Assembly: GCA_963664295.1 (NCBI GenBank)
Contig: OY760935.1
Location: forward strand, 1-64,000
Reading direction: 5' to 3'
Origin: Candidatus Altimarinota bacterium
GTDB lineage: Bacteria; Patescibacteriota; Gracilibacteria; CAIRYL01; GCA-016699755
Length of the DNA stretch: 64,000 bases
In this document: positions 1 through 64,000 of the stretch, piece by piece
Position numbering within the stretch: the stretch's first letter is position 1
How the letters are laid out: each line of letters opens with the position of its first letter
Position numbers and translations under genes: made by a program
The notes under the pieces: model-generated
What the model was told of the DNA's origin: nothing
Seen by the model: the letters and a program-made list of their open reading frames with translations, nothing else
Database searches by the model: none

Positions 1-183
1 ATTGATGGTGCCACTATATGCAAAGCCCCTGAAATGCAAGATTTAACTGGATTAAATCAAGAATGTGCGGTAGTAATGTTATTAGAGCAAGCAAAAGAAA
101 TGAGCAGAAATAGATTACTTAGTTTTTTATCATATTTAGCTCCAAGAAGAAAAAGTATGGGGCTTTCCAACTCTCTACAATAA
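1..183 (+). CDS. 3' end of a hypothetical protein (runs off the window start)
   Basis: Frame 1 is open from base 1 to TAA at 181-183 (IDGATICKAPEMQDL...SNSLQ); the next ATG is at 185. Confidence 0.6.
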   Translation: MDGATICKAPEMQDLTGLNQECAVVMLLEQAKEMSRNRLLSFLSYLAPRRKSMGLSNSLQ

Positions 184-184
184 A

Positions 185-508
185 ATGGCTCAACAAACTG
201 AATTCAACGGTAAAAAATTAGACTTACCTCGTACAAAGCTAAATGATGATGAAAGTCGTTTACTTTTATGTAGCGCCTTAGAGGTAAGAGAAATTTGTTC
301 TACAACAAATTGCAAAGCATCAAAATTAATTAGCTCAGGTTTTTCTCAGTCAGCTTGCACAGCATATGAAATAAATAGATCAAGACCAATAATGAAGCCA
401 GAAGATTTAAATCCCAATTGTCTTATAGCTGAGTTAATTAAAAAATTAGGTATAAAAACAGCAAAAGATTGTGTGAGAAAAATGAAACAACAAGGAATTA
501 TTGAATAA
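185..508 (+). CDS. Hypothetical Cys-containing protein
   Basis: 107-aa ORF tightly packed after the upstream ORF; no family recognised. Confidence 0.6.
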   Translation: MAQQTEFNGKKLDLPRTKLNDDESRLLLCSALEVREICSTTNCKASKLISSGFSQSACTAYEINRSRPIMKPEDLNPNCLIAELIKKLGIKTAKDCVRKMKQQGIIE

Positions 509-574
509 TTAAAATCCAATCTTGCCTTAGTGCTTTTGTTTATGCGATAATGCAAAAGCTTTTTTAATGAAATT

Positions 575-1951
575 ATGGACAATATGGACAAAATCGTAGC
601 CCTTTCAAAAAATCGTGGTTTTATTTATTCAGGCTCAGAGATATACGGTGGCTTGGCAAACACATGGGATTACGGTCCAAATGGGGTGGAATTAAAAAAC
701 AATTTAAAAAAAACATGGTGGAAACATTTTGTGCAAAAAAGACCTGATATGGTTGGGGTTGATGCATCTATCTTTATGAATCCAAAAGTTTGGGAAGCAT
801 CGGGTCATGTATCTTGCTTCACAGACCCACTTGTTGATTGTAAAAAATGTAAAAATAGATTTAGAGGAGATAAATTATTAGAAGAAAAATTAGGAGTTGA
901 GCCAGTAGCAGGTAAAAGTAATGACGAAATTCATAAAATGATGGTTAGTGAAAAAATAGCCTGCCCAAGTTGTGGTGTTTGTGATTGGACAGAGCCAAAA
1001 AACTTCAATCTTATGTTTGAAACTCATCAAGGTGTGACACAAGACTCAGGCTCAAAAATTTATCTTCGCCCAGAAACTGCTCAGGGTATTTTTGTGAATT
1101 TCAAAAATGTTTTGCAGTCCTCACGAAAAAGACTTCCTTTTGGTATTGGTCAAATAGGTAAAGCATTTAGAAATGAAATAACTCCAGGTCATTTCATATT
1201 CCGCACGCGTGAATTTGAGCAAATGGAAATTGAGTATTTTGTTCATCCAGATAGCTGGAAAGAGCTTTATGATGGCTGGCGCGAAGAAATGGACAAATTT
1301 TTCAAAGACACACTTGGAATGGATACAACAAAATTCCGCTGGAGACAACATGAAGAAGATGAGCTTTCTCATTATTCAAAAGAAACATGGGATGTGGAGT
1401 TTTTGTTTCCTTTTGGCTGGGGTGAACTTTGGGGTATTGCTTATAGAACAGATTTTGATCTTCAGCAACACATGAAGCACTCAGGTGAAAAATTAGAATA
1501 CAGAGATCCAACAACAAACGAAGTCTTAGTTCCACATTGCATAGAGCCAACTTTTGGTGCAGATAGAACAGTGCTTGCTCTTTTAATCTCCGCATATACC
1601 GAAGAAGAACTAGAAGACGGCGACAAAAGAACAGTATTAAAATTTAAACCAAGTCTAGCTCCTGTCAAAGCAGCAATATTGCCTCTTATGAAAAAAGACG
1701 GACTTGCAGAAAAAGCCAAAGAAATCCACGCACAATTATCAGAATACTGGAACACAGAATATGATGAAACAGGATCAGTAGGAAAACGCTACAGAAGACA
1801 AGATGAAATCGGAACTCCATATTGTATTACAATAGACTACGATACACTCGAAGACAGCACAGTGACAATCAGAGAACGCGATTCAATGGAGCAAGTAAGA
1901 TTGCCAATTGCAGAATTAGAAAGTTTTTTAAGAGAAAAAATAGGTCAATAA
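575..1951 (+). CDS. glyQS: Glycine--tRNA ligase, homodimeric alpha2 type
   Basis: EIYGG, LRPETAQG, FRNEITP, REFEQME, IEPTFG and GKRYRRQDEIGTP motifs. Confidence 0.97.
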   Translation: MDNMDKIVALSKNRGFIYSGSEIYGGLANTWDYGPNGVELKNNLKKTWWKHFVQKRPDMVGVDASIFMNPKVWEASGHVSCFTDPLVDCKKCKNRFRGDKLLEEKLGVEPVAGKSNDEIHKMMVSEKIACPSCGVCDWTEPKNFNLMFETHQGVTQDSGSKIYLRPETAQGIFVNFKNVLQSSRKRLPFGIGQIGKAFRNEITPGHFIFRTREFEQMEIEYFVHPDSWKELYDGWREEMDKFFKDTLGMDTTKFRWRQHEEDELSHYSKETWDVEFLFPFGWGELWGIAYRTDFDLQQHMKHSGEKLEYRDPTTNEVLVPHCIEPTFGADRTVLALLISAYTEEELEDGDKRTVLKFKPSLAPVKAAILPLMKKDGLAEKAKEIHAQLSEYWNTEYDETGSVGKRYRRQDEIGTPYCITIDYDTLEDSTVTIRERDSMEQVRLPIAELESFLREKIGQ

Positions 1952-1955
1952 GCCA

Positions 1956-3470
1956 ATGTCCCAAGCAAGAAAAATCCTTAGCAATACCTTTTCTCAAGTA
2001 TTTGGAAAAGCAATAACCGCTGTGCTTGCAGTGCTTGTTGTTAAAATTCTTTCAAATTATCTTGAAAAATCAGGATACGGTGACTATGGAACTATTTATG
2101 AATTTTTAGCCTTTTTTGGTGCAATAGCAGACTTGGGATTATTCACAATAGCAGTGCGGGAAATGTCTCACCGTAAAGATAAAGCAAAAATTTTTGGTGT
2201 AACCATAACCCTGCGTACGATTTTGACTACTATTGCTATGGCACTAGCTGGCGTAGTGGCATTTTTAATTCCAAAATACACAGGAACATATATTCCAAAA
2301 GGGGTAGTCATTGCTGCAATAGCCACTTGGTTTGTAATTCTTTCCGGCACTGTTTCAACCATTCTGCAAGTGCGACTAAAAATGCAATTTCAAGCAATTG
2401 GTTTAGTATTGGGCAAAATTTTAACAGTTGTTTTAATTCTTTTAATAACTCAATTTTGGTATCCAGTAGCCACAGAACAAGCCTTTTATCTTTTAATTTG
2501 GGCGGGTGTTGCTGGTAGTTTGCTCACTTTTTTAATTACTGCTTATTTTGCAAATAAATCTGAGCCAGTAAAATTTTTATACGATAAGGTTTTTGCAAAA
2601 AATTTACTAAAAGAAGCTCTACCTTTTGGCTTGGCCTTAATTCTTAATACAATTTATTTTCGTTTAGATATTGTTTTGTTTTCTTTGATTTTACCTCGTT
2701 CTGTTGACGGAGTTTGCGAAAGTCAATTTTGTGCTGACACAGAAGCAGGTAGTTATATTGTTGCCGTGCGTATTCTTGAAGTAATGATTATAGTGCCTTT
2801 GTTTTTTATGAATTCTGTTTTGCCAGTATTAACAAGACATATAAAACAAAAAACAAATCGTGTAAGTGATACATTAAATTACAGTTTTTATTTTCTTTTG
2901 TCAGCAGGCTTGTCAGCAGGAATTGGTATTTTTATATTAGCTCGTCCCATTGTTCAACTTATTGCCTCTGATGAATTTTTAACACATGGTTCTGTTTATG
3001 GCTCTGACACGGCATTGCAATTTTTGATGATAGCAATGTTTTTCACATATTTAACAAGTTTTCTTGGTTTTGCTTTAATTGCCTTTGGTTATCAAATAAA
3101 ACTACTCTGGATAAATCTTGTTGCTGTGCTTTTTAATCTGTTTTCCAATCTTTGGGTTATTCCAATTTACGGACTCAGAGGTGCCGCAACTACTTCAGTA
3201 ATTTCCGAAGGCTTAATTTTAATTCTCTCTATAATTGCTTTGAGAAAAATAAGTAAAGAATTTAATCCAGACTTTAAAGTGATTTTTAAAATTATTTTTT
3301 CCGGAGCACTAATGGGAGCAGTTGTTTATTATTTTTGGCAAATTATCCACCCCCTTGGTGTCACAGGATTTTTATTAACAATTAATCTTGGAATATTAGT
3401 TTTTATGGGGAGCATATATTTCACAGGGGTATTAAATAAAGACATGATGAGTGTTTTGCGCAAAAAATAG
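1956..3470 (+). CDS. Polysaccharide flippase (Wzx/MOP superfamily)
   Basis: Multiple TM helices; ADLGLFTIAVRE, IYFRLD and IPIYGLRGAA motifs. Confidence 0.85.
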   Translation: MSQARKILSNTFSQVFGKAITAVLAVLVVKILSNYLEKSGYGDYGTIYEFLAFFGAIADLGLFTIAVREMSHRKDKAKIFGVTITLRTILTTIAMALAGVVAFLIPKYTGTYIPKGVVIAAIATWFVILSGTVSTILQVRLKMQFQAIGLVLGKILTVVLILLITQFWYPVATEQAFYLLIWAGVAGSLLTFLITAYFANKSEPVKFLYDKVFAKNLLKEALPFGLALILNTIYFRLDIVLFSLILPRSVDGVCESQFCADTEAGSYIVAVRILEVMIIVPLFFMNSVLPVLTRHIKQKTNRVSDTLNYSFYFLLSAGLSAGIGIFILARPIVQLIASDEFLTHGSVYGSDTALQFLMIAMFFTYLTSFLGFALIAFGYQIKLLWINLVAVLFNLFSNLWVIPIYGLRGAATTSVISEGLILILSIIALRKISKEFNPDFKVIFKIIFSGALMGAVVYYFWQIIHPLGVTGFLLTINLGILVFMGSIYFTGVLNKDMMSVLRKK

Positions 3471-3474
3471 GTTT

Positions 3475-3552
3475 TTCGTCATTGACGAGGAGTCCGCCTG
3501 GGCGGACGACGAAGCAAATCTACTTCATTATTTTAAGTGAAGCGAAGAATTT
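3475..3552. repeat. GC-rich REP-like palindromic intergenic element
   Basis: GTCCGCC-tg-GGCGGAC hairpin at 3492-3507 nested in TTCGTC/GACGAA (3475-3513); TCGTCA-t-TGACGA palindrome; degenerate AAGCGAAGAAT unit downstream. Confidence 0.55.
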
Positions 3553-3592
3553 CCTTAAACATAGTGTACAAAATGCCAATATTAACAAGCTA

Positions 3593-3621
3593 TTGACACA
3601 TATTTATTAGCACTTTATTAT
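3593..3621 (+). promoter_or_regulatory. Sigma70-type promoter of groESL
   Basis: TTGACA (3593-3598), 17-nt spacer, TATTAT (3616-3621); overlaps the CIRCE box. Confidence 0.75.
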
Positions 3622-3633
3622 AAAGAGTGCTAA
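3607..3633. promoter_or_regulatory. CIRCE element (HrcA operator)
   Basis: TTAGCACTT-N9-GAGTGCTAA, one mismatch to consensus TTAGCACTC-N9-GAGTGCTAA; upstream of groES; hrcA is in the window. Confidence 0.95.
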
Positions 3634-3743
3634 ATATTACAAACAACAAGAAAAAAATAACCAACTTGCTTATATTCATTATATAAATTAAGATTTTTCA
3701 GCTAGTAAATAAATTAATTTTTAGATATTTTTTATAAAAATTT

Positions 3744-4016
3744 ATGAGTAAATCAAAAATTACACCCTTGGGCGCAAGAGTAGTAGTTCGTCCAGAAACC
3801 GCAGAAGAAAAAACAGCCTTTGGTATTGTTCTTCCAGACACCGCATCTAAAGAAAAACCACAAAAAGGAACTGTAATTGCAGTTGGCTCACAACAAAAAG
3901 AAGTAAAAGAAAAAGACACAGTAATTTTCAAAAAATACGCACCAACAGAGATTAAAATAGAAAATGAAGAATTATTTATCTTAGACGAAGATGATATTCT
4001 TGCAATTTTATCTTAA
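3744..4016 (+). CDS. groES: Co-chaperonin GroES
   Basis: [26 protein letters not shown] and EDDILA motifs. Confidence 0.97.
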
Positions 4017-4059
4017 TTCTAGTTTGTTTTGAATTTTCACATTTTTAAATTTATTTTAA

Positions 4060-5697
<1,638 letters not shown>

Positions 5698-5721
5698 AAA
5701 ATAAATTTAATTAAGTAGATT

Positions 5722-5751
5722 AAAAAAGAGGCAAATATTTGCCTCTTTTTT
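5722..5751. terminator. Intrinsic terminator after groEL
   Basis: Perfect palindrome AAAAAAGAGGCAAAT/ATTTGCCTCTTTTTT with a U tract. Confidence 0.9.
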
Positions 5752-5789
5752 GTTGCAATTTTTAAGTTTTTCCTTACAATAAATCGCCA

Positions 5790-6326
5790 ATGAATTATTT
5801 ATATATGAAAAGCCCCAATTTATCTTATGTAAAAATAAACCCTCCTGCGCTTCAGGATTATAAAAGAACACATCGTTATATGCCTTCTCTTGATTTTTCA
5901 GCCATTTCTCTTGAGAGATTTTCAGGTAATGATCCTGTGTTATTTGAAAATAGAATAGTTGTTCATGGAGAAATAGCTTTTTTACTTTTTTACAAAAATA
6001 AGCCTAGTAGTTTTATTGCCTTAGATGAAAAAGAAGATGGTCAAGTTTGGCAAATAAATCAATTGCAAGGTGCAAAAAGCAGAAAATCATATCGTTTTAA
6101 TACTTGTTTTCAATGGCAGGCTTTTTTTGCGGATTTAATTAAAAATCAAGCATTTGCTGGTGATTTAGTTCGCCACATAACAATGCCCATAAGAGCTAGC
6201 AATATTTGTGATGCACGCTCCCAAACAGTAGATACTACCTATGGTATTGTTAAGAGTAGGTTAAAAATGTTTTTTTCAAGTGAGCTAGGAATGTTTATTA
6301 CAGATGTTAATAAATTAAAACAATAA
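5790..6326 (+). CDS. Hypothetical protein (weak VirK/DUF535-like INQLQG motif)
   Basis: 178-aa ORF; the family hint rests on one short motif. Confidence 0.55.
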   Translation: MNYLYMKSPNLSYVKINPPALQDYKRTHRYMPSLDFSAISLERFSGNDPVLFENRIVVHGEIAFLLFYKNKPSSFIALDEKEDGQVWQINQLQGAKSRKSYRFNTCFQWQAFFADLIKNQAFAGDLVRHITMPIRASNICDARSQTVDTTYGIVKSRLKMFFSSELGMFITDVNKLKQ

Positions 6327-7265
6327 ATTAGCTAAATACCCAATTAAAACAATACAAATAGCTACGCTAGAAAAGAAAATAGCCAATAATTTCCAGTTCA
6401 TGGCTTTTTTCAAAATCATAGCTTCAGGAAAAGAAAGCCCCACAGTAGCCATCATAAAGGCAAGTGCAGTACCAAGCGGAATTCCCTTAGCAACAAGAGA
6501 TTGCACAATAGGAATAACACCCGAAGCATTTGCATAGAGAGGCACAGCCAAAATTACAGCTATAGGCACAGCAAAAAGATTATCTGCAGAAATTTTTTCC
6601 GCAAAATAATTTTCAGGTACAAAACCATGAATTAAAGAACCCACAAAAATACCGATAACAACATACAAAAACACATTTTTTGTGAGCTTAATACCTTTTT
6701 TAAAAGAAAAAACAATTTTTTCAAAAAAAGCTTTTTGAGCTATTTCGTTTTTAGTAGTTATTTTTTTAGCATTTTTAATGTCAGCAGTTAAATATTTTTC
6801 TAATCCAAGAATTTCAAAAATAATGCCTAAGAAAGTACCTAATAAAATGGCTGTAATAAGCCAAAAAATCATAAATTTAAACCCAAAAAATCCCCATATA
6901 AGCACCAAAGCAACCTCATTCACAAGTGGAGAAGTAATCAAAAAAGAAAAAGCAACACCAGAGGGAATACCACTAGTTAAAAAAGTGAAAAATAAAGGCA
7001 AAGAGGAACAAGAGCAAAAAGGCGTAATAGCGCCAAAAACAGCACCTAAAAAATGAGAAAATACAAAAAATTTACCTTTGATAAATTTTTCAATTTTTTT
7101 CATTGGCAAATGAAGGCGAAGAAAAGTCATCACCCCCATCATAATAGTCAAAAGAAGCAGGATTTTAATTGTATCATCAACAAAAAAAACAAATGCATCA
7201 TAAAACCTAGGCATATCACCAAGATTTAGGGCATTTGCCAGCCAAACAGCGAATTTGTGGAACAT
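6315..7265 (-). CDS. Permease, DUF318/ArsP family
   Basis: TPFCSCSS.P, FLITSPLVNE, G.ALAFMMA.VGLS.PE motifs. Confidence 0.9.
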   Translation of the reverse strand: MFHKFAVWLANALNLGDMPRFYDAFVFFVDDTIKILLLLTIMMGVMTFLRLHLPMKKIEKFIKGKFFVFSHFLGAVFGAITPFCSCSSLPLFFTFLTSGIPSGVAFSFLITSPLVNEVALVLIWGFFGFKFMIFWLITAILLGTFLGIIFEILGLEKYLTADIKNAKKITTKNEIAQKAFFEKIVFSFKKGIKLTKNVFLYVVIGIFVGSLIHGFVPENYFAEKISADNLFAVPIAVILAVPLYANASGVIPIVQSLVAKGIPLGTALAFMMATVGLSFPEAMILKKAMNWKLLAIFFSSVAICIVLIGYLANLLF

Positions 7266-7268
7266 TTA

Positions 7269-7454
7269 TTATTTATTGCTTTTACCCTTTTCCTCTTTTG
7301 TGCGTAAAGGTTGTCTTTTTTTACAAACACTACAATATTTTTTAAGCTCTATTCCTTTATTTTCTTTTTTATTGTAAATATAAAAATGTTGGATAATCTG
7401 ACCACATTCTGTGCAGTATCCTACTGTTGCTTGTTGTTTTTTTCCTCTTGGCAT
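7269..7454 (-). CDS. rpmG: 50S ribosomal protein L33 (Zn-ribbon type)
   Basis: CTEC and ELKKYCSVCKK motifs; 61 aa, basic. Confidence 0.88.
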   Translation of the reverse strand: MPRGKKQQATVGYCTECGQIIQHFYIYNKKENKGIELKKYCSVCKKRQPLRTKEEKGKSNK

Positions 7455-7511
7455 AGTTATTTTAAATAAAACGCGACGCCTATTTTGCGCCAGAAACTTA
7501 AAAAATGCAAG

Positions 7512-7868
7512 TTAAAATAATTTGCTACCTAATTTTGCCTCCACAAGAGGAGTAATTATAGTTGCTTCACCGCTATCTGCCTTTGGATATTGCACTCCAA
7601 GAGTCAGAAATTCAGATAAAGTATCACCAACTTGTCTTGGTTCAAAATTAATAACTCCCATGATTTGTTTGCCTATCAATTCTTCTGGTTTGTGTTGAGT
7701 TAATCTTCCTACACTAGTTTTAACTCCATATTTTCCAAAGTCAGCAGTTATTTTATAAGATTTTTTAGGAGTATTGGGTGCAATTTCTATAGAAATTACT
7801 TTGCCTAAGCGCATATCTATTTTTTCAAAATCTTCATAAGCAATAATAGGCTTTGATTTTTTAATCAT
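7512..7868 (-). CDS. csaA: CsaA/Trbp111-family OB-fold tRNA-binding/chaperone protein
   Basis: FEKIDMRLG, DFG..G.KTS and NFEPRQV...SEFLTLG motifs. Confidence 0.85.
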   Translation of the reverse strand: MIKKSKPIIAYEDFEKIDMRLGKVISIEIAPNTPKKSYKITADFGKYGVKTSVGRLTQHKPEELIGKQIMGVINFEPRQVGDTLSEFLTLGVQYPKADSGEATIITPLVEAKLGSKLF

Positions 7869-7942
7869 AACAATAATTCAAAAAAGCCAAATAATATTAC
7901 TTGAAAAAAGCTGATTAAAAAAGCAAAATTAATTTTGTCCTT

Positions 7943-8878
7943 ATGAAAAATCCATTTAAAAAAAATAAACGGCGTGCATATATCACAATGCCAAACAAAA
8001 GAAGCGTAAAATCAAAAAAGCGCACTTTGGCACGAGAATTTAAGAAAAAAAGAACCCGCAATTTTAAATATATATTCTCTTTTTTGCGCTTTCGCACAAA
8101 TAGATTAGTTGCAAAAATAGCAGCTTTTTCTTTGATTATTGCCTTTGTGTGTGTGAGTTTGGTTTTGATTTTTTTCTCAGAATTTTTTTCTGTTCAACAC
8201 ATAAAACTCACTCGTAAAGATTTTCGTGTAAATGCAGAAGAAATTTCTTTTTCAATGCAAGAATATAGAAATCAAAACATAATTTTTTTATCCAAGCGTA
8301 GCATTAAAAAAACTCTTCTAAAAAACCACCCCAGTATAAAAGAAATTGAAATAGATAAAGATTTTCCAAGAACCTTAATATTACAAATAGGAACCTACCC
8401 AATCTCTGCCCGCTGGAAAGTAAAAGTAGTAAAAGAAAATTTATTAGAAGGCGGAAAAGCAGAAAAAAAAGAACAAGAGTTATTTGTAAACCAGGTAGGT
8501 ATGGCAACAAGTGGCACTAGTGAAGATCAAAATGCTTTTTTAATCGAAGAGCAAGAAATTAGAGATAATTTTTTCCTGGAAAGTCAGCTCGTGGTTGACC
8601 AAAAAATACTTGAACAAATTCACATTTCTCGACAGCTAATTGAAGAAGCCTTAAACACATCAATCATAAAAGCAAAATACTACAGAAACGCCAGAGAAGT
8701 TCACTACATAACAGAAAATGAAACCTCAATTTGGCTTGATTTTGCTTCTCCTCAAAAAGAACAAATAGAAAAATTAAACCACATCTTGGCAGAAACAGAT
8801 ATTTTTAACAACCCTCTGGATCATGTTGATTTAAGAGTGTATGAGCGTGTATATTGGCAGGCATCAAGTAATGACTAA
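7943..8878 (+). CDS. FtsQ/DivIB-like POTRA-domain cell division protein
   Basis: Basic N-terminus, single TM, POTRA (IEIDKDFPRTLIL) and C-terminal HVDLRV..RVY. Confidence 0.75.
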   Translation: MKNPFKKNKRRAYITMPNKRSVKSKKRTLAREFKKKRTRNFKYIFSFLRFRTNRLVAKIAAFSLIIAFVCVSLVLIFFSEFFSVQHIKLTRKDFRVNAEEISFSMQEYRNQNIIFLSKRSIKKTLLKNHPSIKEIEIDKDFPRTLILQIGTYPISARWKVKVVKENLLEGGKAEKKEQELFVNQVGMATSGTSEDQNAFLIEEQEIRDNFFLESQLVVDQKILEQIHISRQLIEEALNTSIIKAKYYRNAREVHYITENETSIWLDFASPQKEQIEKLNHILAETDIFNNPLDHVDLRVYERVYWQASSND

Positions 8879-9716
8879 TTTTTTTATAAAACTTTTCGGC
8901 GCTTTATATATTGTGGTTCCACAGCCTGTTTTTGAAGCAGGCGTGCCAGAAGTTATAATTCAAGCACCTGCCCAAGAAATTGAAATAAGCACAGAAATAA
9001 GTGCAGAAAGTATGTTAATTTTTGATATTGAAAATAATACAGAACTTGCCTCAAATAATCCTGATCAAATGCGCGCAATGGCTAGTTTGACCAAGTTAAT
9101 GACAGCCTTGATTATTCTTGAAAATCATTCCTTAGATGAAGTTGTTTTAATAAACAATAATTATGCAGAAACAGAAGGAAGCAAAGCTTGGTTTTTTAAA
9201 AATGAAGAAATTACAGTAGAAAATTTATTAAAAGCACTATTAATTCATTCTGCCAATGATTCAGCACTCATTCTTGCTGTTTATGATGCAGGCAGTGTGG
9301 ATAAATTTGTGCAAAAAATGAACATAAGAGCAAAAAATTTAGGATTAAAAAATACACAATTTAAAAATCCTCATGGGCTTGATGCAGTGGGTCATTATTC
9401 CTCTGCTCATGATCTTGCTTTTTTGAGCTCTTTTTTGCTTAGAGAAAAAAATAGTTTTTTTCGCAGAGTGGTTAACACAAGTCAAGAAACAATATATTCA
9501 ACAGACAAAAGCATTATTCACAAGCTTGATACTACAAACGATCTTTTACTTGAAAATTTATCAGTTTATGGCGTAAAAACCGGCACAACTGATAATGCAG
9601 GCCAATGCTTAATTAGCCTAATAAAAAGAAGACAAAAAGAATATTTAATTATTGTGCTTGGCTCAGAAGATAGATATCTAGACACAAAATTACTAATCAA
9701 CGAATTGCCTTATTAA
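8871..9716 (+). CDS. D-alanyl-D-alanine carboxypeptidase (peptidase S11)
   Basis: SxxK (ASLTK), SAN, NPHGL and KTG motifs; start at 8871 preferred over 8841. Confidence 0.93.
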   Translation: MTNFFIKLFGALYIVVPQPVFEAGVPEVIIQAPAQEIEISTEISAESMLIFDIENNTELASNNPDQMRAMASLTKLMTALIILENHSLDEVVLINNNYAETEGSKAWFFKNEEITVENLLKALLIHSANDSALILAVYDAGSVDKFVQKMNIRAKNLGLKNTQFKNPHGLDAVGHYSSAHDLAFLSSFLLREKNSFFRRVVNTSQETIYSTDKSIIHKLDTTNDLLLENLSVYGVKTGTTDNAGQCLISLIKRRQKEYLIIVLGSEDRYLDTKLLINELPY

Positions 9717-10375
9717 ACACCACCCTTTGCAAACACAATAGCAGAAATATTTTTAAACCCCGCTTTTTTGAATGGTTTTACACATTCTTCAAGAGTAGAA
9801 CAAGTCACCACAACATCATCAACTAAATAAATTGTTATGTTTTTATTTATTTTTGTTAATTTTTTCTCATTTATTGAAATGCAATTTTTTAAGTTTTCAG
9901 TTCTTTCTTTGCCTTTTAGCTTGGATTGCGGAAAAGTGTTTCTATTGCGATAAATTAAATTATTTTCCACAGGAATATTTTTTATTTCTGCAAATAAATC
10001 AGCAAGAATTTTGCTTTGATTAAAGCCTCTTTGGTTTAAGCGAGTTTTGTGTAATGGTACAGGTACAAAAATAGCATTATATGCAAAATTTATTTTATTT
10101 AATTTATTTTCAAAAAATGACTTAAAATCATGAGCAACCCTCTTTGAATAACGAAATTTTAATTTTTTCACTGCTTTTTCAATTATTTTATTGCTCCATG
10201 GGCTTAAAAAATAGATTTTTTTAATATTTTTTGAAGAAAAATAGCCATTTTTTTCATTTTTAATATTTTTTAAGCAGTTTTTACACAAAAAAGAACCTTC
10301 TTTTTTGCACCCAAGACATTCAGGTGGCAATAAAAAGTCAAAAAATTTGTTTATTAACTCAATAAATTTTTTCAT
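9713..10375 (-). CDS. comF: ComF-family competence protein (Zn ribbon + PRTase)
   Basis: CxxC...CxxC, VPVPLH, RGFNQS and LVDDV motifs. Confidence 0.9.
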   Translation of the reverse strand: MKKFIELINKFFDFLLPPECLGCKKEGSFLCKNCLKNIKNEKNGYFSSKNIKKIYFLSPWSNKIIEKAVKKLKFRYSKRVAHDFKSFFENKLNKINFAYNAIFVPVPLHKTRLNQRGFNQSKILADLFAEIKNIPVENNLIYRNRNTFPQSKLKGKERTENLKNCISINEKKLTKINKNITIYLVDDVVVTCSTLEECVKPFKKAGFKNISAIVFAKGGV

Positions 10376-10449
10376 ATCCTTATTTTCTAATAAAATAAAA
10401 ACCTTTGCAATTAAAGCTTATTTTTGGCAAAATTGCTCTGCTTGGGCTT

Positions 10450-10526
10450 GGGCGGTTAGCTCAGTTGGCTAGAGCGCATCGTTGACTCCGATGAGGTCAT
10501 GTGTTCGAATCACATACCGCCCACCA
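10450..10526 (+). tRNA. tRNA-Val(GAC)
   Basis: Full cloverleaf; GGGCGGT/ACCGCCC acceptor stem, anticodon loop TT-GAC-TC, TTCGAAT, A73 and encoded CCA. Confidence 0.93.
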
Positions 10527-10548
10527 GAAATATTTTTTTATAAAAAAC

Positions 10549-10779
10549 ATGAAAGCATTTGCAAGTACAATTCAAGTAATCGTTGCTATCCTCCTATCAC
10601 TTTTAATTTTATTACAACAAAAAGGAAGTGGCTTAGGCTCACTTGCTGGCGGAGGTGGAGGAGAGTTTTATGCAACAAAAAGAGGTGCAGAAAAAGTACT
10701 TTATCGTGTGACAGTTGCATTGGCAGTTTTATTTTGTCTTAATGCCTTTGTTTTTCCTTTATTGCCTGATTCAGAGTAA
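10549..10779 (+). CDS. secG: Preprotein translocase subunit SecG
   Basis: ILLQQKGSGLG and TKRGAEK motifs, two TMs; start set to ATG 10549 because the longer ORF overlaps the tRNA. Confidence 0.92.
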   Translation: MKAFASTIQVIVAILLSLLILLQQKGSGLGSLAGGGGGEFYATKRGAEKVLYRVTVALAVLFCLNAFVFPLLPDSE

Positions 10780-10782
10780 AAA

Positions 10783-13119
10783 ATGATTACAGCAATCCAA
10801 AGAGGATACTCAAAATTAGAAAAAGTTTTGTTAGTGCTTTTTACGATAATTTTTTTATCGTCCACAACAGGACTTTTTTATGCGTTTTGGGTTGATAATA
10901 CAGATATGCTTCCTGCTGACGGAGGAGAATATCTTGAAGGCGCAGTAGGTAATGTTGATGAAAATTTTAAAATCAATCCACTTTTTACTTTTGGCGCTAA
11001 GGCTAATTCCTCTGAAGCAGATTTAACTCAGCTTATTTTTGCTGGTCTAATGAGATATGATCCAGCAACAGGCCAACACGAAGACTATTTAGCAGACCAT
11101 ACTCTTTCAGAAGATAAAAAAACCTACACTTTTGTTTTAAAAGAAAATTTAAAATGGCACGATGGGCACTCTATCACTGCTGATGATATTATTTTTACCT
11201 TTCGTGATGTTATTCAGCATCCTGATTTTGAAAATGAGTTCCTAAAAACAGCTTTTGAAGGAGTAAAAATAGAAAAAAAAGACGAACGCACAGTGACATT
11301 CAACATAGCTGAACCATATAAATTTTTCTTAACCAATTTTACAGTTGGTATTGTGCCAAGGCATATTTTAATGCACACACCACCAAAAAATTTATCCCTT
11401 GATTCATTCAATCAAGAGCCAATTGGTGCAGGTCCTTATAAATTTTCTAGTATTTCCTATAATGATCCCACTTTTGACGAAATTAGACTTACAAAATTTC
11501 AAGATTTTATTCTAGAAAAGCCAAAATTAGAATTTATTACCATGCGTCTTTATCATAAAAAAACTGATTTAGCCGCTAATATCTCCCAGTTAGATGGAGT
11601 GCGACCAATGTTAGAGTCTGAAAGTGCCTTTTTGCCAGAAAAAAGCAATTTTAAACAAGTAAGTTTTCAATTACCACAATACATAGCAGTGTTTATAAAT
11701 ATGGATGACCCGCTTTTTAAAGGCGATAAAAATCAAAAAATGCGTTGGGCACTTCAATTAGCAACAAATAAAGAAGGAATACTACAAGAAATACCAGGAA
11801 TAAGAGTAGACACACCGCTTTTGGAAATAGATAACGAAAATTGGCTTTCTGAATATGATCCAGAAAAAGCATCCGGAGCACTCAAAGACTCAGGCTGGAT
11901 ATTGCCAGAAAAAACAACAGAACTAGAAGAGGAAGCTCCCGCAGAAGAACAGCCAGAAGAAACAGAAGAACCAGAAGAGACAAGTGAACCAGAAGCAGTA
12001 GAAGAAAGTTCTGAAGAAAATACCGACACAACAGAAGAAGAGACAGCAGAAAGTCCGGAAGAAGAAGCAGAAGACACAGCTAAAATAATTAGCGAAGGCG
12101 ACACAGAAGCAAAATATCTCTATGAACCAAGCAAAAAAAACTATTTTGAAACAAATAATCAAGATTTTTTCATGGTAGGAAAATTTCCAGAAGGAACAAA
12201 AAGAGTAGATGTAAACAAATACACGCTTCAATTATTCAATCCAGATAACAATCGTTTTAGCTATAAAATCAATTTAGAAATTGGCACAATCCGCATAGGA
12301 GAAAATAAATACAAAATTGAATTTTATGACTCAGAAAACAATCTTCTTGATGCAGAAGAAATTACAATAAAATTAACAGAAGGAGGAGAGCACAGTGCCC
12401 CAACAGAAGCACCAGTTTCCGGAGAAGTAAGCAGAGAAGAAGAGCCAGCTGAAGAGCCAGAAGCAGAAACAACAGAAAATCCAGAAGAATTAATAAATAT
12501 TCGTATAAAAGAAACAGAAAAAAGCGAAGAAGAAGACGAAGAGCAAGTAGAGCCAGAAAAATTAATATTAAAAATAACCACCGCAGATTCGCCAGAATAC
12601 CTCACAAAAACCGCAGAAATTATCCAGCAACAATGGGAAGCAGTAGGAATAAAAGTAGAAATAGAATCATTACCACCAGCAGAATTATTACAAAAAATAA
12701 AAGATAGAGATTATCAATTACTTTTATATGGACAAAATTTAGGATACAACCTCGATGCATTCCCATATTGGCACTTATCACAAACAAAAGTAGGACTAAA
12801 TCTTTCCGAATATCAGAATTTTGAAGCAAGCGTATTGCTCGAAGAGATCCGCCGAACACACAATGAAGAATTTAGACAAAAAAATCTTGAAAAATTACAA
12901 GAATTAATGAAAGAAGATGTTCCAGCAGTTTTCCTTTATTCTCCAAACTATATCATGTATATTGATTCACGATTTCAAAATATTGAAATAGAAAAATTAG
13001 CATTATTCCCAGATCGCTTTGCAAATATAGAAGATTGGTATGTACATACAAAAAGAGCATTCGTAGAAGATAAATCATGGTTTTCATTCTTTAATTGGTT
13101 TTTTGGAAAAATTTTTTAA
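10783..13119 (+). CDS. ABC transporter substrate-binding protein family 5 (OppA-like) with a large acidic insertion
   Basis: WHDG..ITADDI.FT, PIGAGPYK and DVPAVFLYSP motifs; two Glu/Pro/Thr-rich linkers flank an inserted beta-rich segment. Confidence 0.88.
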   Translation: MITAIQRGYSKLEKVLLVLFTIIFLSSTTGLFYAFWVDNTDMLPADGGEYLEGAVGNVDENFKINPLFTFGAKANSSEADLTQLIFAGLMRYDPATGQHEDYLADHTLSEDKKTYTFVLKENLKWHDGHSITADDIIFTFRDVIQHPDFENEFLKTAFEGVKIEKKDERTVTFNIAEPYKFFLTNFTVGIVPRHILMHTPPKNLSLDSFNQEPIGAGPYKFSSISYNDPTFDEIRLTKFQDFILEKPKLEFITMRLYHKKTDLAANISQLDGVRPMLESESAFLPEKSNFKQVSFQLPQYIAVFINMDDPLFKGDKNQKMRWALQLATNKEGILQEIPGIRVDTPLLEIDNENWLSEYDPEKASGALKDSGWILPEKTTELEEEAPAEEQPEETEEPEETSEPEAVEESSEENTDTTEEETAESPEEEAEDTAKIISEGDTEAKYLYEPSKKNYFETNNQDFFMVGKFPEGTKRVDVNKYTLQLFNPDNNRFSYKINLEIGTIRIGENKYKIEFYDSENNLLDAEEITIKLTEGGEHSAPTEAPVSGEVSREEEPAEEPEAETTENPEELINIRIKETEKSEEEDEEQVEPEKLILKITTADSPEYLTKTAEIIQQQWEAVGIKVEIESLPPAELLQKIKDRDYQLLLYGQNLGYNLDAFPYWHLSQTKVGLNLSEYQNFEASVLLEEIRRTHNEEFRQKNLEKLQELMKEDVPAVFLYSPNYIMYIDSRFQNIEIEKLALFPDRFANIEDWYVHTKRAFVEDKSWFSFFNWFFGKIF

Positions 13120-13126
13120 TTAACAT

Positions 13127-13582
13127 ATGAAAGTAGTACTTTTAAAAACAGTAAAAGGCGTAGGAGCTGAAGGTGATGCAGTAAATGTTGCCGATGGTCA
13201 CGCAATAAATTTTTTACTACCACAAAAAGTAGCAGTAAAAGCTACTCCAGAAGCTTTGGAAAAAGCAGAAAAAATCCGCGCAGAACGCATAGCACACAAG
13301 GAAGAAATAATGGCAAATGCAAAAAAATACGCAGATAAAATCAAGGGCGCAAGTATTAAATTCAAGAAAAAAACTACAGATGGAACAAAATTGTTTGGTG
13401 CTATCAATGAAAAAGACATTATTGACGCAGTGGAAGTTGAGTTAAAAATCGCGCTTGAGAAAAAACAAGTAAAAGTACCAAAGCACATTAAGGAGATTGG
13501 TAAATATGAAGTAGAAATTCACCTTGCAGAAGATATTTATGCAAATCTCAAAATAGAGATTGAAGCAGAAACAGATAAATAA
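13127..13582 (+). CDS. rplI: 50S ribosomal protein L9
   Basis: MKVVLL..V.G.G..G..V.VADGHA.NFLLP and KLFGAI motifs. Confidence 0.97.
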   Translation: MKVVLLKTVKGVGAEGDAVNVADGHAINFLLPQKVAVKATPEALEKAEKIRAERIAHKEEIMANAKKYADKIKGASIKFKKKTTDGTKLFGAINEKDIIDAVEVELKIALEKKQVKVPKHIKEIGKYEVEIHLAEDIYANLKIEIEAETDK

Positions 13583-13633
13583 TATAATTTTTTTGTTCAT
13601 AATTTGCAGTCTTAATTACCAGATTGCAATTAG

Positions 13634-13709
13634 GGGCCTGTAGCTCAGTGGTTAGAGCAGTCGGCTCATAACCGATTGGTCGCTGGTTCGATTCCAGCCA
13701 GGCCCACCA
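13634..13709 (+). tRNA. tRNA with CAT anticodon, most likely tRNA-Ile2 (lysidine type)
   Basis: GGGCCTG/CAGGCCC stem, loop CT-CAT-AA, paired 1-72, no initiator GGG/CCC anticodon stem; resembles ileX-type tRNAs; CCA encoded. Confidence 0.88.
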
Positions 13710-13887
13710 TCGACAAAAATATCATGCTTTGCATGATTTTTTGACGATGTAGATTTGGAATGCAAAATCGAACCAGCGACCATATAATAAGCTCGCTGGT
13801 GCACTCGAAGCGAAGCAGTTTTGCAAAAAGCCGAAGGCTGAATGCAAAAATGCGAAGCAGAGAGGAGATTCCAGCCAGGCCCACCAT
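13710..13887 (+). mobile_element. tRNA-associated miniature element bounded by a 21-bp duplication of the tRNA 3' end
   Basis: GATTCCAGCCAGGCCCACCAT at 13690-13710 and 13867-13887; 13766-13782 is the exact reverse complement of 13677-13693; internal hairpins. Mobility is inferred. Confidence 0.6.
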
Positions 13888-14081
13888 ATTGGAAAGAGAG
13901 GCAATTTCTAGCATAAGCTCTACCTCTTTTGTCGCTTGTATATGCACTTTTTTATTGTCTATGGAAAGGTTCGCCACCAGGAATTTTAGAAATTTTTTGT
14001 TACCTTAGGTTAAGGTATTTTAAGCTAGATAATTTAATAGAAATAAGTAAAATATTTATATAATGCTACGATTTTAAAATA

Positions 14082-15047
14082 ATGAATTTTACATTTATAG
14101 ATTTATTTGCTGGCATAGGTGGTATAAAAATTGGATTTGAAAATGTAGGTTTTCAGTGTGTTTTTTCTAATGATTTTGATGAAAATGCAAAAATAACTTT
14201 TGATCTTAATTTTTCAGAGCCCTTTGAGTCAGAAAAACAAATGGTTCTTGGCGATGTTCAAAAAATTTCAACTGATAAAATTCCTGATTGTGATATTTTA
14301 TGTGGAGGTTTTCCTTGTCAGCCGTTTTCTGTAGCTGGCTATAGACAGGGCTTTGAAGATGAAAGAGGAAGAGGGAATTTATTTTTTGACATTATTAGAA
14401 TTTTAAAAAATAAAAAGCCAAAGGTTTTTTTGCTTGAAAACGTAAAAAACCTCAAAACTCATGATAAAGGAAGAACAATTGAAGTAATATATAGAGAACT
14501 TGAAAAACTAGGCTATAAAGTAACAGATAAAGTCATGAACTCAATGGAATATGGAAATCTTCCACAAAATAGAGAAAGAATTTATATCGCAGGATTTCTC
14601 CATCAAAAACATTTTGATAAATTCACGTTTCCAAAGAAAATTCCTCTTACAAAAACTATTCATGATTGCTTAGAAGAAAAGGAAGTTGATGATAAATATT
14701 ATTACAATAACAAGCCACTTTATAAAAAGTTAAAAAACGATATTACAAAAAGAGACACCATTTATCAATGGAGAAGAAAATATGTCAGAGAAAATAAAAA
14801 TGGTGTCTGTCCTACTCTTACTGCTAATATGGGAACAGGAGGTCATAATGTGCCATTAGTTTTGAATGGAAAAGGAATTAGAAAACTAACACCGAGAGAA
14901 TGTGCTAATTTTCAAGGTTTTCCAAGGACTTATAAATTGCCAAATATTGCTGATTCTCATTTGTATAAACAATTTGGAAACTCTGTCTCAATTCCAGTTA
15001 TTGAAAGAATTGCTAAAAATATAAAAATATCTTTAAAGCTTACTTAA
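14082..15047 (+). CDS. DNA (cytosine-5)-methyltransferase
   Basis: FAGIGG, GFPCQ, ENV, QNRERI, RKLTPRECA and YKQFGNSV motifs. Confidence 0.97.
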   Translation: MNFTFIDLFAGIGGIKIGFENVGFQCVFSNDFDENAKITFDLNFSEPFESEKQMVLGDVQKISTDKIPDCDILCGGFPCQPFSVAGYRQGFEDERGRGNLFFDIIRILKNKKPKVFLLENVKNLKTHDKGRTIEVIYRELEKLGYKVTDKVMNSMEYGNLPQNRERIYIAGFLHQKHFDKFTFPKKIPLTKTIHDCLEEKEVDDKYYYNNKPLYKKLKNDITKRDTIYQWRRKYVRENKNGVCPTLTANMGTGGHNVPLVLNGKGIRKLTPRECANFQGFPRTYKLPNIADSHLYKQFGNSVSIPVIERIAKNIKISLKLT

Positions 15048-15053
15048 TAAATT

Positions 15054-16115
15054 ATGAATTTTTATAAATTGACATTAGAAGATTTTAAAAGAGTTTTTGA
15101 GTTTGGAACAAACTATTATATTGATCCATCTAAAAATACCACAGGAAGAACCACAGGAGAACCAAGGGGTCTTGGTGCTATTTTAGACGCTTTTACTTTA
15201 GGTAAGTTAACAGAAATTGGGGTTGAAAAGATTTTACGAGAACATAATCAAAATAAAAATTACATTTTAGATTTTGATATAAAATCAAACTCACAAGTAA
15301 AAGATGAGCCAGATATTATTCAAATAAATGAATTTAGTAAAAACAGAGAACCTAATGTTTTTATTGAAATAAAGAATACCTCTGAGAATGATCGTTGGAT
15401 AGGCTTAACAGAAGAGCAGTTTAATACAATAAAAAGAAGTGCTGGAAAAAGAAGGATATATATGATTTATGCTTCAATTAATTCTGAAACCATTGAAAAC
15501 AATCCGAAAACCACAGATTTAACAGGTATGTTTTTAAAAGAAATTGAAAATCAAAATAAAAGTAAAATTTTTCAAAAGTTCGCTGGTTTAAATGCAAAAT
15601 GTAAAATTGAATTTATAATTTCTGCTGATGATTTAGACCAATTTGCTTTTCCGTTTGAAAGGGGAATGAATATGTATGAAACAAGACTTTTTGATGAGAA
15701 AAAAACAACATCTTTTTATTCTCAGGGAGGATTGCAAGTTAGAAAAGATGTTTTAGGTATTGAAGAATTTAATAGTTTTGATGGTATAAGAAAATTAGAA
15801 ATATCTAATGGTGTAAGTTCAGAAAGAGAGGAGATTTCAAAATTTAAAGTCAAAGGAAGTTTTAAGCTTATTAAAAAAAGAAAAAAGACTTATATTGAGT
15901 GTATTTCTGATATTTATCTTGAAAATGGTATTTTTGGAAAATTTAAATTAGAAAATGGAAAATTTTACAGTTTTAACCTCGCAACAGTAGGAAGAGATCC
16001 AAAATTAAAAAGAAATAATTTATTTATAGCAAAAAATAGAATTTATCAGTTAATAAATGACAATAAAATTAGGCAACCTGAAATTGTTATTCAGGAAATA
16101 GTTAATAATATTTAG
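15054..16115 (+). CDS. Probable type II restriction endonuclease (PD-(D/E)xK)
   Basis: Starts 6 bp after the MTase; GKLTE...EPDII...FIEIK arrangement. Confidence 0.7.
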   Translation: MNFYKLTLEDFKRVFEFGTNYYIDPSKNTTGRTTGEPRGLGAILDAFTLGKLTEIGVEKILREHNQNKNYILDFDIKSNSQVKDEPDIIQINEFSKNREPNVFIEIKNTSENDRWIGLTEEQFNTIKRSAGKRRIYMIYASINSETIENNPKTTDLTGMFLKEIENQNKSKIFQKFAGLNAKCKIEFIISADDLDQFAFPFERGMNMYETRLFDEKKTTSFYSQGGLQVRKDVLGIEEFNSFDGIRKLEISNGVSSEREEISKFKVKGSFKLIKKRKKTYIECISDIYLENGIFGKFKLENGKFYSFNLATVGRDPKLKRNNLFIAKNRIYQLINDNKIRQPEIVIQEIVNNI

Positions 16116-16177
16116 TTTTAAAATAATTTCAATAATTCACAATATTATATTAAACTTGGATTATTATTTTAAAAACT

Positions 16178-16579
16178 ATGAACAACACAAAAGATTTAAA
16201 CACTCAAGCAACAAGCGGGGGAACAGGAGGTCGTTTATATGGCAAAATTAAGCCAAAAAAAGCAGTAGCAGTTGGTTACATCACAGAAGAAGAACTAAAA
16301 CAATATCCAACTACTGATGAGTCATATATTGCAACAAGCTGGATTACTCTTTTTGATATACCTCTCATTCCTTTGAAAACTTATTTAGTTATTAGTAAAA
16401 ATAAAAGCAAATCTTTTCATATACCTTTTTTGATGAGCAGAGATTCTTTTGATGTTATTCCATTAAAAAAACTATTTTGGAGGCAAATTATAACAACTTA
16501 TCTCCTTATTCCTGTATTTATTGCTCTATTTCTTGTGATTGGTTTTGCTATTGTGAAAATGATTTACGGTGATTTTTAA
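16178..16579 (+). CDS. Hypothetical membrane protein
   Basis: 133 aa; WITLFDIPLIPL segment and a C-terminal TM. Confidence 0.7.
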   Translation: MNNTKDLNTQATSGGTGGRLYGKIKPKKAVAVGYITEEELKQYPTTDESYIATSWITLFDIPLIPLKTYLVISKNKSKSFHIPFLMSRDSFDVIPLKKLFWRQIITTYLLIPVFIALFLVIGFAIVKMIYGDF

Positions 16580-16585
16580 TAAAAA

Positions 16586-17014
16586 TCAGCAAACTTTTTT
16601 AAAAAAATCTCTCACATAATTTTTAATATCTTCAGGGTTATCAAATTTTTCATAAGCCTCTTTTATTATTTTGATAATTCCTCCGCCGATTGCAGAATAG
16701 CCTCTTTCCAGCTCAACACAGCCCAAAGCCTCATATGTATCTAAAAATTTTCTTCGAGGATAAGGCTGTTCTTCTTTTGCATCAGGTACAATAAAAACAA
16801 TAGCACTTTTGGTAACGTCATAAATCCAAGAGACCATATTATTAAAAGTAGGTATCCCTCCTGACATAAAAGTTTCGATAATAAGCACATCTAGGTTTCC
16901 GGCCTCAATCTCTTTATCAACAAATTTTCTATGCATTGTAATGCCTTCTCTAAGTGGGCTATTAGCATCCAGTGAATATTTGGTTCTTTTTTCATGGTCT
17001 TGCATTTTAACCAT
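16586..17014 (-). CDS. Hypothetical protein, possibly receiver-like fold
   Basis: DVLIIETFMSGG...AIVFIV pattern; start uncertain (ATG 17014 or 17005; the ORF extends to 17068). Confidence 0.5.
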   Translation of the reverse strand: MVKMQDHEKRTKYSLDANSPLREGITMHRKFVDKEIEAGNLDVLIIETFMSGGIPTFNNMVSWIYDVTKSAIVFIVPDAKEEQPYPRRKFLDTYEALGCVELERGYSAIGGGIIKIIKEAYEKFDNPEDIKNYVRDFFKKVC

Positions 17015-17116
17015 AAATACAAATAAAGTCAATTGAAATAAAAAATAGACTTTTGATGCAAGTTGCACAATAAGCTCAATTAACTTTATAATGATTTTAT
17101 CAATCTAAGTCACATC

Positions 17117-17644
17117 ATGACTCTTTTTATAATCACAGTTTTATTGGTAATTTTTATTGTATTGTCCATTTTTTTAGCTTGGTTTTCGCTCGCACCATGG
17201 GTGCCAACCAACAAAAAAGATTTAGAACGAGTAAATAAAATAAGTAATTTAAAATCAGGACAAACCTTTTTGGAAATGGGCTGTGGTAATGGCAGAATAT
17301 GCACATATATAGCAAAAAACAACCCCGAAGCAGAAGTAATTGGCATAGAGCTTTCATATCTTTTTTATTTTTTTGCAAAAATTAGAGAAATTTTTTTTGG
17401 TCCAGATAATTTGAAAATTATTTTTGGTAATGTTTTGAATTATGATGTTTCCAATATTGATGTTTTGTATATTTTTGCCTTACCAGAATCAATGAATAAG
17501 CAGATAAAACAAAAAATAAGCAAAGAAATGAAACAAGATGCAAGACTTGTTTCTTATATTTTTTCTATAAAAGAATGGCAAGGGGAAACAATAAAACACA
17601 AGGAAACGCCAAAATTTTCAACAATTTATGTTTATAAAAAATAA
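17117..17644 (+). CDS. Membrane-anchored class I SAM methyltransferase (FAM173-like)
   Basis: N-terminal TM, APWVPT, LEMGCGNGR, GIE and LVSYIF motifs. Confidence 0.85.
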   Translation: MTLFIITVLLVIFIVLSIFLAWFSLAPWVPTNKKDLERVNKISNLKSGQTFLEMGCGNGRICTYIAKNNPEAEVIGIELSYLFYFFAKIREIFFGPDNLKIIFGNVLNYDVSNIDVLYIFALPESMNKQIKQKISKEMKQDARLVSYIFSIKEWQGETIKHKETPKFSTIYVYKK

Positions 17645-17647
17645 AAT

Positions 17648-18292
17648 ATGGATTTTTTAACAAAATTATCAGGTTTTGGAAATTTTTCTGTTAAAGACAA
17701 TCAAAGAGAAATCATAATTAAGCAAAATAATTATTTTTTGATTGTTTTTTCTTTTATGCTTTTTTTGCTTTTCTTGTTTTTTATACCTTTGATGGTGCAT
17801 TTTGCGGAAAATGGTCACTTCACAAGAAGAGGTAGGCATATTTATATAATTATTCTTTGTTTAATTGGTTGTTTTGTGAGCATAAAAGAAATGTTTTCTT
17901 ATATTCAAAAGCAAAAAGTGTTAAAAATTGATCGAATAAAAAAGGTTGTAATTTATAAAGAAAAAGAATTAAGTGTCGAGAGAATACATTTTGTTGCACT
18001 GGGGTCTAAAATTAATAATTTTTATCTTAATAGCTATTGTTTGCTTTTTTATATTTATCCAAATATAAAGCAGGGCAAAAAACAAATCTTACTAAGATCA
18101 TCATTTTTTGTTCCAACTCCTTTATCCAAAAATTTAATGACTTATTTGGCTAATGAAATCAATAAAATGACATCAGCACAGGAGTTCGTTAATAACAAAA
18201 TAAGATTTTCAGATGTTTTAAAAGTAATAAAGTTGATGATTAGTGCTATTTTTATTGGCGGAATTGTCTTTTTCTTATTTTTAATTTATTAG
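17648..18292 (+). CDS. Hypothetical membrane protein
   Basis: 214 aa, three hydrophobic segments, 3 bp after the previous gene. Confidence 0.7.
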   Translation: MDFLTKLSGFGNFSVKDNQREIIIKQNNYFLIVFSFMLFLLFLFFIPLMVHFAENGHFTRRGRHIYIIILCLIGCFVSIKEMFSYIQKQKVLKIDRIKKVVIYKEKELSVERIHFVALGSKINNFYLNSYCLLFYIYPNIKQGKKQILLRSSFFVPTPLSKNLMTYLANEINKMTSAQEFVNNKIRFSDVLKVIKLMISAIFIGGIVFFLFLIY

Positions 18293-18328
18293 TCAATTTT
18301 TTATTTATTGCTTGTTGTGAACGATTTT

Positions 18329-19303
18329 CTAGTTCAGTACAATATTACTATCTAGCTCATTACTAAGTTTTACTAATCTTTCAGCATCTTGCATAATATA
18401 AGCTTTTAATTGCTCAAGAAGGGCAGATACTTGTCCATAAGCCTTTAGTCCATCTTGCTTCTTTAGTTTTATTGCTTCAGGGGTATCCCATTCATATGGA
18501 ACTAACTCTAGTTTTGCATAGCCAGCTAGATGCTCCTTTATTGTTTCATTAATACACTGTTTAAGGTCTTCCAATGAGCAAGGTTTTTTAATAAGCTGCT
18601 TGCTTATTTTTTCGAACATTGTTTCTAGTAAGTAGTCTTCAAAAAATGGATGTATAGCAAGTAAGTCTGCAGCTATATCGATAGCCTTAAGATCTTCTTT
18701 TGCCCTCCCACCTTCTAGTATTTCAAGCATTTTTTCTCTGTCCATGTTTGGGTCTAGGCCACTTTTTTCTATTGCTTTATTAAACATACGAACTGCTATG
18801 TTTTCACCTTGCTTCTGTGATATTCCTTCTTCTGCTAGATCTTCCTTAATCTCTTCTATAGTAGAAAGTATGCCTTTGCCTATTCGATCTTTGCTTGATA
18901 TTATTTTATTTAGAGCTTCGGTTAAAATTCTTGTAATTTCTTTTGCTTCGGGAGCGTCTTCTTTTCTGTTTGCGAACAAAAGAAGGCATTGGCAAATTTC
19001 TTGAACATTAGTTCTGTAGCTTTCTTTAATTTTTAAAAGTGCTGTCTCTAGACTTTTTCCAGTTACGTCAGCATTTTGTGGTAGTGGGTGATTGTCTATA
19101 GCACTTAAGGCAGCATCCACATTTGCAGCATTTTCTTTGATTAACTCAAAAATCATCATTTCAAATAATGCGGCATCGGCTTTTTCGTCTTCACTAAGTC
19201 CTTTTTGATCGTAAGAATCTACCAAAAAACAATCATCTTTTTTTTCTGGACCTACTATTGGGTCGCTTGATCCTGATTTTAGTTCATATGCCATTTTTGC
19301 CAT
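18329..19303 (-). CDS. Hypothetical alpha-helical acidic protein
   Basis: 324-aa ORF with an upstream TTGACA-17-TAAAGT promoter candidate; no family recognised. Confidence 0.75.
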   Translation of the reverse strand: MAKMAYELKSGSSDPIVGPEKKDDCFLVDSYDQKGLSEDEKADAALFEMMIFELIKENAANVDAALSAIDNHPLPQNADVTGKSLETALLKIKESYRTNVQEICQCLLLFANRKEDAPEAKEITRILTEALNKIISSKDRIGKGILSTIEEIKEDLAEEGISQKQGENIAVRMFNKAIEKSGLDPNMDREKMLEILEGGRAKEDLKAIDIAADLLAIHPFFEDYLLETMFEKISKQLIKKPCSLEDLKQCINETIKEHLAGYAKLELVPYEWDTPEAIKLKKQDGLKAYGQVSALLEQLKAYIMQDAERLVKLSNELDSNIVLN

Positions 19304-19335
19304 TTTTTTGGTGAAAAAATTTTTTAAAGTGCAAC

Positions 19336-19410
19336 ACTTTACAATTATAAATTATATTTGTCAAGAGTTTTAATACATTATTTGCATTATGTTTATTTTT
19401 ATTGTATAAT
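19336..19410. promoter_or_regulatory. Back-to-back sigma70-type promoters
   Basis: Minus strand TTGACA (19364-19359)-17-TAAAGT (19341-19336); plus strand TTGCAT (19382-19387)-17-TATAAT (19405-19410). Confidence 0.6.
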
Positions 19411-19433
19411 AATATAATTTAAAAATAAAAATA

Positions 19434-19589
19434 ATGAACAGTGGTCGAAAAATAATAAAAAAATACATTGCACATTTTGATCAATGTGCAAAAAAACAAA
19501 AAAAAGCTCAAGAAAACATAAAAAAAGGAATAAAAAATCTTTCAGAGCTTGTTTTAAAAGTAAAACAAAAACATGGCAGAAATACCTAG
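19434..19589 (+). CDS. Small basic ORF, 51 aa (not in the ORF track)
   Basis: MNSGRKIIKKYIAHFDQCAKKQKKAQENIKKGIKNLSELVLKVKQKHGRNT; directly after the promoter, overlaps the next start by 17 nt. Confidence 0.4.
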   Translation: MNSGRKIIKKYIAHFDQCAKKQKKAQENIKKGIKNLSELVLKVKQKHGRNT

Positions 19590-20985
19590 TTCATATGAAT
19601 ACCAAAATGACGGCAGAGAGGAGTTAATAAAAAATGTTAGAAATAAGCTTTTTGAATTGGCCATAGCTATTGATGCAAGTAATTTAGAAAGTGATACAAA
19701 ACAAAATTTAATTAACCTTAATAAGGAAAGAGAAGGAGCAGAAACCATGGTTAGAGTTCTGGAAAAAAATCATCAAGATTTAGAAAGTGATTTTAAAAAA
19801 CTTACTGAAGACATTGATGAGCTAAAAAAATTATACCCTGATGACCCAGAAGTAAAACATATTGTTTTGTTGTATCAAGAACTAAAAACAGAGTTTCAAA
19901 AAGATTTCTTTACGCCTATTCATAATTGGAGATCAGTAAGACAAATTGACAAAGAATTAAAAAAAGAAACAAGTCATTTTAAAGAAAAAAGAAGATCGCC
20001 CCAAGAGGCAATAAAAACAATTGACCCTAATTCTAAGTTTGGAAAGCAATTTTTTGCCTTACAAAAAGCCGGTGTACCAATTCAGTATTTAATTGAAGTT
20101 GATAAAAATGCACCAACTGTGCTTATTTTTACGCAAGTACACGCACCTGTGCCCACTGATTTTTACGAAAAATTAAGAAAGATTTACGAAAAATTAGGAA
20201 TAGAAAGTGAGGCAATTAAGTCTATTAACAAGAGTCAAATTGCAATAACAGAGGGCATAAAAACAGTTGATGGAAAAGTTTTTATTGAAGGTGTTGATCA
20301 AGGAAGCACTTCAGTTGCTCATGTAAAAAATTTTTATGGTGGTATGCATGAAACTTGGAATGAAGTTGATGGTGATTTTTCGGGAATAGAGTCAGCTTTA
20401 GTTCATAATTATTTTTTAAGTGACTATTTAGGGGGAGAGTTTAGGATATCAACAGAAAACATTTTTATAGCTGATTATATTGCAGACAACTTATTGGCAA
20501 CAGAAGATACAACAGCAGGTTTAATTATTGGTCTTGCACATGAAAAAGAACTCCTTAAAGACTCAATCTCCCTTTCGTCAGTATTAGCTAGCTTAGGAAT
20601 TAATACTATCGCTGTTGGTATTGATGATTATCAAAGTGTTTGGAGTAATGAGGGTAATTTTATGGTTTTTTTGAAGGCTATTTTAAATAGCGCTGATTCA
20701 GGCGATATTTTGAGTGTTATTTATCATAATATTGATAAAGATTTGCCAAATTATACAAATAGACAATTATTAAGAATAAATCAAAATTTTGACAATCTTG
20801 ATTTCAATGATCCAAAAAATCAATTAAAAATAGCAGCCCTTGCAAAGCAGAAAACTGTATTACCCATGCTTACTTCAATCAATATGTCTTTTGAAGACTT
20901 TGTAAGGATTATTAAAGAGTTAAAAAAAGGGTCAGACCCCAAAAAAGTAATAAACCAAGAAGCTAGTAAGAACAAGGAAAATTAA
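19573..20985 (+). CDS. Hypothetical protein: N-terminal coiled coil plus a possible EreA/ChaN/TraB(TIKI)-like domain
   Basis: LIFTQVH...SQ..I...VFIEG...ENIFIA...LIIGLAH motif order; the domain call is tentative. Confidence 0.6.
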   Translation: MAEIPSSYEYQNDGREELIKNVRNKLFELAIAIDASNLESDTKQNLINLNKEREGAETMVRVLEKNHQDLESDFKKLTEDIDELKKLYPDDPEVKHIVLLYQELKTEFQKDFFTPIHNWRSVRQIDKELKKETSHFKEKRRSPQEAIKTIDPNSKFGKQFFALQKAGVPIQYLIEVDKNAPTVLIFTQVHAPVPTDFYEKLRKIYEKLGIESEAIKSINKSQIAITEGIKTVDGKVFIEGVDQGSTSVAHVKNFYGGMHETWNEVDGDFSGIESALVHNYFLSDYLGGEFRISTENIFIADYIADNLLATEDTTAGLIIGLAHEKELLKDSISLSSVLASLGINTIAVGIDDYQSVWSNEGNFMVFLKAILNSADSGDILSVIYHNIDKDLPNYTNRQLLRINQNFDNLDFNDPKNQLKIAALAKQKTVLPMLTSINMSFEDFVRIIKELKKGSDPKKVINQEASKNKEN

Positions 20986-22812
20986 ATTTAGCAATCCGCC
21001 AACCCGAATAAAATCCGAAAATTTATAATTACCCGCAGAATAAACCATTGTGTTTGTTTGATAGCCAACAGGAGAAAGAAAAGAGGTCGAAGAGGCAAAC
21101 ATAATTACTAAAACAAAAGACCATGGGTCATATCCCAATTTTTCACTAACTTGAATAGCAATAGGAATTAAAAGCACAACAGTAGCATTGTTGGAAATAA
21201 TTTCAGTAATTAAAGTTGTGATTAAATAAAATAAACCTAATAAAATTAGAGGATGAAAACTAGAGGCGTTATTAACTATCATGCCAGCAAGAAAATCCGC
21301 AGCACCATTTTTTGTCATGGCAATTCCCAAAGGAATGACACCGGCCAAGAGAAAAATAACCTCCCAGTTTACTGATTTATAAAATTCACTTGGGCTGAGA
21401 CATCTTGTTAAAAACATTAAAAACACACCCAAGAGTGCGGCCACCATAATTGGCATAAAATTAAAAGTTGCCAACAAAATCATTAAAATCATTATTCCTA
21501 GGGCAGTTATTGTTTTTTTAGGGTTGTATTCACGCTTTACTTCCTCGAGTACCAAAAAATCACCAGAGTCTTCAATAGCCTGAAGATGAGCTGGTGAAGC
21601 TTTTATGAGTAATATTTCTCCTGGTTTTAACTTCATGTTTGCTAATGATTTAGTAGCAATGTCTTGTTCTGGTCTATGAATTCCCACTATCGAAGCACCA
21701 TATTTTTTTTGAAATTGAATTTCTGCTACCGTTCTGTTGGCAAAATAACGAGGATTTTTTTGAACAACTTTTACTATTTTGTTGTCCTCTCTGTTGCGCA
21801 TTTTTGTTTCTGAGTCGAAATTGAGTAAAATTTGTTCATTTTTAAATTTATCAAACTCAATTATTTGTTTTTCATTGGCATAAAGAACCATTACATCATT
21901 TTCTTCTATTTTTTTGCGACCAACGCTCTGGACAATAGATTGTCCTCCGCGAATTATCTTGATTACTCTTGTTTGATATCTGTCTTTAAATTTTAAATCT
22001 TGTAGTGTTTTTCCAATCCAATCTGAATCTGCGCCTACTTTAATTTCAATTAAAAAATCTTTTGCCCATCTTTCCTCCTCCTCTTCGGTATTTTTTCTGT
22101 CAGGCAATAAAAATCTGCCAAAGCTTAATAAATAAATAATTCCCACAATCAAAACAATTGCTCCTATGTGAGAGAAAGTAAACATAGAGAAAGTTGGTAA
22201 ACCTTCTTGTTCAAGAACAGAATTTGCCAGGATATTAGTAGAAGTTCCGATTAGGGTTAATGTTCCTCCCATCATAGAAAAAAATGAAAGAGGAATAAGC
22301 AGTCTTGTTGCTGACACTTTTGTTCGTCTTGCCATGCTTAATATCATTGGTAGGAAAACAGCAACTGCGGCTGTATTATTGATAAATCCAGAAACAGGAG
22401 CAACCAAGATGGCAATGGCAATCATCTGTAAAATTGGCGATTTACCAGTTAAACGAAAAATAACATTACCTGCTTTATGAATAATTCCTGTGTTTTCTAT
22501 TCCTTTAGACAAAATAAACATACAAAGAACTGTGATTGTTGCTGAATTAGCAAAGCCAGAGACACCCTCTTCAGGAGTGACCAAGCCAGTTATCATTAAA
22601 GTAATCATGATCAGCATAGCAGTCATATCCACTGGAAGTTTTTCTGCCATAAAAAAATAAAGCGCTCCTATAACAATAGCGAGCACTTTGACCATTGGTG
22701 CAGCAAAAATAAGAATTACAACCTCAATAATACAAAAAAAGATAAAAAGCCAATTTTCCCAATTAAGCTCAATACGCTTTTTTAATTTTTTATTTAAAAT
22801 ATTTAAGTTCAT
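20932..22812 (-). CDS. SLC13/DASS-family permease with TrkA-C domains
   Basis: SGFINNT, GGTLTLIGTSTN and SPVGYQTNTMVY motifs; central soluble RCK_C repeats. Confidence 0.92.
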   Translation of the reverse strand: MNLNILNKKLKKRIELNWENWLFIFFCIIEVVILIFAAPMVKVLAIVIGALYFFMAEKLPVDMTAMLIMITLMITGLVTPEEGVSGFANSATITVLCMFILSKGIENTGIIHKAGNVIFRLTGKSPILQMIAIAILVAPVSGFINNTAAVAVFLPMILSMARRTKVSATRLLIPLSFFSMMGGTLTLIGTSTNILANSVLEQEGLPTFSMFTFSHIGAIVLIVGIIYLLSFGRFLLPDRKNTEEEEERWAKDFLIEIKVGADSDWIGKTLQDLKFKDRYQTRVIKIIRGGQSIVQSVGRKKIEENDVMVLYANEKQIIEFDKFKNEQILLNFDSETKMRNREDNKIVKVVQKNPRYFANRTVAEIQFQKKYGASIVGIHRPEQDIATKSLANMKLKPGEILLIKASPAHLQAIEDSGDFLVLEEVKREYNPKKTITALGIMILMILLATFNFMPIMVAALLGVFLMFLTRCLSPSEFYKSVNWEVIFLLAGVIPLGIAMTKNGAADFLAGMIVNNASSFHPLILLGLFYLITTLITEIISNNATVVLLIPIAIQVSEKLGYDPWSFVLVIMFASSTSFLSPVGYQTNTMVYSAGNYKFSDFIRVGGLLNLIFLVLTSFLVYYFFGV

Positions 22813-22858
22813 TAACTAAAAAACCTCTAAGCAACTCTAATACTTTTTTGTTTTTAAA

Positions 22859-25207
22859 TCAATCTTGCTTATTTTTTAGAAAATTTTTAACTATTTCTTC
22901 TATTTTTTCTTGGTCAAGAAATTTTTTTGGCAATTCTTCCGGCAAAGCAGTAAAAAAATGATTACCCCAGGAATTATTTTGAGTGATTTTTGGATCAGCA
23001 CAGAAAAAAACAAAAGGCTCTTTTTTGCTAATAGCTAAATAAAATATTTTTAAAAACCTTTGGATAGCTCGCGGGAGTGCAAAATCCATAAAGCCATTAT
23101 TAAAAAGAGCTTGTCTTGCTTCCAAGAGAGGTTGTTTTGGTGGGTCAAAAGCAAATTTTTGCAAATAATAAATACTAAAATGTTCATCAATTTTTTTAAG
23201 CAATGTGCCTGCTTGATTAAAAGTGACCAAAGCTATTTTGTTTCCATTTTGAGCAGAAAACATACCTGCTGTTTTACCAATACTGCCCATATTTCTGGCA
23301 ATAGTATCAATATTTTTTTCATCTAATAAATCTTTTATTCGCTTAACCATTGTTTGTGAGGCGAGTATAGAAAATATATTTCCTATATTGATTTTTTTTA
23401 AAAATTCTATTTGTTCAGTAATATAATCAATACTTCTTTCATTACCATTTTTTCCGTTTGCAGGAGCAATAAAAAAACCATTGTTTTGGTAATCAAAATC
23501 AGGTTCAAATTTTTGGTAATCGAAACCTAAGCCATAAAAAGGAAAACTTAATTCTTTTATTTCTGGATTTTTTGCAAAAACATTAGCTAGTAATATTGTT
23601 GAATTTTTATTTTCCGTTAAATCATTAATATGTTTTTTTAAATCAACTGGAAAATTACTAAAGCCAACGCTATTGTCCGGAAAAACAGTTAAGATTTTTA
23701 TATTATTTGCTTCTGCTTTTTCTTGGAAAAAATTTTGCCAATTTTCTAGTTCTTGAATTAAATAATCTTCATCAGGAAATAGATTTTTTAATTCTTTTTT
23801 TGCCTCATTAAATCCTTCAGCAAAGTTTTTAAATTCAACAGAGTGCTCATCTTGAGCGATTATTTTGAAAGACTCTGGAAAATTACTTTGTTGTGTTCTT
23901 TCGCGAGCATATTTTGCAACTAAGCCAAAGCCAAAAAATAAACCATCAAGAAATCTGCTTTGAGATTGGGTTTTTACTTTTTTATTTAATCTTTCAAAAT
24001 ATTTTGAAGCTGACCTAGTTCCATAAATATTAGTCAGATTATTATCAAGTTCATCTGCATTAGTAATTATTAAATCACCACCTTCAAAAAGATGAAGAGC
24101 AGAAAAAGGAATAAAAATATTTTTGACATTTTTTGCTTCCTGAATTGCATTTTTTGCAGGGCATTCTTCGGGGCAGTTTTCGTGATTTTTTTGTGATAAA
24201 TATTTATAGAAAATGCTTATTTCTTCACCCTTAAGGTGTAATTCACTGATATGATTTTTGTCATGAATTGTTGCCTTGAGCAGGGTAGTTGTTTCTATTT
24301 TATTAAAACTTTCTTTTTGATTAAATTCTTCTAGTTTGTTTTTACAAATAAAATTTTCTTCAGCATCAAAAATGGTAAGTCCAGGATTTTTTTTACCTGT
24401 AATTATTGTTTTTTCTTTATTTTTTTGTGCAATTAAAAAAGCAAGATTTTTTTGCGAGATTGAAGCTGGTATTTCAATTGCTCTTTTTTTGCCTTTTTCA
24501 ATTTTTTCTGCAATTAAAGAGCTTATTTTTTCTTCTTCTGTTGTGAATTTCACTGTGTTTGTTTGGATATTTTCTACATCAAAAAGAGAATTTTGGGGGT
24601 TTTCTTCTTTTTTTTCAAAAAACTCTGCAATTTCTTCAAAAAATACTTTGCCAGGCCACTCACTTTTTTTAAGAATTATTGAAATTTTTTGAAATAATTT
24701 TTTATTCCATTCTTTTTGGGTTTTTTCTTGTAATTTTCGCCAAACACCAATAGTAGCCATCACATCAGCCATAGCTCTGTGAGCATTTTCATGCTTGATA
24801 TTAAATTTATTTGCCAAAACCTCGAGAGAATAAGATTGCTCATCAGGCAAAAGCAGAGTTGCAAGGTCAAAAGTATCTATTTCTGGATATTCTAGGTCAA
24901 ATTCTTTTTGATTTAAAAATCCAATATCAAAAGCACTATTATGAGCAACTAAAATATCACCCGGTTTTAAAAATTTTTCTGTAAAATCAGTGCGAACCTT
25001 GGAAAGAATTGGTGCATTTTTTACTTCTTCATTTTTTATTCCAGTTAATTTTTCAATTTCTTCTGGTATTTCTTTGTATGGTTGTACGAGTGAATCGAAT
25101 TTTTTACCAATTTTTCCATTTTCAACACGCACAGCAGAAAGCTCGATAATATCATCATTTTCTGGAATTAAGCCTGTGGTTTCAATATCTATAAATACGA
25201 GTGACAT
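22859..25207 (-). CDS. DnaQ-like DEDDh exonuclease fused to a degenerate DinG-like helicase
   Basis: DIETTG, AHN..FD and HRA..D exonuclease motifs; C-terminal LQKFAFDPP..P, LPRA...F.K and DPKI resemble DinG helicase C-2. Confidence 0.8.
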   Translation of the reverse strand: MSLVFIDIETTGLIPENDDIIELSAVRVENGKIGKKFDSLVQPYKEIPEEIEKLTGIKNEEVKNAPILSKVRTDFTEKFLKPGDILVAHNSAFDIGFLNQKEFDLEYPEIDTFDLATLLLPDEQSYSLEVLANKFNIKHENAHRAMADVMATIGVWRKLQEKTQKEWNKKLFQKISIILKKSEWPGKVFFEEIAEFFEKKEENPQNSLFDVENIQTNTVKFTTEEEKISSLIAEKIEKGKKRAIEIPASISQKNLAFLIAQKNKEKTIITGKKNPGLTIFDAEENFICKNKLEEFNQKESFNKIETTTLLKATIHDKNHISELHLKGEEISIFYKYLSQKNHENCPEECPAKNAIQEAKNVKNIFIPFSALHLFEGGDLIITNADELDNNLTNIYGTRSASKYFERLNKKVKTQSQSRFLDGLFFGFGLVAKYARERTQQSNFPESFKIIAQDEHSVEFKNFAEGFNEAKKELKNLFPDEDYLIQELENWQNFFQEKAEANNIKILTVFPDNSVGFSNFPVDLKKHINDLTENKNSTILLANVFAKNPEIKELSFPFYGLGFDYQKFEPDFDYQNNGFFIAPANGKNGNERSIDYITEQIEFLKKINIGNIFSILASQTMVKRIKDLLDEKNIDTIARNMGSIGKTAGMFSAQNGNKIALVTFNQAGTLLKKIDEHFSIYYLQKFAFDPPKQPLLEARQALFNNGFMDFALPRAIQRFLKIFYLAISKKEPFVFFCADPKITQNNSWGNHFFTALPEELPKKFLDQEKIEEIVKNFLKNKQD

Positions 25208-25325
25208 GCTTATATTTTGCCATAGTTTTTTATTTTTTTACTAATTTATTTAATTTGTTTTAATTTTCTTATTTCTTGCGCAAAAAAGTCATTGCCTGTA
25301 ATTTAATACAGGTTATTTTCTTATT

Positions 25326-26078
25326 ATGAAAACTCTTTTAGCTCTTTCTAAAAACACATTTAAAGAAACTATTCGTGATCGAATTCTTTTTGTGATTATT
25401 TTTTTTGCAATTATTTTTATTTTTTCTTCTCAGCTTGCCGGAGAGATTTCTGCTCGTCAGAATGAAAAAATAATTATTGATTTTGGCTTGGCAATGATCA
25501 ATATTTTTGGAGTTTTGATTACTGTTTTTGTGGGGACTAATTTGGTTTATAAGGAAATTGAAAGAAAAACTGTTTTTATACTTCTTTCTAAGCCAATTCC
25601 GCGTAGTATTTTTATTTTATCTAAATTTTTTGGTCTTGGTGCTGTGCTTTTCTTGGCCACTTTTTTAATGAGTGTAATTTTCTTTTTATTAGCTCCTTTT
25701 TGCTGGTCTTTTGTGTTGGCTGTTTTGATGATGTTTTTTTCTTTTTTGCTTTTATTGGCTGTGGTTTTGTTTTTTTCCAGCTTTATGCAACCTTTATTAT
25801 CAGCCTTTGCCTCATTTATTGTTTTTATTATTGGTCATATTACTGTGGATATGAAAATTTTTGCAGAAAATAATGATGTCTCGCCTTTGTTTATGAAATT
25901 TACTGATTTTATTTATTATTTATGGCCGAATTTTGAAATCTTGAATTTAAAAAATATTGTTTTATATGATTTTGTTTTTACTACTAGTGATGCTTTTTAT
26001 GCTTTATTAACTACTTTTGTTTATATTTTTGTTTTGCTTTTTTGTGGAGTTTTAATTTTTTCTCGTCGAGAATTTTAA
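25326..26078 (+). CDS. ABC-2 type permease (PilI/XapC-like)
   Basis: NTFKETIRDR and EIERKT...LSKPI.R..FIL.KF.G motifs; multiple TMs. Confidence 0.85.
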   Translation: MKTLLALSKNTFKETIRDRILFVIIFFAIIFIFSSQLAGEISARQNEKIIIDFGLAMINIFGVLITVFVGTNLVYKEIERKTVFILLSKPIPRSIFILSKFFGLGAVLFLATFLMSVIFFLLAPFCWSFVLAVLMMFFSFLLLLAVVLFFSSFMQPLLSAFASFIVFIIGHITVDMKIFAENNDVSPLFMKFTDFIYYLWPNFEILNLKNIVLYDFVFTTSDAFYALLTTFVYIFVLLFCGVLIFSRREF

Positions 26079-26980
26079 TGTTTAATTGCCTTAAAAATTT
26101 TTTGGCTTTTTTGATTGTTTTTGTTTTTGCTGGGTCTTTGGTTTTTTGTTTTAAAAATCAAACTTGGAAAAATGCAGAAATTAATTTTTTTAGAGCTGAT
26201 AAGATGGCTGGTTTTGTGCCAAAGGGCGAAAATATAAAAAAAATAACAATTGGTTTTGATAATTTTTTAGCTGATTTATATTGGCTTCGTTCTGTGCAAT
26301 TTTCTGGTGCAAATGTGAGGGATTTTAGTTTTGATTCTTTGTATGAATATTTAGATTTAATTACTGATCTTGATCCTTATTTTGAGGGCGCTTATCTTCA
26401 AGGTAGCTATCTTTTGCCTTTGGCAAATAAATTAGAAGAAGCTGATCTTATTTTGCAAAAAGGCGAAGAAAATTTGCCTCATAATTGGCAAATTTTTTGG
26501 AATCATGGTTTTTTGAAATATTATTACTTAAATGATTATGAGGGCGCTATTTTTTTGTATGAAGAATGTTTAAAAATTGAAGGTTGTTTAAAAGGAGCAG
26601 AAAGAACAATAATAAATTTGCAGGCAAAAACAGGTAAATATGAAATAGCTTTGCAGGAGTGGTTAAGAATTTATGAAAATCAGGAAACCGATGAAAACAC
26701 AAGAGAATTAGCTAAATTAAAAATTGAAGAAACTGCAAAAATTATAAATTTAAATAAATTAGCCAATGAATTTGTTGGTGAAATTAATTCTATTACTGAT
26801 TTAAAAAAATATTATGAAAATTTAAATCCGGTTATACAAAAGCAAAAAACAAGCCCTGTTTTGATTGAGGTCTTAAAGGTTTTTCCTGACATGAATTCTG
26901 ATCCTTTTTATACACCATTTGAGAAAAATCCTTTTTATTGGGATCAGGAAAAGAAAATAGTGAGAACTAAAAATTGGTAA
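26078..26980 (+). CDS. Membrane-anchored TPR-like protein (PilG/XapA-like)
   Basis: TAATG coupling at 26076-26080; GF...LADLYWLR and TDLDPYF..AY motifs. Confidence 0.7.
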   Translation: MFNCLKNFLAFLIVFVFAGSLVFCFKNQTWKNAEINFFRADKMAGFVPKGENIKKITIGFDNFLADLYWLRSVQFSGANVRDFSFDSLYEYLDLITDLDPYFEGAYLQGSYLLPLANKLEEADLILQKGEENLPHNWQIFWNHGFLKYYYLNDYEGAIFLYEECLKIEGCLKGAERTIINLQAKTGKYEIALQEWLRIYENQETDENTRELAKLKIEETAKIINLNKLANEFVGEINSITDLKKYYENLNPVIQKQKTSPVLIEVLKVFPDMNSDPFYTPFEKNPFYWDQEKKIVRTKNW

Positions 26981-28237
26981 TTATTTTTTAATTTTTTTGC
27001 GAGCAAGGCAAAAAATTTCTTCTTTTGAGAATTTTTTTGCTTCTTTTTTATTTATTTTAATAAAAATATTTTTATCTCCGCCATGGGCAGAATTTGTTTC
27101 TGTATCGTCTGCATAGCGCATTTTTTTAAGCTCTATTTCAAAATCATCTTCAAAATCAGGAAAAATAAATTCTATTTTTTCGCCTATATTTAGGCGATTT
27201 TTTACTTTTAATTCAATTTCATTGTTTTTTGGGTCGAATTTTTCCACTATTCCGGCAAATTCATGGCTTGAATAACTTGATCTTTTGTCGTATTCAATTG
27301 ATTTTGCTAGTGGGTCACCGCTAAAAAATCCCTCCATAAAGCCACGATGGGCTGTGCTTTCTAATTCTTTTAATAATTTTTTGTAATCAGGTTTTTTACC
27401 TGATTTTATGTCTTTTATTGCTTTTTTGTACGCCCTATTTACAACCGCATTGTAATAAACTGTTTTATTTCTACCTTCGATTTTTAGGCTATCCACACCA
27501 ATTTTTATTAGTTTTTCAATTATTTTTAAGGCACACATATCTTTTGAGTTCATTAAATAACTTCCAAATTCATCTTCTATTATTTCCATGTATTCACCTG
27601 GGCGCTCTTCTTCTTCAAGAAAATAACGCATTTTCCAGTTCCAGCGACAAGATTGGGCACATATTCCCTGATTTGCATCACGACCAGTTAAATAATTTGA
27701 AATTAAGCACCTGCCAGAGTGAGAAACGCAAATAGCACCATGAACAAAAGTTTCAAATTCTAGGTCTGGATTTTGTTTAATTATTTCCTCAATTTCACTT
27801 AGGGATAATTCTCGCGAAAGAATAACCCTTGTTATGCCTTGTTTTTGCCAAAATTTTGCACTTGCCCAGTTCATTGTGTTTTGTTGGACTGATAAATGAA
27901 GCTCTGCTTCTGGAAAATTTTCACGAATTAGCATAATTAAGCCAGGATCTGAGATAATAAAAGCATCTGGTTTTAGTTCGATCATTTCTTTGAACGCCTT
28001 TAAAAAAGGAGTAATTTTAAAATTACGAGGCATTATATTTGTTGTGAAGTAGATTTTTTTGCCTTTTTTTCTGCAATAATCAACTGCTTCTTTTAAAAAG
28101 CTAAGATCAAATTTATTTTCTTTTGTTCGCAAGGAAAACATGGGCACGCCTGCATAAACAGCATCTGCTCCATAGGCTAGGGCGTATTTTAATTTTTGCA
28201 TATTGCCGGCTGGTGCGAGTAATTCTGTTTTTTTCAC
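26981..28237 (-). CDS. Peptidase U32 family protein (TrhP/YegQ-type tRNA hydroxylase)
   Basis: ELLAPAG, GADAVY, HLSVQ, HGAICVSHSGRC, CAQSCRW and SLKIEGR motifs; GTG start. Confidence 0.92.
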   Translation of the reverse strand: MKKTELLAPAGNMQKLKYALAYGADAVYAGVPMFSLRTKENKFDLSFLKEAVDYCRKKGKKIYFTTNIMPRNFKITPFLKAFKEMIELKPDAFIISDPGLIMLIRENFPEAELHLSVQQNTMNWASAKFWQKQGITRVILSRELSLSEIEEIIKQNPDLEFETFVHGAICVSHSGRCLISNYLTGRDANQGICAQSCRWNWKMRYFLEEEERPGEYMEIIEDEFGSYLMNSKDMCALKIIEKLIKIGVDSLKIEGRNKTVYYNAVVNRAYKKAIKDIKSGKKPDYKKLLKELESTAHRGFMEGFFSGDPLAKSIEYDKRSSYSSHEFAGIVEKFDPKNNEIELKVKNRLNIGEKIEFIFPDFEDDFEIELKKMRYADDTETNSAHGGDKNIFIKINKKEAKKFSKEEIFCLARKKIKK

Positions 28238-28370
28238 CTGGAAATCTTGCCTTTTTTTATTGATAAATTCAAGTTTTGTTTATTTTTAGGGATTTTGTTG
28301 AGTAAAATCTTGTTTTTTTACTTTATAAGTGATAAAATAATATGATTAAAAAAACTTTTTAAAAATAAAA

Positions 28371-31300
28371 ATGAAAAAAATATTTAATGTTTTCTTGTCA
28401 GTTGCGCTTATGTTTACTGCTAGTGTGGGCTTTTATATGCCCCAAGCTAGAGCGGCTTTGAGTGATGGATATGTAAAATCATGGGGTGGTGATTACAGTC
28501 GTCTTGTAGACGATGTGACATCTTATGATGTTTGTTTTTTGTCGGATATTAATGTTTCCGATACTAGTAGCGCTTATGCGGAAGTTACTCTTCCTGCTGG
28601 TCTTTCTTGGAGTACTGTTGGCAGTTTGAGCACTGCTGTGACTCCAAAAACAAGATCAAGTGCTACTGTAACAGAACATGAGTGGACACCTACTAATGTT
28701 TCTATTACCGGTCAGACTTTGCGGGCTGATTTTACTGTTGACGCTGTTGATATTATTGACTCTGATGATCGTTTTTGTTTAGATATGCAGACAAATGTAT
28801 CTAATTATGTTGCTATAGCTAATCCTTCAACATCTGGTAATTATACAATAAGCATGACTCTTAGTGATGGCACATCTTCTTCATCAGGATCAATGACTTA
28901 TACTGTTTATGATCAGTATGGATATGGTGATATGGATATCACTATTGATAGTCATGACAATGGTGCAGTAAATAGCTCGCCTGTTATTTTTTCTTTTGAT
29001 ATTATAAGTATTTTGGAAAGGTCAAGATTTGGTAATATGGTTTTAAATATGAACAATCATAATGCATTTGAATTTAATACTAGTGCTGATCTTATGTCTG
29101 CTTGTTCTATGACTGCTGGTGGTTCTTCTGTGACTTTGGCAGGAGCCAATATATCAAATAGTAGTATGATAAGTTTTACTTTGCCGACTGGTTTACACAC
29201 TTTACCTGTTGGGTCAACTTTTGAAATTACCTGTAATGGAACTGTGGTTGATAAAAATAATGATAATCCAGGAGTTTATGATGTTGATGTAAGCATTGCT
29301 GATGCTGAAACAGGTCATGCTGCTACTTATACCAACAATTTTGCAGTGGAAGGCATTTCTTCTGCAGGCGCTCCGAATGTAAATAACTCAAATACTGGTG
29401 AGGCTCCAGGTCCAATTACTTTGACTTTCACCCCTTCTGTTGAAATTCCTGCAAATGGTGCGAACCATGTTCGTGTAGATTTTCCATCAGAGTATGTAGC
29501 TGATGATATTGATGGTACTTCTGGTAATCATCTCTGGAATCATGTGACTATGGAATCTGGTGGAGAAGGTTCTACAACTATTAATCTTAATCAAAACGAT
29601 AGTTTGACAAAGTTAACTAGCAAATCACTTACTTTGACACCTGCTACAAACATTCCTGGTGATCAAGTGGTAAGTATTGGATTAGATTCAACTGTTATTG
29701 ATCAAAATCCTGCTACTGATGGATCTTATGATATTTCAATTTATATGGACTATGGAACAGGCAATGACACTACAACTGTTAGCACAACTGTATCTCCAGC
29801 GATTGTTCCTGCGATGAATTCTTTAGACACAACGTTAAGCAATAATAATCAAAATGCAACAGCAGTATCTCTTGATGTAGCTTTTACTCCTAATATTGAC
29901 ATTCCTGCTGATGGTGCAAGTACTATTACAGTAGAAATACCTGATAGTTTTATGGTAGGCAATATCGACGGTGGTGGAGGAAATCATATGTGGGATCATG
30001 TTGATGTCACTTATGGTAGCGGAGAAGGTTCTACAACAGTTAATCTTGTGGAAAATGATTCTTTAACAAAATTAGTTAGCAGGTTGGCTACTCTAACAGT
30101 AGACACCCTTATTCCTGCTGGCCAGCCAGTAAGTGTTGAATTTCATTCAACTGTTATTGATCAAAATCCTGTTTTTGGTGGTGTTTACAATTTTAGCTAT
30201 GGAATTAGTAATAATACTACTGGACAATCTGCTTCTGCTAATGAGGATGTTTTGATTGGGGCTGCTCTTGGTTCTTTAAATACAACTTTGACTAATACTA
30301 ATGCTGATGAAGCACCAGGTGCTGTCTCTCTTCAGTTTACTCCTACTATCGGTCTTCCTGATGATGGAGCAAGTACTATTACGATTCAGTTTCCAGATGG
30401 CTTTTTGATGGATGATATTGATGGCGATGGTGAAGGTAATAATCTTTGGAATCATGTGACTGTTAGTGAAGACCTTGGTGAAGGATCTTCTAGTATTTCC
30501 CTTGTTCAAGATGATGCTTTAACTAATCTAAGAAATAACATTGTTACATTAACGGTTGATACTAATATTAATGGTGGTAATCCTATTACAGTTAATCTGG
30601 ATTCTACTGTTGTTGATAAAAATCCTGTTTTTCATGGTGAATATAGCATAAGTTATGGTGTTTACAATGACACCACTGGCGATTCAGGGACTGCTGAAGA
30701 AATTATAGATATTACAATTTCTGGTCATGATTATACTTCTGATGGCCCAACAGTTAACTTAGTTAATAGTGGTACTGGTCAAACAAAATTGCCAGCAGGG
30801 GAAGATACAGCAATTTTTGCTGATAATCAAGAGATCGACTTTGCTTCTGATTTAACATCAGGTAATCCCTCAGAAGTTATTGGTAGCTCTACTGTTGGCG
30901 ATGAACTTGCTGACTTGATTGGCGAAGGAGAAACAGTGACTGGCGTACAAGAAGTGGCAATCTCTGTTGGTGATGGTGCTAGTTCTTCTGATGTTCAAAT
31001 CGTTGGCCCTAGTGCTACAACAACTCTTGATTCAGGTACAGCAATTATTGGTGCTAGCTCTACAGGTAGCGGTGATGGTGTTTGGGACGGTACTTTTACT
31101 ACTCCTTCGAGTGATGATTCTATTAGTCGTATTGGTTTTACAAGAAATGCGGCTAGTAAAATTGGTTCTGATAATGCTCCATTGGTAATGGATCAGCCAA
31201 TTAAAATTGATTTGAGTAGTGTAGATGGTGATCCATATTATTCATCAAATGGTGTCACTTGGTATAAAATTTCTGAGTGTCCTCAAGATGCTGATTTATC

Positions 31301-32348
31301 ATCACCGGGTTCACTTGATTTTGCTCAGGTTTGTTATTTGGAAGATAGTGGTACAACTGTTATCTGGTCTTACCATTTGACTACATTTGGAACTTTGACT
31401 CATAATGCTGTGCTTACTTTAGGTAATTCAACAGAAGGTGAAGACCCTGGAACAATGGATTTCTCATTTACTAGTGGTAATACAATTCCAGTAGGAGGTG
31501 AGTTAACTATTAGTTTCCCAGACGAATTTACTATTAGCGACAATGCTGATATTAGCGGATATATCAATACATTTACTGATGACACAAGCCCTGTGACAGT
31601 TAGTAGTGCTAGTCTTACAGACAATGTTATTACTATTGTAATTGGCTCAGAAATTAGCCAAGACAGTGAATTAGTTCTTAATTTTGATACTGGCTTAGTG
31701 ACAAGTAGTCCAGCAACTCCAGGTCAATATGCTGTTGCACTTTTAACAAAAGATGATGAAGGTACAACCATTGGTACTGGTTATGTTAATGCTAATGTTG
31801 GTGATGAAATTTCTGTGACAGCCACAGTACAAGAGGCACTAATTCTTACAATCGAAGAAGGTGATGCAATCAATCTTAATGTTGATCCTTCTGTTAATGA
31901 TGGTGAGGATTTTAGCCAAAAAACAGTATTGCAAGTGAAGACAAACGCAGCGAATGGTTATAAAGTGCAAGCATTTTTAAGTAATGGTGCTGGTGTGGCT
32001 CAGTTGCAAAATGGTGCTAACTATATTTCTTCTGCTAGCATTTACGGAGAAGGTTATGTGCCTAATACATTTAGTTATTTAGCTTATAATAACGATAATG
32101 GCACTGATCCTTTGGCCAAAACTAAAGCAGAATTAAAAATAGATATTGAGGCAGTTAGTAATTCTGCCCCATTTTCTGCAAGCTCTGCTGATATGACGCT
32201 TTATGACGGCACTGCTAGTGGAATTGGTAATGCAAATCAAACAAACGCACAAAACCACACTATTTATTACCTCTTGTTTGTTGATTATATGACACAAGCT
32301 GGTATTTATTCTGGTGAGGTTGTTTATACTGCTTATCCTACTTTCTAA
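28371..32348 (+). CDS. Large secreted/surface beta-sandwich repeat protein
   Basis: Signal peptide; three ~150-aa repeats (GNHLWNHV...GEGSTT) plus a diverged fourth; C-terminal TNAANGY...AGIYSGEVVYTAYPTF. Confidence 0.85.
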   Translation: MKKIFNVFLSVALMFTASVGFYMPQARAALSDGYVKSWGGDYSRLVDDVTSYDVCFLSDINVSDTSSAYAEVTLPAGLSWSTVGSLSTAVTPKTRSSATVTEHEWTPTNVSITGQTLRADFTVDAVDIIDSDDRFCLDMQTNVSNYVAIANPSTSGNYTISMTLSDGTSSSSGSMTYTVYDQYGYGDMDITIDSHDNGAVNSSPVIFSFDIISILERSRFGNMVLNMNNHNAFEFNTSADLMSACSMTAGGSSVTLAGANISNSSMISFTLPTGLHTLPVGSTFEITCNGTVVDKNNDNPGVYDVDVSIADAETGHAATYTNNFAVEGISSAGAPNVNNSNTGEAPGPITLTFTPSVEIPANGANHVRVDFPSEYVADDIDGTSGNHLWNHVTMESGGEGSTTINLNQNDSLTKLTSKSLTLTPATNIPGDQVVSIGLDSTVIDQNPATDGSYDISIYMDYGTGNDTTTVSTTVSPAIVPAMNSLDTTLSNNNQNATAVSLDVAFTPNIDIPADGASTITVEIPDSFMVGNIDGGGGNHMWDHVDVTYGSGEGSTTVNLVENDSLTKLVSRLATLTVDTLIPAGQPVSVEFHSTVIDQNPVFGGVYNFSYGISNNTTGQSASANEDVLIGAALGSLNTTLTNTNADEAPGAVSLQFTPTIGLPDDGASTITIQFPDGFLMDDIDGDGEGNNLWNHVTVSEDLGEGSSSISLVQDDALTNLRNNIVTLTVDTNINGGNPITVNLDSTVVDKNPVFHGEYSISYGVYNDTTGDSGTAEEIIDITISGHDYTSDGPTVNLVNSGTGQTKLPAGEDTAIFADNQEIDFASDLTSGNPSEVIGSSTVGDELADLIGEGETVTGVQEVAISVGDGASSSDVQIVGPSATTTLDSGTAIIGASSTGSGDGVWDGTFTTPSSDDSISRIGFTRNAASKIGSDNAPLVMDQPIKIDLSSVDGDPYYSSNGVTWYKISECPQDADLSSPGSLDFAQVCYLEDSGTTVIWSYHLTTFGTLTHNAVLTLGNSTEGEDPGTMDFSFTSGNTIPVGGELTISFPDEFTISDNADISGYINTFTDDTSPVTVSSASLTDNVITIVIGSEISQDSELVLNFDTGLVTSSPATPGQYAVALLTKDDEGTTIGTGYVNANVGDEISVTATVQEALILTIEEGDAINLNVDPSVNDGEDFSQKTVLQVKTNAANGYKVQAFLSNGAGVAQLQNGANYISSASIYGEGYVPNTFSYLAYNNDNGTDPLAKTKAELKIDIEAVSNSAPFSASSADMTLYDGTASGIGNANQTNAQNHTIYYLLFVDYMTQAGIYSGEVVYTAYPTF

Positions 32349-32373
32349 TATCTTAGAAAGAGTTTGGGTATTT

Positions 32374-32403
32374 AAAAAGGCAGGCCTTCGGGTCTGCTTT
32401 TTT
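32374..32403 (+). terminator. Intrinsic terminator
   Basis: AAAAAAGCAGGCC-TTCG-GGTCTGCTTTTTT; cUUCGg tetraloop and U tract. Confidence 0.92.
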
Positions 32404-32412
32404 GTTTATTTA

Positions 32413-32590
32413 AGAGAGAGACGGGATGCTTATTTGCCTAGGCGAATAAGGCCTTCTGCGCTCGCTCGGAATTTTGCACAAGCGCAAATTTTCTCGCTCG
32501 CTTGAGTGTCGAACTCAAGGCTTCGTTTCAAGTCGTTCTCATCCAAAAAAGAACCTTATATTTCACTATGTTCAATATAAGAACCTTTTT
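32413..32590 (-). mobile_element. tRNA-associated miniature element bounded by a duplication of the tRNA-Gly 3' end
   Basis: GAGAGACGGGAT at 32416-32427 and 32597-32608; hairpins at 32429-32450, 32469-32493, 32501-32519 and 32542-32594. Mobility is inferred. Confidence 0.55.
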
Positions 32591-32667
32591 TGGAGCGAGA
32601 GACGGGATTCGAACCCGCGACCTTCGCCATGGCAAGGCGACGCTCTAGCCAACTGAGCTACTCTCGC
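32591..32667 (-). tRNA. tRNA-Gly(GCC)
   Basis: GCGAGAG/CTCTCGC stem, loop TT-GCC-AT, TTCGAAT, U73 and encoded CCA. Confidence 0.96.
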
Positions 32668-32706
32668 AAATTTAAATTTATTTAGCCAATCGAATTGTTA
32701 ATGCGC

Positions 32707-32788
32707 TTGAGCGAGAGATGAGAGCAGAATTTAGCGACCTACACCATGCGACAAGAGCGACTTATTTGTCTTTCTGAGCTACTCTCGC
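32707..32788 (-). pseudogene. Decayed tandem copy of tRNA-Gly
   Basis: Colinear blocks GAGCGAGAGA, GCGACCT, CCATG, CAAG, GCGAC and CTGAGCTACTCTCGC shared with 32591-32667; D, anticodon and T arms disrupted. Confidence 0.85.
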
Positions 32789-32913
32789 TTATTTTCACAA
32801 GCTTTCGTATTTTAAAAAAAACCAAAACAAAATGCAAGCGCTTTCATAAATCAATTTATTTACTTGAAAATATCCCTAAAAAAAGCGAAAATTTAAATGA
32901 ATTTTATTGTTTT

Positions 32914-34494
32914 ATGAGAAAATTAAGTCTAGGAATTTTATCAATTATTTTTTTAATTATTCCGTTTCATCCTTTTTTGGTGACATGGCTTAATTCTGCC
33001 TTTTTTGACCCTAGTACTGCACCAAGTGTTTTTTTATCAGCTTGGAAAGAGGCTTTAATAGCTATTTTGGCTATTATTTTTATAATTCAAGTTATTCGCG
33101 GAAAAATAAAAATAGAAATGGATTTTTTAGATGTTTTGATTATTAGTTTTTTTCTTTGGTCGCTTGTGACTGGTATTTTGTGGACAAATGGGGGAGTTTT
33201 TAAAGAGAGCGGTTTTGATAAAACCAGTTTTTTGCAGGTTGTTTATGGTGCTAAATATTCTTTTGCTTTTTTACTTTTGTTTTTTATTGTCCGACATATG
33301 AATTTTACTGCGGATGAAAAAAATATTTTGATTTATTTAGCCCTTACTTCTGCCTCTGTGGTGATTATTTTTGCTGTTATTCAAAAATTTTTACCTGAGG
33401 ATTTCTTGCTTCGTTTTGGTTATTCTGATGCAGGACCAAAAGCAGTTACGCAAAGCTTGGCCTATTGCCAAAAAACTCCTTTGACTGATGCTATAGATAT
33501 TTGTAGGGCTCAATCTACTTTGTCTGGCCCTAATCATCTTGGTGCTTATTTGGTTTTTATTTTGCCTTTGATTTTTGCTGTGGGAATTAATTTGAAAGAA
33601 AGTTTATTTAAAATTGTTCATTTTTTTATGATTGGTTTGGGACTTTTTGTGCTTTATTGGTCTTATTCTCGTGGAGCTTGGCTTGGTCTCATTGGCACTA
33701 GCTTTTTGTCTTTTGCTTTTATTTTTAGAAAAGAAAAAGAATTTATGAATTTTAGTGAAATATTGGCTTTGTGTGGTGTTTTTGGTGTGATTATGGCGAC
33801 TATTTTTGCTAAACCAGAGGTTTTGGCAGAAGGTGCTGGTAAGTTTCATGGAATTTTGTTTACTTTGCTTCATGCTAAGCTTTTTTATTTGATTATTTTT
33901 TTGGTTTCTAGTTTTTTTGTTGCTTTTGCTTCTTGGAAAAAATTACCACTTATTTCTTATTTTGTTGGACTTTTTGATCTTGGTATTTTTGGTATTTTTT
34001 TGATTTCAAAATTAAAAGGGGAGTGGTTTTGGCAGGTGCTTCTTCGTCCTTCTTCTACTCAGGGTCATTGGGAGCGCACTGCTGATGGTGTTTATTATTT
34101 AAAAGAAAATCCTTTGGGTCTTGGGCTTGGTGATGCTGGTCCTGCTTCTAATCATTTTGCTCCTGATAATCTTGGATTTATTCCTGAAAATGCTTTTTTA
34201 CAAGTTGGTTTGGAAAGTGGTTATATTGGCATGGCGATTTTTGTTTTAATTATTATTTTTACTGCTTATAAATTATTTAAATCTAATAATAATTCTGCTT
34301 TGGCTCTTGGTACTGGGCTTATTGGCCTTGTTATTCATTCTTTATTTTTGCACACCTGGGAAAGCTCTGTGGTGGCTTTGACTTTTTGGGGACTTGCCGG
34401 GGTTATGTTGGCAAAAGAAAAAAAGTTATCTTTTTTGCAAAAAATTTCTCATGCTTTTCAAAAGTTTTTTCTTTTCTTTAAGCGCAAATTTTGA
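32914..34494 (+). CDS. O-antigen ligase/Wzy_C-family membrane protein
   Basis: RAQSTLSGPNHLG, SYSRGAW, PLGLGLG and ENAFLQVGLE.G motifs; start moved to ATG 32914. Confidence 0.88.
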   Translation: MRKLSLGILSIIFLIIPFHPFLVTWLNSAFFDPSTAPSVFLSAWKEALIAILAIIFIIQVIRGKIKIEMDFLDVLIISFFLWSLVTGILWTNGGVFKESGFDKTSFLQVVYGAKYSFAFLLLFFIVRHMNFTADEKNILIYLALTSASVVIIFAVIQKFLPEDFLLRFGYSDAGPKAVTQSLAYCQKTPLTDAIDICRAQSTLSGPNHLGAYLVFILPLIFAVGINLKESLFKIVHFFMIGLGLFVLYWSYSRGAWLGLIGTSFLSFAFIFRKEKEFMNFSEILALCGVFGVIMATIFAKPEVLAEGAGKFHGILFTLLHAKLFYLIIFLVSSFFVAFASWKKLPLISYFVGLFDLGIFGIFLISKLKGEWFWQVLLRPSSTQGHWERTADGVYYLKENPLGLGLGDAGPASNHFAPDNLGFIPENAFLQVGLESGYIGMAIFVLIIIFTAYKLFKSNNNSALALGTGLIGLVIHSLFLHTWESSVVALTFWGLAGVMLAKEKKLSFLQKISHAFQKFFLFFKRKF

Positions 34495-34519
34495 GAAAAT
34501 AAGTTGCTCTTAATATTTT

Positions 34520-34747
34520 ATGTTTACTGCAAAATTAATTATTTTCATTTTGGCTAGTATTGCATCCCTGATTTTTTTTGTTATTGCGATTTTTCGCTAT
34601 AGAATGCATAAAAAAAGATACCCCCTTGCTAAGGGTTATAAAAAATTGTTTAAAACAGCTAGTTATATGGCTGTTTTTTTGCTTTGGTTTTTGATAATAG
34701 CCGGACTTATTATATATTATGCTTATCTATTATTTTTTCGATATTAG
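34520..34747 (+). CDS. Small two-TM membrane protein
   Basis: 75 aa, two hydrophobic helices, operon-like spacing. Confidence 0.65.
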   Translation: MFTAKLIIFILASIASLIFFVIAIFRYRMHKKRYPLAKGYKKLFKTASYMAVFLLWFLIIAGLIIYYAYLLFFRY

Positions 34748-34750
34748 TTA

Positions 34751-36547
34751 ATGAAAAAAATTCTTATTATTGATTTTGGTAGTCAATTTACACAATTGAT
34801 AGCAACAAAAATTCGTAAACTTCATGCTTATTCGGAGATTTGTACTCCTAATAATGCTCTTAAAAATATTGATGATGATGTGCAGGGAATTATTTTTTCG
34901 GGTGGTCCTTCTAGTGTTTATGAGGAAGGTGCGCCTACTATTGATACTAAGATTTTTGACTTAGGTTTGCCTATTTTAGGTGTTTGTTATGGTCATCATT
35001 TAATTGCCCATCTCCTTGGTGGTCAGGTGAAAAGTGGTCGTATTCATGAGTTTGGTAAATCTGTTTTTAGAGTGGAAAAATCTGTGGGTATTTTTGATAA
35101 TTTTCCAAAAGAATCTGTAATGTGGATGAGTCATGGTGATGAAATTATTAAATTGCCTGAGGGCTTTGAAGTTGCTGGTAGTACTGAGTCTTGCCCTATT
35201 GCTAGTACTGTTAATTTGGAAAGAAAAATTTTTACAATTCAATTTCATGCAGAGGTTTCTCATTCTGAAAAAGGCATGGAGCTTTTGCAAAATTTTATTG
35301 ATTATTGTGGTGTTGCTAATACTTGGTATATAGAAAATTTTGTTGATTTGGTTTCTGAGGAAATTAAAGAGCAAGTTGGTGATAAAAATGTTTTTCTTTT
35401 GGTTTCTGGAGGGGTGGATTCAAGTGTGGTTTTTGCTCTTTTGAACAAGGTTCTTGGCAAAGAAAGAGTTTTTGGTTTGTTTGTTGATACTGGTCTTTTG
35501 CGTCTTGATGAAGCTGATAAAGTTGAAAAACTACTTTCTTCTGCTGGTTTTGATAATTTACACATTGCTTATGAGGAGGAGAGATTTTTAAGTGCTTTAA
35601 AAGGGATTTATGATCCGGAAAGAAAGCGAGAAATTATTGGCAATGCTTTTTTAGATGTACAATCTGCTGTTTCTGATGAGCTTAATCTTAATTCTGATGA
35701 TTGGTTTTTGGCTCAAGGAACTATTTTTCCAGACACCATTGAAACAGGTGGCTCAGAGCATAGTGTAAAAATTAAAACTCATCATAATCGTGTTCCAAAA
35801 ATCGAAAAACTCATCGAAGAAGGGAAGCTAGTTGAGCCTTTGAAGTTGCTTTTTAAAGATGAAGTTAGAGAGCTGGGCAGATTGCTTGGTTTATCTGAAG
35901 ATATTGTGGGTCGTCACCCTTTTCCTGGCCCTGGACTTGGTGTGAGGATTTTGTGCGCTCAAAAAGCTGATAATATTTCTAATGCTCAAGAGCTTGAAAA
36001 TGAGTTAAAAGAAAAATATGGTTTTGATTTTCTAATTCTTCCAATTCGTTCTGTTGGTGTGCAGGGTGATGCTCGCACTTATGCGCATCCTGTTGTTTTA
36101 TATTCTGATGAATTTGATAGGAAAATTTTAGACAAAATTGCTACTGAAATACCAAATAATTATCGAGATATTAACAGGGTAATTTTTTGTCTGTCTTCTT
36201 CTGTTAAATTGCCTGATCCAAAAGTCCATGATTTATATATTACAAAAGAAAGAGCAGATATTTTGCGAATTGCTGATGATATTGTGCATAATATTATGCG
36301 AGCAGAAAATTTGGAGGAAAAAATTTGGCAATTTCCTGTTGTGCTTGCGCCAATTGATTTTGGACAAGGGGAAAGTGTGATTTTGCGTCCTATTGAAAGC
36401 GTGGACGCTATGACTGCTGTTTCTGCTGATATTCCTTTTGAAATTTTAAAAATAAGCACAGAAAAAATTCTTGCTAACACAAAAAATATATCTGCTGTGT
36501 TTTATGATCTTACTTCAAAACCTCCAGGTACAATAGAATGGGAATAA
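34751..36547 (+). CDS. guaA: GMP synthase (glutamine-hydrolysing), long form
   Basis: DFGSQF, GVCYG, SGGVDS, IKTHHN, HPFPGPGL and KPPGTIEWE motifs. Confidence 0.98.
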   Translation: MKKILIIDFGSQFTQLIATKIRKLHAYSEICTPNNALKNIDDDVQGIIFSGGPSSVYEEGAPTIDTKIFDLGLPILGVCYGHHLIAHLLGGQVKSGRIHEFGKSVFRVEKSVGIFDNFPKESVMWMSHGDEIIKLPEGFEVAGSTESCPIASTVNLERKIFTIQFHAEVSHSEKGMELLQNFIDYCGVANTWYIENFVDLVSEEIKEQVGDKNVFLLVSGGVDSSVVFALLNKVLGKERVFGLFVDTGLLRLDEADKVEKLLSSAGFDNLHIAYEEERFLSALKGIYDPERKREIIGNAFLDVQSAVSDELNLNSDDWFLAQGTIFPDTIETGGSEHSVKIKTHHNRVPKIEKLIEEGKLVEPLKLLFKDEVRELGRLLGLSEDIVGRHPFPGPGLGVRILCAQKADNISNAQELENELKEKYGFDFLILPIRSVGVQGDARTYAHPVVLYSDEFDRKILDKIATEIPNNYRDINRVIFCLSSSVKLPDPKVHDLYITKERADILRIADDIVHNIMRAENLEEKIWQFPVVLAPIDFGQGESVILRPIESVDAMTAVSADIPFEILKISTEKILANTKNISAVFYDLTSKPPGTIEWE

Positions 36548-36548
36548 T

Positions 36549-39500
36549 TTACTCGCAAGCATTATTAAAAATCACCGTCTCTCCGTTTTGAGTGTCAATT
36601 ACTGCGCGGAAAACTGCAATAACATCAAGTAAATCAACCATGCCATTGTCGTTGAAGTCACTTGCTTCTAGTTGGGTTGCATCTGCCTCTGCTGAGCCAG
36701 AATAAAATTTCATTGCTAAGATTGCGTCAGTAAGGCTGTATACTCCATCGTAATTAACATCTCCGCTAGCAGGAATGCCAACATTAAATGGATAAATTTC
36801 TGAATTTAAACCAGCTGTTGAAGATACTCTTACAACAATTGTGTGTTTTCCGTTTGTCAAGTCTGCTAATTGAGGAATATAGATTGGTATTTCTAATGTA
36901 AGAAGTTCGTTGGTAAATGAGTAAGAGGCAGAAGCTGAGTCATTGATAATATTAAATACTTGTGCTGATGAAGGTATTTCATTAACAGAGCAATATCGAC
37001 CTTTTACTAAAGAAATTTCTACTGTTTTTAGGTCATCAATGCCATAAAGATTTAGAATATCTATATATAATGTGTCAGTTGTTCCTTTTGCAGCAGAGGC
37101 ATTGCCAGTGGTTGTAATTGAGATTATATCTAATAAGGCTCTTTCTGAATTTATTGTAATTGTGTTGGAAATTTCATCTTCCATAGTGGCATAGATTTTT
37201 GCTGTGCCTTCTTGGACAATTGTTAAGTAATAATTTGTTAGTGTGCCTATTGCTTCTGTGCCTAACCATTCAACCTGTCCAGAAATATCCCTATTTGTTC
37301 CATCTGCATAGGTTCCTATTGCTGTTAGTATGCAAATATCATTAACGCTTGCAGTATTATCGGTGCAGTTAGAGCTGATCTCAATATCTGTTAAATCTTT
37401 TTTATCTATTGCTGTCAGCGTAATAGAGTTATTGCAAAGAATTTCTTTTTCATCACTATTTACTATTGAACCTTTAATATTAGCAGAACCGTCGTTTGTG
37501 ATTGTTAAATCTCTGTCGCTAAGTGAGGCAATGGAAGAATATCCGTACCAATTAACAAGGTCTCCTACTTCTGCTGTATTGCCGTCCTCAAAGGTTCCCA
37601 CAGCTGATAATGTACAAACATCTTCAACCATGACGCTGTCTTCACAATTTAAGCTTGAAACCTCAAAAGACACTAATTTATCTGCATCAAGAACATTGAT
37701 TGTAATATTATTATTTGAAGCTATTCCATCTTGAACCGCAGAGATTGTTGTTATGCCTGCAGTGGAAATAGTAAGTACATCTTCGCTCACAGACCCTATT
37801 GATTCTGTTCCTCTCCATTCTACTTCTTTAGATATATCTCTTATTGTTTCGTCTTCGTATGTTCCTGTTGCTATTAAAGTGCAGATATCTCCGGTCACTA
37901 AGTTTTCCCCGTAATTACAATTTAAAAGATTGATACTTAATGATTTTAATGGTGAATCATTAACTGTAATAGTTGTGCTTATTGTTTTTGATTCATCGTT
38001 TTTATCAGTTATTTCAAGTGTTGCTTCGCCTGTTGTGTCGCCTGCACTTGTGAATGAAAAAACATTATTTGTAATACTGCCTTTTAATCCTGTTTCGTTA
38101 GGGTTAAAGGTAAATATATATTCTCCTGATCCACCAGTGACTATAATTGGGTCAGGTAGTTCATCCACATCTACTATTTGTGAATTGATGTTTAAAGAAA
38201 GGCTTGTTGATTCGATAATAATTACTATTTCTTTTGTTAGATTGTCATCATAATAATCAGTTATGTTTAAACTTACTGTTCCTGCTGAGCTTGGATCTGT
38301 ATTAAAAACAAATGTGTCACCATTTTGATAACCTCTAAGACCTGTTCCGTCTGAGTCATCAAGTTCCATAATATATTCGCCTGATCCACCGTTGACCTGA
38401 ATATCACCAATATCTTCATTAAGATTTATTTTTTGAGAACCAATATTTGTTGTTAATGGCCTGGCAAGCACATTTATTGTTGAGCTTGCTGTAATATTTG
38501 TCATGTCTTCTTCTGTAAGATTTACCACTGCTGTACCTTTTCTGAGTGCTGACTGAGTAAATACAAAATTATTATTTTCTCTTTGACCTAAAAGTTTGGT
38601 ATCACCTTCGTCAAATACAAAATTATATTTATCAGAACTTGAATAAGCTATTAAAGGCTTTGGAGTTTCTCCTACAAAAATTGATTGTTCGCTAATATTA
38701 ATTACAGGACTTGTTTGATAAACTGTGATTTTTGAAGTGGCAATGTTTTCTTGGTCATAGGTATCATAAATATTAAGAGTAATTGTTCCAGTTGTTAGAG
38801 CAGGTGAATTAAAAGTAAAAGTATTACCTTCGCTTGATCCGCTAATTCCCATTGCTTCATCAGCACTAAGTTCAAAAGTATATTCGCCTGATCCACCACT
38901 TGCTTTAATTGTTAATGGTGTTTGGTTGATTGCTATTGATTGACTGGCAATATTAGGTACTATTTTTAAACTATTTACTGTCACAATTGTTGTTTCTGAG
39001 ACATTATTCACGGTATCTGTTATTTGAATTGTAAATATACCTTTCTGTTCTGCTGATTTTGAGAAGATAAAAGTATCACCATTGATTGTGCCTTCTAATC
39101 CTGTGCCATTATCTGTTGTGGCGAAAGTGTATGTGCCTGATCCGCCAGAAATACTTATTGGATTTGGCGTTGAGCCTACTGTGATGCTTTGGTCACCATT
39201 TTCTATGTTTAATACTACTGATTTTATATTTATTGTTGCAGTAATACTTGTATTTGTTTGATTATCCGTAATTGTCAAAGTAGCTGTGCCAGTATTAGTA
39301 GCTGTACTAAAGTTATAAATATTATTATTTTCACTATCCACAGAGCCAGTAAGTCCTGTTGTTCCAGCATCAAGAGAAAAAGAATAATTACCAGAACCTC
39401 CGTTGACTTCAATGTTTGTAGGAGTTTTGCCAATTGCTACTGTTTGTGAGCTAAAATTCATGGAGAGCTCATTTGCAGAAACATTAATTACTGTAGTTAC

Positions 39501-42500
39501 GCTTGTATTTGTTTGATTATCCGTAATTGTCAAAGTAGCTGTACCAGTATTAGTAGCTGTACTAAAGTTATAAATATTATTATTTTCACTATCCACAGAG
39601 CCAGTAAGTCCTGTTGTTCCAGCATCAAGAGAAAAAGAATAATTACCAGAACCTCCGTTGACTTCAATGTTTGTAGGAGTTTTGCCAATTGCTACTGTTT
39701 GTGAGCTAAAATTCATGGAGAGCTCATTTGCAGAAACATTAATTACTGTAGTTACGCTTGTATTTGTTTGATTATCCGTAATTGTCAAAGTAGCTGTACC
39801 AGTATTAGTAGCTGTACTAAAGTTATAAATATTATTATTTTCACTATCCACAGAGCCAGTAAGTCCTGTTGTTCCAGCATCAAGAGAAAAAGAATAATTA
39901 TTTGAACCATTATTAACTGTAATACTTGCAGGAGTACCGTTTAAGTTGATAGTTTGACTACTTATATCTACAGATGGTCCACTTGCAGAAATATTAATTA
40001 ATACATCAATATTTTCATTTGTTTGATTATCCGTAATTGTCAAAGTGGCTGTACCGGTACTAGTAGCTGTACTAAAGTTATAAATATTATTATTTTCACT
40101 ATCAACTGAACCAGTAAGTCCTGTTGTTCCAGCATCAAGAGAAAAAGAATAATCCCCAGAGCCCCCGTTAATAATAATATTTAAAGGAGTGCTGTTAATA
40201 CTTATGGTTTGTGAGCTTAGATTTGCTGAAAGATTGGTAATCATGATATTTATTTTTGTGGTTATGCTTTCATTAGTATCATTATCCGTAATTGTCAAAG
40301 TGGCTGTACCGGTACTAGTAGCTGTACTAAAGTTATAAATATTATTATTTTCACTATCAACTGAACCAGTAAGTCCTGTTGTTCCAGCATTAAGAGAGAA
40401 GCTGTATTCTCCAGAACCACCACTAGCAGTAATACTAAAAGGAGTTTTGTTGATGCCAATTGTTTGTTCGGTTAAGTTTGCCGAAAGATTGGTGACGCCA
40501 ACATTCACTATTGCTTTAACGCTTTCATTAGTATCATTATCCGTAATTGTCAAAGTAGCTGTACCAGTATTAGTAGCTGTACTAAAGTTATAAATATTAT
40601 TATTTTCACTATCAACTGAACCGGTTAATCCTGTTGTTCCAGCATTAAGAGAGAAGCTGTATTCTCCAGAACCACCACTAGCAGTAATGCTAAAAGGAGT
40701 TTTGTTGATGCCAATTGTTTGTTCGGTTAAGTTTGCCGAAAGAATGACAACAATAACATTTATTGTCACATCAACGCTTTCATTAGTTTTATTGTCCGTA
40801 ATTGTCAAAGTGGCTGTACCGGTACTAGTAGCTGTACTAAAGTTATAAATATTATTATTTTCACTATCAACTGAACCGGTTAATCCTGTTGTTCCAGCAT
40901 TAAGAGAGAAGCTGTATTCTCCAGAACCACCACTAGTTTCAATGCTTGTTGGTGTGTCATAGAGCCCAATTGTTTGTGAGCTTAGATTAGCGGATAGTGT
41001 TTCTTCCTGAACTTCTATGCTAACATTTATAACTTCTTCACTATTATTATCTGTGATTGTCAAAGTAGCTACACCTTTACTAATTGCTGTGTTGTTTTCA
41101 TTAAAGCTATATGTATTGATATTGTTTTCGTTTTCATCATTTTTTGTTGCTGTTCCACTTAGTCCTGTGCCGTTATTGCTAAATTGAAACGAATAACTCC
41201 CTGATCCTCCTGATGCAACAATGTTTTCTGGTTTTTGCCCAATATAGATAGTTTGTTGAAGCAAATTAACAGATAAAGGATTGTAATCTTCTGCTATTAC
41301 AGAAATTTCTGCTGTTGTAGTGTGAGTTTGGCTTATATGATCTTCGCACTTGCTTCCGTTAATTGTTGAGTCGCAAGTACAAGTAATATTCAAGCTAGCT
41401 TTTTTTGCATCAGTTGCTGGACCTGTAATTGAAAATTCAAATTCAGATGTTTTGCCACCTGTTATTCCTGATCCGTTTTCATTGAAATCATATGTACAGG
41501 TATCGTACCAATCTTTGCCAATGCCAATTACTTTTATATTTTCTGCAACACCATTAACACTAATTACTTGTTTTTTGTAATCAACTTCTACATTATTTAG
41601 CTGAAAAAATGGTAAAACAGAACAACTAGAAGGATTTGTTTCTATGTAACAATCATAAGTTGCTTCTATTGCGCAAGCATCAGAACAACCATCTTCATTA
41701 TCAGTATTTCCATCATCACATTCCTCTGGTTCTTCCAGAACGCCATTTCCACAGCTAAAACATTGAGATAAACTATTTTCCGTATTATCACATTGCCAGT
41801 CAGTTTCAATTAAACATTCTGAAGAACAACCATCTTCATTATTAGTATTCCCATCATCACATTCTTCTGATCCTGCTTTACTTCCGTCTCCACAAGTGCC
41901 AGTTTCTACGCAAAAATAAAGTTCATTTGGGTCAATATCATCACCATAAGCTGAACCTAGAACAGCAATCCTTCTAAATCCTTCTGAGCAACCTGTTTGC
42001 GGGTTTTTGTCTGTATGGTTGATTGTTGTTTCTGTGATGAAATTATTAAGATTTGTTTCAGTGCCATCTATTGCGTGCCAACCAAACCAGCTATTTTTTG
42101 ATGTTTTTTCATTGCCAGAATTATGCACACATGAATAAATTGTATCTGTTTTTAAATCTTCTATTGTTGTTCCTTCATCTTCATTGTTCACAAATTGTAA
42201 TTTTATTTGTTGATAATTTGCAGGACAACTGGTTTTTGGGTCAATTTCTTGGCAATTAATTGTTGTGCTCGTCACAGAGTCATTGTCCCCTTGGTTTTCT
42301 CCATGATAACCACACCAAAAGCTATTTATTTCTGAGTCGTTAGGATTAAGAATTTGATCATTAGCTTCTGTAAGTACACAAGTAGAAAAAGTGTAATAAT
42401 CAGTATCGCCAGCGCTCGCAAGTCCGCTATAAGAAACCTTTGCAAACTCTGCTGGACAATTATTTTTTGGATTTTCTCCTCGACAAAGCACAGTAGTATT

Positions 42501-42731
42501 TTCTTCAATCGAACTATTTTCACCTCTTTTTTCAATATTATAACCACACCACATACCAAGATAGTCTTCTGATGTTATGGTGCCAGGATTTGTAATGTCA
42601 CCCTTATAGTTTTCAGGATTTGTTTGAAAAATACCAACACCAAGGGCCAAAAATAAGCTAATAGTTGACATAGTAACTATGCTTTTATAAAAAGCTGGCT
42701 TTTTATTTTTTTCTATGTTTGTTGTATTCAT
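36549..42731 (-). CDS. 2060-aa surface protein with Cys-rich repeats, tandem Ig-like repeats and a C-terminal dockerin
   Basis: N-terminal TM; three WCG/WFG repeats; two Myxococcus-type CGDG..EECDDGN..DGCS repeats; 85-aa SGGSG.YSF repeats; GDVNYDG/SDFNDNG duplicated Ca-binding loops. Confidence 0.9.
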   Translation of the reverse strand: MNTTNIEKNKKPAFYKSIVTMSTISLFLALGVGIFQTNPENYKGDITNPGTITSEDYLGMWCGYNIEKRGENSSIEENTTVLCRGENPKNNCPAEFAKVSYSGLASAGDTDYYTFSTCVLTEANDQILNPNDSEINSFWCGYHGENQGDNDSVTSTTINCQEIDPKTSCPANYQQIKLQFVNNEDEGTTIEDLKTDTIYSCVHNSGNEKTSKNSWFGWHAIDGTETNLNNFITETTINHTDKNPQTGCSEGFRRIAVLGSAYGDDIDPNELYFCVETGTCGDGSKAGSEECDDGNTNNEDGCSSECLIETDWQCDNTENSLSQCFSCGNGVLEEPEECDDGNTDNEDGCSDACAIEATYDCYIETNPSSCSVLPFFQLNNVEVDYKKQVISVNGVAENIKVIGIGKDWYDTCTYDFNENGSGITGGKTSEFEFSITGPATDAKKASLNITCTCDSTINGSKCEDHISQTHTTTAEISVIAEDYNPLSVNLLQQTIYIGQKPENIVASGGSGSYSFQFSNNGTGLSGTATKNDENENNINTYSFNENNTAISKGVATLTITDNNSEEVINVSIEVQEETLSANLSSQTIGLYDTPTSIETSGGSGEYSFSLNAGTTGLTGSVDSENNNIYNFSTATSTGTATLTITDNKTNESVDVTINVIVVILSANLTEQTIGINKTPFSITASGGSGEYSFSLNAGTTGLTGSVDSENNNIYNFSTATNTGTATLTITDNDTNESVKAIVNVGVTNLSANLTEQTIGINKTPFSITASGGSGEYSFSLNAGTTGLTGSVDSENNNIYNFSTATSTGTATLTITDNDTNESITTKINIMITNLSANLSSQTISINSTPLNIIINGGSGDYSFSLDAGTTGLTGSVDSENNNIYNFSTATSTGTATLTITDNQTNENIDVLINISASGPSVDISSQTINLNGTPASITVNNGSNNYSFSLDAGTTGLTGSVDSENNNIYNFSTATNTGTATLTITDNQTNTSVTTVINVSANELSMNFSSQTVAIGKTPTNIEVNGGSGNYSFSLDAGTTGLTGSVDSENNNIYNFSTATNTGTATLTITDNQTNTSVTTVINVSANELSMNFSSQTVAIGKTPTNIEVNGGSGNYSFSLDAGTTGLTGSVDSENNNIYNFSTATNTGTATLTITDNQTNTSITATINIKSVVLNIENGDQSITVGSTPNPISISGGSGTYTFATTDNGTGLEGTINGDTFIFSKSAEQKGIFTIQITDTVNNVSETTIVTVNSLKIVPNIASQSIAINQTPLTIKASGGSGEYTFELSADEAMGISGSSEGNTFTFNSPALTTGTITLNIYDTYDQENIATSKITVYQTSPVINISEQSIFVGETPKPLIAYSSSDKYNFVFDEGDTKLLGQRENNNFVFTQSALRKGTAVVNLTEEDMTNITASSTINVLARPLTTNIGSQKINLNEDIGDIQVNGGSGEYIMELDDSDGTGLRGYQNGDTFVFNTDPSSAGTVSLNITDYYDDNLTKEIVIIIESTSLSLNINSQIVDVDELPDPIIVTGGSGEYIFTFNPNETGLKGSITNNVFSFTSAGDTTGEATLEITDKNDESKTISTTITVNDSPLKSLSINLLNCNYGENLVTGDICTLIATGTYEDETIRDISKEVEWRGTESIGSVSEDVLTISTAGITTISAVQDGIASNNNITINVLDADKLVSFEVSSLNCEDSVMVEDVCTLSAVGTFEDGNTAEVGDLVNWYGYSSIASLSDRDLTITNDGSANIKGSIVNSDEKEILCNNSITLTAIDKKDLTDIEISSNCTDNTASVNDICILTAIGTYADGTNRDISGQVEWLGTEAIGTLTNYYLTIVQEGTAKIYATMEDEISNTITINSERALLDIISITTTGNASAAKGTTDTLYIDILNLYGIDDLKTVEISLVKGRYCSVNEIPSSAQVFNIINDSASASYSFTNELLTLEIPIYIPQLADLTNGKHTIVVRVSSTAGLNSEIYPFNVGIPASGDVNYDGVYSLTDAILAMKFYSGSAEADATQLEASDFNDNGMVDLLDVIAVFRAVIDTQNGETVIFNNACE
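39246..40935 (-). repeat. Intragenic tandem repeats, period ~255 bp (85 aa), about 7 units with a near-identical core
   Basis: Recurring AGTTGLTGSVDSENNNIYNFSTAT(S/N)TGTATLTITDN; units starting near 39250, 39505 and 39760 are almost identical in DNA. Confidence 0.93.
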
Positions 42732-42835
42732 TTATTTTTTGCGAGATTTTATCATATTATTATCTCATAAAATAAACTTTTTTTCAACAAAAAGAACCTT
42801 GACCAAAACCCTAATAAAAGGTGTTTAAAAACTGC

Positions 42836-43939
42836 TTATTCTTCTAATTCGTCCTTCTCCTCTTTTGTGAGAATATCTGCTCCCAACATGGTTTTAATTA
42901 AACTCTTTGAGTGATAGTTTTGACGCACTGTATCCCTGCTTACTAGTTCGTTTTCGTATAATTTAGTTAGATATTTGTCAAATAAGATATTTCCTATTTT
43001 GGTTGTAATTTCCATTTGTCCATAAATTTCTTGAATATCGCCATTTCTAATAAGATTTTTAATGGCATCATCAGGAAGCATAATTTCACGACAAGGGATT
43101 AGTTGATACTCATCTTTGTATTGCACTAAAGTTTGAGACAATACGCCTTTTAGTTCATTTGCTAATTGCATTAAAAGTTGTCGTTTTTTTAACGGAGGAA
43201 ACATGTTAATAATTCTTTCTATGCTTTGTACTGCATCAACTGTGTGTAGTGTTGCTATTACAAAATATCCAGATTCACACATAGTAAGTACTGTTTCCAT
43301 GGTTTCAAATCCTCGAATTTCACCAACACAAACCACATCTGCATCTTGTCTAAACACAGACTTTAGCTGTCTTGCAGAATCATTGAAGTTTTTTGGAATT
43401 ACACACTGTGAAATAATGCTTTGTTTGCGTTCATGTATGTATTCAATAGGATCTTCAAACATGATTATATTTAGTTTTCTGGTTTCATTTAAATAATCTA
43501 CTAAGCTATTCATTAAGGTTGTTTTTCCTGAGTTATTTGGACCTGTAATTAACAAAAGACCACTTCGATTATTGATAATATTTACAATTTCATTGCTCAC
43601 TGAAAGATCTTTTATGCTTGGTAGTTCTGGTGGTATATAGCGGATATTCATGCCTACACCTCTGCGTTCTTTAAAAACATTTATCCTGAAGCGTCCTGGA
43701 ATTCCTTCGATTGTTTTACCAAAATCACCATTATTATTTTTTTCAATTTCTTTTAATTCTTCTTTTTCCAATGCTTCTTCTAGAAATTGATTTAATTCTT
43801 CGGCTGTTAACTCATTTTTGTCCAAAGAAATAATTTCACCTGTTTTATCGCGCATGCAAGGTGTTTCGCTAGTAATTAAATGAATATCCGATATTTTATT
43901 TTTACTTTGAAAAGCAAGTATTTCTTTTATTGAAACCAT
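42836..43939 (-). CDS. pilT: PilT/PilU-family type IV pilus ATPase
   Basis: SDIHL, RFRINVF, GPNNSGKTT, EDPIE, VGEIR, ATLH and AIKNLIR motifs. Confidence 0.85.
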   Translation of the reverse strand: MVSIKEILAFQSKNKISDIHLITSETPCMRDKTGEIISLDKNELTAEELNQFLEEALEKEELKEIEKNNNGDFGKTIEGIPGRFRINVFKERRGVGMNIRYIPPELPSIKDLSVSNEIVNIINNRSGLLLITGPNNSGKTTLMNSLVDYLNETRKLNIIMFEDPIEYIHERKQSIISQCVIPKNFNDSARQLKSVFRQDADVVCVGEIRGFETMETVLTMCESGYFVIATLHTVDAVQSIERIINMFPPLKKRQLLMQLANELKGVLSQTLVQYKDEYQLIPCREIMLPDDAIKNLIRNGDIQEIYGQMEITTKIGNILFDKYLTKLYENELVSRDTVRQNYHSKSLIKTMLGADILTKEEKDELEE

Positions 43940-43940
43940 A

Positions 43941-45053
43941 TTATTTTTTTGTAAAAGGATTATCCATTAATATTTTTTTTCGAGGATCTGTTTCTTCTGT
44001 TTCCGTCTCTGTTTCTTCTTTTAAAGTTTCTTCTATTCCTTCTCCTTCTTGTTCTTGTTCAATTTCAGTTTTTGCTTGATTAAGCTCTTCCTCTGCTGTT
44101 GTTTTTTCTTCCTCTGCTTCTTCTAGTTCTTTTTGTTTTTCTGAAAGCAGAACCTCTGCTTCTTCTTTGGCTTGTTGTAGAGCTTTTAAGGCTTCTTCTT
44201 TTTCTCTTAGAGCCTCCTCTGCTTCTTTTTCTTCTTGTTCTGCTTTTTCTTCTGCTTGTTTTAATTGCTCAATTGCTGTTTGTTCTAGCTCTTTTGCTTC
44301 CTCTGCTTCTTTTGCTTCTTTGCTTGCCTCTCTTTTTGCTTCTTTTGCTTCCTCTTGTTCTTTTTTTGCTTTTTCTTTTGCTTCCTCTGCTTCTTTTTCT
44401 TCTTGTTCTGCTTTTTCTTTTGCTTGTTCTAGTTCTTGAATTGCTTTTTCTTTTTCTACTTGAGCCATTTTTGCTTCTTCAGACTCTTTTTCTGCCTCTG
44501 TTTCACTTGTTTTTAGCTGTGCTTCTGCTTCTTCCAGTTTTCTTTTTGCTTCTTCGATTGCAAGCTTTGCATCTTGTTCTTTTTCTTCCGCTTTTTCAAT
44601 TTTTTCCTCTAATTCCTCAGTATTTATTTTTTCCTCTTGAGCTTCCTTTATTTCTTTCGGTTCTTCAGGCTTTGTGTCTTCAATTGTTTCTCCTTCTTCA
44701 GCAGGTGCTAATTTGAGCTCTATTTTTGGCTCTTCTTCTGTGTTTTTATTTTCTTCCTCCACTTCTTCTGTCTCTGTGGCTACCTCTGCTTGTTCGTTTG
44801 GTTCTATTTTTTCTTCTTTTGCTGTTTCAAATACACTTTTTTTAGGCTCTTTTTTTTGTTCAATTTTTTCTTCAATGCTATCTTTTGCTCCCAAAAAGCC
44901 TTTTTTTAATCTACTAAAGATGCCCTCTTTTTCAGGTTCAGGCTCTTTTTCGATTTGTTTAGAATTTAAGTAATTCTTAATTTCTAAAAGTTCTTCTTGG
45001 CTTAATCCCTCAAGAACTTGTTTAATTTGATCAATTTTATCCTGATTTTTCAT
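43941..45053 (-). CDS. Glu/Lys/Ala-rich coiled-coil protein
   Basis: Long EKAEQEEKEAEEA-type repeats; stop lies 1 bp before the pilT start. Confidence 0.8.
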   Translation of the reverse strand: MKNQDKIDQIKQVLEGLSQEELLEIKNYLNSKQIEKEPEPEKEGIFSRLKKGFLGAKDSIEEKIEQKKEPKKSVFETAKEEKIEPNEQAEVATETEEVEEENKNTEEEPKIELKLAPAEEGETIEDTKPEEPKEIKEAQEEKINTEELEEKIEKAEEKEQDAKLAIEEAKRKLEEAEAQLKTSETEAEKESEEAKMAQVEKEKAIQELEQAKEKAEQEEKEAEEAKEKAKKEQEEAKEAKREASKEAKEAEEAKELEQTAIEQLKQAEEKAEQEEKEAEEALREKEEALKALQQAKEEAEVLLSEKQKELEEAEEEKTTAEEELNQAKTEIEQEQEGEGIEETLKEETETETEETDPRKKILMDNPFTKK

Positions 45054-45122
45054 TTTGTTTTTGTTAATTTATCTATTTATTTTACCATATTTTTTTCTTT
45101 TTAGTAAAGCCTTTTTTTGTTT

Positions 45123-45527
45123 TTAATTTCCTTTGTATTCCATGTGTGCATAAGATTTCACTTTTTTAAATCCAAGTTTTTCATAAAAACCTACAAGCCA
45201 ATCTTGTTTAGGGCTTGTGGATAAATTAATATGATCTATTTTTAATTTTTTGCATATTTTTATGCTTTTTTTAATTATTTTTTGTGCAATGCCTTGATTT
45301 CTCATGTCTTCTTGGACTCTTAAATCCAGCAAAAAAGCAAATCTATTAAAATCAGTTAAAATTCTGCAAGCACCAACAATTGTTTTGTTTTTTAAACAAA
45401 CAACAAAGAGGGGGGTGTTTTTGGTGGCACTTAAATATTCTTTTTGATAATGATTTTGATAAAAATCAGTAATTGAATTTTGAAATTCGGAAATATTTTT
45501 ATGATTTATAATTAAATAGGAAAGCAT
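45123..45527 (-). CDS. GNAT-family N-acetyltransferase
   Basis: VGACRI...LDLRV..DMRNQGIA (motif A) and GFYEKLGF; 13 bp downstream of the rSAM gene. Confidence 0.92.
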   Translation of the reverse strand: MLSYLIINHKNISEFQNSITDFYQNHYQKEYLSATKNTPLFVVCLKNKTIVGACRILTDFNRFAFLLDLRVQEDMRNQGIAQKIIKKSIKICKKLKIDHINLSTSPKQDWLVGFYEKLGFKKVKSYAHMEYKGN

Positions 45528-45540
45528 TTTTTGAAATTAT

Positions 45541-46806
45541 TTAATTTAAAAAGCTTAAATGACAGCCACCTTTGCATATATCTTGCAGTATACAATCTTG
45601 ACATGCCTTTGTAATATTTTTTTGTATATTGCTTATAGCAAAAGGTTGAATTTTTTGTTGCCATATATTTTTAACACCTTCGCTGATATCGCCAAATGTT
45701 CTGGTGTCATGAGGGCAAACCTTTGCTTCTCCTTTGTTATTCACTGCCATCCATCTTACTCCGGCATTGCAGTGTTGATTTAAAAATTTTTGACCAGTGG
45801 GCATATCAGTCTCGTTTATTATAGGTGTTTTTGTTTCTGAAAGACAATGTCTTTGTGAGCAGGGAGCTGTAATATTTATGCCTTCTGGATCTATTTGATC
45901 AAGTGCATCTCTAAATTGAGGATAATAAACACCAAATAATTGATCATTTCTTGATGTTGAAACGTATCTCATTAATCTAAATTCATGTACTCCTAATTCC
46001 TTGATGGTTTTAATTACAAAGGCAATGTCTTTAATATTTTGGTTTACTAAAGTCATCTCCACTATTACATTAATACCTTGTTTTAACGCCTCTTCTATTG
46101 CTTTAATTGTTTTTTTGAAACCATTTTTGTCTCCAACTAAATTATTATGCGAACTAGGTGAGCCATGCATGGAAATTAAAATTTCTTTTACATTATTTTC
46201 ACTTAGATATTTACTTTTTTCTGTTGTCAAAGTTGTGCCATTTGTAAAAACAACCTGATATAAGTTGTGTTTTGCACCAGATTGTATTATTTGATCAAAA
46301 TCAGGATGCAAAGAAGGCTCACCGCCACTGTATCTTATTCTAAATAAACCATTATCACTGCACTCTTTTTGTAGTGCAACTATTTGTTCAAGGGGTAAAT
46401 GTGGATTGCCTTTCATTTCTTTTTTTTGTGTTTTCCAGGTGTTATAGCAAAATTGACAACTCCAATTACATATTCTTGTAAGTTCAAGTTCTAAATTTAC
46501 GGGAAAAATAACTTTTTCATCTTGAATATTTGGATCCTTGTATAACTCTGTTGTGTCTTGATTGATCTGATTCGGCAGATCTTTCATTAATGTTGAAATA
46601 AGGTCTTGAATATCACTTATTACCATTTCTGGACTGGCTTCATATTCTTTTGCTATTTCTTGCGCAAGTGTTTCAATACTTTTTCCTTGTTTTAATTGAT
46701 CAAGTATAAAATCACCCATTTCATCTAATTGGTGTTCAACTCCTGTGTTAATATTAAGGGCCATTTTTAAGTCAGGACGATGAACTAATTTTGAAAGTTG
46801 TTTCAT
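45541..46806 (-). CDS. PqqD/RRE-fused radical SAM/SPASM enzyme
   Basis: N-terminal LDEMGDFILDQL...SIETLAQEIAKEYE...DIQDLI (PqqD-like); CNWSCQFC, SGGEP and TNG motifs; CNAG...G...CP and CQDCx5Cx3C. Confidence 0.93.
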   Translation of the reverse strand: MKQLSKLVHRPDLKMALNINTGVEHQLDEMGDFILDQLKQGKSIETLAQEIAKEYEASPEMVISDIQDLISTLMKDLPNQINQDTTELYKDPNIQDEKVIFPVNLELELTRICNWSCQFCYNTWKTQKKEMKGNPHLPLEQIVALQKECSDNGLFRIRYSGGEPSLHPDFDQIIQSGAKHNLYQVVFTNGTTLTTEKSKYLSENNVKEILISMHGSPSSHNNLVGDKNGFKKTIKAIEEALKQGINVIVEMTLVNQNIKDIAFVIKTIKELGVHEFRLMRYVSTSRNDQLFGVYYPQFRDALDQIDPEGINITAPCSQRHCLSETKTPIINETDMPTGQKFLNQHCNAGVRWMAVNNKGEAKVCPHDTRTFGDISEGVKNIWQQKIQPFAISNIQKNITKACQDCILQDICKGGCHLSFLN

Positions 46807-46808
46807 AG

Positions 46809-47726
46809 TTAAAATTTAATACAGTTTTTATGAATTGCTGTGATATTGCATCCGCTTTCGCAAATCCCTCTTGTTTCACAATTAAGACATTGAGCTAGTT
46901 GTGGGCGAAAATTTCTTAATCGCTCTTTTTCAATTTGCATTGCATCCCACATTTTTTTTAATGTAGCACCTTGAAAATCATGAATTATATTCATCATAAA
47001 ACAGCTAACAGCCTTGCCGTCAATATTTACAGAAATAATTCCTGGATCTCCACCATCACAAACTTCACCCTCAACAAAACCTTCTTCGATTTGTTGGTCC
47101 GGGTTATCTGCTGTTTTTTGTTTTATAACATTTTTGATATCAGTAATGTCTTGATTTGAGAGAACTAAATTACGACTTGCATTGCCGGCTAATTGGGTGG
47201 GGGAGATGTCAATTTTAACATTTAAACTTGCTCCTAAGTCAATCATTTCTGCAACTTCTCCTTTATTGAGTGAGTTAATAGAGAATCTGAGTGAATACGA
47301 AACACCTTGACTATCAAGCATTTCCAAAATTGTCATAATTTTGGCGAAGCTGTTTTTTCCTCTAATTGCATCAGTAGTTTTTTCTGTTGCTCCATCTAAG
47401 CTAATATTACAATGTGCATTATGATCTTTGACAGCATTTGCTATGTTGGGATGATTTAAAAATAAAGCATTTGTGCTAATGTTGATGTTTTTAAACATTT
47501 TTTGACCTGCAAAACGAATAATATCTTCAAATTCAGGATGCATCAAAGGCTCTCCGCCTGTTATATCTAAAGTGCTAACACCTAAGTCTTTGGATTCTGC
47601 AATAATACTTTTTGCTTTTGTAGGATTAATAAAAAAAGGTCTTTTTTCTCCCATATAACAATGTTTGCAATTTAAATTACAACCTTCAGCAATAGCTAGC
47701 TTAACGCGTGAATATTTTTCATTCAT
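46809..47726 (-). CDS. Radical SAM/SPASM enzyme without RRE
   Basis: CNLNCKHC, TGGEP, STN and ISLDG motifs; CDGG...DG...SC and CLNCx5Cx3C. Confidence 0.93.
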   Translation of the reverse strand: MNEKYSRVKLAIAEGCNLNCKHCYMGEKRPFFINPTKAKSIIAESKDLGVSTLDITGGEPLMHPEFEDIIRFAGQKMFKNINISTNALFLNHPNIANAVKDHNAHCNISLDGATEKTTDAIRGKNSFAKIMTILEMLDSQGVSYSLRFSINSLNKGEVAEMIDLGASLNVKIDISPTQLAGNASRNLVLSNQDITDIKNVIKQKTADNPDQQIEEGFVEGEVCDGGDPGIISVNIDGKAVSCFMMNIIHDFQGATLKKMWDAMQIEKERLRNFRPQLAQCLNCETRGICESGCNITAIHKNCIKF

Positions 47727-47748
47727 AAGATTTTTTTAAAAAGGTGGT

Positions 47749-47816
47749 GAGTCGTAGCCCACAAGAGGAGCTACGACTCGGTTGTTTGTTGCAGACAAGC
47801 AATGTAAGCATTGCTT
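47749..47816 (-). promoter_or_regulatory. Two stem-loops between the precursor ORF and the first rSAM gene
   Basis: GAGTCGTAGC (47749-47758)/GCTACGACTC (47770-47779) 10-bp perfect stem; AAGCAATG-taag-CATTGCTT (47797-47816). Confidence 0.8.
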
Positions 47817-47822
47817 AGGTCA

Positions 47823-47888
47823 TTAGTTGCACTGCGCGGAGGCTTGCTTTTTCGACCTGGTCTGCGGAGCGGTGTATGCCTTTTTCAT
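47823..47888 (-). CDS. Putative RiPP precursor peptide MKKAYTAPQTRSKKQASAQCN (21 aa)
   Basis: Hand-translated; AAAGGAGGTGAT lies 5 nt before the ATG; TAA-TGA double stop; YxxP motif; first gene of the rSAM operon. Confidence 0.85.
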   Translation of the reverse strand: MKKAYTAPQTRSKKQASAQCN

Positions 47889-47893
47889 TATTC

Positions 47894-47905
47894 ATCACCT
47901 CCTTT
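47894..47905 (-). promoter_or_regulatory. Very strong Shine-Dalgarno sequence
   Basis: AAAGGAGGTGAT, a 12-nt complement of the canonical 16S 3' tail. Confidence 0.85.
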
Positions 47906-48044
47906 CCGGGGCATGATTTATGCTAAAAAACATAACCCATGACATAAATTATATTTCTTTTGTATGAATTTTTGATGAAATAATGATATTTACTTCACAG
48001 TTTTTTAAAAACTAGCTATTATATTTTGGAAGATAATTTAGTCA

Positions 48045-49625
48045 ATGCCAAAAAAAAGTAAATCGTCAAAAAAAGTTATTGTTTTAGGAAGTGGTCCTTA
48101 TTCAATTGGATCTTCTGTTGAGTTTGATTGGTGTAGTATTGCAGCAGCAAAAACACTACAAAAAGAAGGGCATGAAACAATAATGGTTAATTCTAACCCT
48201 GAAACTGTTTCTACTGATTTTGATACTTGTAATAAGCTTTATTTTGATGAACTTTCACTAGAAAGAGTTTTGGATATTATTGACATAGAAAAACCAAACG
48301 GAATTGTGGTTTTTTCTGGCGGGCAGATACCAAACAACCTTGCGCCAAAATTAGCAGAGCAAAAAGTAAAATTAATGGGTACTAACCCAAAAAATATAGA
48401 TAAAGCAGAAGATAGACACCAGTTTTCTTCTCTTTTGGATGAATTGGAAATAGACCAGCCTGCTTGGAAAGAGTTTACAAGTCGCGAACAGGCAATTAAA
48501 TTTGCTAAAAAATTTGGCTATCCTGTTTTAATTCGTCCTTCAAAAGTTCTTTCTGGGGCTGCTATGGCTGTTGCCAGAAACGAAGATGAGCTTTGTACAT
48601 TTTTAGCAAAAGCTGCAAAAATTGATTCTGATGCCCCAGTTGTAATTTCAAAATATGAAGTTGGAGCAAGGGAAATTGAAATGGACGCAGTTGCTCATAA
48701 AGGCAAAATGGTTATTTGGGCAATTTCTGAGCATGTAGAAAATGCTGGTGTTCATTCTGGTGATGCCACCCTGGTTTTGCCTCCGCAAAAAACCTGGCTG
48801 GAAACGATCCGTAGAATTAGAAAAATAACTAAAAAATTAGCAAAAAATTTGGATATAACAGGCCCTTTTAATATTCAATTTTTGGCAAAATCAAATGACA
48901 TTAAGGTAATTGAGTTAAATTTACGCGCTAGTCGTAGTTTTCCTTTTGTTTCTAAGGTGACAGGTCACAATTTTATTGAAATTGCCACTAAAGCCGTGCT
49001 TGGCAAAGTTGAACCAAAAGAAAAAAGAGAGCAAAAATATCAAACTCTTGATCTTGGTCATGTTGGTGTAAAAGTTCCTCAATTTTCTTTTTCTCGTCTT
49101 TCTGGTGCTGATCCTGTGCTTTCTGTTGAAATGGCTTCTACTGGTGAGGTTGCTTGTTTTGGTGAGAACTTTGAAGAGGCATTTTTAAAAGCTATGATTT
49201 CTGCTGGATTTAGAGTTCCAAATAAGAATATTTTGATTTCTATTGGAAAAACTAAAGACAAAGTTAGTTTTATTGATAGTGCTAAGCTTTTAGTTGAAAT
49301 GGGATATAGCCTATACGCTACCACAGGTACAGCTGAATTTTTGAAAGAGCAGGGAGTATCTGCAAAAATTCTCCATAGAGTGTCTTGCGGTAAAAAGCCA
49401 TCAATAGTTGATTATATTTATCAGAAAAAACTTGATTTAGTTATCAATATTCCGAAAAATTTTGCTCACGATGAAGAAACAGACGGATTTAGGCTAAGAA
49501 GAGCAAGTGTGGACTCAAATATTCCACTTGTAAATAATTTACAAGTGGCAATTGCACTTATTGGTTCATTGAAAAAATATGTTAATAAGGAATTAAAATC
49601 CCAATCTTGGGACGACTTTGTTTAA
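48045..49625 (+). CDS. carB: Carbamoyl-phosphate synthase large subunit, C-terminal half only (ATP-grasp 2 + MGS domain)
   Basis: GSGP..IGSSVEFDWC, NSNPETVSTD, AGVHSGDA, RASRSFPFVSK, EMASTGEV and YATTGT motifs; 526 aa. Confidence 0.9.
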   Translation: MPKKSKSSKKVIVLGSGPYSIGSSVEFDWCSIAAAKTLQKEGHETIMVNSNPETVSTDFDTCNKLYFDELSLERVLDIIDIEKPNGIVVFSGGQIPNNLAPKLAEQKVKLMGTNPKNIDKAEDRHQFSSLLDELEIDQPAWKEFTSREQAIKFAKKFGYPVLIRPSKVLSGAAMAVARNEDELCTFLAKAAKIDSDAPVVISKYEVGAREIEMDAVAHKGKMVIWAISEHVENAGVHSGDATLVLPPQKTWLETIRRIRKITKKLAKNLDITGPFNIQFLAKSNDIKVIELNLRASRSFPFVSKVTGHNFIEIATKAVLGKVEPKEKREQKYQTLDLGHVGVKVPQFSFSRLSGADPVLSVEMASTGEVACFGENFEEAFLKAMISAGFRVPNKNILISIGKTKDKVSFIDSAKLLVEMGYSLYATTGTAEFLKEQGVSAKILHRVSCGKKPSIVDYIYQKKLDLVINIPKNFAHDEETDGFRLRRASVDSNIPLVNNLQVAIALIGSLKKYVNKELKSQSWDDFV

Positions 49626-49628
49626 TTC

Positions 49629-49934
49629 TTATTGGTGTTTTGCTTTGTATTTCTCAATTTGAACTTTTAATTTTTTTTCGCATTCATCAATAGCATTATC
49701 TACTGTTGGTTGGCTTGTTTCTGCGCGCAATGTATCGCTTGGTGCGTATATTGTAATAGTGCAAAGAATTCTTTTTTCTTTTTCTCGTACTGAGTCATAG
49801 TCTATTTCTGCCTTAATTTTTGTTGACTCATCGTTTAGTCTGCGAGCGTAATTAAGCAATTTTTCTAGTTTTCCATGAATTCTTTGTTCCTGATCTTCAG
49901 AAATACTAATGTTTTTAGTGTGAATATTTATCAT
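49629..49934 (-). CDS. hpf: Ribosome hibernation factor HPF/RaiA (short form)
   Basis: MINIHTKNI...KLEKL...TLRAE...AID...KLKVQIEKYK; start set to ATG 49934. Confidence 0.85.
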   Translation of the reverse strand: MINIHTKNISISEDQEQRIHGKLEKLLNYARRLNDESTKIKAEIDYDSVREKEKRILCTITIYAPSDTLRAETSQPTVDNAIDECEKKLKVQIEKYKAKHQ

Positions 49935-49971
49935 TTTTGATTTATTAAAATTCGTACTTATTTTAGCAAAA

Positions 49972-52900
49972 TTATTTTTTTGTATAAACCTTAACTCGTT
50001 CAGAATAAAAGTTTTTTCCATTAAAATTTACTTTTGCAAATATTTCGCTTGTATTTATGCCTTGAATAAAGGCTGTTTTAAACATTCTTTCTGAGCTTAA
50101 GTCGTTAACGCCAAATTCCGCTAAAGCAATTTTTTTGCCACCATCTTTTTGCAAATAAATTGTGAGGCCTTCAAAGTTTTCAGCCATTTCTTTAGTAACG
50201 CCTACACTAACTTGCACCACATCACCTTCATTAACTTTTTTGCCATCTATTGGGTCAAAAATAGCAAATTTATCACTATTATTGTATTCATTGCTAATAT
50301 TAAAACTTGTTTCTGTTGTTTTTTGATTGCCAGCAGTATCAAAAACAGTGACCTTTAGTGTGTGTCTGCCTAATGAAGAGGGTGTTTTATAGCTTAGGTT
50401 ATATGGACTTGTTTTTGAGCTACCTATTTTTTTGTTGTCTAAATAAAAATCAACACGATCCACTGCACTGCGTGCGTCATAAGCATCTACAAGAAAGCTT
50501 ACTGTTGTATTTGCTGGCACGCTTTCTTCTTTTGTTGGGTATTTTATTTCAACTTCAGGAGGGGAGTCATCAGAACCAATTTTAACCTCAATTTCTGCAG
50601 AAGATGTATAGTAATATTGATCATAAACAATAACTTTTATTTTATGATTTGATCCTCTTTCTGTTCCGTTTGGAATAGTAATGGTGCCATTGTATGGGTA
50701 TGTAATAGAGCTTGTTTTTAATTCATCATTCCAGAAAAATTCTACATTTTTTACACCATTTGGAGCTTCAATAGAAGTGCGTACATCAGCAAAAGGAGGA
50801 GTGACAATGCCATAATTAATAGGTGAGTTAATAGTTATGCTTGGCTTTTGGTTTGCAAGTTCTTCTGTGTATAAAGTTGTTGTTTCTGTTGGTGCTTTTG
50901 CCATGAATTTTTCTACACCAAACTCAGCAACAAATTCGCGTCCTTTTTCGCTTAGCCATTCTTTTACTGGATTTTCCCAGCTTGCTTTGTCTGGATAATA
51001 AGCATGAAAATTTAAAATTGCTCTTTTTTCTAGTGCTTCTGCGGGTGTGTATTCATTTGGTAATTTGCCACTTATTTTTTCTACTTCAATTATTTTAAGT
51101 GCATCATCTGTATCTTTTGGTAAAGCAAAGCTAGCAAATTTTTCTTTGGTTATGAGTTTTTCATCTGTATCTGGTAATGGTAATTTGCCAGAAAATCGAG
51201 ATACAGGGATTATTTTTATTCCTGTTGGCACTTCAAATTTTTTCACTTCTACTTCTTTGTGTGCTTCTTCCATAAATTCTTTCCAAATTGGGCCAGCGAC
51301 ATCAAAACCATTTGCGTTCCAGTACATAACACTAGAATCATTATTTCCAGTCCAGACAATTGTTGTAAAATCAGGAGTGTACCCTACTGTCCAAGCATCT
51401 AGTGGCATTGGTCTATTATTTATTTTTTTGTTTGATGTGCCTGTTTTAGCGGCATTTGGTCTGCCATTTAGCTGTAGATACTGGTTCCAGCCAGGACCTC
51501 TGGCAGATGTATCAGATAAAACATCTGTCACAAGATAAGCCACTTGTGGATCCATTACTTCTTCAAATTCTGTTGGTAACTCCCTGTTGTCTAATAAAAT
51601 ATTACCTTGTCTGTCGCGTACTAATAAAATAGGGCTTAATGGTATTTTTTTTCCATTATTTGCGAGTACAGAAAAACCTTGTGCCATATCCAGAGGGCGC
51701 ACTTCACCAGCTCCAAGAGCAATTGCATTGCCAAAAAAGTCGGCGTCATTATAAAGAGTGATACCAATTTGATTTGATAATTCAACAACTTTGTCAGCAC
51801 CAACAATGAAACAAGCTTTAATTGCTGGAATATTTAAAGATCTACCTAGTGCTTCGCGCAGAGATACAGGACCATTAAATTTGCCATCATAATTTTGTGG
51901 TATCCAGCCGGCACCAAAGTTAGTTTCAACATCAAAAAGAACACTACCTGGAGCAAGTTTGCCACTTAAAAAAGCGGTCGCATAAACAATAGGCTTAAAA
52001 GAAGATCCAGGAAGTCTTTTTTGTAGTATTACATTAACTTGTCCATCATTTTCATTGTCCCAATAATCGCGAGAGCCAACCATGGTAGTAATGTAGCCGG
52101 TTTTTGTTTCTATACTAACCAAAGCTGCATTTTTTGCGCCAAAGTTTTCTTCGTTTATTTCTGCTCTTTTGCTAATAATTTCTTCTGCCTTTGTTTGTAA
52201 ATCATAGTCAATAGTTGTGATTACTTCTAATCCACCTTTTTCAATAAGTTCTTTGCCAAAGTTTTCTTCTAAAACTTCTTGAACATAAAAAACAAAATGA
52301 GGAGCACTAATATCCTGCCTAAATTCTTGAAATTCAAGTGTTTTTAAGTCTTCTGTTGCTTGTTGATACTCAGTTTCATTTATAAAATTTAATGCCTTCA
52401 TTCTTTTGAGAACCCAATCTGCACGACCAGGGAAATAATCAATAGCATCATTTGCTAAAGTGACCTCTTGTCCTCTGAGGCCTACCAGAATAGTAATTCC
52501 TGGCAGGTCATATATTTCTTGATAACTTGTATATCCTTTTTGTTCTATTTCTTCTTTTGACAAAGTGGTGTCAGTAAAAGCATGACTGCCCCAAGGCGAA
52601 TAATAGGTTGGTTTTTGCACTAATGCTGCTAATATTGCTCCTTCTGCTACGCTTAAATCTTTGGCGCTTTTGCCAAAAAAAGCTTGTGAAGCAGTTTCTA
52701 CTCCCAAAACACGCCCAAAAGAAACCTTGTTCATATAAAGCTCAAGGATTTCATTTTTTTCCATACTGCTTTCAATTCTGAATGATAGATACCATTCTTG
52801 CAGTTTTTGTATATATGTTCTTCCTTGATCAGCAAAAATGTTATCAACTAGCTGGTTTGTGAGAGTAGAGCCTCCTCTTGGTGGACAAAAACCACCCAAA

Positions 52901-53310
52901 GTGCCAAGTCCGAGGTGTGAAGAGGCCTCATAACAAACAGCTTTGGTAATACCACCATAATCAAGACCATGATGAGAAAAAAAGTCATCATCTTCTGCGG
53001 CTAGTAGGGCATTTACAAAATTTTGCGAAACTTCATCAATTGAAACAATTTTTCTATTTTCTTCTCCATAAACAGTAAATAATTTATGCTCACCTGTTTT
53101 ATCATAAATAATTGTACTTTCGGCAAAAGTAAAACTACGTATAGCATCAAGGCTAGGTGCAGTAATAATTGCATAAATAAAAGTTAATAAAACAACTCCA
53201 AAACAAAGACCAACAAAAGCAAGCAAAATTTTCCACCATTTTATTTTGCGTTTTTTTGTAGGCTCAAAATGGTCTTTTTTTAAAAGTGATTTTACTAAAA
53301 ATGGCTTCAT
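49972..53310 (-). CDS. Class A penicillin-binding protein (PBP1A) with C-terminal Ig-like domains
   Basis: EDDDFFSH, GGSTLT.QL, GSSFKP, SLN and KTG motifs; two C-terminal Big-type repeats. Confidence 0.95.
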   Translation of the reverse strand: MKPFLVKSLLKKDHFEPTKKRKIKWWKILLAFVGLCFGVVLLTFIYAIITAPSLDAIRSFTFAESTIIYDKTGEHKLFTVYGEENRKIVSIDEVSQNFVNALLAAEDDDFFSHHGLDYGGITKAVCYEASSHLGLGTLGGFCPPRGGSTLTNQLVDNIFADQGRTYIQKLQEWYLSFRIESSMEKNEILELYMNKVSFGRVLGVETASQAFFGKSAKDLSVAEGAILAALVQKPTYYSPWGSHAFTDTTLSKEEIEQKGYTSYQEIYDLPGITILVGLRGQEVTLANDAIDYFPGRADWVLKRMKALNFINETEYQQATEDLKTLEFQEFRQDISAPHFVFYVQEVLEENFGKELIEKGGLEVITTIDYDLQTKAEEIISKRAEINEENFGAKNAALVSIETKTGYITTMVGSRDYWDNENDGQVNVILQKRLPGSSFKPIVYATAFLSGKLAPGSVLFDVETNFGAGWIPQNYDGKFNGPVSLREALGRSLNIPAIKACFIVGADKVVELSNQIGITLYNDADFFGNAIALGAGEVRPLDMAQGFSVLANNGKKIPLSPILLVRDRQGNILLDNRELPTEFEEVMDPQVAYLVTDVLSDTSARGPGWNQYLQLNGRPNAAKTGTSNKKINNRPMPLDAWTVGYTPDFTTIVWTGNNDSSVMYWNANGFDVAGPIWKEFMEEAHKEVEVKKFEVPTGIKIIPVSRFSGKLPLPDTDEKLITKEKFASFALPKDTDDALKIIEVEKISGKLPNEYTPAEALEKRAILNFHAYYPDKASWENPVKEWLSEKGREFVAEFGVEKFMAKAPTETTTLYTEELANQKPSITINSPINYGIVTPPFADVRTSIEAPNGVKNVEFFWNDELKTSSITYPYNGTITIPNGTERGSNHKIKVIVYDQYYYTSSAEIEVKIGSDDSPPEVEIKYPTKEESVPANTTVSFLVDAYDARSAVDRVDFYLDNKKIGSSKTSPYNLSYKTPSSLGRHTLKVTVFDTAGNQKTTETSFNISNEYNNSDKFAIFDPIDGKKVNEGDVVQVSVGVTKEMAENFEGLTIYLQKDGGKKIALAEFGVNDLSSERMFKTAFIQGINTSEIFAKVNFNGKNFYSERVKVYTKK

Positions 53311-53330
53311 TATATTGGGTTATCTTGCAA

Positions 53331-53930
53331 TTATTTTACTTGATAATTCTTAGCTTTTGTGCTAATTTCTTCGTTTGAGTGGTTTTTTAATAATTCAACA
53401 ATATCATTTGGTAAATCATCTCTATTAAATAGTAATAAAACAGTTTCATTCATGCTTTCGTTGATAATTTTATGCATGACCTCTTTTGTTAGGTTTTCGT
53501 TTTCTGTAAGCATTTTTTGTACTGTAGAGGAAGGATCAGTGACAAAAATTTCCATCACAGACTCAGGTGTAGCAGGATTTTTTGCTACAGCATGGCGTAT
53601 TAAATCATTTTCGCTTTTTGCTAATTCTTCTAAAACCTCTGCAGGAGCTTTTGTGTTTGCAGCAAGATAATTTAAAACAATTTGACTTTCATCATTTTTT
53701 AGCATTTTTACTAGAACTTTTGCCGGAGTTTCGGGATTTTTGGCAACACTTGCTCTTACTCCCTCATTTTCATGTTCTGATAAAAATTCAAGCAAGCCAG
53801 TATCTTCAGAAGTGCGAGCAAGCTCCATTATTTCCTCATTTTTTTCAGGTAAGTTGTATTTATCTGCGCCAAAAAGTGAACATGCGCTGAGAACAACACA
53901 CAAACTTATTATTGTTATTATTTTTTTCAT
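53331..53930 (-). CDS. Lipoprotein with LRV/HEAT-like repeats
   Basis: MKKIITIISLCVVLSAC lipobox; VRASVAKNPETP and IRHAVAKNPATP repeats; start set to ATG 53930. Confidence 0.8.
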   Translation of the reverse strand: MKKIITIISLCVVLSACSLFGADKYNLPEKNEEIMELARTSEDTGLLEFLSEHENEGVRASVAKNPETPAKVLVKMLKNDESQIVLNYLAANTKAPAEVLEELAKSENDLIRHAVAKNPATPESVMEIFVTDPSSTVQKMLTENENLTKEVMHKIINESMNETVLLLFNRDDLPNDIVELLKNHSNEEISTKAKNYQVK

Positions 53931-53982
53931 TTTTTTATGAAAATAGCTTGCAAATTTTCCCATAAATTTTTTTTTATTGCAA

Positions 53983-54582
53983 TTAAAAGTCAATGCGTGC
54001 CTCAAAAGCTTTTTTTAAGGTGTTTTCATCGGTATATTCCAAATCACCACCAACAGGAAGTCCGCGAGCAGGACGAGTGACTTTAATTGGATAATTTTTT
54101 AATTTTTGTTGAATATGAATACTGGTTGCTTCGCCTTCTAGTGTAGGATTTAAAGCAATAATAATCTCGGAAAAATTATTTTTTGCAATTCTTTCTTCAA
54201 GTTCATTTATTTTTAAGTCAGAAGGACCAATTCCTTCAAGAGGGGAAATAAGTCCGCCAAGCACATGAAAAAAACCTCGATAAGCACCTGTTTTTTCAAT
54301 TGCAATTAAATCAAGTTGATCTTCTACAAGGCAAATTATATTTTTGTCCCTATTAAAATCAGAACAAATAGGGCAAGAACCGTTATCTGCAAAATAAAAA
54401 CATTCAGGACAATAGTCCACTCCTTCTTTTGCTTGTAAAATAGCTTTTCCTAGGTCTTCACGAAGAATTTCAGGTGATTTTAATAAGAAAAAAGCTAGTC
54501 TTTCTGCGCTTTTTTGTCCAACTCCTGGAAGGGTGCGTAATTTTTCAATTAGCCTTTCTATTGCCTCTGGTAAATATTTCAT
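53983..54582 (-). CDS. recR: Recombination mediator RecR
   Basis: LPGVGQKSAERLA, C4 zinc finger, HVLGG.ISP, EGEAT and GLPVGGDLEY motifs. Confidence 0.97.
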   Translation of the reverse strand: MKYLPEAIERLIEKLRTLPGVGQKSAERLAFFLLKSPEILREDLGKAILQAKEGVDYCPECFYFADNGSCPICSDFNRDKNIICLVEDQLDLIAIEKTGAYRGFFHVLGGLISPLEGIGPSDLKINELEERIAKNNFSEIIIALNPTLEGEATSIHIQQKLKNYPIKVTRPARGLPVGGDLEYTDENTLKKAFEARIDF

Positions 54583-55568
54583 AAAACTTTTTTAACTCTT
54601 TTAAATATATCCAAAAAACTTATTTTTCCCAATAAAAAATCTTCCACAGCTTCTTCATTTGCTTTGTTTAATTTTGCACAGGTTTTTTCACCCTTTTTTA
54701 ATGCCTGATAAGCAAAATCTATGCTTGGAAAACGCTTTTTATCCACTTTTTCAAAAGTAAGTTTTTTGTCAAAAAGACTTAATTTTTTGAAAGATAAAGG
54801 CAGACGAGCAGGAATAGAAAGAGCCAAAGCAATGCAAGTTCGCATATCAGGTGTACCCATTTGAGCAATAACACTGCCATCAATAAATTCAACTGCAGAA
54901 TGCACAATACTTTCCGGGTGTACAACAACTTCAATTTGTTCAGGTTTTACATCAAAAAGTCGCACAGCTTCAATAATTTCCAATGCCTTATTCATTAAAG
55001 TAGCAGAGTCTATTGAAATTTTTTGCCCCATGCTCCAATTTGGATGAGCAAGTGCGTTTTTTATTGTAGCTTTTTTAAGTTTGTCTTTACTCCAGGTGCG
55101 AAAAGGGCCTCCGGAACAAGTGAGAATTATTTTGCTCACTTCTTTTTTATTGCCAGCTTGTAAACATTGCCAAATTGCAGAGTGCTCGGAATCCACTGGT
55201 CGAATTTTGGCTTTGTGTTTTTTTGCTTCACGCATTATTTTTTTGCCAGATGCAACCAAAGTTTCTTTGTTTGCTAGGGCAATTATTTTGCCTTTATATA
55301 CTGCTTCTAATGTTGGCTTAATGCCAATTTCTCCGCAAAGTGCATTGATTACAATGTCAAAATCAGTTTTTTTTACAAATTCATCAATTTTTTCTGTGCC
55401 TAGATGAATATTGTTTGTTTTGTATTTTTTTGCCTGACTATTGAGCAATTTTTTGTTTTGTTTTGCAGTAAGGCCAACAATTTTAAAAAGCCTAGGAAAT
55501 TGATCAATAACCTCCAAGGACTGCTTTCCCACTGATCCTGTTGACCCAAGAATTAAAACTTTTTTCAT
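54579..55568 (-). CDS. dxr: 1-deoxy-D-xylulose-5-phosphate reductoisomerase
   Basis: LGSTGSVG, LANKE, PVDSEH, SGGPFR, HPNWSMG.KISIDSAT and NKALE motifs. Confidence 0.96.
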   Translation of the reverse strand: MKKVLILGSTGSVGKQSLEVIDQFPRLFKIVGLTAKQNKKLLNSQAKKYKTNNIHLGTEKIDEFVKKTDFDIVINALCGEIGIKPTLEAVYKGKIIALANKETLVASGKKIMREAKKHKAKIRPVDSEHSAIWQCLQAGNKKEVSKIILTCSGGPFRTWSKDKLKKATIKNALAHPNWSMGQKISIDSATLMNKALEIIEAVRLFDVKPEQIEVVVHPESIVHSAVEFIDGSVIAQMGTPDMRTCIALALSIPARLPLSFKKLSLFDKKLTFEKVDKKRFPSIDFAYQALKKGEKTCAKLNKANEEAVEDFLLGKISFLDIFKRVKKVL

Positions 55569-56815
55569 ATAAATAATAATGAAATACCGCCAACAAGAAT
55601 TACAGTTGATAAAGTAATTAAGGAGGCTATTTTTAGTTTTTTGCCTCCAAAAAAGAACACAATAAGTATTTTTATGATTGTATTAGTCATTACAGCAATT
55701 GTGATTGCAGAAGCGCCTGTTTTAAAAGCAATTTCTCCTTGTTTTGTTAAGCTAGCAACCGAAAGAGTGATTGCATCTGTGTCAGCTAAGCCGGAAATTA
55801 TACTAGTTGCGTATAAGCCAGCATCACCAAGATGTTCTGGGATTATTTTTGCTGCTGATAAAATAATCATAAAAAACACACCAAACTTCAAGGCTTCGGA
55901 TAGCGAAAAAGGTTGAGAAATAATTTCTTTGTCTTTGTGTTTTGCTTTGCCTTTTTTAATGAGCGCAAATAGGCCAAAAATACCAGCACAAAAAGCCATA
56001 GCAAAAAGCGGAAAAGCTAGTTTGGTGGCTAATTCCGAATAAACAATTTCCGCTTCAATAAGCACACGCACATACATTATTGCATTAGCAAATAATATTC
56101 CTGCCAAAAATGGACCAACTATTTTTGGTGATTTTTTGTTCTGTGCAGAAAGGGAAGTCGTTACGGCAGTAGAAGAAACAAGTCCGCCAACCGCACCAGT
56201 AAGCACAATACTTTTTTTGTTTCCTAGAATTTTTGCCAGAAAAAATCCAACAAAACGAATGCCAGCAACCAAGACAACCATTAGCCAAACAACTTTTGGA
56301 TTAAATATTCCCCAAGGATCAATAGTTTCGTTTGGTAAAATTGGTAAAATAACTCCAGTAATAATTAAAAATTTCAAAATTGCTATAAATTCTTCAGGCT
56401 TAAAGTTTTTGGCTATTTTATGAAGATGAGTTTTTAAGGCAAGCAATAAGCTAAATAATATACTTACAATAATTGCAATAATTATTTCTTCCTTTGCTAC
56501 CAAGATGCCAATTAAAAAACAGGAAATAGCAGATATTTCCGTGGTTAATCCTGAGCATTTAAGCTTAAAAGCATTATAAGTGTAATTAATAATAGCAAAT
56601 AGAAAAACAACAAGAAAAATACTAATAACAATATTTGGCATTAAATATTTATCTTCCAGAAAAGTTGCCAAAAATCCCAAAGGACCAAGTACAGCAAAAG
56701 TTCGAAGGCCACCAAAGCCATTTTTTTTGCCGTGTTGAATATGCATTTCTCGCTCAAGACCAACAAGCGCAGAAAGTCCAAGAGAAATTAGTAATCCATT
56801 TATTATTTCTGTCAT
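55565..56815 (-). CDS. MgtC/SapB-family + DUF4010 membrane protein
   Basis: GLERE, GLRTF, GLTTE, GGLVSSTA and GLADTDAIT motifs. Confidence 0.88.
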   Translation of the reverse strand: MTEIINGLLISLGLSALVGLEREMHIQHGKKNGFGGLRTFAVLGPLGFLATFLEDKYLMPNIVISIFLVVFLFAIINYTYNAFKLKCSGLTTEISAISCFLIGILVAKEEIIIAIIVSILFSLLLALKTHLHKIAKNFKPEEFIAILKFLIITGVILPILPNETIDPWGIFNPKVVWLMVVLVAGIRFVGFFLAKILGNKKSIVLTGAVGGLVSSTAVTTSLSAQNKKSPKIVGPFLAGILFANAIMYVRVLIEAEIVYSELATKLAFPLFAMAFCAGIFGLFALIKKGKAKHKDKEIISQPFSLSEALKFGVFFMIILSAAKIIPEHLGDAGLYATSIISGLADTDAITLSVASLTKQGEIAFKTGASAITIAVMTNTIIKILIVFFFGGKKLKIASLITLSTVILVGGISLLFI

Positions 56816-56852
56816 AATTTAGGTAATTTTCCTTGCCATTTTCACACAATTT

Positions 56853-57680
56853 TTATTTTTTGGCTATTTTTTCAATTTTTTTAATTACTTTTTTTAATGA
56901 CTCTGTGGGAGTTGAAGCACCCGTAATTATCCCTACTTTGTTTATATTTTTAAACCAGCTTGTTTTTAGTTCGTTTTCTCCTTCTATTTGATGGGCTTTT
57001 GTAATTTTTTCACAAATTTCATAGATTTTTCTGGTGTTTGAGCTTGTTTTTCCGCCAACTACAATAACCAGTTCAACTTTTTTTGCTAGCCTTTTTGCAG
57101 AAAGTTGTCGTTCACGCACATCATTACAAATAGTTTCTTCAAAAACTAATTCCTCAGATTTTTCTTTTAATATTTCAATTATTTTATAAAATTTTTCTTG
57201 TTTTTCTGTGGTTTGTGCAAGTATTGCCAGTTTTTTTGTGAATGCCAGCTTTTTGGCTTCTTCTTCAGAAAAAATAACTATTGTTTTTGGATTATCTTCT
57301 GTAATTGCCTTTATTTCCGGATGATTTTTTTGACCAACAATAACGAGCTGATAGCCTTTTTCCGTAAACTCTTTTGCCTTTTGATGTAGTCTGATCACAA
57401 AAGGACAAGTTGCGTCTTCGATATTTTTTGCCCTTTTTTTAATTTTTTGAAGATTTTTTTGTGATATTCCATGAGCACGGATAACTACAGTTTCTGAGTT
57501 TATTTCTTCTATGTTTTTTGCAATTTTACCTTTGTTTTGTGTGATTTTTTTTAAAATTACGGGATTATGAATAAGAGGTCCAAAAGTTTGAAAATTAGTG
57601 CCAAAATGTTTTTTGGCTATATCAAAAGCCCTTTGAACTCCAAAACAAAAACCGGATTTATCTGCAATTATTATTTCCAC
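56853..57680 (-). CDS. ispH: 4-hydroxy-3-methylbut-2-enyl diphosphate reductase
   Basis: GFCFGV, IHN, RAHG, DATCP.V, QTT, TIC, SSN and GASTP motifs; GTG start. Confidence 0.96.
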   Translation of the reverse strand: MEIIIADKSGFCFGVQRAFDIAKKHFGTNFQTFGPLIHNPVILKKITQNKGKIAKNIEEINSETVVIRAHGISQKNLQKIKKRAKNIEDATCPFVIRLHQKAKEFTEKGYQLVIVGQKNHPEIKAITEDNPKTIVIFSEEEAKKLAFTKKLAILAQTTEKQEKFYKIIEILKEKSEELVFEETICNDVRERQLSAKRLAKKVELVIVVGGKTSSNTRKIYEICEKITKAHQIEGENELKTSWFKNINKVGIITGASTPTESLKKVIKKIEKIAKK

Positions 57681-57726
57681 GACTTGTTTTTTAACTTTTT
57701 ATAAAAATAAAAGCAAATAAAAATTT

Positions 57727-57735
57727 TTAGCACTC
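57727..57735 (+). promoter_or_regulatory. CIRCE half-site upstream of hrcA
   Basis: Exact TTAGCACTC left arm; no matching right arm at N9 spacing. Confidence 0.4.
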
Positions 57736-57831
57736 TCCAGTATCTATTTTATTTAGATTATTGGTTTTTGTTTCTGTATTGGCAAAAAATAAGCTGGCAC
57801 TTTTTTAATTTTTTTGGCAAAATTAAAAATA

Positions 57832-58551
57832 ATGAGAGACAGACAAAGAGAAATATTAAAGGCAATTATTAAGCTTTTTGTTGAAACTGCTAATCCTGTT
57901 GGCTCAAAAGCACTTGCGGAAATGAAAGAGTTTCCCTTTTCCCCTGCAACTATTCGTAATGAAATGCAGGCCTTGGAAAAAGAAGGTTATCTAGCTTCTC
58001 CTCACACTTCTGCAGGCAGAGTGCCAACCACATTTGGTTTTCGTTTTTATGTTTCCGATTTAACTACTGGGCAAATTGATCAATTTCGACCACAAATTGC
58101 TCGAGATTTTGCCAAAGCAAAAAAAGAATATTTTGATTCTAAAAAAGCGGATCAAAAGATTTTTGACACTGTCTCTATTCTTACAAGCCTGACCGAAAAT
58201 GTTGCTTTTGCAACAATGCCCTCAAGAAAAAGTACTTTTTTCCTTGGTGCTTCAAAAATGCTTTCTGAGCCAGAATTTTCAACAAGACCAGAGCTTGCCA
58301 GTAGTGTTTTTCGTGTTTTAGAGGATAATTTTTATGATTTATTAAAATCATTAGATTTATCCGAAGAAGTTCAGGTTTTTATTGGTCAGGAAAATATTAT
58401 TCCTGAAATTCAATCATGTACCTTGCTCGCTTCTTCTTTTGATGTTTTTGGTCATCAGGGAGTTTTGGGTATTCTTGGTCCTGTGCGTATGAATTTTGCT
58501 CGTAATATTTTGGCGCTAGAAGAAGCGCAAAAATTTTTAAAAGAAAAATAA
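57832..58551 (+). CDS. hrcA: Heat-inducible transcription repressor HrcA (short form)
   Basis: PVGSK, SPATIRNEM, PHTSAGRVPT, IGQEN and GILGPVRMN motifs; start set to ATG 57832. Confidence 0.95.
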   Translation: MRDRQREILKAIIKLFVETANPVGSKALAEMKEFPFSPATIRNEMQALEKEGYLASPHTSAGRVPTTFGFRFYVSDLTTGQIDQFRPQIARDFAKAKKEYFDSKKADQKIFDTVSILTSLTENVAFATMPSRKSTFFLGASKMLSEPEFSTRPELASSVFRVLEDNFYDLLKSLDLSEEVQVFIGQENIIPEIQSCTLLASSFDVFGHQGVLGILGPVRMNFARNILALEEAQKFLKEK

Positions 58552-58552
58552 A

Positions 58553-59794
58553 TTGAAAAAAATTTTATTAAAATTTTCAGCTTTTATTTATTGTTTATTA
58601 TTTGCTTTTCCTTTAGCTACTAATGCTTTTGGTTATTATGATTTTAAAGAATTTGTGCACAATTTTTGGGAGCAAATTTTTCCAGAGCCACTTGTAGATA
58701 TTCCAGAGCAAATTGATCCATTATTATACATAAAGCAAAATCAGAATTATGAATTTGAAATTTGGACTTATCAGTATGGTGAAGATGCTTTTACTTGGGC
58801 TGTTTCTAGTTTTGAGCAGGAATATCCAAATGTAAAAATAAATTTTAGAACTTATTCCACAGAAGAAAGTTTGTGGAACGCTTTGCAGCAAGGTGGTGAC
58901 TTGCCAGATATATTTATGATTAAAGATTCATGGTTGCCTTATATGTGGAATATTTCTTCGCCTGCGCCCAAAGATTTATATCAAATTTCCGATATAGAAA
59001 CAGGGTTTTTACCAGCTAGTAAAACAGCTTTTTGCACAGAAACAAAAGTGTGGGCAATTCCTCTTTATCTGCGGGTTTTTAAGATGTTTTATAACAGTAG
59101 TTTTTTAGAGGATGATCGCATTGCTCTTGGTGATAAACCTGGTGAAACTTGGGTTGAGTTTTTAAATAATAAAAATAAGTATGATGAATTAGGTAAGACA
59201 AAAACCAGTTTTGTTTCTGTGGGTGCAAAAGAAAATTATCCTTACACAAAAGATTTATTTATATTATTGCTTTTGCAGGGAGAAAGTGGAGATAATTTGC
59301 CAAATTCATCTGTTGCTTCTGATGCCTTGAATTATCTTACGCTTTTGTATACTCCATTTTTTGATAAAGAGGTTTCTTATTTAGATGCTTTTGAAAAAAA
59401 TCGTTTAGGGGTCACATTTTCTTATGATGAAATTGGAAATTTGTTTACGGGTGTGCCACAGTTAAATACAGAAAAACCTCTTTATTTAGCGGAAATGTGG
59501 GGCTTTGCAGTTTCTTCAAAAAGTAGCAATATTAACGAATCATGGGAAATTATTAAATTTTTAACAAACGAAAGAAATCGTAATGATTTTTTCTTAAAAA
59601 CCAATAAAAATTTAATAAATCCAGTTATTACCAATGAAAACAAAGATTTTTTAAACAAATTAGTAGTTGCAGGCAAATGGAACCATCCTGATTTTTTATC
59701 CATTTTTAATAAAAATTTCGAAAAATTGCTAAAAAAATACATAACAACTAAAGAAGCATTAATTAATTTTGATAATTTTTATAAAGAACTATGA
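58553..59794 (+). CDS. Extracellular solute-binding protein (family 1-like, divergent)
   Basis: Signal peptide; FEQEYPNVKI, PDIFMI...WL, WAIPL and WGFAVS..S.N..ESWE.IKFL motifs; TTG start. Confidence 0.78.
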   Translation: MKKILLKFSAFIYCLLFAFPLATNAFGYYDFKEFVHNFWEQIFPEPLVDIPEQIDPLLYIKQNQNYEFEIWTYQYGEDAFTWAVSSFEQEYPNVKINFRTYSTEESLWNALQQGGDLPDIFMIKDSWLPYMWNISSPAPKDLYQISDIETGFLPASKTAFCTETKVWAIPLYLRVFKMFYNSSFLEDDRIALGDKPGETWVEFLNNKNKYDELGKTKTSFVSVGAKENYPYTKDLFILLLLQGESGDNLPNSSVASDALNYLTLLYTPFFDKEVSYLDAFEKNRLGVTFSYDEIGNLFTGVPQLNTEKPLYLAEMWGFAVSSKSSNINESWEIIKFLTNERNRNDFFLKTNKNLINPVITNENKDFLNKLVVAGKWNHPDFLSIFNKNFEKLLKKYITTKEALINFDNFYKEL

Positions 59795-60267
59795 AAGAAA
59801 AAAAGCCAAAAAAAGACAAACAAGAGCAAAAAATAGCAGAATTAGAGCAAAAATTGTCAGAAAACGAAGAAAAATACCTTCGTTGTATGGCAGATTTGCA
59901 AAATGTGCGTCGTCGTGCACAAGAAGATCGTGTTGATTTAATACGCAATGGTAGCGAACAGGTAATAAAAAACCTTTTACCTGCATTGGACAACTTTGAT
60001 AGAGCATTGAAATCATTACCAGAAGACTTAAAAAATAATAACTGGATTACAGGTGTTGTAGCCTTGGAAAAGATTATTTTTGATACTCTTAAACAAGAGG
60101 GCTTAGAAGAAATCAATACAGCAGGTATAAAATTAGACACTAATATTCACGAAGCAGTAATGCTTGATGAAAAAGGGGAGTCAGGACTTGTTATTGAGGT
60201 CTTGGAAAAGGGCTATTTGCTCAATGGAAAGGTTTTAAGACCTGCAAAAGTAAAAGTTGGTAAATAA
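59791..60267 (+). CDS. grpE: Nucleotide exchange factor GrpE
   Basis: ADLQNVRRR, LLPALDNFDRA, HEAV and KGYLLNGKVLRPAKVKV motifs. Confidence 0.96.
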   Translation: MKEKKPKKDKQEQKIAELEQKLSENEEKYLRCMADLQNVRRRAQEDRVDLIRNGSEQVIKNLLPALDNFDRALKSLPEDLKNNNWITGVVALEKIIFDTLKQEGLEEINTAGIKLDTNIHEAVMLDEKGESGLVIEVLEKGYLLNGKVLRPAKVKVGK

Positions 60268-60322
60268 ATTTTGCGTTTTTTTAAAAAAGTAATATAATAA
60301 AAGTTGTTGCCTTTTGTAAAAT

Positions 60323-60877
60323 ATGAACATTGAAGCCTTTTTAGAGCACATCTACAAGGGACAAAAGCGGAAAACAGGTGAAAACTACACTAGTCATCTT
60401 TACGCAACAAAAAAAATTCTTGAAGAAGCAGGTGTCACAGATGAAACTATTCTTAAGGCTGCTTTATTGCATGACATAATCGAAGATACACAAATTAGTA
60501 AGGAATATTTAATACTTAAGTTTGGCGCAAGTGTTGTTAGAATATTAGAACTTCTTTCCAAGGAAGACATGTGGCATACATCATATTGTCGTGCAAAGGC
60601 TAATTTAGATGCAATGGAGGCCTCTTGGGTTAATTACCCAGAGGCCATTTTAATAAAAATGGCCGATCGTTTGCATAATTTGCAAACCATTGAAGGCTTT
60701 GGTCTTAAAAAACAAGGATCTTATTTAGCAGAGTCTAAAAACTTATTACTTCCTCTTTTTAAAGGTGTTTTAGTCAGGAATAATCTTGGTTATTTGCGAA
60801 ATCCTATTATAAAACTTTTAGATAGATTGGAGTGTGAGATAATGGAAATAGAAAAGCGTCTTTATGTTTCTATGTAA
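60323..60877 (+). CDS. Stand-alone RelA/SpoT-type HD hydrolase (small alarmone hydrolase/Mesh1-like)
   Basis: GQKRKTGENY..H, AALLHDIIEDT and IKMADRLHNL motifs. Confidence 0.88.
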   Translation: MNIEAFLEHIYKGQKRKTGENYTSHLYATKKILEEAGVTDETILKAALLHDIIEDTQISKEYLILKFGASVVRILELLSKEDMWHTSYCRAKANLDAMEASWVNYPEAILIKMADRLHNLQTIEGFGLKKQGSYLAESKNLLLPLFKGVLVRNNLGYLRNPIIKLLDRLECEIMEIEKRLYVSM

Positions 60878-60883
60878 TCAATT

Positions 60884-61618
60884 ATGCCAATTAATACAAA
60901 CGAAATCAGCGAGCTTTTAAGTATTAGCCCAGGAGCAACAGATGTTTATATTGAATTACTAACTCATGGCGAGCTTTCTGCTAAACAGCTTGATATGTTT
61001 ATGCAGTATACGCCAAAAGAAATTAAGCCAGCTATTAAAGAACTAAAAGAAAAAGGACTAATCACTAAAATTAACTCTATTGATGACACGGAAATTTATC
61101 ATGCTCTTTCTCTTTTGCAACTAGAGGAGAAGATGGAAAGAGAGAGAACAGTATTGAGTAGCTTGAAAAAAATTATTCTTCCTCGCTTGCAAAATCCAGA
61201 AAAACTTGGAATTGTTAAGTATGAAGGCTGGGAAGGTATTCGCAGGGTTTATGTGGAGATTTTGGAAGAAGCTATAAATACAGGTGAAAATATTATTGCC
61301 TTTGAGTCCAATGTTGATAAGTCTGATATTGGAGAGTTATTTCTTAAAAACTACATTGATAAAAGAATTAAAAGCAAGGTTAAGGCTTTTGTGATAAGTC
61401 CATTAACTGAAATGGATAAAAAATATAAAGATAGATATCAAGGTGAATACACTGAAGCAAAGCTGTTAAGTGATTTTCCTATTGACGCCAGTATTAATGT
61501 TGTGGGTAATCTTGTGATGACATTTTCTGTTGATAATCCCAGAGGTACATTAAGAAGAAATCTCGCTGAAGCAAACACTTGGCGAGCTATTTTTTGGGAA
61601 ATTTGGCATAAAAATTAA
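60884..61618 (+). CDS. TrmB-family transcriptional regulator
   Basis: N-terminal wHTH (VYIELL..G...L.EKGLI), YEGWEGI and C-terminal F.EIW. Confidence 0.8.
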   Translation: MPINTNEISELLSISPGATDVYIELLTHGELSAKQLDMFMQYTPKEIKPAIKELKEKGLITKINSIDDTEIYHALSLLQLEEKMERERTVLSSLKKIILPRLQNPEKLGIVKYEGWEGIRRVYVEILEEAINTGENIIAFESNVDKSDIGELFLKNYIDKRIKSKVKAFVISPLTEMDKKYKDRYQGEYTEAKLLSDFPIDASINVVGNLVMTFSVDNPRGTLRRNLAEANTWRAIFWEIWHKN

Positions 61619-61622
61619 AACT

Positions 61623-62780
61623 TTATTTACCTAAGCATCTTTTTTGCCACATTGAAGTATTTTTTCTTTTTGCTAAAGGGTCTGTTAAGTCTGGAAAGTT
61701 TAAAGTTTCTGCTTCACCTCGTTGCAAAACCTTAAGTACGTTTTGCAATGAATCACCCATAATCATTTCTAGTAAGTGTTTAGGATTATCAAAAATTTCT
61801 TGAAATTGTTGATAATCAGCTATTCCTGATGGAAGCATTGTTGTTTCTGTGATACCTGACTGAATTAGTCCAGCCCTAATCATTTCAGATGTATGCTTTG
61901 GGAATGTTGGCGCATAGCGTATATGATACGGAAAACCGCCAGCTTTTTGGTGAACATAATTAGAATAATTAGTTACTATCATGTTTTGGTTTTCTCCTTC
62001 CAATAATTCTTTTTCTTGTAAAACAGCAAAAGTTTTTGCTCTTAGCCAATAAAAGAAGCCAGTTGAACTATCAGGTATATCTTCTATAAAAAATCCTTTT
62101 TGTTTTAATATTTTTACAATGTTTTTATATAGTGTTTCTCTTTTTTTTCTTAATGCCTCTGTGCTACTAAAGTCTGCTATTTCTGGGGTCACAAACCACC
62201 ATGCAAATATTGCGTCAAATGTTTCCTCCATTACTTCTGCGACTTCGACTATATCCCCAGTTTGATATTTTATATCAATGCCCTCTATGTTTTCAGGATT
62301 ACTAGTGTTAAATGCTTCCATTAATCTTGTTCGTGTTTTTTCTATATGCTGATCTAGGAGATCATTGAAAACTATTTCTTTAAACCCTAGTTTTGTTGCA
62401 ATTGCGACCTCAAAAGGGGCTAATCTTCCTGGTCCACAACCAACAATGAAAACATTTTCAGGGTCTTTGTTTTGTTTTTGTTTTATGTTTGTGGTAATTT
62501 CTGCAAAGAATTTAATTAAATTTTTAACATCACAAATAAAATGAGGTAATCCATGTTTTTCTAGGTCAAGTGATGTATATGCGGCTTCTAATAATTCTAA
62601 ATATCTTTGTGGTGTTAATTCTAATTCATTTTGAGGACCAAAAATAAAATCAACCGCAGTTTTTATTGGCGTTAATTGTAAAGCAGGGTTTGTTGTACCT
62701 GTTTTGATTGCTTTTTCAAGTTCTTCTTCTGCAAAGTGGCCTTCTTTATCTGTAGTAATTTTATTACTTGTATTTTTCAT
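61623..62780 (-). CDS. Class I SAM-dependent methyltransferase
   Basis: IVGCGPGR, FNDL, GDI, FDAIF and LKQKGFFIED motifs. Confidence 0.75.
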   Translation of the reverse strand: MKNTSNKITTDKEGHFAEEELEKAIKTGTTNPALQLTPIKTAVDFIFGPQNELELTPQRYLELLEAAYTSLDLEKHGLPHFICDVKNLIKFFAEITTNIKQKQNKDPENVFIVGCGPGRLAPFEVAIATKLGFKEIVFNDLLDQHIEKTRTRLMEAFNTSNPENIEGIDIKYQTGDIVEVAEVMEETFDAIFAWWFVTPEIADFSSTEALRKKRETLYKNIVKILKQKGFFIEDIPDSSTGFFYWLRAKTFAVLQEKELLEGENQNMIVTNYSNYVHQKAGGFPYHIRYAPTFPKHTSEMIRAGLIQSGITETTMLPSGIADYQQFQEIFDNPKHLLEMIMGDSLQNVLKVLQRGEAETLNFPDLTDPLAKRKNTSMWQKRCLGK

Positions 62781-62845
62781 TCAAAACTAATCAGAGTAGT
62801 CTATAGTAATATATTTTTTTTAAAAGTCAAGTCTTTTTATGGTCA

Positions 62846-62882
62846 TAAAATCAAATGACTATCTTTTTGTCATTTGATTTTA
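62846..62882. terminator. 14-bp perfect inverted repeat downstream of ileS (terminator or operator)
   Basis: TAAAATCAAATGAC-N9-GTCATTTGATTTTA. Confidence 0.55.
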
Positions 62883-62913
62883 ATATTTTTTAAATGAATA
62901 TTAGATGAATTGA

Positions 62914-63999
62914 TTATTTTTTTATTCTTAGGACAATCGTTATTCCTTCTATTTCTACTTCTTTTTCAAGATCGACTTCATTTAATTGCTGGTCTATTTT
63001 ATCTGCTAAAATTTCTTTTGCAACCCATTTTTCATATTTTTTTATAATTTCATCTGCACCGCTTATTTCTGCGCTTATTCGATCATTGATATTATAGTCG
63101 GCTTCTTTGCGCATGTCTTGTAAGTGGCGAATGATTTCACGCACAAAACCTTCTTCTTTTAGCTCGTTGCTTAGTTCTGTGTCTAATGCTACTACAATAC
63201 CTTCTGCGCTTTCTACTTCAAATCCTTCTTTGCCAAGATAGGCAATTTCCAGTTCATCTGGATTTAATATATGGTCACCGACTTGAATTTTTCCGTCTTT
63301 TAGTTCAGAAAAATTACCTTTTTTTGCTTCTATAATTACATTTTGCACCTCTTTACCAAGGCGAGGTCCAAGCTTTCTTGCGTCTGGCTTGGCTATTTTT
63401 TGTGCTATTTCTTCAGGATTATTTAATATTTCGATTTCTTTAATATTTAATTCTTCTTTTATTAATTCTTCATTATCTGTGATTATTTTTTTGCTCAAAC
63501 GAGGAGGGAGTGCAATTTGTGCTTTTTGTAATGGTTGGCGTACGCGAATTTTTGAGCTGGCGCGTACAGCAAGCCCAAGGGAGATAATAGTACGAATTGC
63601 ATTTATTTCTTCTCTTAACGCTGAGTCGTCATCAAATTGTTTATAATCTGGCCAGTCGCATAAATGAACACTTTCTGGGGCATCTGGAGTTTTTTTAACA
63701 AGTTCTTGATAAATTGCCTCAGGGAACATTGGCGAAATTGGTGCTAATGCTTTGCAAACTGTGATTAATATTGTGAACAAGGTTTCAAAAGCACTGTTTT
63801 CTTCGTCCCAAAATCTGCGTCTGCTTCTGCGAATATAGAAATTAGTTAATTTGTCTAAAAATTCAGGAATTTCACGGCAGGCATTGTCTATATAATAGTT
63901 ATCCATGTGTTCTGTGAAGTTTTTTAGGAATTCTCTTAGCTCTGCCAAAATCCATTTGTCGAGTTTATTGTCTGGTTTTTTGCCTGTTAATTCCCATTT
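62914..63999 (-). CDS. ileS: Isoleucine--tRNA ligase type 2, C-terminal part (5' end outside the window)
   Basis: LDKWIL, NFYIRRSRRRFW, SVHLCDWP, KIRVRQPL, EELNIKE and EGFVRE...QDMRK motifs; frame open to the window edge. Confidence 0.95.
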   Translation of the reverse strand, partial: KWELTGKKPDNKLDKWILAELREFLKNFTEHMDNYYIDNACREIPEFLDKLTNFYIRRSRRRFWDEENSAFETLFTILITVCKALAPISPMFPEAIYQELVKKTPDAPESVHLCDWPDYKQFDDDSALREEINAIRTIISLGLAVRASSKIRVRQPLQKAQIALPPRLSKKIITDNEELIKEELNIKEIEILNNPEEIAQKIAKPDARKLGPRLGKEVQNVIIEAKKGNFSELKDGKIQVGDHILNPDELEIAYLGKEGFEVESAEGIVVALDTELSNELKEEGFVREIIRHLQDMRKEADYNINDRISAEISGADEIIKKYEKWVAKEILADKIDQQLNEVDLEKEVEIEGITIVLRIKK

Positions 64000-64000
64000 T

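Follow-up and report, generated by a model that had tools for sequence, protein, structure and literature searches.

A cross-phylum radical SAM RiPP family with a 21-residue Gln-Cys precursor in Patescibacteria and a predicted link to glycyl-tRNA synthetase

What could a bacterium of the Patescibacteria make with a system as small as one 21-aa peptide and three enzymes? We asked this of an operon in the window, that is, the whole stretch of DNA analysed (64,000 nucleotides of contig OY760935.1). Re-measurement returned the four minus-strand open reading frames of the preliminary description with their gaps of 96, 2 and 13 bp, in the order precursor, rSAM-B (305 aa), rSAM-A (421 aa) and GNAT (134 aa); as had also been noted, no exporter or protease is adjacent, and the operon contains neither. 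The features are listed below.

48018..48045, minus strand: sigma-70-like site TTGACT-16-TATAAT (11/12), a consensus match upstream of the precursor
47896..47903, minus strand: Shine-Dalgarno sequence AGGAGGTG, 7 nt 5' of the precursor ATG
47823..47888, minus strand: precursor, 21 aa, with YxxP leader motif Y5-P8, 10-residue spacer and core Q19-C20-N21
47749..47821, minus strand: two RNA hairpins between the precursor and the first enzyme
46809..47726, minus strand: rSAM-B, 305 aa, radical SAM/SPASM enzyme without an RRE, the subtype-I partner enzyme
45541..46806, minus strand: rSAM-A, 421 aa, RRE(PqqD)-radical SAM-SPASM, the family core enzyme
45123..45527, minus strand: GNAT acetyltransferase, single domain, 134 aa, a self-protection candidate

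Contigs from public runs span positions 44390-50000 with zero differences and, as they possibly derive from the same source sample, serve as an assembly check only. The promoter is simply a consensus match, with 11 sigma-70-like sites observed against 13.9 expected in shuffles. The hairpin region folds at -32.2 kcal/mol (z -7.4), a value matched by 0 of 200 shuffles; the 19 folded loci have stems 3' of the stop codon of the precursor, the shuffle control applying to the window only, and the hairpins are likely an attenuator or stabiliser that raises the peptide-to-enzyme ratio. The host genome (1.215 Mb) encodes MetK, a NifU-type scaffold and nine radical SAM matches, but lacks a recognisable M17 aminopeptidase. 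Genetic code 25 was ruled out for this genome, since TGA terminates 95 of 698 long ORFs.

The precursor, MKKAYTAPQTRSKKQASAQCN (21 aa), carries the motif YxxP-x10-QC-x(1-2)-stop, which was found with fixed spacing beside rSAM-A in 28 of 30 distinct clusters and in none of 252 control (non-orthologous) loci, a set that leaves out seven loci from a DNA-pattern precursor search; that search, run on five genomes, gave chance matches only. The strict form YxxP-x10-QC-x(0-3)-stop occurs a single time in the six frames of the host genome, indicating that the window peptide is not a chance reading frame. The earlier idea that this tiny ORF encodes a precursor was thus upheld by a conserved short peptide. 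YxxP is a characterised RRE recognition motif in the accessible text of PMC12710340, so that a conserved short precursor and an RRE with a matching motif, the hallmarks of a RiPP system, are both present. Across the precursors only YxxP and Gln-Cys are invariant, Lys, Ser and Ala residues being free to vary and the final residue or residues being N, A, D, H or SF; therefore, going by this conservation, Gln-Cys is likely the modified site, and the long core first proposed (about SKKQASAQCN) has to be reduced to that pair.

The RRE ascribed to the 421-aa enzyme proved real, with a Pfam PqqD match at residues 16-75 (7e-9, above cutoff), and its profile matches the lasso RREs TfuB1 and TbiB1. The SPASM match of rSAM-A was also above cutoff, whereas that of rSAM-B was below cutoff strength (E 0.066); Radical_SAM matched both enzymes (5e-20 and 2e-24), and both contain Cx2Cx5Cx3C. 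The 134-aa protein was likewise assigned to GNAT by Pfam. Eight auxiliary Cys are invariant in rSAM-A (316, 321, 346, 364, 402, 405, 411 and 415), seven of which align with SuiB Cys in one alignment; from this alignment and from ligation data that we assume to apply, the auxiliary clusters appear fully Cys-ligated. In rSAM-B, seven auxiliary Cys (223, 242, 280, 283, 289, 293 and 302) and C106 are invariant. The best Foldseek matches were SuiB (TM 0.69-0.77), SkfB, CteB and anSME at 14-22% identity, the ESM Atlas returned generic rSAM/SPASM clusters only, and both enzymes scored far below every curated NCBIfam family cutoff.

The rSAM-A proteins form a discrete family, present in Patescibacteria, Bacillota, Nocardia and other hosts, and a single clade (support 100/98) whose subtypes track its branches and share identical active-site residues. 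At least 30 distinct clusters were analysed, and more loci exist beyond the genome and metagenome matches listed. The partner varies by cluster, being rSAM-B in the window and a GST-RRE fusion or a second RRE-rSAM with PhyH/TrmO elsewhere; rSAM-B is missing from most clusters among the matches listed and was found on none of the plasmids or viral contigs searched. The core enzyme is rSAM-A, whereas rSAM-B can be exchanged for other partners, and the two-rSAM layout first described stands for this operon but characterises one subtype only. That subtype, I, forms its own branch (91/92). The sole close homologue of the GNAT (53%) adjoins rSAM-A and rSAM-B homologues on a second Patescibacteria contig, where the three enzymes have consecutive accessions; its membership of the system, as previously suggested, agrees with this co-travel. 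At L092, the other subtype-I locus seen, there are three rSAMs in an operon without GNAT, exporter or GlyRS. Bacillota clusters include an MFS exporter and are located on plasmids or a viral-collection contig; decayed copies were seen, and the distribution is very patchy. A Geobacillus plasmid cluster comprises rSAM-A, GST-RRE, MFS and LadA genes. Using a threshold of E<=1e-60 or score on genome samples, in which only a few candidates from each genome were scored, we found orthologues in 0 of 60 relatives, 0 of 300 same-phylum and 0 of 170 same-class genomes in Patescibacteria, a rarity in line with the initial remark that such a pathway is unexpected in a CPR genome. None was detected in 301 genomes from the genus to which Streptomyces specialis belongs, 301 of Acidobacteriota or 171 of one alphaproteobacterial order, or in GenBank phages.

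Known systems did not account for the locus. The PQQ pathway was rejected (PqqE 62-78 against 381 bits, ExxxY absent, and PqqB and PqqC absent from 53 neighbour ORFs), as were mycofactocin (70-80 against 265 bits, IDGxCGVY absent), a lasso peptide (leader peptidase and cyclase absent from the 53 neighbour ORFs and the window genes) and a NirJ/Ahb heme or siroheme pair (64-83 against cutoffs of 500-650, with RRE and precursor present). The peptide had been judged unlike PqqA, mycofactocin and SCIFF, and indeed no such system matched. SuiB, SkfB, CteB, PqqE and MftC share the domain order and fold of the rSAM described here but differ in precursor motif. No description of the family was found in the literature searched, which lay mostly outside subscription journals, and we take this to be a new, previously undescribed RiPP family that crosses phyla.

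A clue to the product came from actinobacteria, where an extra glycyl-tRNA synthetase (GlyRS) adjoins 23 of 23 clusters, in two classes and three arrangements: 21 of 21 Nocardia clusters (in 20 of 201 genomes) together with G063 and L094. Seventeen GST-type clusters have a fused alpha/beta GlyRS after rSAM-A, the PhyH-type Nocardia clusters have an alpha2 GlyRS before the precursor, and at L094 a fused alpha/beta GlyRS overlaps the last PhyH gene. By comparison, just 7 of the 181 Nocardia genomes that lack a full cluster have a spare GlyRS; of 184 other Nocardia genomes, four contain the alpha/beta form, two of the four with rSAM-A remnants, and two alpha2 copies were found in 4/4 PhyH-type genomes versus 3/197 others. 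The cluster alpha2 enzymes group in a separate clade (0.99), keep their catalytic motifs intact and share three changes in otherwise fixed motifs, in a comparison that left out the second copy of G203, one of six controls. Many of the Nocardia clusters are close kin, so that about three independent captures stand behind the 23 cases. At none of seven non-actinobacterial loci (the window, L091, L092, L093, L171, L251 and L252) does the cluster have a neighbouring GlyRS, the L091 contig being only 2.7 kb long. The GlyRS gene in the window (575-1951) was rejected as a cluster member, as it is the single genome copy and lies 43 kb away. We read the spare GlyRS as a signature of self-resistance, and therefore the product of the actinobacterial subtypes probably inhibits this enzyme; for the window subtype, we lean towards the same target.

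On balance, we favour a model in which the operon turns the terminal Gln-Cys into a small sulfur antimetabolite that inhibits GlyRS, while the GNAT protects by acetylation. The precursor, the RRE and the constant distance from YxxP to Gln-Cys form its starting point. Going by how RREs are known to act, that of rSAM-A would bind YxxP and the spacer would place Gln-Cys in the active site; rSAM-B, which has no RRE, may borrow this one, as first suggested. In its active site, rSAM-A would carry out a radical oxidation at Gln-Cys, after which the partner (the seven-Cys rSAM-B here, rSAM-D or a thiol-activating GST-RRE elsewhere) would make or rearrange a C-S bond; we propose these chemical details tentatively. 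Unlinked peptidases might then free the warhead in the manner of microcin C, with GlyRS as the predicted target. Since the partner enzymes differ between subtypes, their products may differ too. Several further points speak against the model: the seven non-actinobacterial loci have no adjoining GlyRS, the L092 operon has no GNAT, exporter or GlyRS, the window operon has no exporter or protease and its genome no recognisable M17 aminopeptidase, simple Gln-Cys products have no obvious glycine or glycyl-adenylate likeness, and a nucleotide-transfer enzyme is not present. The window GNAT probably shields its producer by N-acetylation, as the GNAT MccE2 does in microcin C immunity (available text of PMC8323819).

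The likeness to microcin C, as presented in the same portion of PMC8323819, extends to a very short precursor, a hairpin or terminator before the enzyme, a maturase equipped with an RRE, immunity through a GNAT, an MFS exporter in certain clusters and, by our prediction, an aminoacyl-tRNA synthetase target. A microcin C-like system defined by ThiF/MccB and a C-terminal Asn was nevertheless rejected, as ThiF was not found among the window genes or the neighbour ORFs scanned and the last residue varies: in place of the adenylyltransferase we predict radical SAM chemistry at Gln-Cys, with GlyRS rather than AspRS as the target, and actinobacteria would resist via a spare synthetase. Intact extra synthetases of the target class also lie in the clusters for albomycin (AbmK; PMC8323819), ascamycin (AcmD) and SB-203208 (SbzA; both PMC12945691), according to the parts available, although these are nucleoside or NRPS-type pathways and the present family is a RiPP. 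GlyRS has no mention in the available main text of PMC8323819 and appears only in the reference list in that of PMC12945691.

The extra GlyRS might instead be biosynthetic, supplying Gly-tRNA or glycyl-adenylate or glycylating the modified Gln-Cys, with clusters that have no copy using the host's and the GNAT serving in tailoring. The recruitment of GlyRS rather than CysRS or GlnRS would make sense if a sulfur-oxidised Cys unit received a glycyl group, the cluster genes keep their catalytic motifs, and SbzA, AcmD and AbmK have dual roles (SbzA for Ile, AbmK for Ser) in the review text available. We nonetheless consider this unlikely: no cluster scanned contains a dedicated aminoacyl transferase, the window GNAT is one 134-aa domain compared with the two GNAT domains of tRNA-dependent transferases (available text of PMC12945691), and a single subtype can use either of two different GlyRS classes, so that resistance fits better than specialised catalysis. 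Even a product made in this way may hit GlyRS.

Still less probable, in our judgement, is that the window subtype makes a separate compound (an intracellular cofactor, signal or metal or thiol ligand, like PQQ or mycofactocin) with the GNAT as an ordinary tailoring enzyme. The tiny core, the operon without exporter or protease, the separate branch of subtype I and the three rSAMs of L092 without a protection gene would suit it; against these stand the very patchy distribution with plasmid-borne and decayed copies, the equality of precursor motif and rSAM-A active-site residues across subtypes, and the finding that no cofactor-using partner enzymes recur near the clusters seen. The spare GlyRS genes, the MFS exporters and the mobile locations make the cofactor or signal suggested at the outset less probable than an antimetabolite. 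A conventional sacti- or ranthipeptide, in which the Cys thiol is joined to an upstream core residue in a macrocycle by an rSAM pair like that of thuricin CD, seems very unlikely. The single invariant Cys, the seven-Cys pattern of rSAM-B, SkfB and CteB among the nearest structures and the TrnC/TrnD precedent (available text of PMC12093266) are compatible with it, but the adjacent Gln is the only conserved upstream acceptor, rSAM-B is missing from most clusters, the GlyRS would be left unexplained, and scores fell far under the model cutoffs (StsB 86/625, PapB 85/340, SkfB 72/300 and AlbA 60/850 bits). On the matter of an open site for the substrate thiol at auxiliary cluster I, rSAM-A shows eight invariant Cys and rSAM-B seven.

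Returning to the antimetabolite model, we see it as possible, at somewhat below even chances, that the family is a new RiPP class comprising the first ribosomal GlyRS inhibitor with undescribed chemistry, made by an ultra-small, self-protected Patescibacteria cell that poisons competitors or its host. Aminoacyl-tRNA synthetases count among the proven targets of antibiotics. No GlyRS inhibitor of natural origin made by a cluster of this kind was named in the reviews and literature searched, as far as their text was available; the uncharacterised family offers an unusually clean precursor rule together with a predicted target. If the model is true, Patescibacteria, commonly viewed as biosynthetically bare, can produce specialised metabolites, and the pathway would add new radical SAM chemistry.

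Small molecules on peptide scaffolds, among them pearlins and pantocin A, are comparable to the proposed product. Fosfazinomycin likewise uses a short YxxP-type precursor handle and a small terminal product released by peptidases, in the available text of PMC13622209. All three differ from the present family in enzymes and residues, and no phosphonate, PEARL or ThiF genes occur here. An RRE-GST fusion in a potentially novel RiPP cluster is described in the available parts of PMC7470986 (RRE-Finder, Fig. S7) and PMC12710340 (RREFam043), with Lysinibacillus sphaericus among the organisms, and probably corresponds to our GST subtype; the precursor motif, product, GlyRS link and two-rSAM subtype are not in the legible text of these sources. 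The Gln-Cys-X end may act as a ribosomally made mimic of glutathione for the GST-RRE partner, and the model would, if true, give this orphan fusion a substrate. The alkane hydroxylase LadA may natively serve the pathway, which would then give it a possible native role.

The cluster at 45123..47941 is real and larger in scope than the preliminary description proposed: it belongs to a new family of radical SAM RiPP systems whose precursor has the fixed form YxxP-x10-QC. Reading of the sequence returned four minus-strand ORFs with the lengths and gaps (96, 2 and 13 bp) already described, and Pfam placed both radical SAM domains, the GNAT and the PqqD-type RRE proposed for the 421-aa protein:

47823-47888, minus strand, 21-aa precursor
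46809-47726, minus strand, rSAM-B (305 aa, RRE-less radical SAM/SPASM)
45541-46806, minus strand, rSAM-A (421 aa, RRE-radical SAM-SPASM)
45123-45527, minus strand, GNAT

A strong Shine-Dalgarno sequence lies ahead of the 21-aa ORF and two hairpins lie 3' of it (folding, z -7.4), and no NCBIfam model matched either window rSAM at its cutoff.

The scan for co-occurring YxxP...C peptides suggested earlier was carried out on the 30 distinct rSAM-A clusters whose DNA was read (the family comprises at least 30): the window, loci L091-L094 and L171, L251 (Geobacillus thermodenitrificans plasmid pLW1071), L252 (a Clostridium tagluense plasmid), L013 (Nocardia takedensis) and 21 clusters from 20 of 201 sampled Nocardia genomes. 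YxxP-x10-QC-x(0-3)-stop was present in 44 of 47 overlapping loci, or 28/30 distinct clusters after collapsing; the two misses are L091, whose contig stops just ahead of the first gene, and Nocardia genome G243, where neither precursor nor GST gene was found within 14 kb upstream. The G243 cluster (L275/L306) is decayed, retaining rSAM-A and GlyRS, as is that of G214 (L305), where rSAM-A survives in fragments and the GlyRS gene is spread over different frames. Among non-orthologous loci the motif occurred in 2/259, both fetched via the motif pattern, and excluding the seven pattern-fetched loci left 0/252. The 19 different precursor segments all share Y, P, Q, C and their spacing, and they end in a tail of N, A, D, H or SF. 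In the displayed annotation of the L251 and L252 plasmids the precursor genes are lacking. YxxP is described as a characterised RRE recognition motif in use across RiPP classes (PMC12710340). Given this role and the invariance, the spacer would serve as a ruler and Gln-Cys is very probably the modified site. The family is almost certainly a genuine RiPP pathway.

At the sequence level, rSAM-A and rSAM-B are two discrete enzyme families. rSAM-A had 12 full-length homologues at E<=7e-57 (next best 2e-17) and rSAM-B 10 at E<=2e-40 (next best 9e-26); when 1.84 billion representatives were searched with an rSAM-B profile, 11 proteins scored >=310 bits and the next one 208. A second Patescibacteria contig (22,867 bp) encodes rSAM-B (MEK7528704.1), rSAM-A (MEK7528705.1) and the sole close homologue found for the window GNAT (MEK7528706.1). 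The AlphaFold models are confident (pLDDT 89 and 92) and similar to SuiB, SkfB, CteB and anSME at 14-22% identity. Of eight invariant C-terminal Cys in rSAM-A, seven align with SuiB Cys and C316 is extra; rSAM-B has seven. Unrelated tandem radical SAM/SPASM gene pairs in other bacteria (L014, L016, L017, L026, L095 and L105) lack the QC precursor motif.

The rSAM-A tree formed one clade (support 100/98), and the partner enzymes track its branches, every subtype combining rSAM-A with one more enzyme predicted to act on the peptide. Type I (10 rows, support 91/92) has rSAM-B with either a GNAT, as in the window, or a third short radical SAM protein, as in L092. The latter (L092:4280-5014, between precursor and rSAM-B) has an extra N-terminal CxCC motif and no NCBIfam match at 1e-10. 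Type II, a weakly supported grouping (51/53), has a GST-RRE fusion, accompanied in Bacillota by an MFS exporter and in three loci also a LadA-type monooxygenase, and in Nocardia by a fused alpha/beta GlyRS. Type III has a second RRE-rSAM (rSAM-D) and one or two PhyH dioxygenases, with a TrmO-like protein too in Nocardia. The fusions listed carry a Cys-rich insert (GCGC, CCC, CRC or CAC) in the N-terminal domain:

L093:7352-8413, GST-RRE fusion
L011:6871-7941, GST-RRE fusion
L252:5126-6118, GST-RRE fusion
L091:35-1090, GST-RRE fusion
L251:104-1426, LadA-type monooxygenase
L171:9680-10999, LadA-type monooxygenase
L093:9615-10919, LadA-type monooxygenase

The genera carrying the fusion presumably lack glutathione; the Gln-Cys-X end of the precursor resembles that molecule. 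The monooxygenase of L251, encoded beside the plasmid cluster, shares 79% identity with its L171 counterpart, and the latter scores 835 bits against the solved alkane monooxygenase 3b9n. We take the pLW1071 gene to be LadA (A4IU28) and A4IU27 to be the Geobacillus rSAM-A. Homologues lie within the RiPP operon in L171 and L093, so the native role of LadA may be to oxidise a peptide product that contains sulfur.

In SuiB and anSME the auxiliary clusters are fully ligated and the substrates are oxidised. Thioether synthases keep an open auxiliary-cluster site for the thiol. Such a site is described for NxxcB (PMC9389541). The Cys patterns, SuiB-like in rSAM-A, suggest a division of labour in which rSAM-A would abstract H and so oxidise Gln-Cys, and a C-S bond would be made or rearranged by the partner (rSAM-B, rSAM-D or GST-RRE, each a plausible handler of thiols); that the steps follow in this order is a tentative proposal. 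Host peptidases would free a small product, in the manner of microcin C.

The family also carries a genomic pointer to glycyl-tRNA synthetase as its predicted target. A fused alpha/beta GlyRS lies directly 3' of rSAM-A in 17/17 GST-type Nocardia clusters, the housekeeping alpha2 GlyRS being elsewhere in the genome. The fused enzyme occurs in 21/201 Nocardia genomes, namely these 17 carriers and four more, two with rSAM-A C-terminal remnants just upstream (G210, G214) and two without (G124, G228). In PhyH-type Nocardia clusters a second alpha2 GlyRS directly precedes the precursor (4/4 sampled genomes, and G063), and only 3/197 other Nocardia genomes have two alpha2 copies. These copies group in a clade of their own and have intact catalytic motifs. 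Common to them are the changes S81A, A190G and N290S (G061 numbering), all absent from 10/10 correctly extracted non-cluster copies. In L094, a type III locus of another high-GC organism, a fused alpha/beta GlyRS overlaps the last PhyH gene.

Hitch-hiking of GlyRS is unlikely, as two enzyme classes occur in three arrangements, although the Nocardia genomes are kin and represent a small number of independent events. In the clusters for albomycin (PMC8323819), ascamycin and SB-203208 (PMC12945691), a spare copy of the target synthetase is described as a sign of self-resistance, and it can supply substrate too. Against GlyRS as target count its absence nearby in all seven non-actinobacterial loci and the lack of any candidate protection gene in L092. 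On balance, GlyRS is probably the target in the actinobacterial subtypes, and we lean slightly towards the same target for the window subtype.

The second alpha2 GlyRS genes of the cluster-less genomes G095 (L322), G081 (L323) and G203 (L320) sit among unrelated, partly phage-like genes, and the G095 and G081 pairs are near-copies of each other. One Nocardia genome, G112, holds two clusters (L253 and L273), one of type II and one of type III, and hence three GlyRS genes. Upstream of the L094 cluster, on the opposite strand, a D-amino-acid/glycine-oxidase-family gene (L094:3096-4292) could encode an unrelated or detoxifying enzyme.

In its predicted mode of action the family resembles both microcin C and the antibiotics whose clusters carry a spare synthetase, but it belongs to neither. 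Microcin C clusters are described with a terminator 3' of the precursor, comparable to the window hairpins, and with a GNAT, likewise present in the window, that acetylates the alpha-amine of the toxin (PMC8323819). RRE-Finder flagged RRE-GST fusions, with Lysinibacillus sphaericus among the organisms, as potentially novel clusters (PMC7470986), and a GST-RRE model is listed in a later supplement (PMC12710340). A compendium of RRE-associated rSAMs includes A4IU27, and its precursor table contains none of the motifs searched for (PMC10288494). We found no published account of the family, its precursor or the GlyRS link in a literature search that covered subscription journals thinly.

The host genome is a single 1.215-Mb contig with a completeness rating of 100%; the cluster shares its GC content, and the closest named homologues carry a Patescibacteria label. 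TGA is a stop codon in this genome and is read through in some same-class relatives. A genome search identified MetK and a NifU-type scaffold, and no match for SufBD or an M17 peptidase. The single GlyRS of the genome (alpha2 type, 575-1951) lies 43 kb from the cluster, and its location in the same window is probably coincidence. The divergent neighbour (48045-49625) covers model positions 551-1049 of the large subunit of carbamoyl-phosphate synthase, only its C-terminal half, indicating a split carB. By eye, 36549-42731 encodes a 2060-aa Ser/Thr/Asn-rich protein, likely a surface protein, with many near-identical ~85-aa repeats, a Cys-rich N-terminal part and a dockerin-like end. For 43013-49840, a close relative occurs in a seawater metagenome from a second study (runs X4 and X5), in pieces about 95-99% identical that include the precursor region and rSAM-B.

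Follow-up and report, generated by a model that had tools for sequence, protein, structure and literature searches.

The 64,000-nt stretch of DNA analysed here (the window; Candidatus Altimarinota bacterium, contig OY760935.1) contains a 21-codon micro-ORF that is almost certainly the real precursor of an undescribed family of radical SAM (rSAM) RiPPs. The peptide defines a RiPP family that has a two-residue core, Gln-Cys, and that annotation has missed, and its gene context suggests a specific target, GlyRS. We lean slightly toward the reading in which this YxxP-x10-QC peptide is the precursor for an rSAM enzyme carrying an RRE, and its Gln-Cys is converted to a predicted glycine-mimicking toxin that inhibits GlyRS. 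The intact two-rSAM RiPP cluster is retained in a Patescibacteria-type genome of 1.2 Mb.

The micro-ORF and its gene cluster

The features of the locus, in window coordinates, are as follows.
48018..48045, minus strand: sigma70-like promoter, TTGACT-16-TATAAT, 11/12 (consensus match only)
47894..47905, minus strand: canonical 12-nt Shine-Dalgarno (SD), pairing imperfectly with the host's non-canonical 16S tail
47823..47888, minus strand: precursor peptide, 21 aa, with YxxP at 5-8, a 10-residue linker, Gln19-Cys20 core, and Asn21
47797..47816, minus strand: 8-bp stem-loop directly past the stop codons
47738..47779, minus strand: 10-bp GC stem-loop followed by a T-run, terminator/attenuator-like, separating precursor from enzyme genes
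46809..47726, minus strand: radical SAM enzyme 1 (rSAM 1), 305 aa, SPASM-like C-terminal cysteines, no RRE
45541..46806, minus strand: RRE(PqqD)-radical SAM-SPASM enzyme (RRE-rSAM), 421 aa, the gene common to all family clusters
45123..45527, minus strand: GNAT acetyltransferase, 134 aa

The micro-ORF (47823-47888, on the minus strand, which the earlier note had left unstated) is a real frame of 21 codons with the product MKKAYTAPQTRSKKQASAQCN. Its reported sequence details were borne out: the 12-nt SD AAAGGAGGTGAT at 47905-47894 is separated from the ATG by a 5-nt spacer, the frame stops in TAA TGA, 35/66 nt are G or C, and 16 of the 21 sense codons end in G or C. The contrast drawn with the flanking genes also held, as the rSAM and GNAT genes have GC3 values of 0.19-0.22 and A/T-rich leaders without an SD. 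A second frame of 27 codons overlaps the micro-ORF and starts inside the SD. The promoter candidate lies ~130 nt upstream of the micro-ORF; three such sites were found versus 1.8 in shuffles, making the match weak by itself. The hairpin region (47715-47960) folds with a z-score of -4.3. A single low-depth contig (run X4) has a one-base insertion at window position 47820, just after the double stop of the precursor.

The 421-aa enzyme matches PF05402, PF04055, and PF13186 above their cut-offs and combines an RRE (PqqD), CxxxCxxC, and SPASM. Its group consists of 20 full-length clusters at 50% identity that score 340-604 bits, below which lie fragments and unrelated proteins at ≤277 bits, and 8 cysteines in the SPASM region are invariant across the clade. 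Among the best 25 NCBIfam families no cut-off was reached, and the ESM Atlas returned generic rSAM/SPASM clusters only. When a structure model of the enzyme (pLDDT 91.7) was compared to RiPP maturases with Foldseek, SkfB and SuiB came out on top (TM 0.58-0.69, 15-21% identity).

rSAM 1 forms its own small family, with 39% identity to the copy at one metagenome locus (L012). The GNAT gave generic matches only and is a candidate for either self-protection or tailoring. We assign it to the cluster because rSAM 1, RRE-rSAM, and GNAT occur in the same order in a second Patescibacteria genome, under consecutive accessions (MEK7528704, -705, -706) and at 52-58% identity. Genes for MetK, for a class V aminotransferase/IscS-type enzyme, and for a NifU-type scaffold are present in the host genome, in which SufBD had no match.

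Divergent from the cluster, window positions 48045-49625 (plus strand) encode a 526-aa protein resembling the large subunit of carbamoyl-phosphate synthase, about half the usual length of CarB. Downstream of the GNAT, positions 36549-45053 (minus strand) encode a 2060-aa repeat-rich surface-type protein, a PilT-like ATPase, and a 370-aa Glu/Lys-rich protein without a Pfam match.

The precursor motif across related clusters

We fetched 27 loci of the RRE-rSAM clade, the window included, of which L011 was unusable, with only 34 nt upstream of its GST-RRE gene. The other 26 comprise the window, three metagenome records (L012-L014), the Nocardia loci L091-L093, L171 (Geobacillus pLW1071), L172 (a Clostridium tagluense plasmid), L173 (an IMG/VR record), and 16 further Nocardia loci. 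The frame is conserved at all 26, as YxxP-x10-QC-x(1-2)-stop upstream of the RRE-rSAM gene on the same strand, whereas the exact motif had 0 matches in 241 non-clade rSAM loci (1.83 Mb); a short precursor ORF conserved beside the maturase is thus found at 26/26 clade loci versus 0/241 others. Nineteen distinct motifs are represented, and Y, P, Q, and C are the only residues that all of them share. Since many of the Nocardia loci are closely related, the number of independent cases is below 26, although several phyla are spanned nonetheless. In the host genome, the exact motif occurs once; the looser YxxP-x(8-14)-C pattern proposed earlier proved unspecific, with 35 matches.

The call of an RRE-type RiPP precursor therefore stands, as the exact motif is conserved in the clade loci and absent from the other rSAM loci. 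Both Y and P are retained in 19/19 distinct motifs. YxxP has itself been characterised as a sequence that RREs recognise (PMC12710340, available part), and the RRE of the adjacent rSAM has the lasso RRE TbiB1 as its best PDB sequence match (E 0.0014), with the RRE of the GST-RRE proteins also weakly similar. The leader, which had been placed at about residues 1-10, is corrected to ~18 residues of leader and linker: the YxxP-x10-QC register is fixed across loci, so that the conserved core is the C-terminal Gln-Cys, exactly 10 residues after Pro. The Cys is penultimate in some members only, Gln-Cys being followed by either one residue (N, D, A, or H) or SF. The precursors match no NCBIfam model, and neither of the two public plasmids has the precursor among its listed genes.

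The clusters fall into several types. The two-rSAM type comprises the window and L012, the latter with a third rSAM. The GST-RRE type comprises L011, 14 Nocardia loci, and four Bacillota-type loci; its GST domain carries an invariant GCxC insert, and a single-sequence model of GST-RRE was poor (pLDDT 42.9). Bacillota-type loci add an MFS transporter and, in 3/4 cases, a LadA-type monooxygenase, which on pLW1071 is LadA itself (PDB 3b9n; 67-79% identity to the other two). On this plasmid, from a cultured, non-pathogenic Geobacillus thermodenitrificans strain, the cluster adjoins ladA, which suggests that the native role of this well-known enzyme is a different one. The third, QCSF type (L014, L093, L291-L294) combines a second RRE-rSAM with either one or two PhyH dioxygenases, joined by a TrmO-like protein in its Nocardia copies. 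No peptidase was seen in clusters of any type. GST-RRE and a second rSAM were never found together in the loci read; we make no claim of mutual exclusion because of a mixed case in Azorhizobium AG788, where rSAM 1 and an RRE-rSAM that lies near the GST branch of our quick rSAM tree are separated by two unseen accessions.

We note several further features of these loci. The ladA gene of pLW1071 (L171:104-1426) is divergent from the precursor, and its close homologues at L013 and L173 are in operon; the next PDB relative of LadA is dimethyl-sulfide monooxygenase. At L293:2314-5683, the QCSF cluster is followed by genes for FGE-sulfatase-domain, NAD epimerase, PIG-L deacetylase, and methyltransferase proteins. 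Loci L015, L094, and L096, outside the QC-core family, represent another system with two tandem rSAMs, followed at L096 by a short PqqD-like ORF and preceded at L015 by a Cys-rich short frame.

The RRE-rSAM clade is found in none of 400 other genomes of the host's class. We considered vertical inheritance and rejected it, given this absence and the weak, partial rSAM matches that were all we obtained from 60 relatives. A draw of 300 genomes from the family of genome G061 contained no further cluster, a genus-level draw yielded more, and INPHARED phages had no match to the cluster.

Several known systems share parts of this architecture. In fosfazinomycin biosynthesis, 21/22-mer YxxP scaffolds bear the small C-terminal product (PMC13622209, available part). 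Like the micro-ORF, the FzmZ-type scaffolds are encoded by unannotated ORFs of ~21 residues with an N-terminal YxxP for the RRE, and their C-terminal dipeptide becomes a small product with no dedicated peptidase, a fate that we infer for the present family. The scaffold features (21/22-mer, YxxP, conserved C-terminal dipeptide) are all found here; the RRE-fused asparagine-synthetase-like enzyme is not, its place being taken by RRE-rSAM/SPASM or RRE-GST, and the core is QC compared to VR. Enteropeptins (KGR) and threoglucins (TQQ), which are streptococcal/enterococcal RaS-RiPPs, likewise depend on an rSAM that joins adjacent residues into a small ring, a thiomorpholine in enteropeptins and a link to the Gln alpha-carbon in TQQ (PMC13361665, available part), whereas the ring proposed here is a prediction. 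QC is absent from the 16 motif families listed in the available part of that source, the accessory enzymes are different, and Rgg/SHP control was not seen at our loci. On the clade rSAM, the WgkB, StsB, and KxxxW models score far under their cut-offs.

SkfB, AlbA, CteB, and SuiB share the RRE-rSAM-SPASM fold, being the top Foldseek hits, but these sactipeptide and streptide maturases are only 15-21% identical to the 421-aa enzyme, whose precursor has a single Cys in a two-residue core. Scores remain below the cut-offs of the sactipeptide families (SkfB 71.8 vs 300, AlbA 59.9 vs 850, StsB 85.8 vs 625 bits), of ranthipeptide PapB (84.7 vs 340 bits, with a single Cys near the C-terminus and no CxxxD/multi-Cys core), and of the PQQ and mycofactocin enzymes (PqqE 77.9 vs 381, MftC 69.8 vs 265 bits). 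The lasso pair TbiA/TbiB1 shares with the clade the YxxP recognition sequence (PMC12710340, available part) and, through weak matches, a lasso-type RRE. Lasso systems, however, have an asparagine-synthetase-like cyclase and a B2 peptidase, neither of which is among the cluster genes scanned, and a core of 15-26 residues, compared to 3-4 here with the trailing residues. Earlier work may already have picked up this gene cluster, as RRE-Finder raises RRE-GST fusions as candidates for new RiPP clusters and 4/9 clusters in its Fig. S7 encode rSAMs (PMC7470986); neither a precursor motif nor a GlyRS link is named in the available part of that text. Our literature search, with subscription papers mostly outside its coverage, found no description of a QC-core family or a GlyRS-linked cluster, and the one supplementary file of PMC12710340 contained no match to the family.

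GlyRS genes beside the clusters and the predicted product

Among 151 genomes of the genus Nocardia, we identified 17 carriers with 18 cluster loci. An extra GlyRS, of one of two unrelated types, lies beside the cluster in 17/17 carriers, compared to at most 7/134 non-carriers with any extra GlyRS (3 with GlyQ and 4 with at least two alpha2 matches, one of these probably fragments). Fourteen of the 18 clusters end in a fused GlyQS, and in these operons glyQS abuts or overlaps the rSAM gene; at the other 4, the gene immediately in front of the cluster encodes a second alpha2 GlyRS, and the housekeeping copy resides on a different contig. The same pattern is seen in N. takedensis (G063, outside the 151-genome sample) and at L014. 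In the quick tree, the GlyRS link appears in two separate rSAM branches and in three combinations, L014 included. Two unrelated GlyRS types in two rSAM branches favour function over hitch-hiking. Many of the GlyRS-linked loci are near-identical kin, and the window rSAM falls outside both GlyRS-linked branches of this quick tree.

The cluster GlyQS copies are full length with conserved motifs in the alpha part and look intact. The five cluster alpha2 GlyRS (L093, L291-L294) share 9 differences from eight housekeeping copies, such as S82A and N291S; position 291 presumably borders the glycine pocket. GlyQS genes similar to the cluster copies (up to 75% identity; L279, L281, L290) also occur in Nocardia without a cluster, at a contig end, or split, and are possibly orphan resistance genes or remnants. 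In three multi-match non-carrier Nocardia genomes (L300, L305, L306), alpha2 glyS copies lie among phage-like genes.

An intact extra synthetase beside the cluster, the mark of aaRS-inhibitor clusters, is found at the Nocardia loci and not in the window genome, which has a single alpha2 GlyRS ~43 kb from the cluster, no GlyQ, and no extra copy. Three cluster-bearing Bacillota mobile elements have a GlyRS of neither type in whole-element searches, whose coverage excludes L012 and L013. The GlyRS link is thus seen at actinobacterial-type loci only. The ascamycin (AcmD) and SB-203208 (SbzA) clusters also hold a second aaRS copy, but are non-RiPP and concern AlaRS/IleRS, whereas the loci here involve GlyRS of two unrelated types (PMC12945691, available part). 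AcmD, an extra AlaRS, confers self-resistance, and cluster-encoded aaRS such as SbzA and AcmD can also be biosynthetic (same source, available part).

GlyRS is the predicted target because related Nocardia clusters hold a spare copy of it. We propose that the RRE very probably binds YxxP, so that the 10-residue linker would put Gln-Cys in the active site. The rSAM might then take a hydrogen from Gln and link that carbon to the adjacent Cys sulfur, a step that we rate a little short of even; if the link were to the alpha-carbon, a six-membered thiomorpholinone ring would result. As precedents, the rSAM TqqB attacks a Gln alpha-carbon, and enteropeptin rSAMs make thiomorpholine rings (PMC13361665, available part). 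A second enzyme would work on the sulfur centre: rSAM 1 at the window and, elsewhere, GST-RRE (through GCxC) or a second RRE-rSAM with PhyH dioxygenases, sometimes a LadA-type flavin monooxygenase. Since no peptidase was seen in the clusters, we propose that housekeeping peptidases would release the product. The product would probably act on GlyRS, with protection conferred by the spare GlyRS in actinobacteria, by export in Bacillota, and by GNAT-mediated N-acetylation in the window host.

We consider a GlyRS-directed product probable at the level of the family and less certain for the subtype of the window host, as products may differ between subtypes. To our knowledge, no natural GlyRS inhibitor has been described. 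The predicted Gln-Cys thioether is no obvious analogue of either glycine or glycyl-adenylate, a poor mimicry that makes new radical chemistry conceivable, as it does an SbzA-like biosynthetic GlyRS. Such chemistry could, for example, cleave the Gln side chain to leave an alpha-thio-glycine unit, or add the 5'-deoxyadenosyl radical to the Cys sulfur and so yield a glycyl-adenylate mimic. A more speculative and rather doubtful extension is a cross-phylum RiPP class in which the rSAM turns Gln-Cys into a natural GlyRS inhibitor by new chemistry, made by a genome-reduced Patescibacteria-type symbiont and with LadA in origin its sulfur-oxidising tailoring enzyme.

The cluster GlyRS might instead be biosynthetic, with the same precursor and core, supplying Gly-tRNA or transferring glycine to the modified Gln-Cys as for SbzA and AcmD/AcmF, while hosts without an extra copy would use the housekeeping enzyme. 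The intact genes and the close abutment or overlap of glyQS with the rSAM gene in Nocardia fit such a role, for which there is precedent (PMC12945691, available part) and which is compatible with self-resistance. We nonetheless consider it unlikely: the four-gene Nocardia operon shows no member of a tRNA-dependent ligase family, two structurally unrelated GlyRS types fit tolerance better than special catalysis, and at L279 a stand-alone GlyQS with 75% identity to a cluster copy occurs without a cluster. PQQ synthesis rests on a short scaffold, an RRE, and an rSAM/SPASM enzyme (PqqA/D/E), an architecture that the short YxxP-type scaffold with RRE and rSAM/SPASM resembles. The Gln-Cys product could by this likeness be a cofactor or signal, as are PQQ and mycofactocin, and the GlyRS a passenger on actinobacterial mobile elements; the glyS duplicates on phage-like elements without a cluster (L300, L305, L306) and the LadA-type oxidoreductase beside 3/4 Bacillota clusters would agree with this. 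However, passengers would not readily account for an association seen in 17/17 carriers versus at most 7/134 non-carriers, with two GlyRS types in three combinations, and no cofactor-dependent enzyme recurs consistently across the subtypes, which show a patchy mobile distribution and MFS exporters. We therefore regard a cofactor or signal as improbable and retain the GlyRS-directed toxin as our preferred reading.

Translation signals and base composition in the host

The earlier note inferred from the SD and the GC content that the micro-ORF is highly translated, and suggested checking whether the host 16S keeps CCUCC. The host genome is complete (1.215 Mb) with a single 16S gene, which ends GGACCACCCCUU, without CCUCC, and SD-like words in host leaders occur at shuffle level (20/891 vs 18.6, with starts crudely called). 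High translation is thus unsupported, as neither the SD nor the GC content is proof of it with such a tail and without SD enrichment in the leaders. The SD pairs at -19.0 kcal/mol with a canonical tail and at -11.3 kcal/mol with the host tail, the latter still within the top 0.3% of ORFs, and the 12-mer occurs twice in the 1.215-Mb genome. GC3 averages 0.22 across 891 crudely called host ORFs and is also 0.22 in EF-Tu and GroEL. Against this average the G/C-ending codons of the micro-ORF are far from chance (binomial P ~2e-7), and 83 of the 336,048 21-codon windows in the 891 ORFs reach 16 such codons. Among the 26 loci, only at the window is precursor GC3 (0.82) far from locus GC (0.32).

This sharp gap, together with the absence of the clade from 400 other class genomes, a host tail without CCUCC, and SD use at background, would fit a window copy that is a silent relic of horizontal transfer, its canonical SD and high GC being remnants of the donor that host ribosomes are unable to exploit. 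Against this, all four cluster frames are intact, the rSAM cysteines are retained, the enzyme genes have host-like GC3, the three-gene order recurs at 52-58% identity in the second Patescibacteria genome, and the micro-ORF is covered by a near-identical contig from a second study, which differs over 720 nt by 2 substitutions and 1 gap. We consider a relic very unlikely. Far less plausible still is a chance frame within a GC-rich structured non-coding RNA, which the high GC and the strong hairpins nearby might suggest. We rejected this candidate, since a peptide motif conserved across phyla in a fixed register contradicts a chance frame, an Rfam scan of 47600-48100 found no family at gathering score, and the leader and ORF are no more structured than synonymous controls, 81% of 500 of which fold at least as well. 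We therefore continue to read the micro-ORF as a precursor gene.

Six long host ORFs have GC3 of at least 0.5, all with SD-like leaders and, by eye, signal-peptide-like N-termini, so such features are not unique to the micro-ORF. Their positions in the host genome (G000:C1) are as follows.
169400-169828, minus strand: isolated GC-rich gene 1
264485-264958, minus strand: isolated GC-rich gene 2
87631-88779, minus strand: isolated GC-rich gene 3
269991-271001, plus strand: isolated GC-rich gene 4
572932-573876, minus strand: isolated GC-rich gene 5
617756-618823, minus strand: isolated GC-rich gene 6

These genes have a GC content of 0.46-0.51 and GC3 of 0.50-0.61, and several end in GC hairpin terminators. 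Three of the six are paralogues, with a weak match in 1/30 relatives. As the host lacks both CCUCC and SD use, they look built for another translation regime; the GC-rich SD-led genes may be donor relics, or their composition may be selected, possibly for expression in a host cell. CCUCC is kept in 1/5 of the 16S tails from the host's family versus 8/8 from the sister family. Across the host's family the anti-SD is altered, reading CCACCCC or CACTTCC, with one canonical case (16S 3' end near 568700 in the host; L308-L332).
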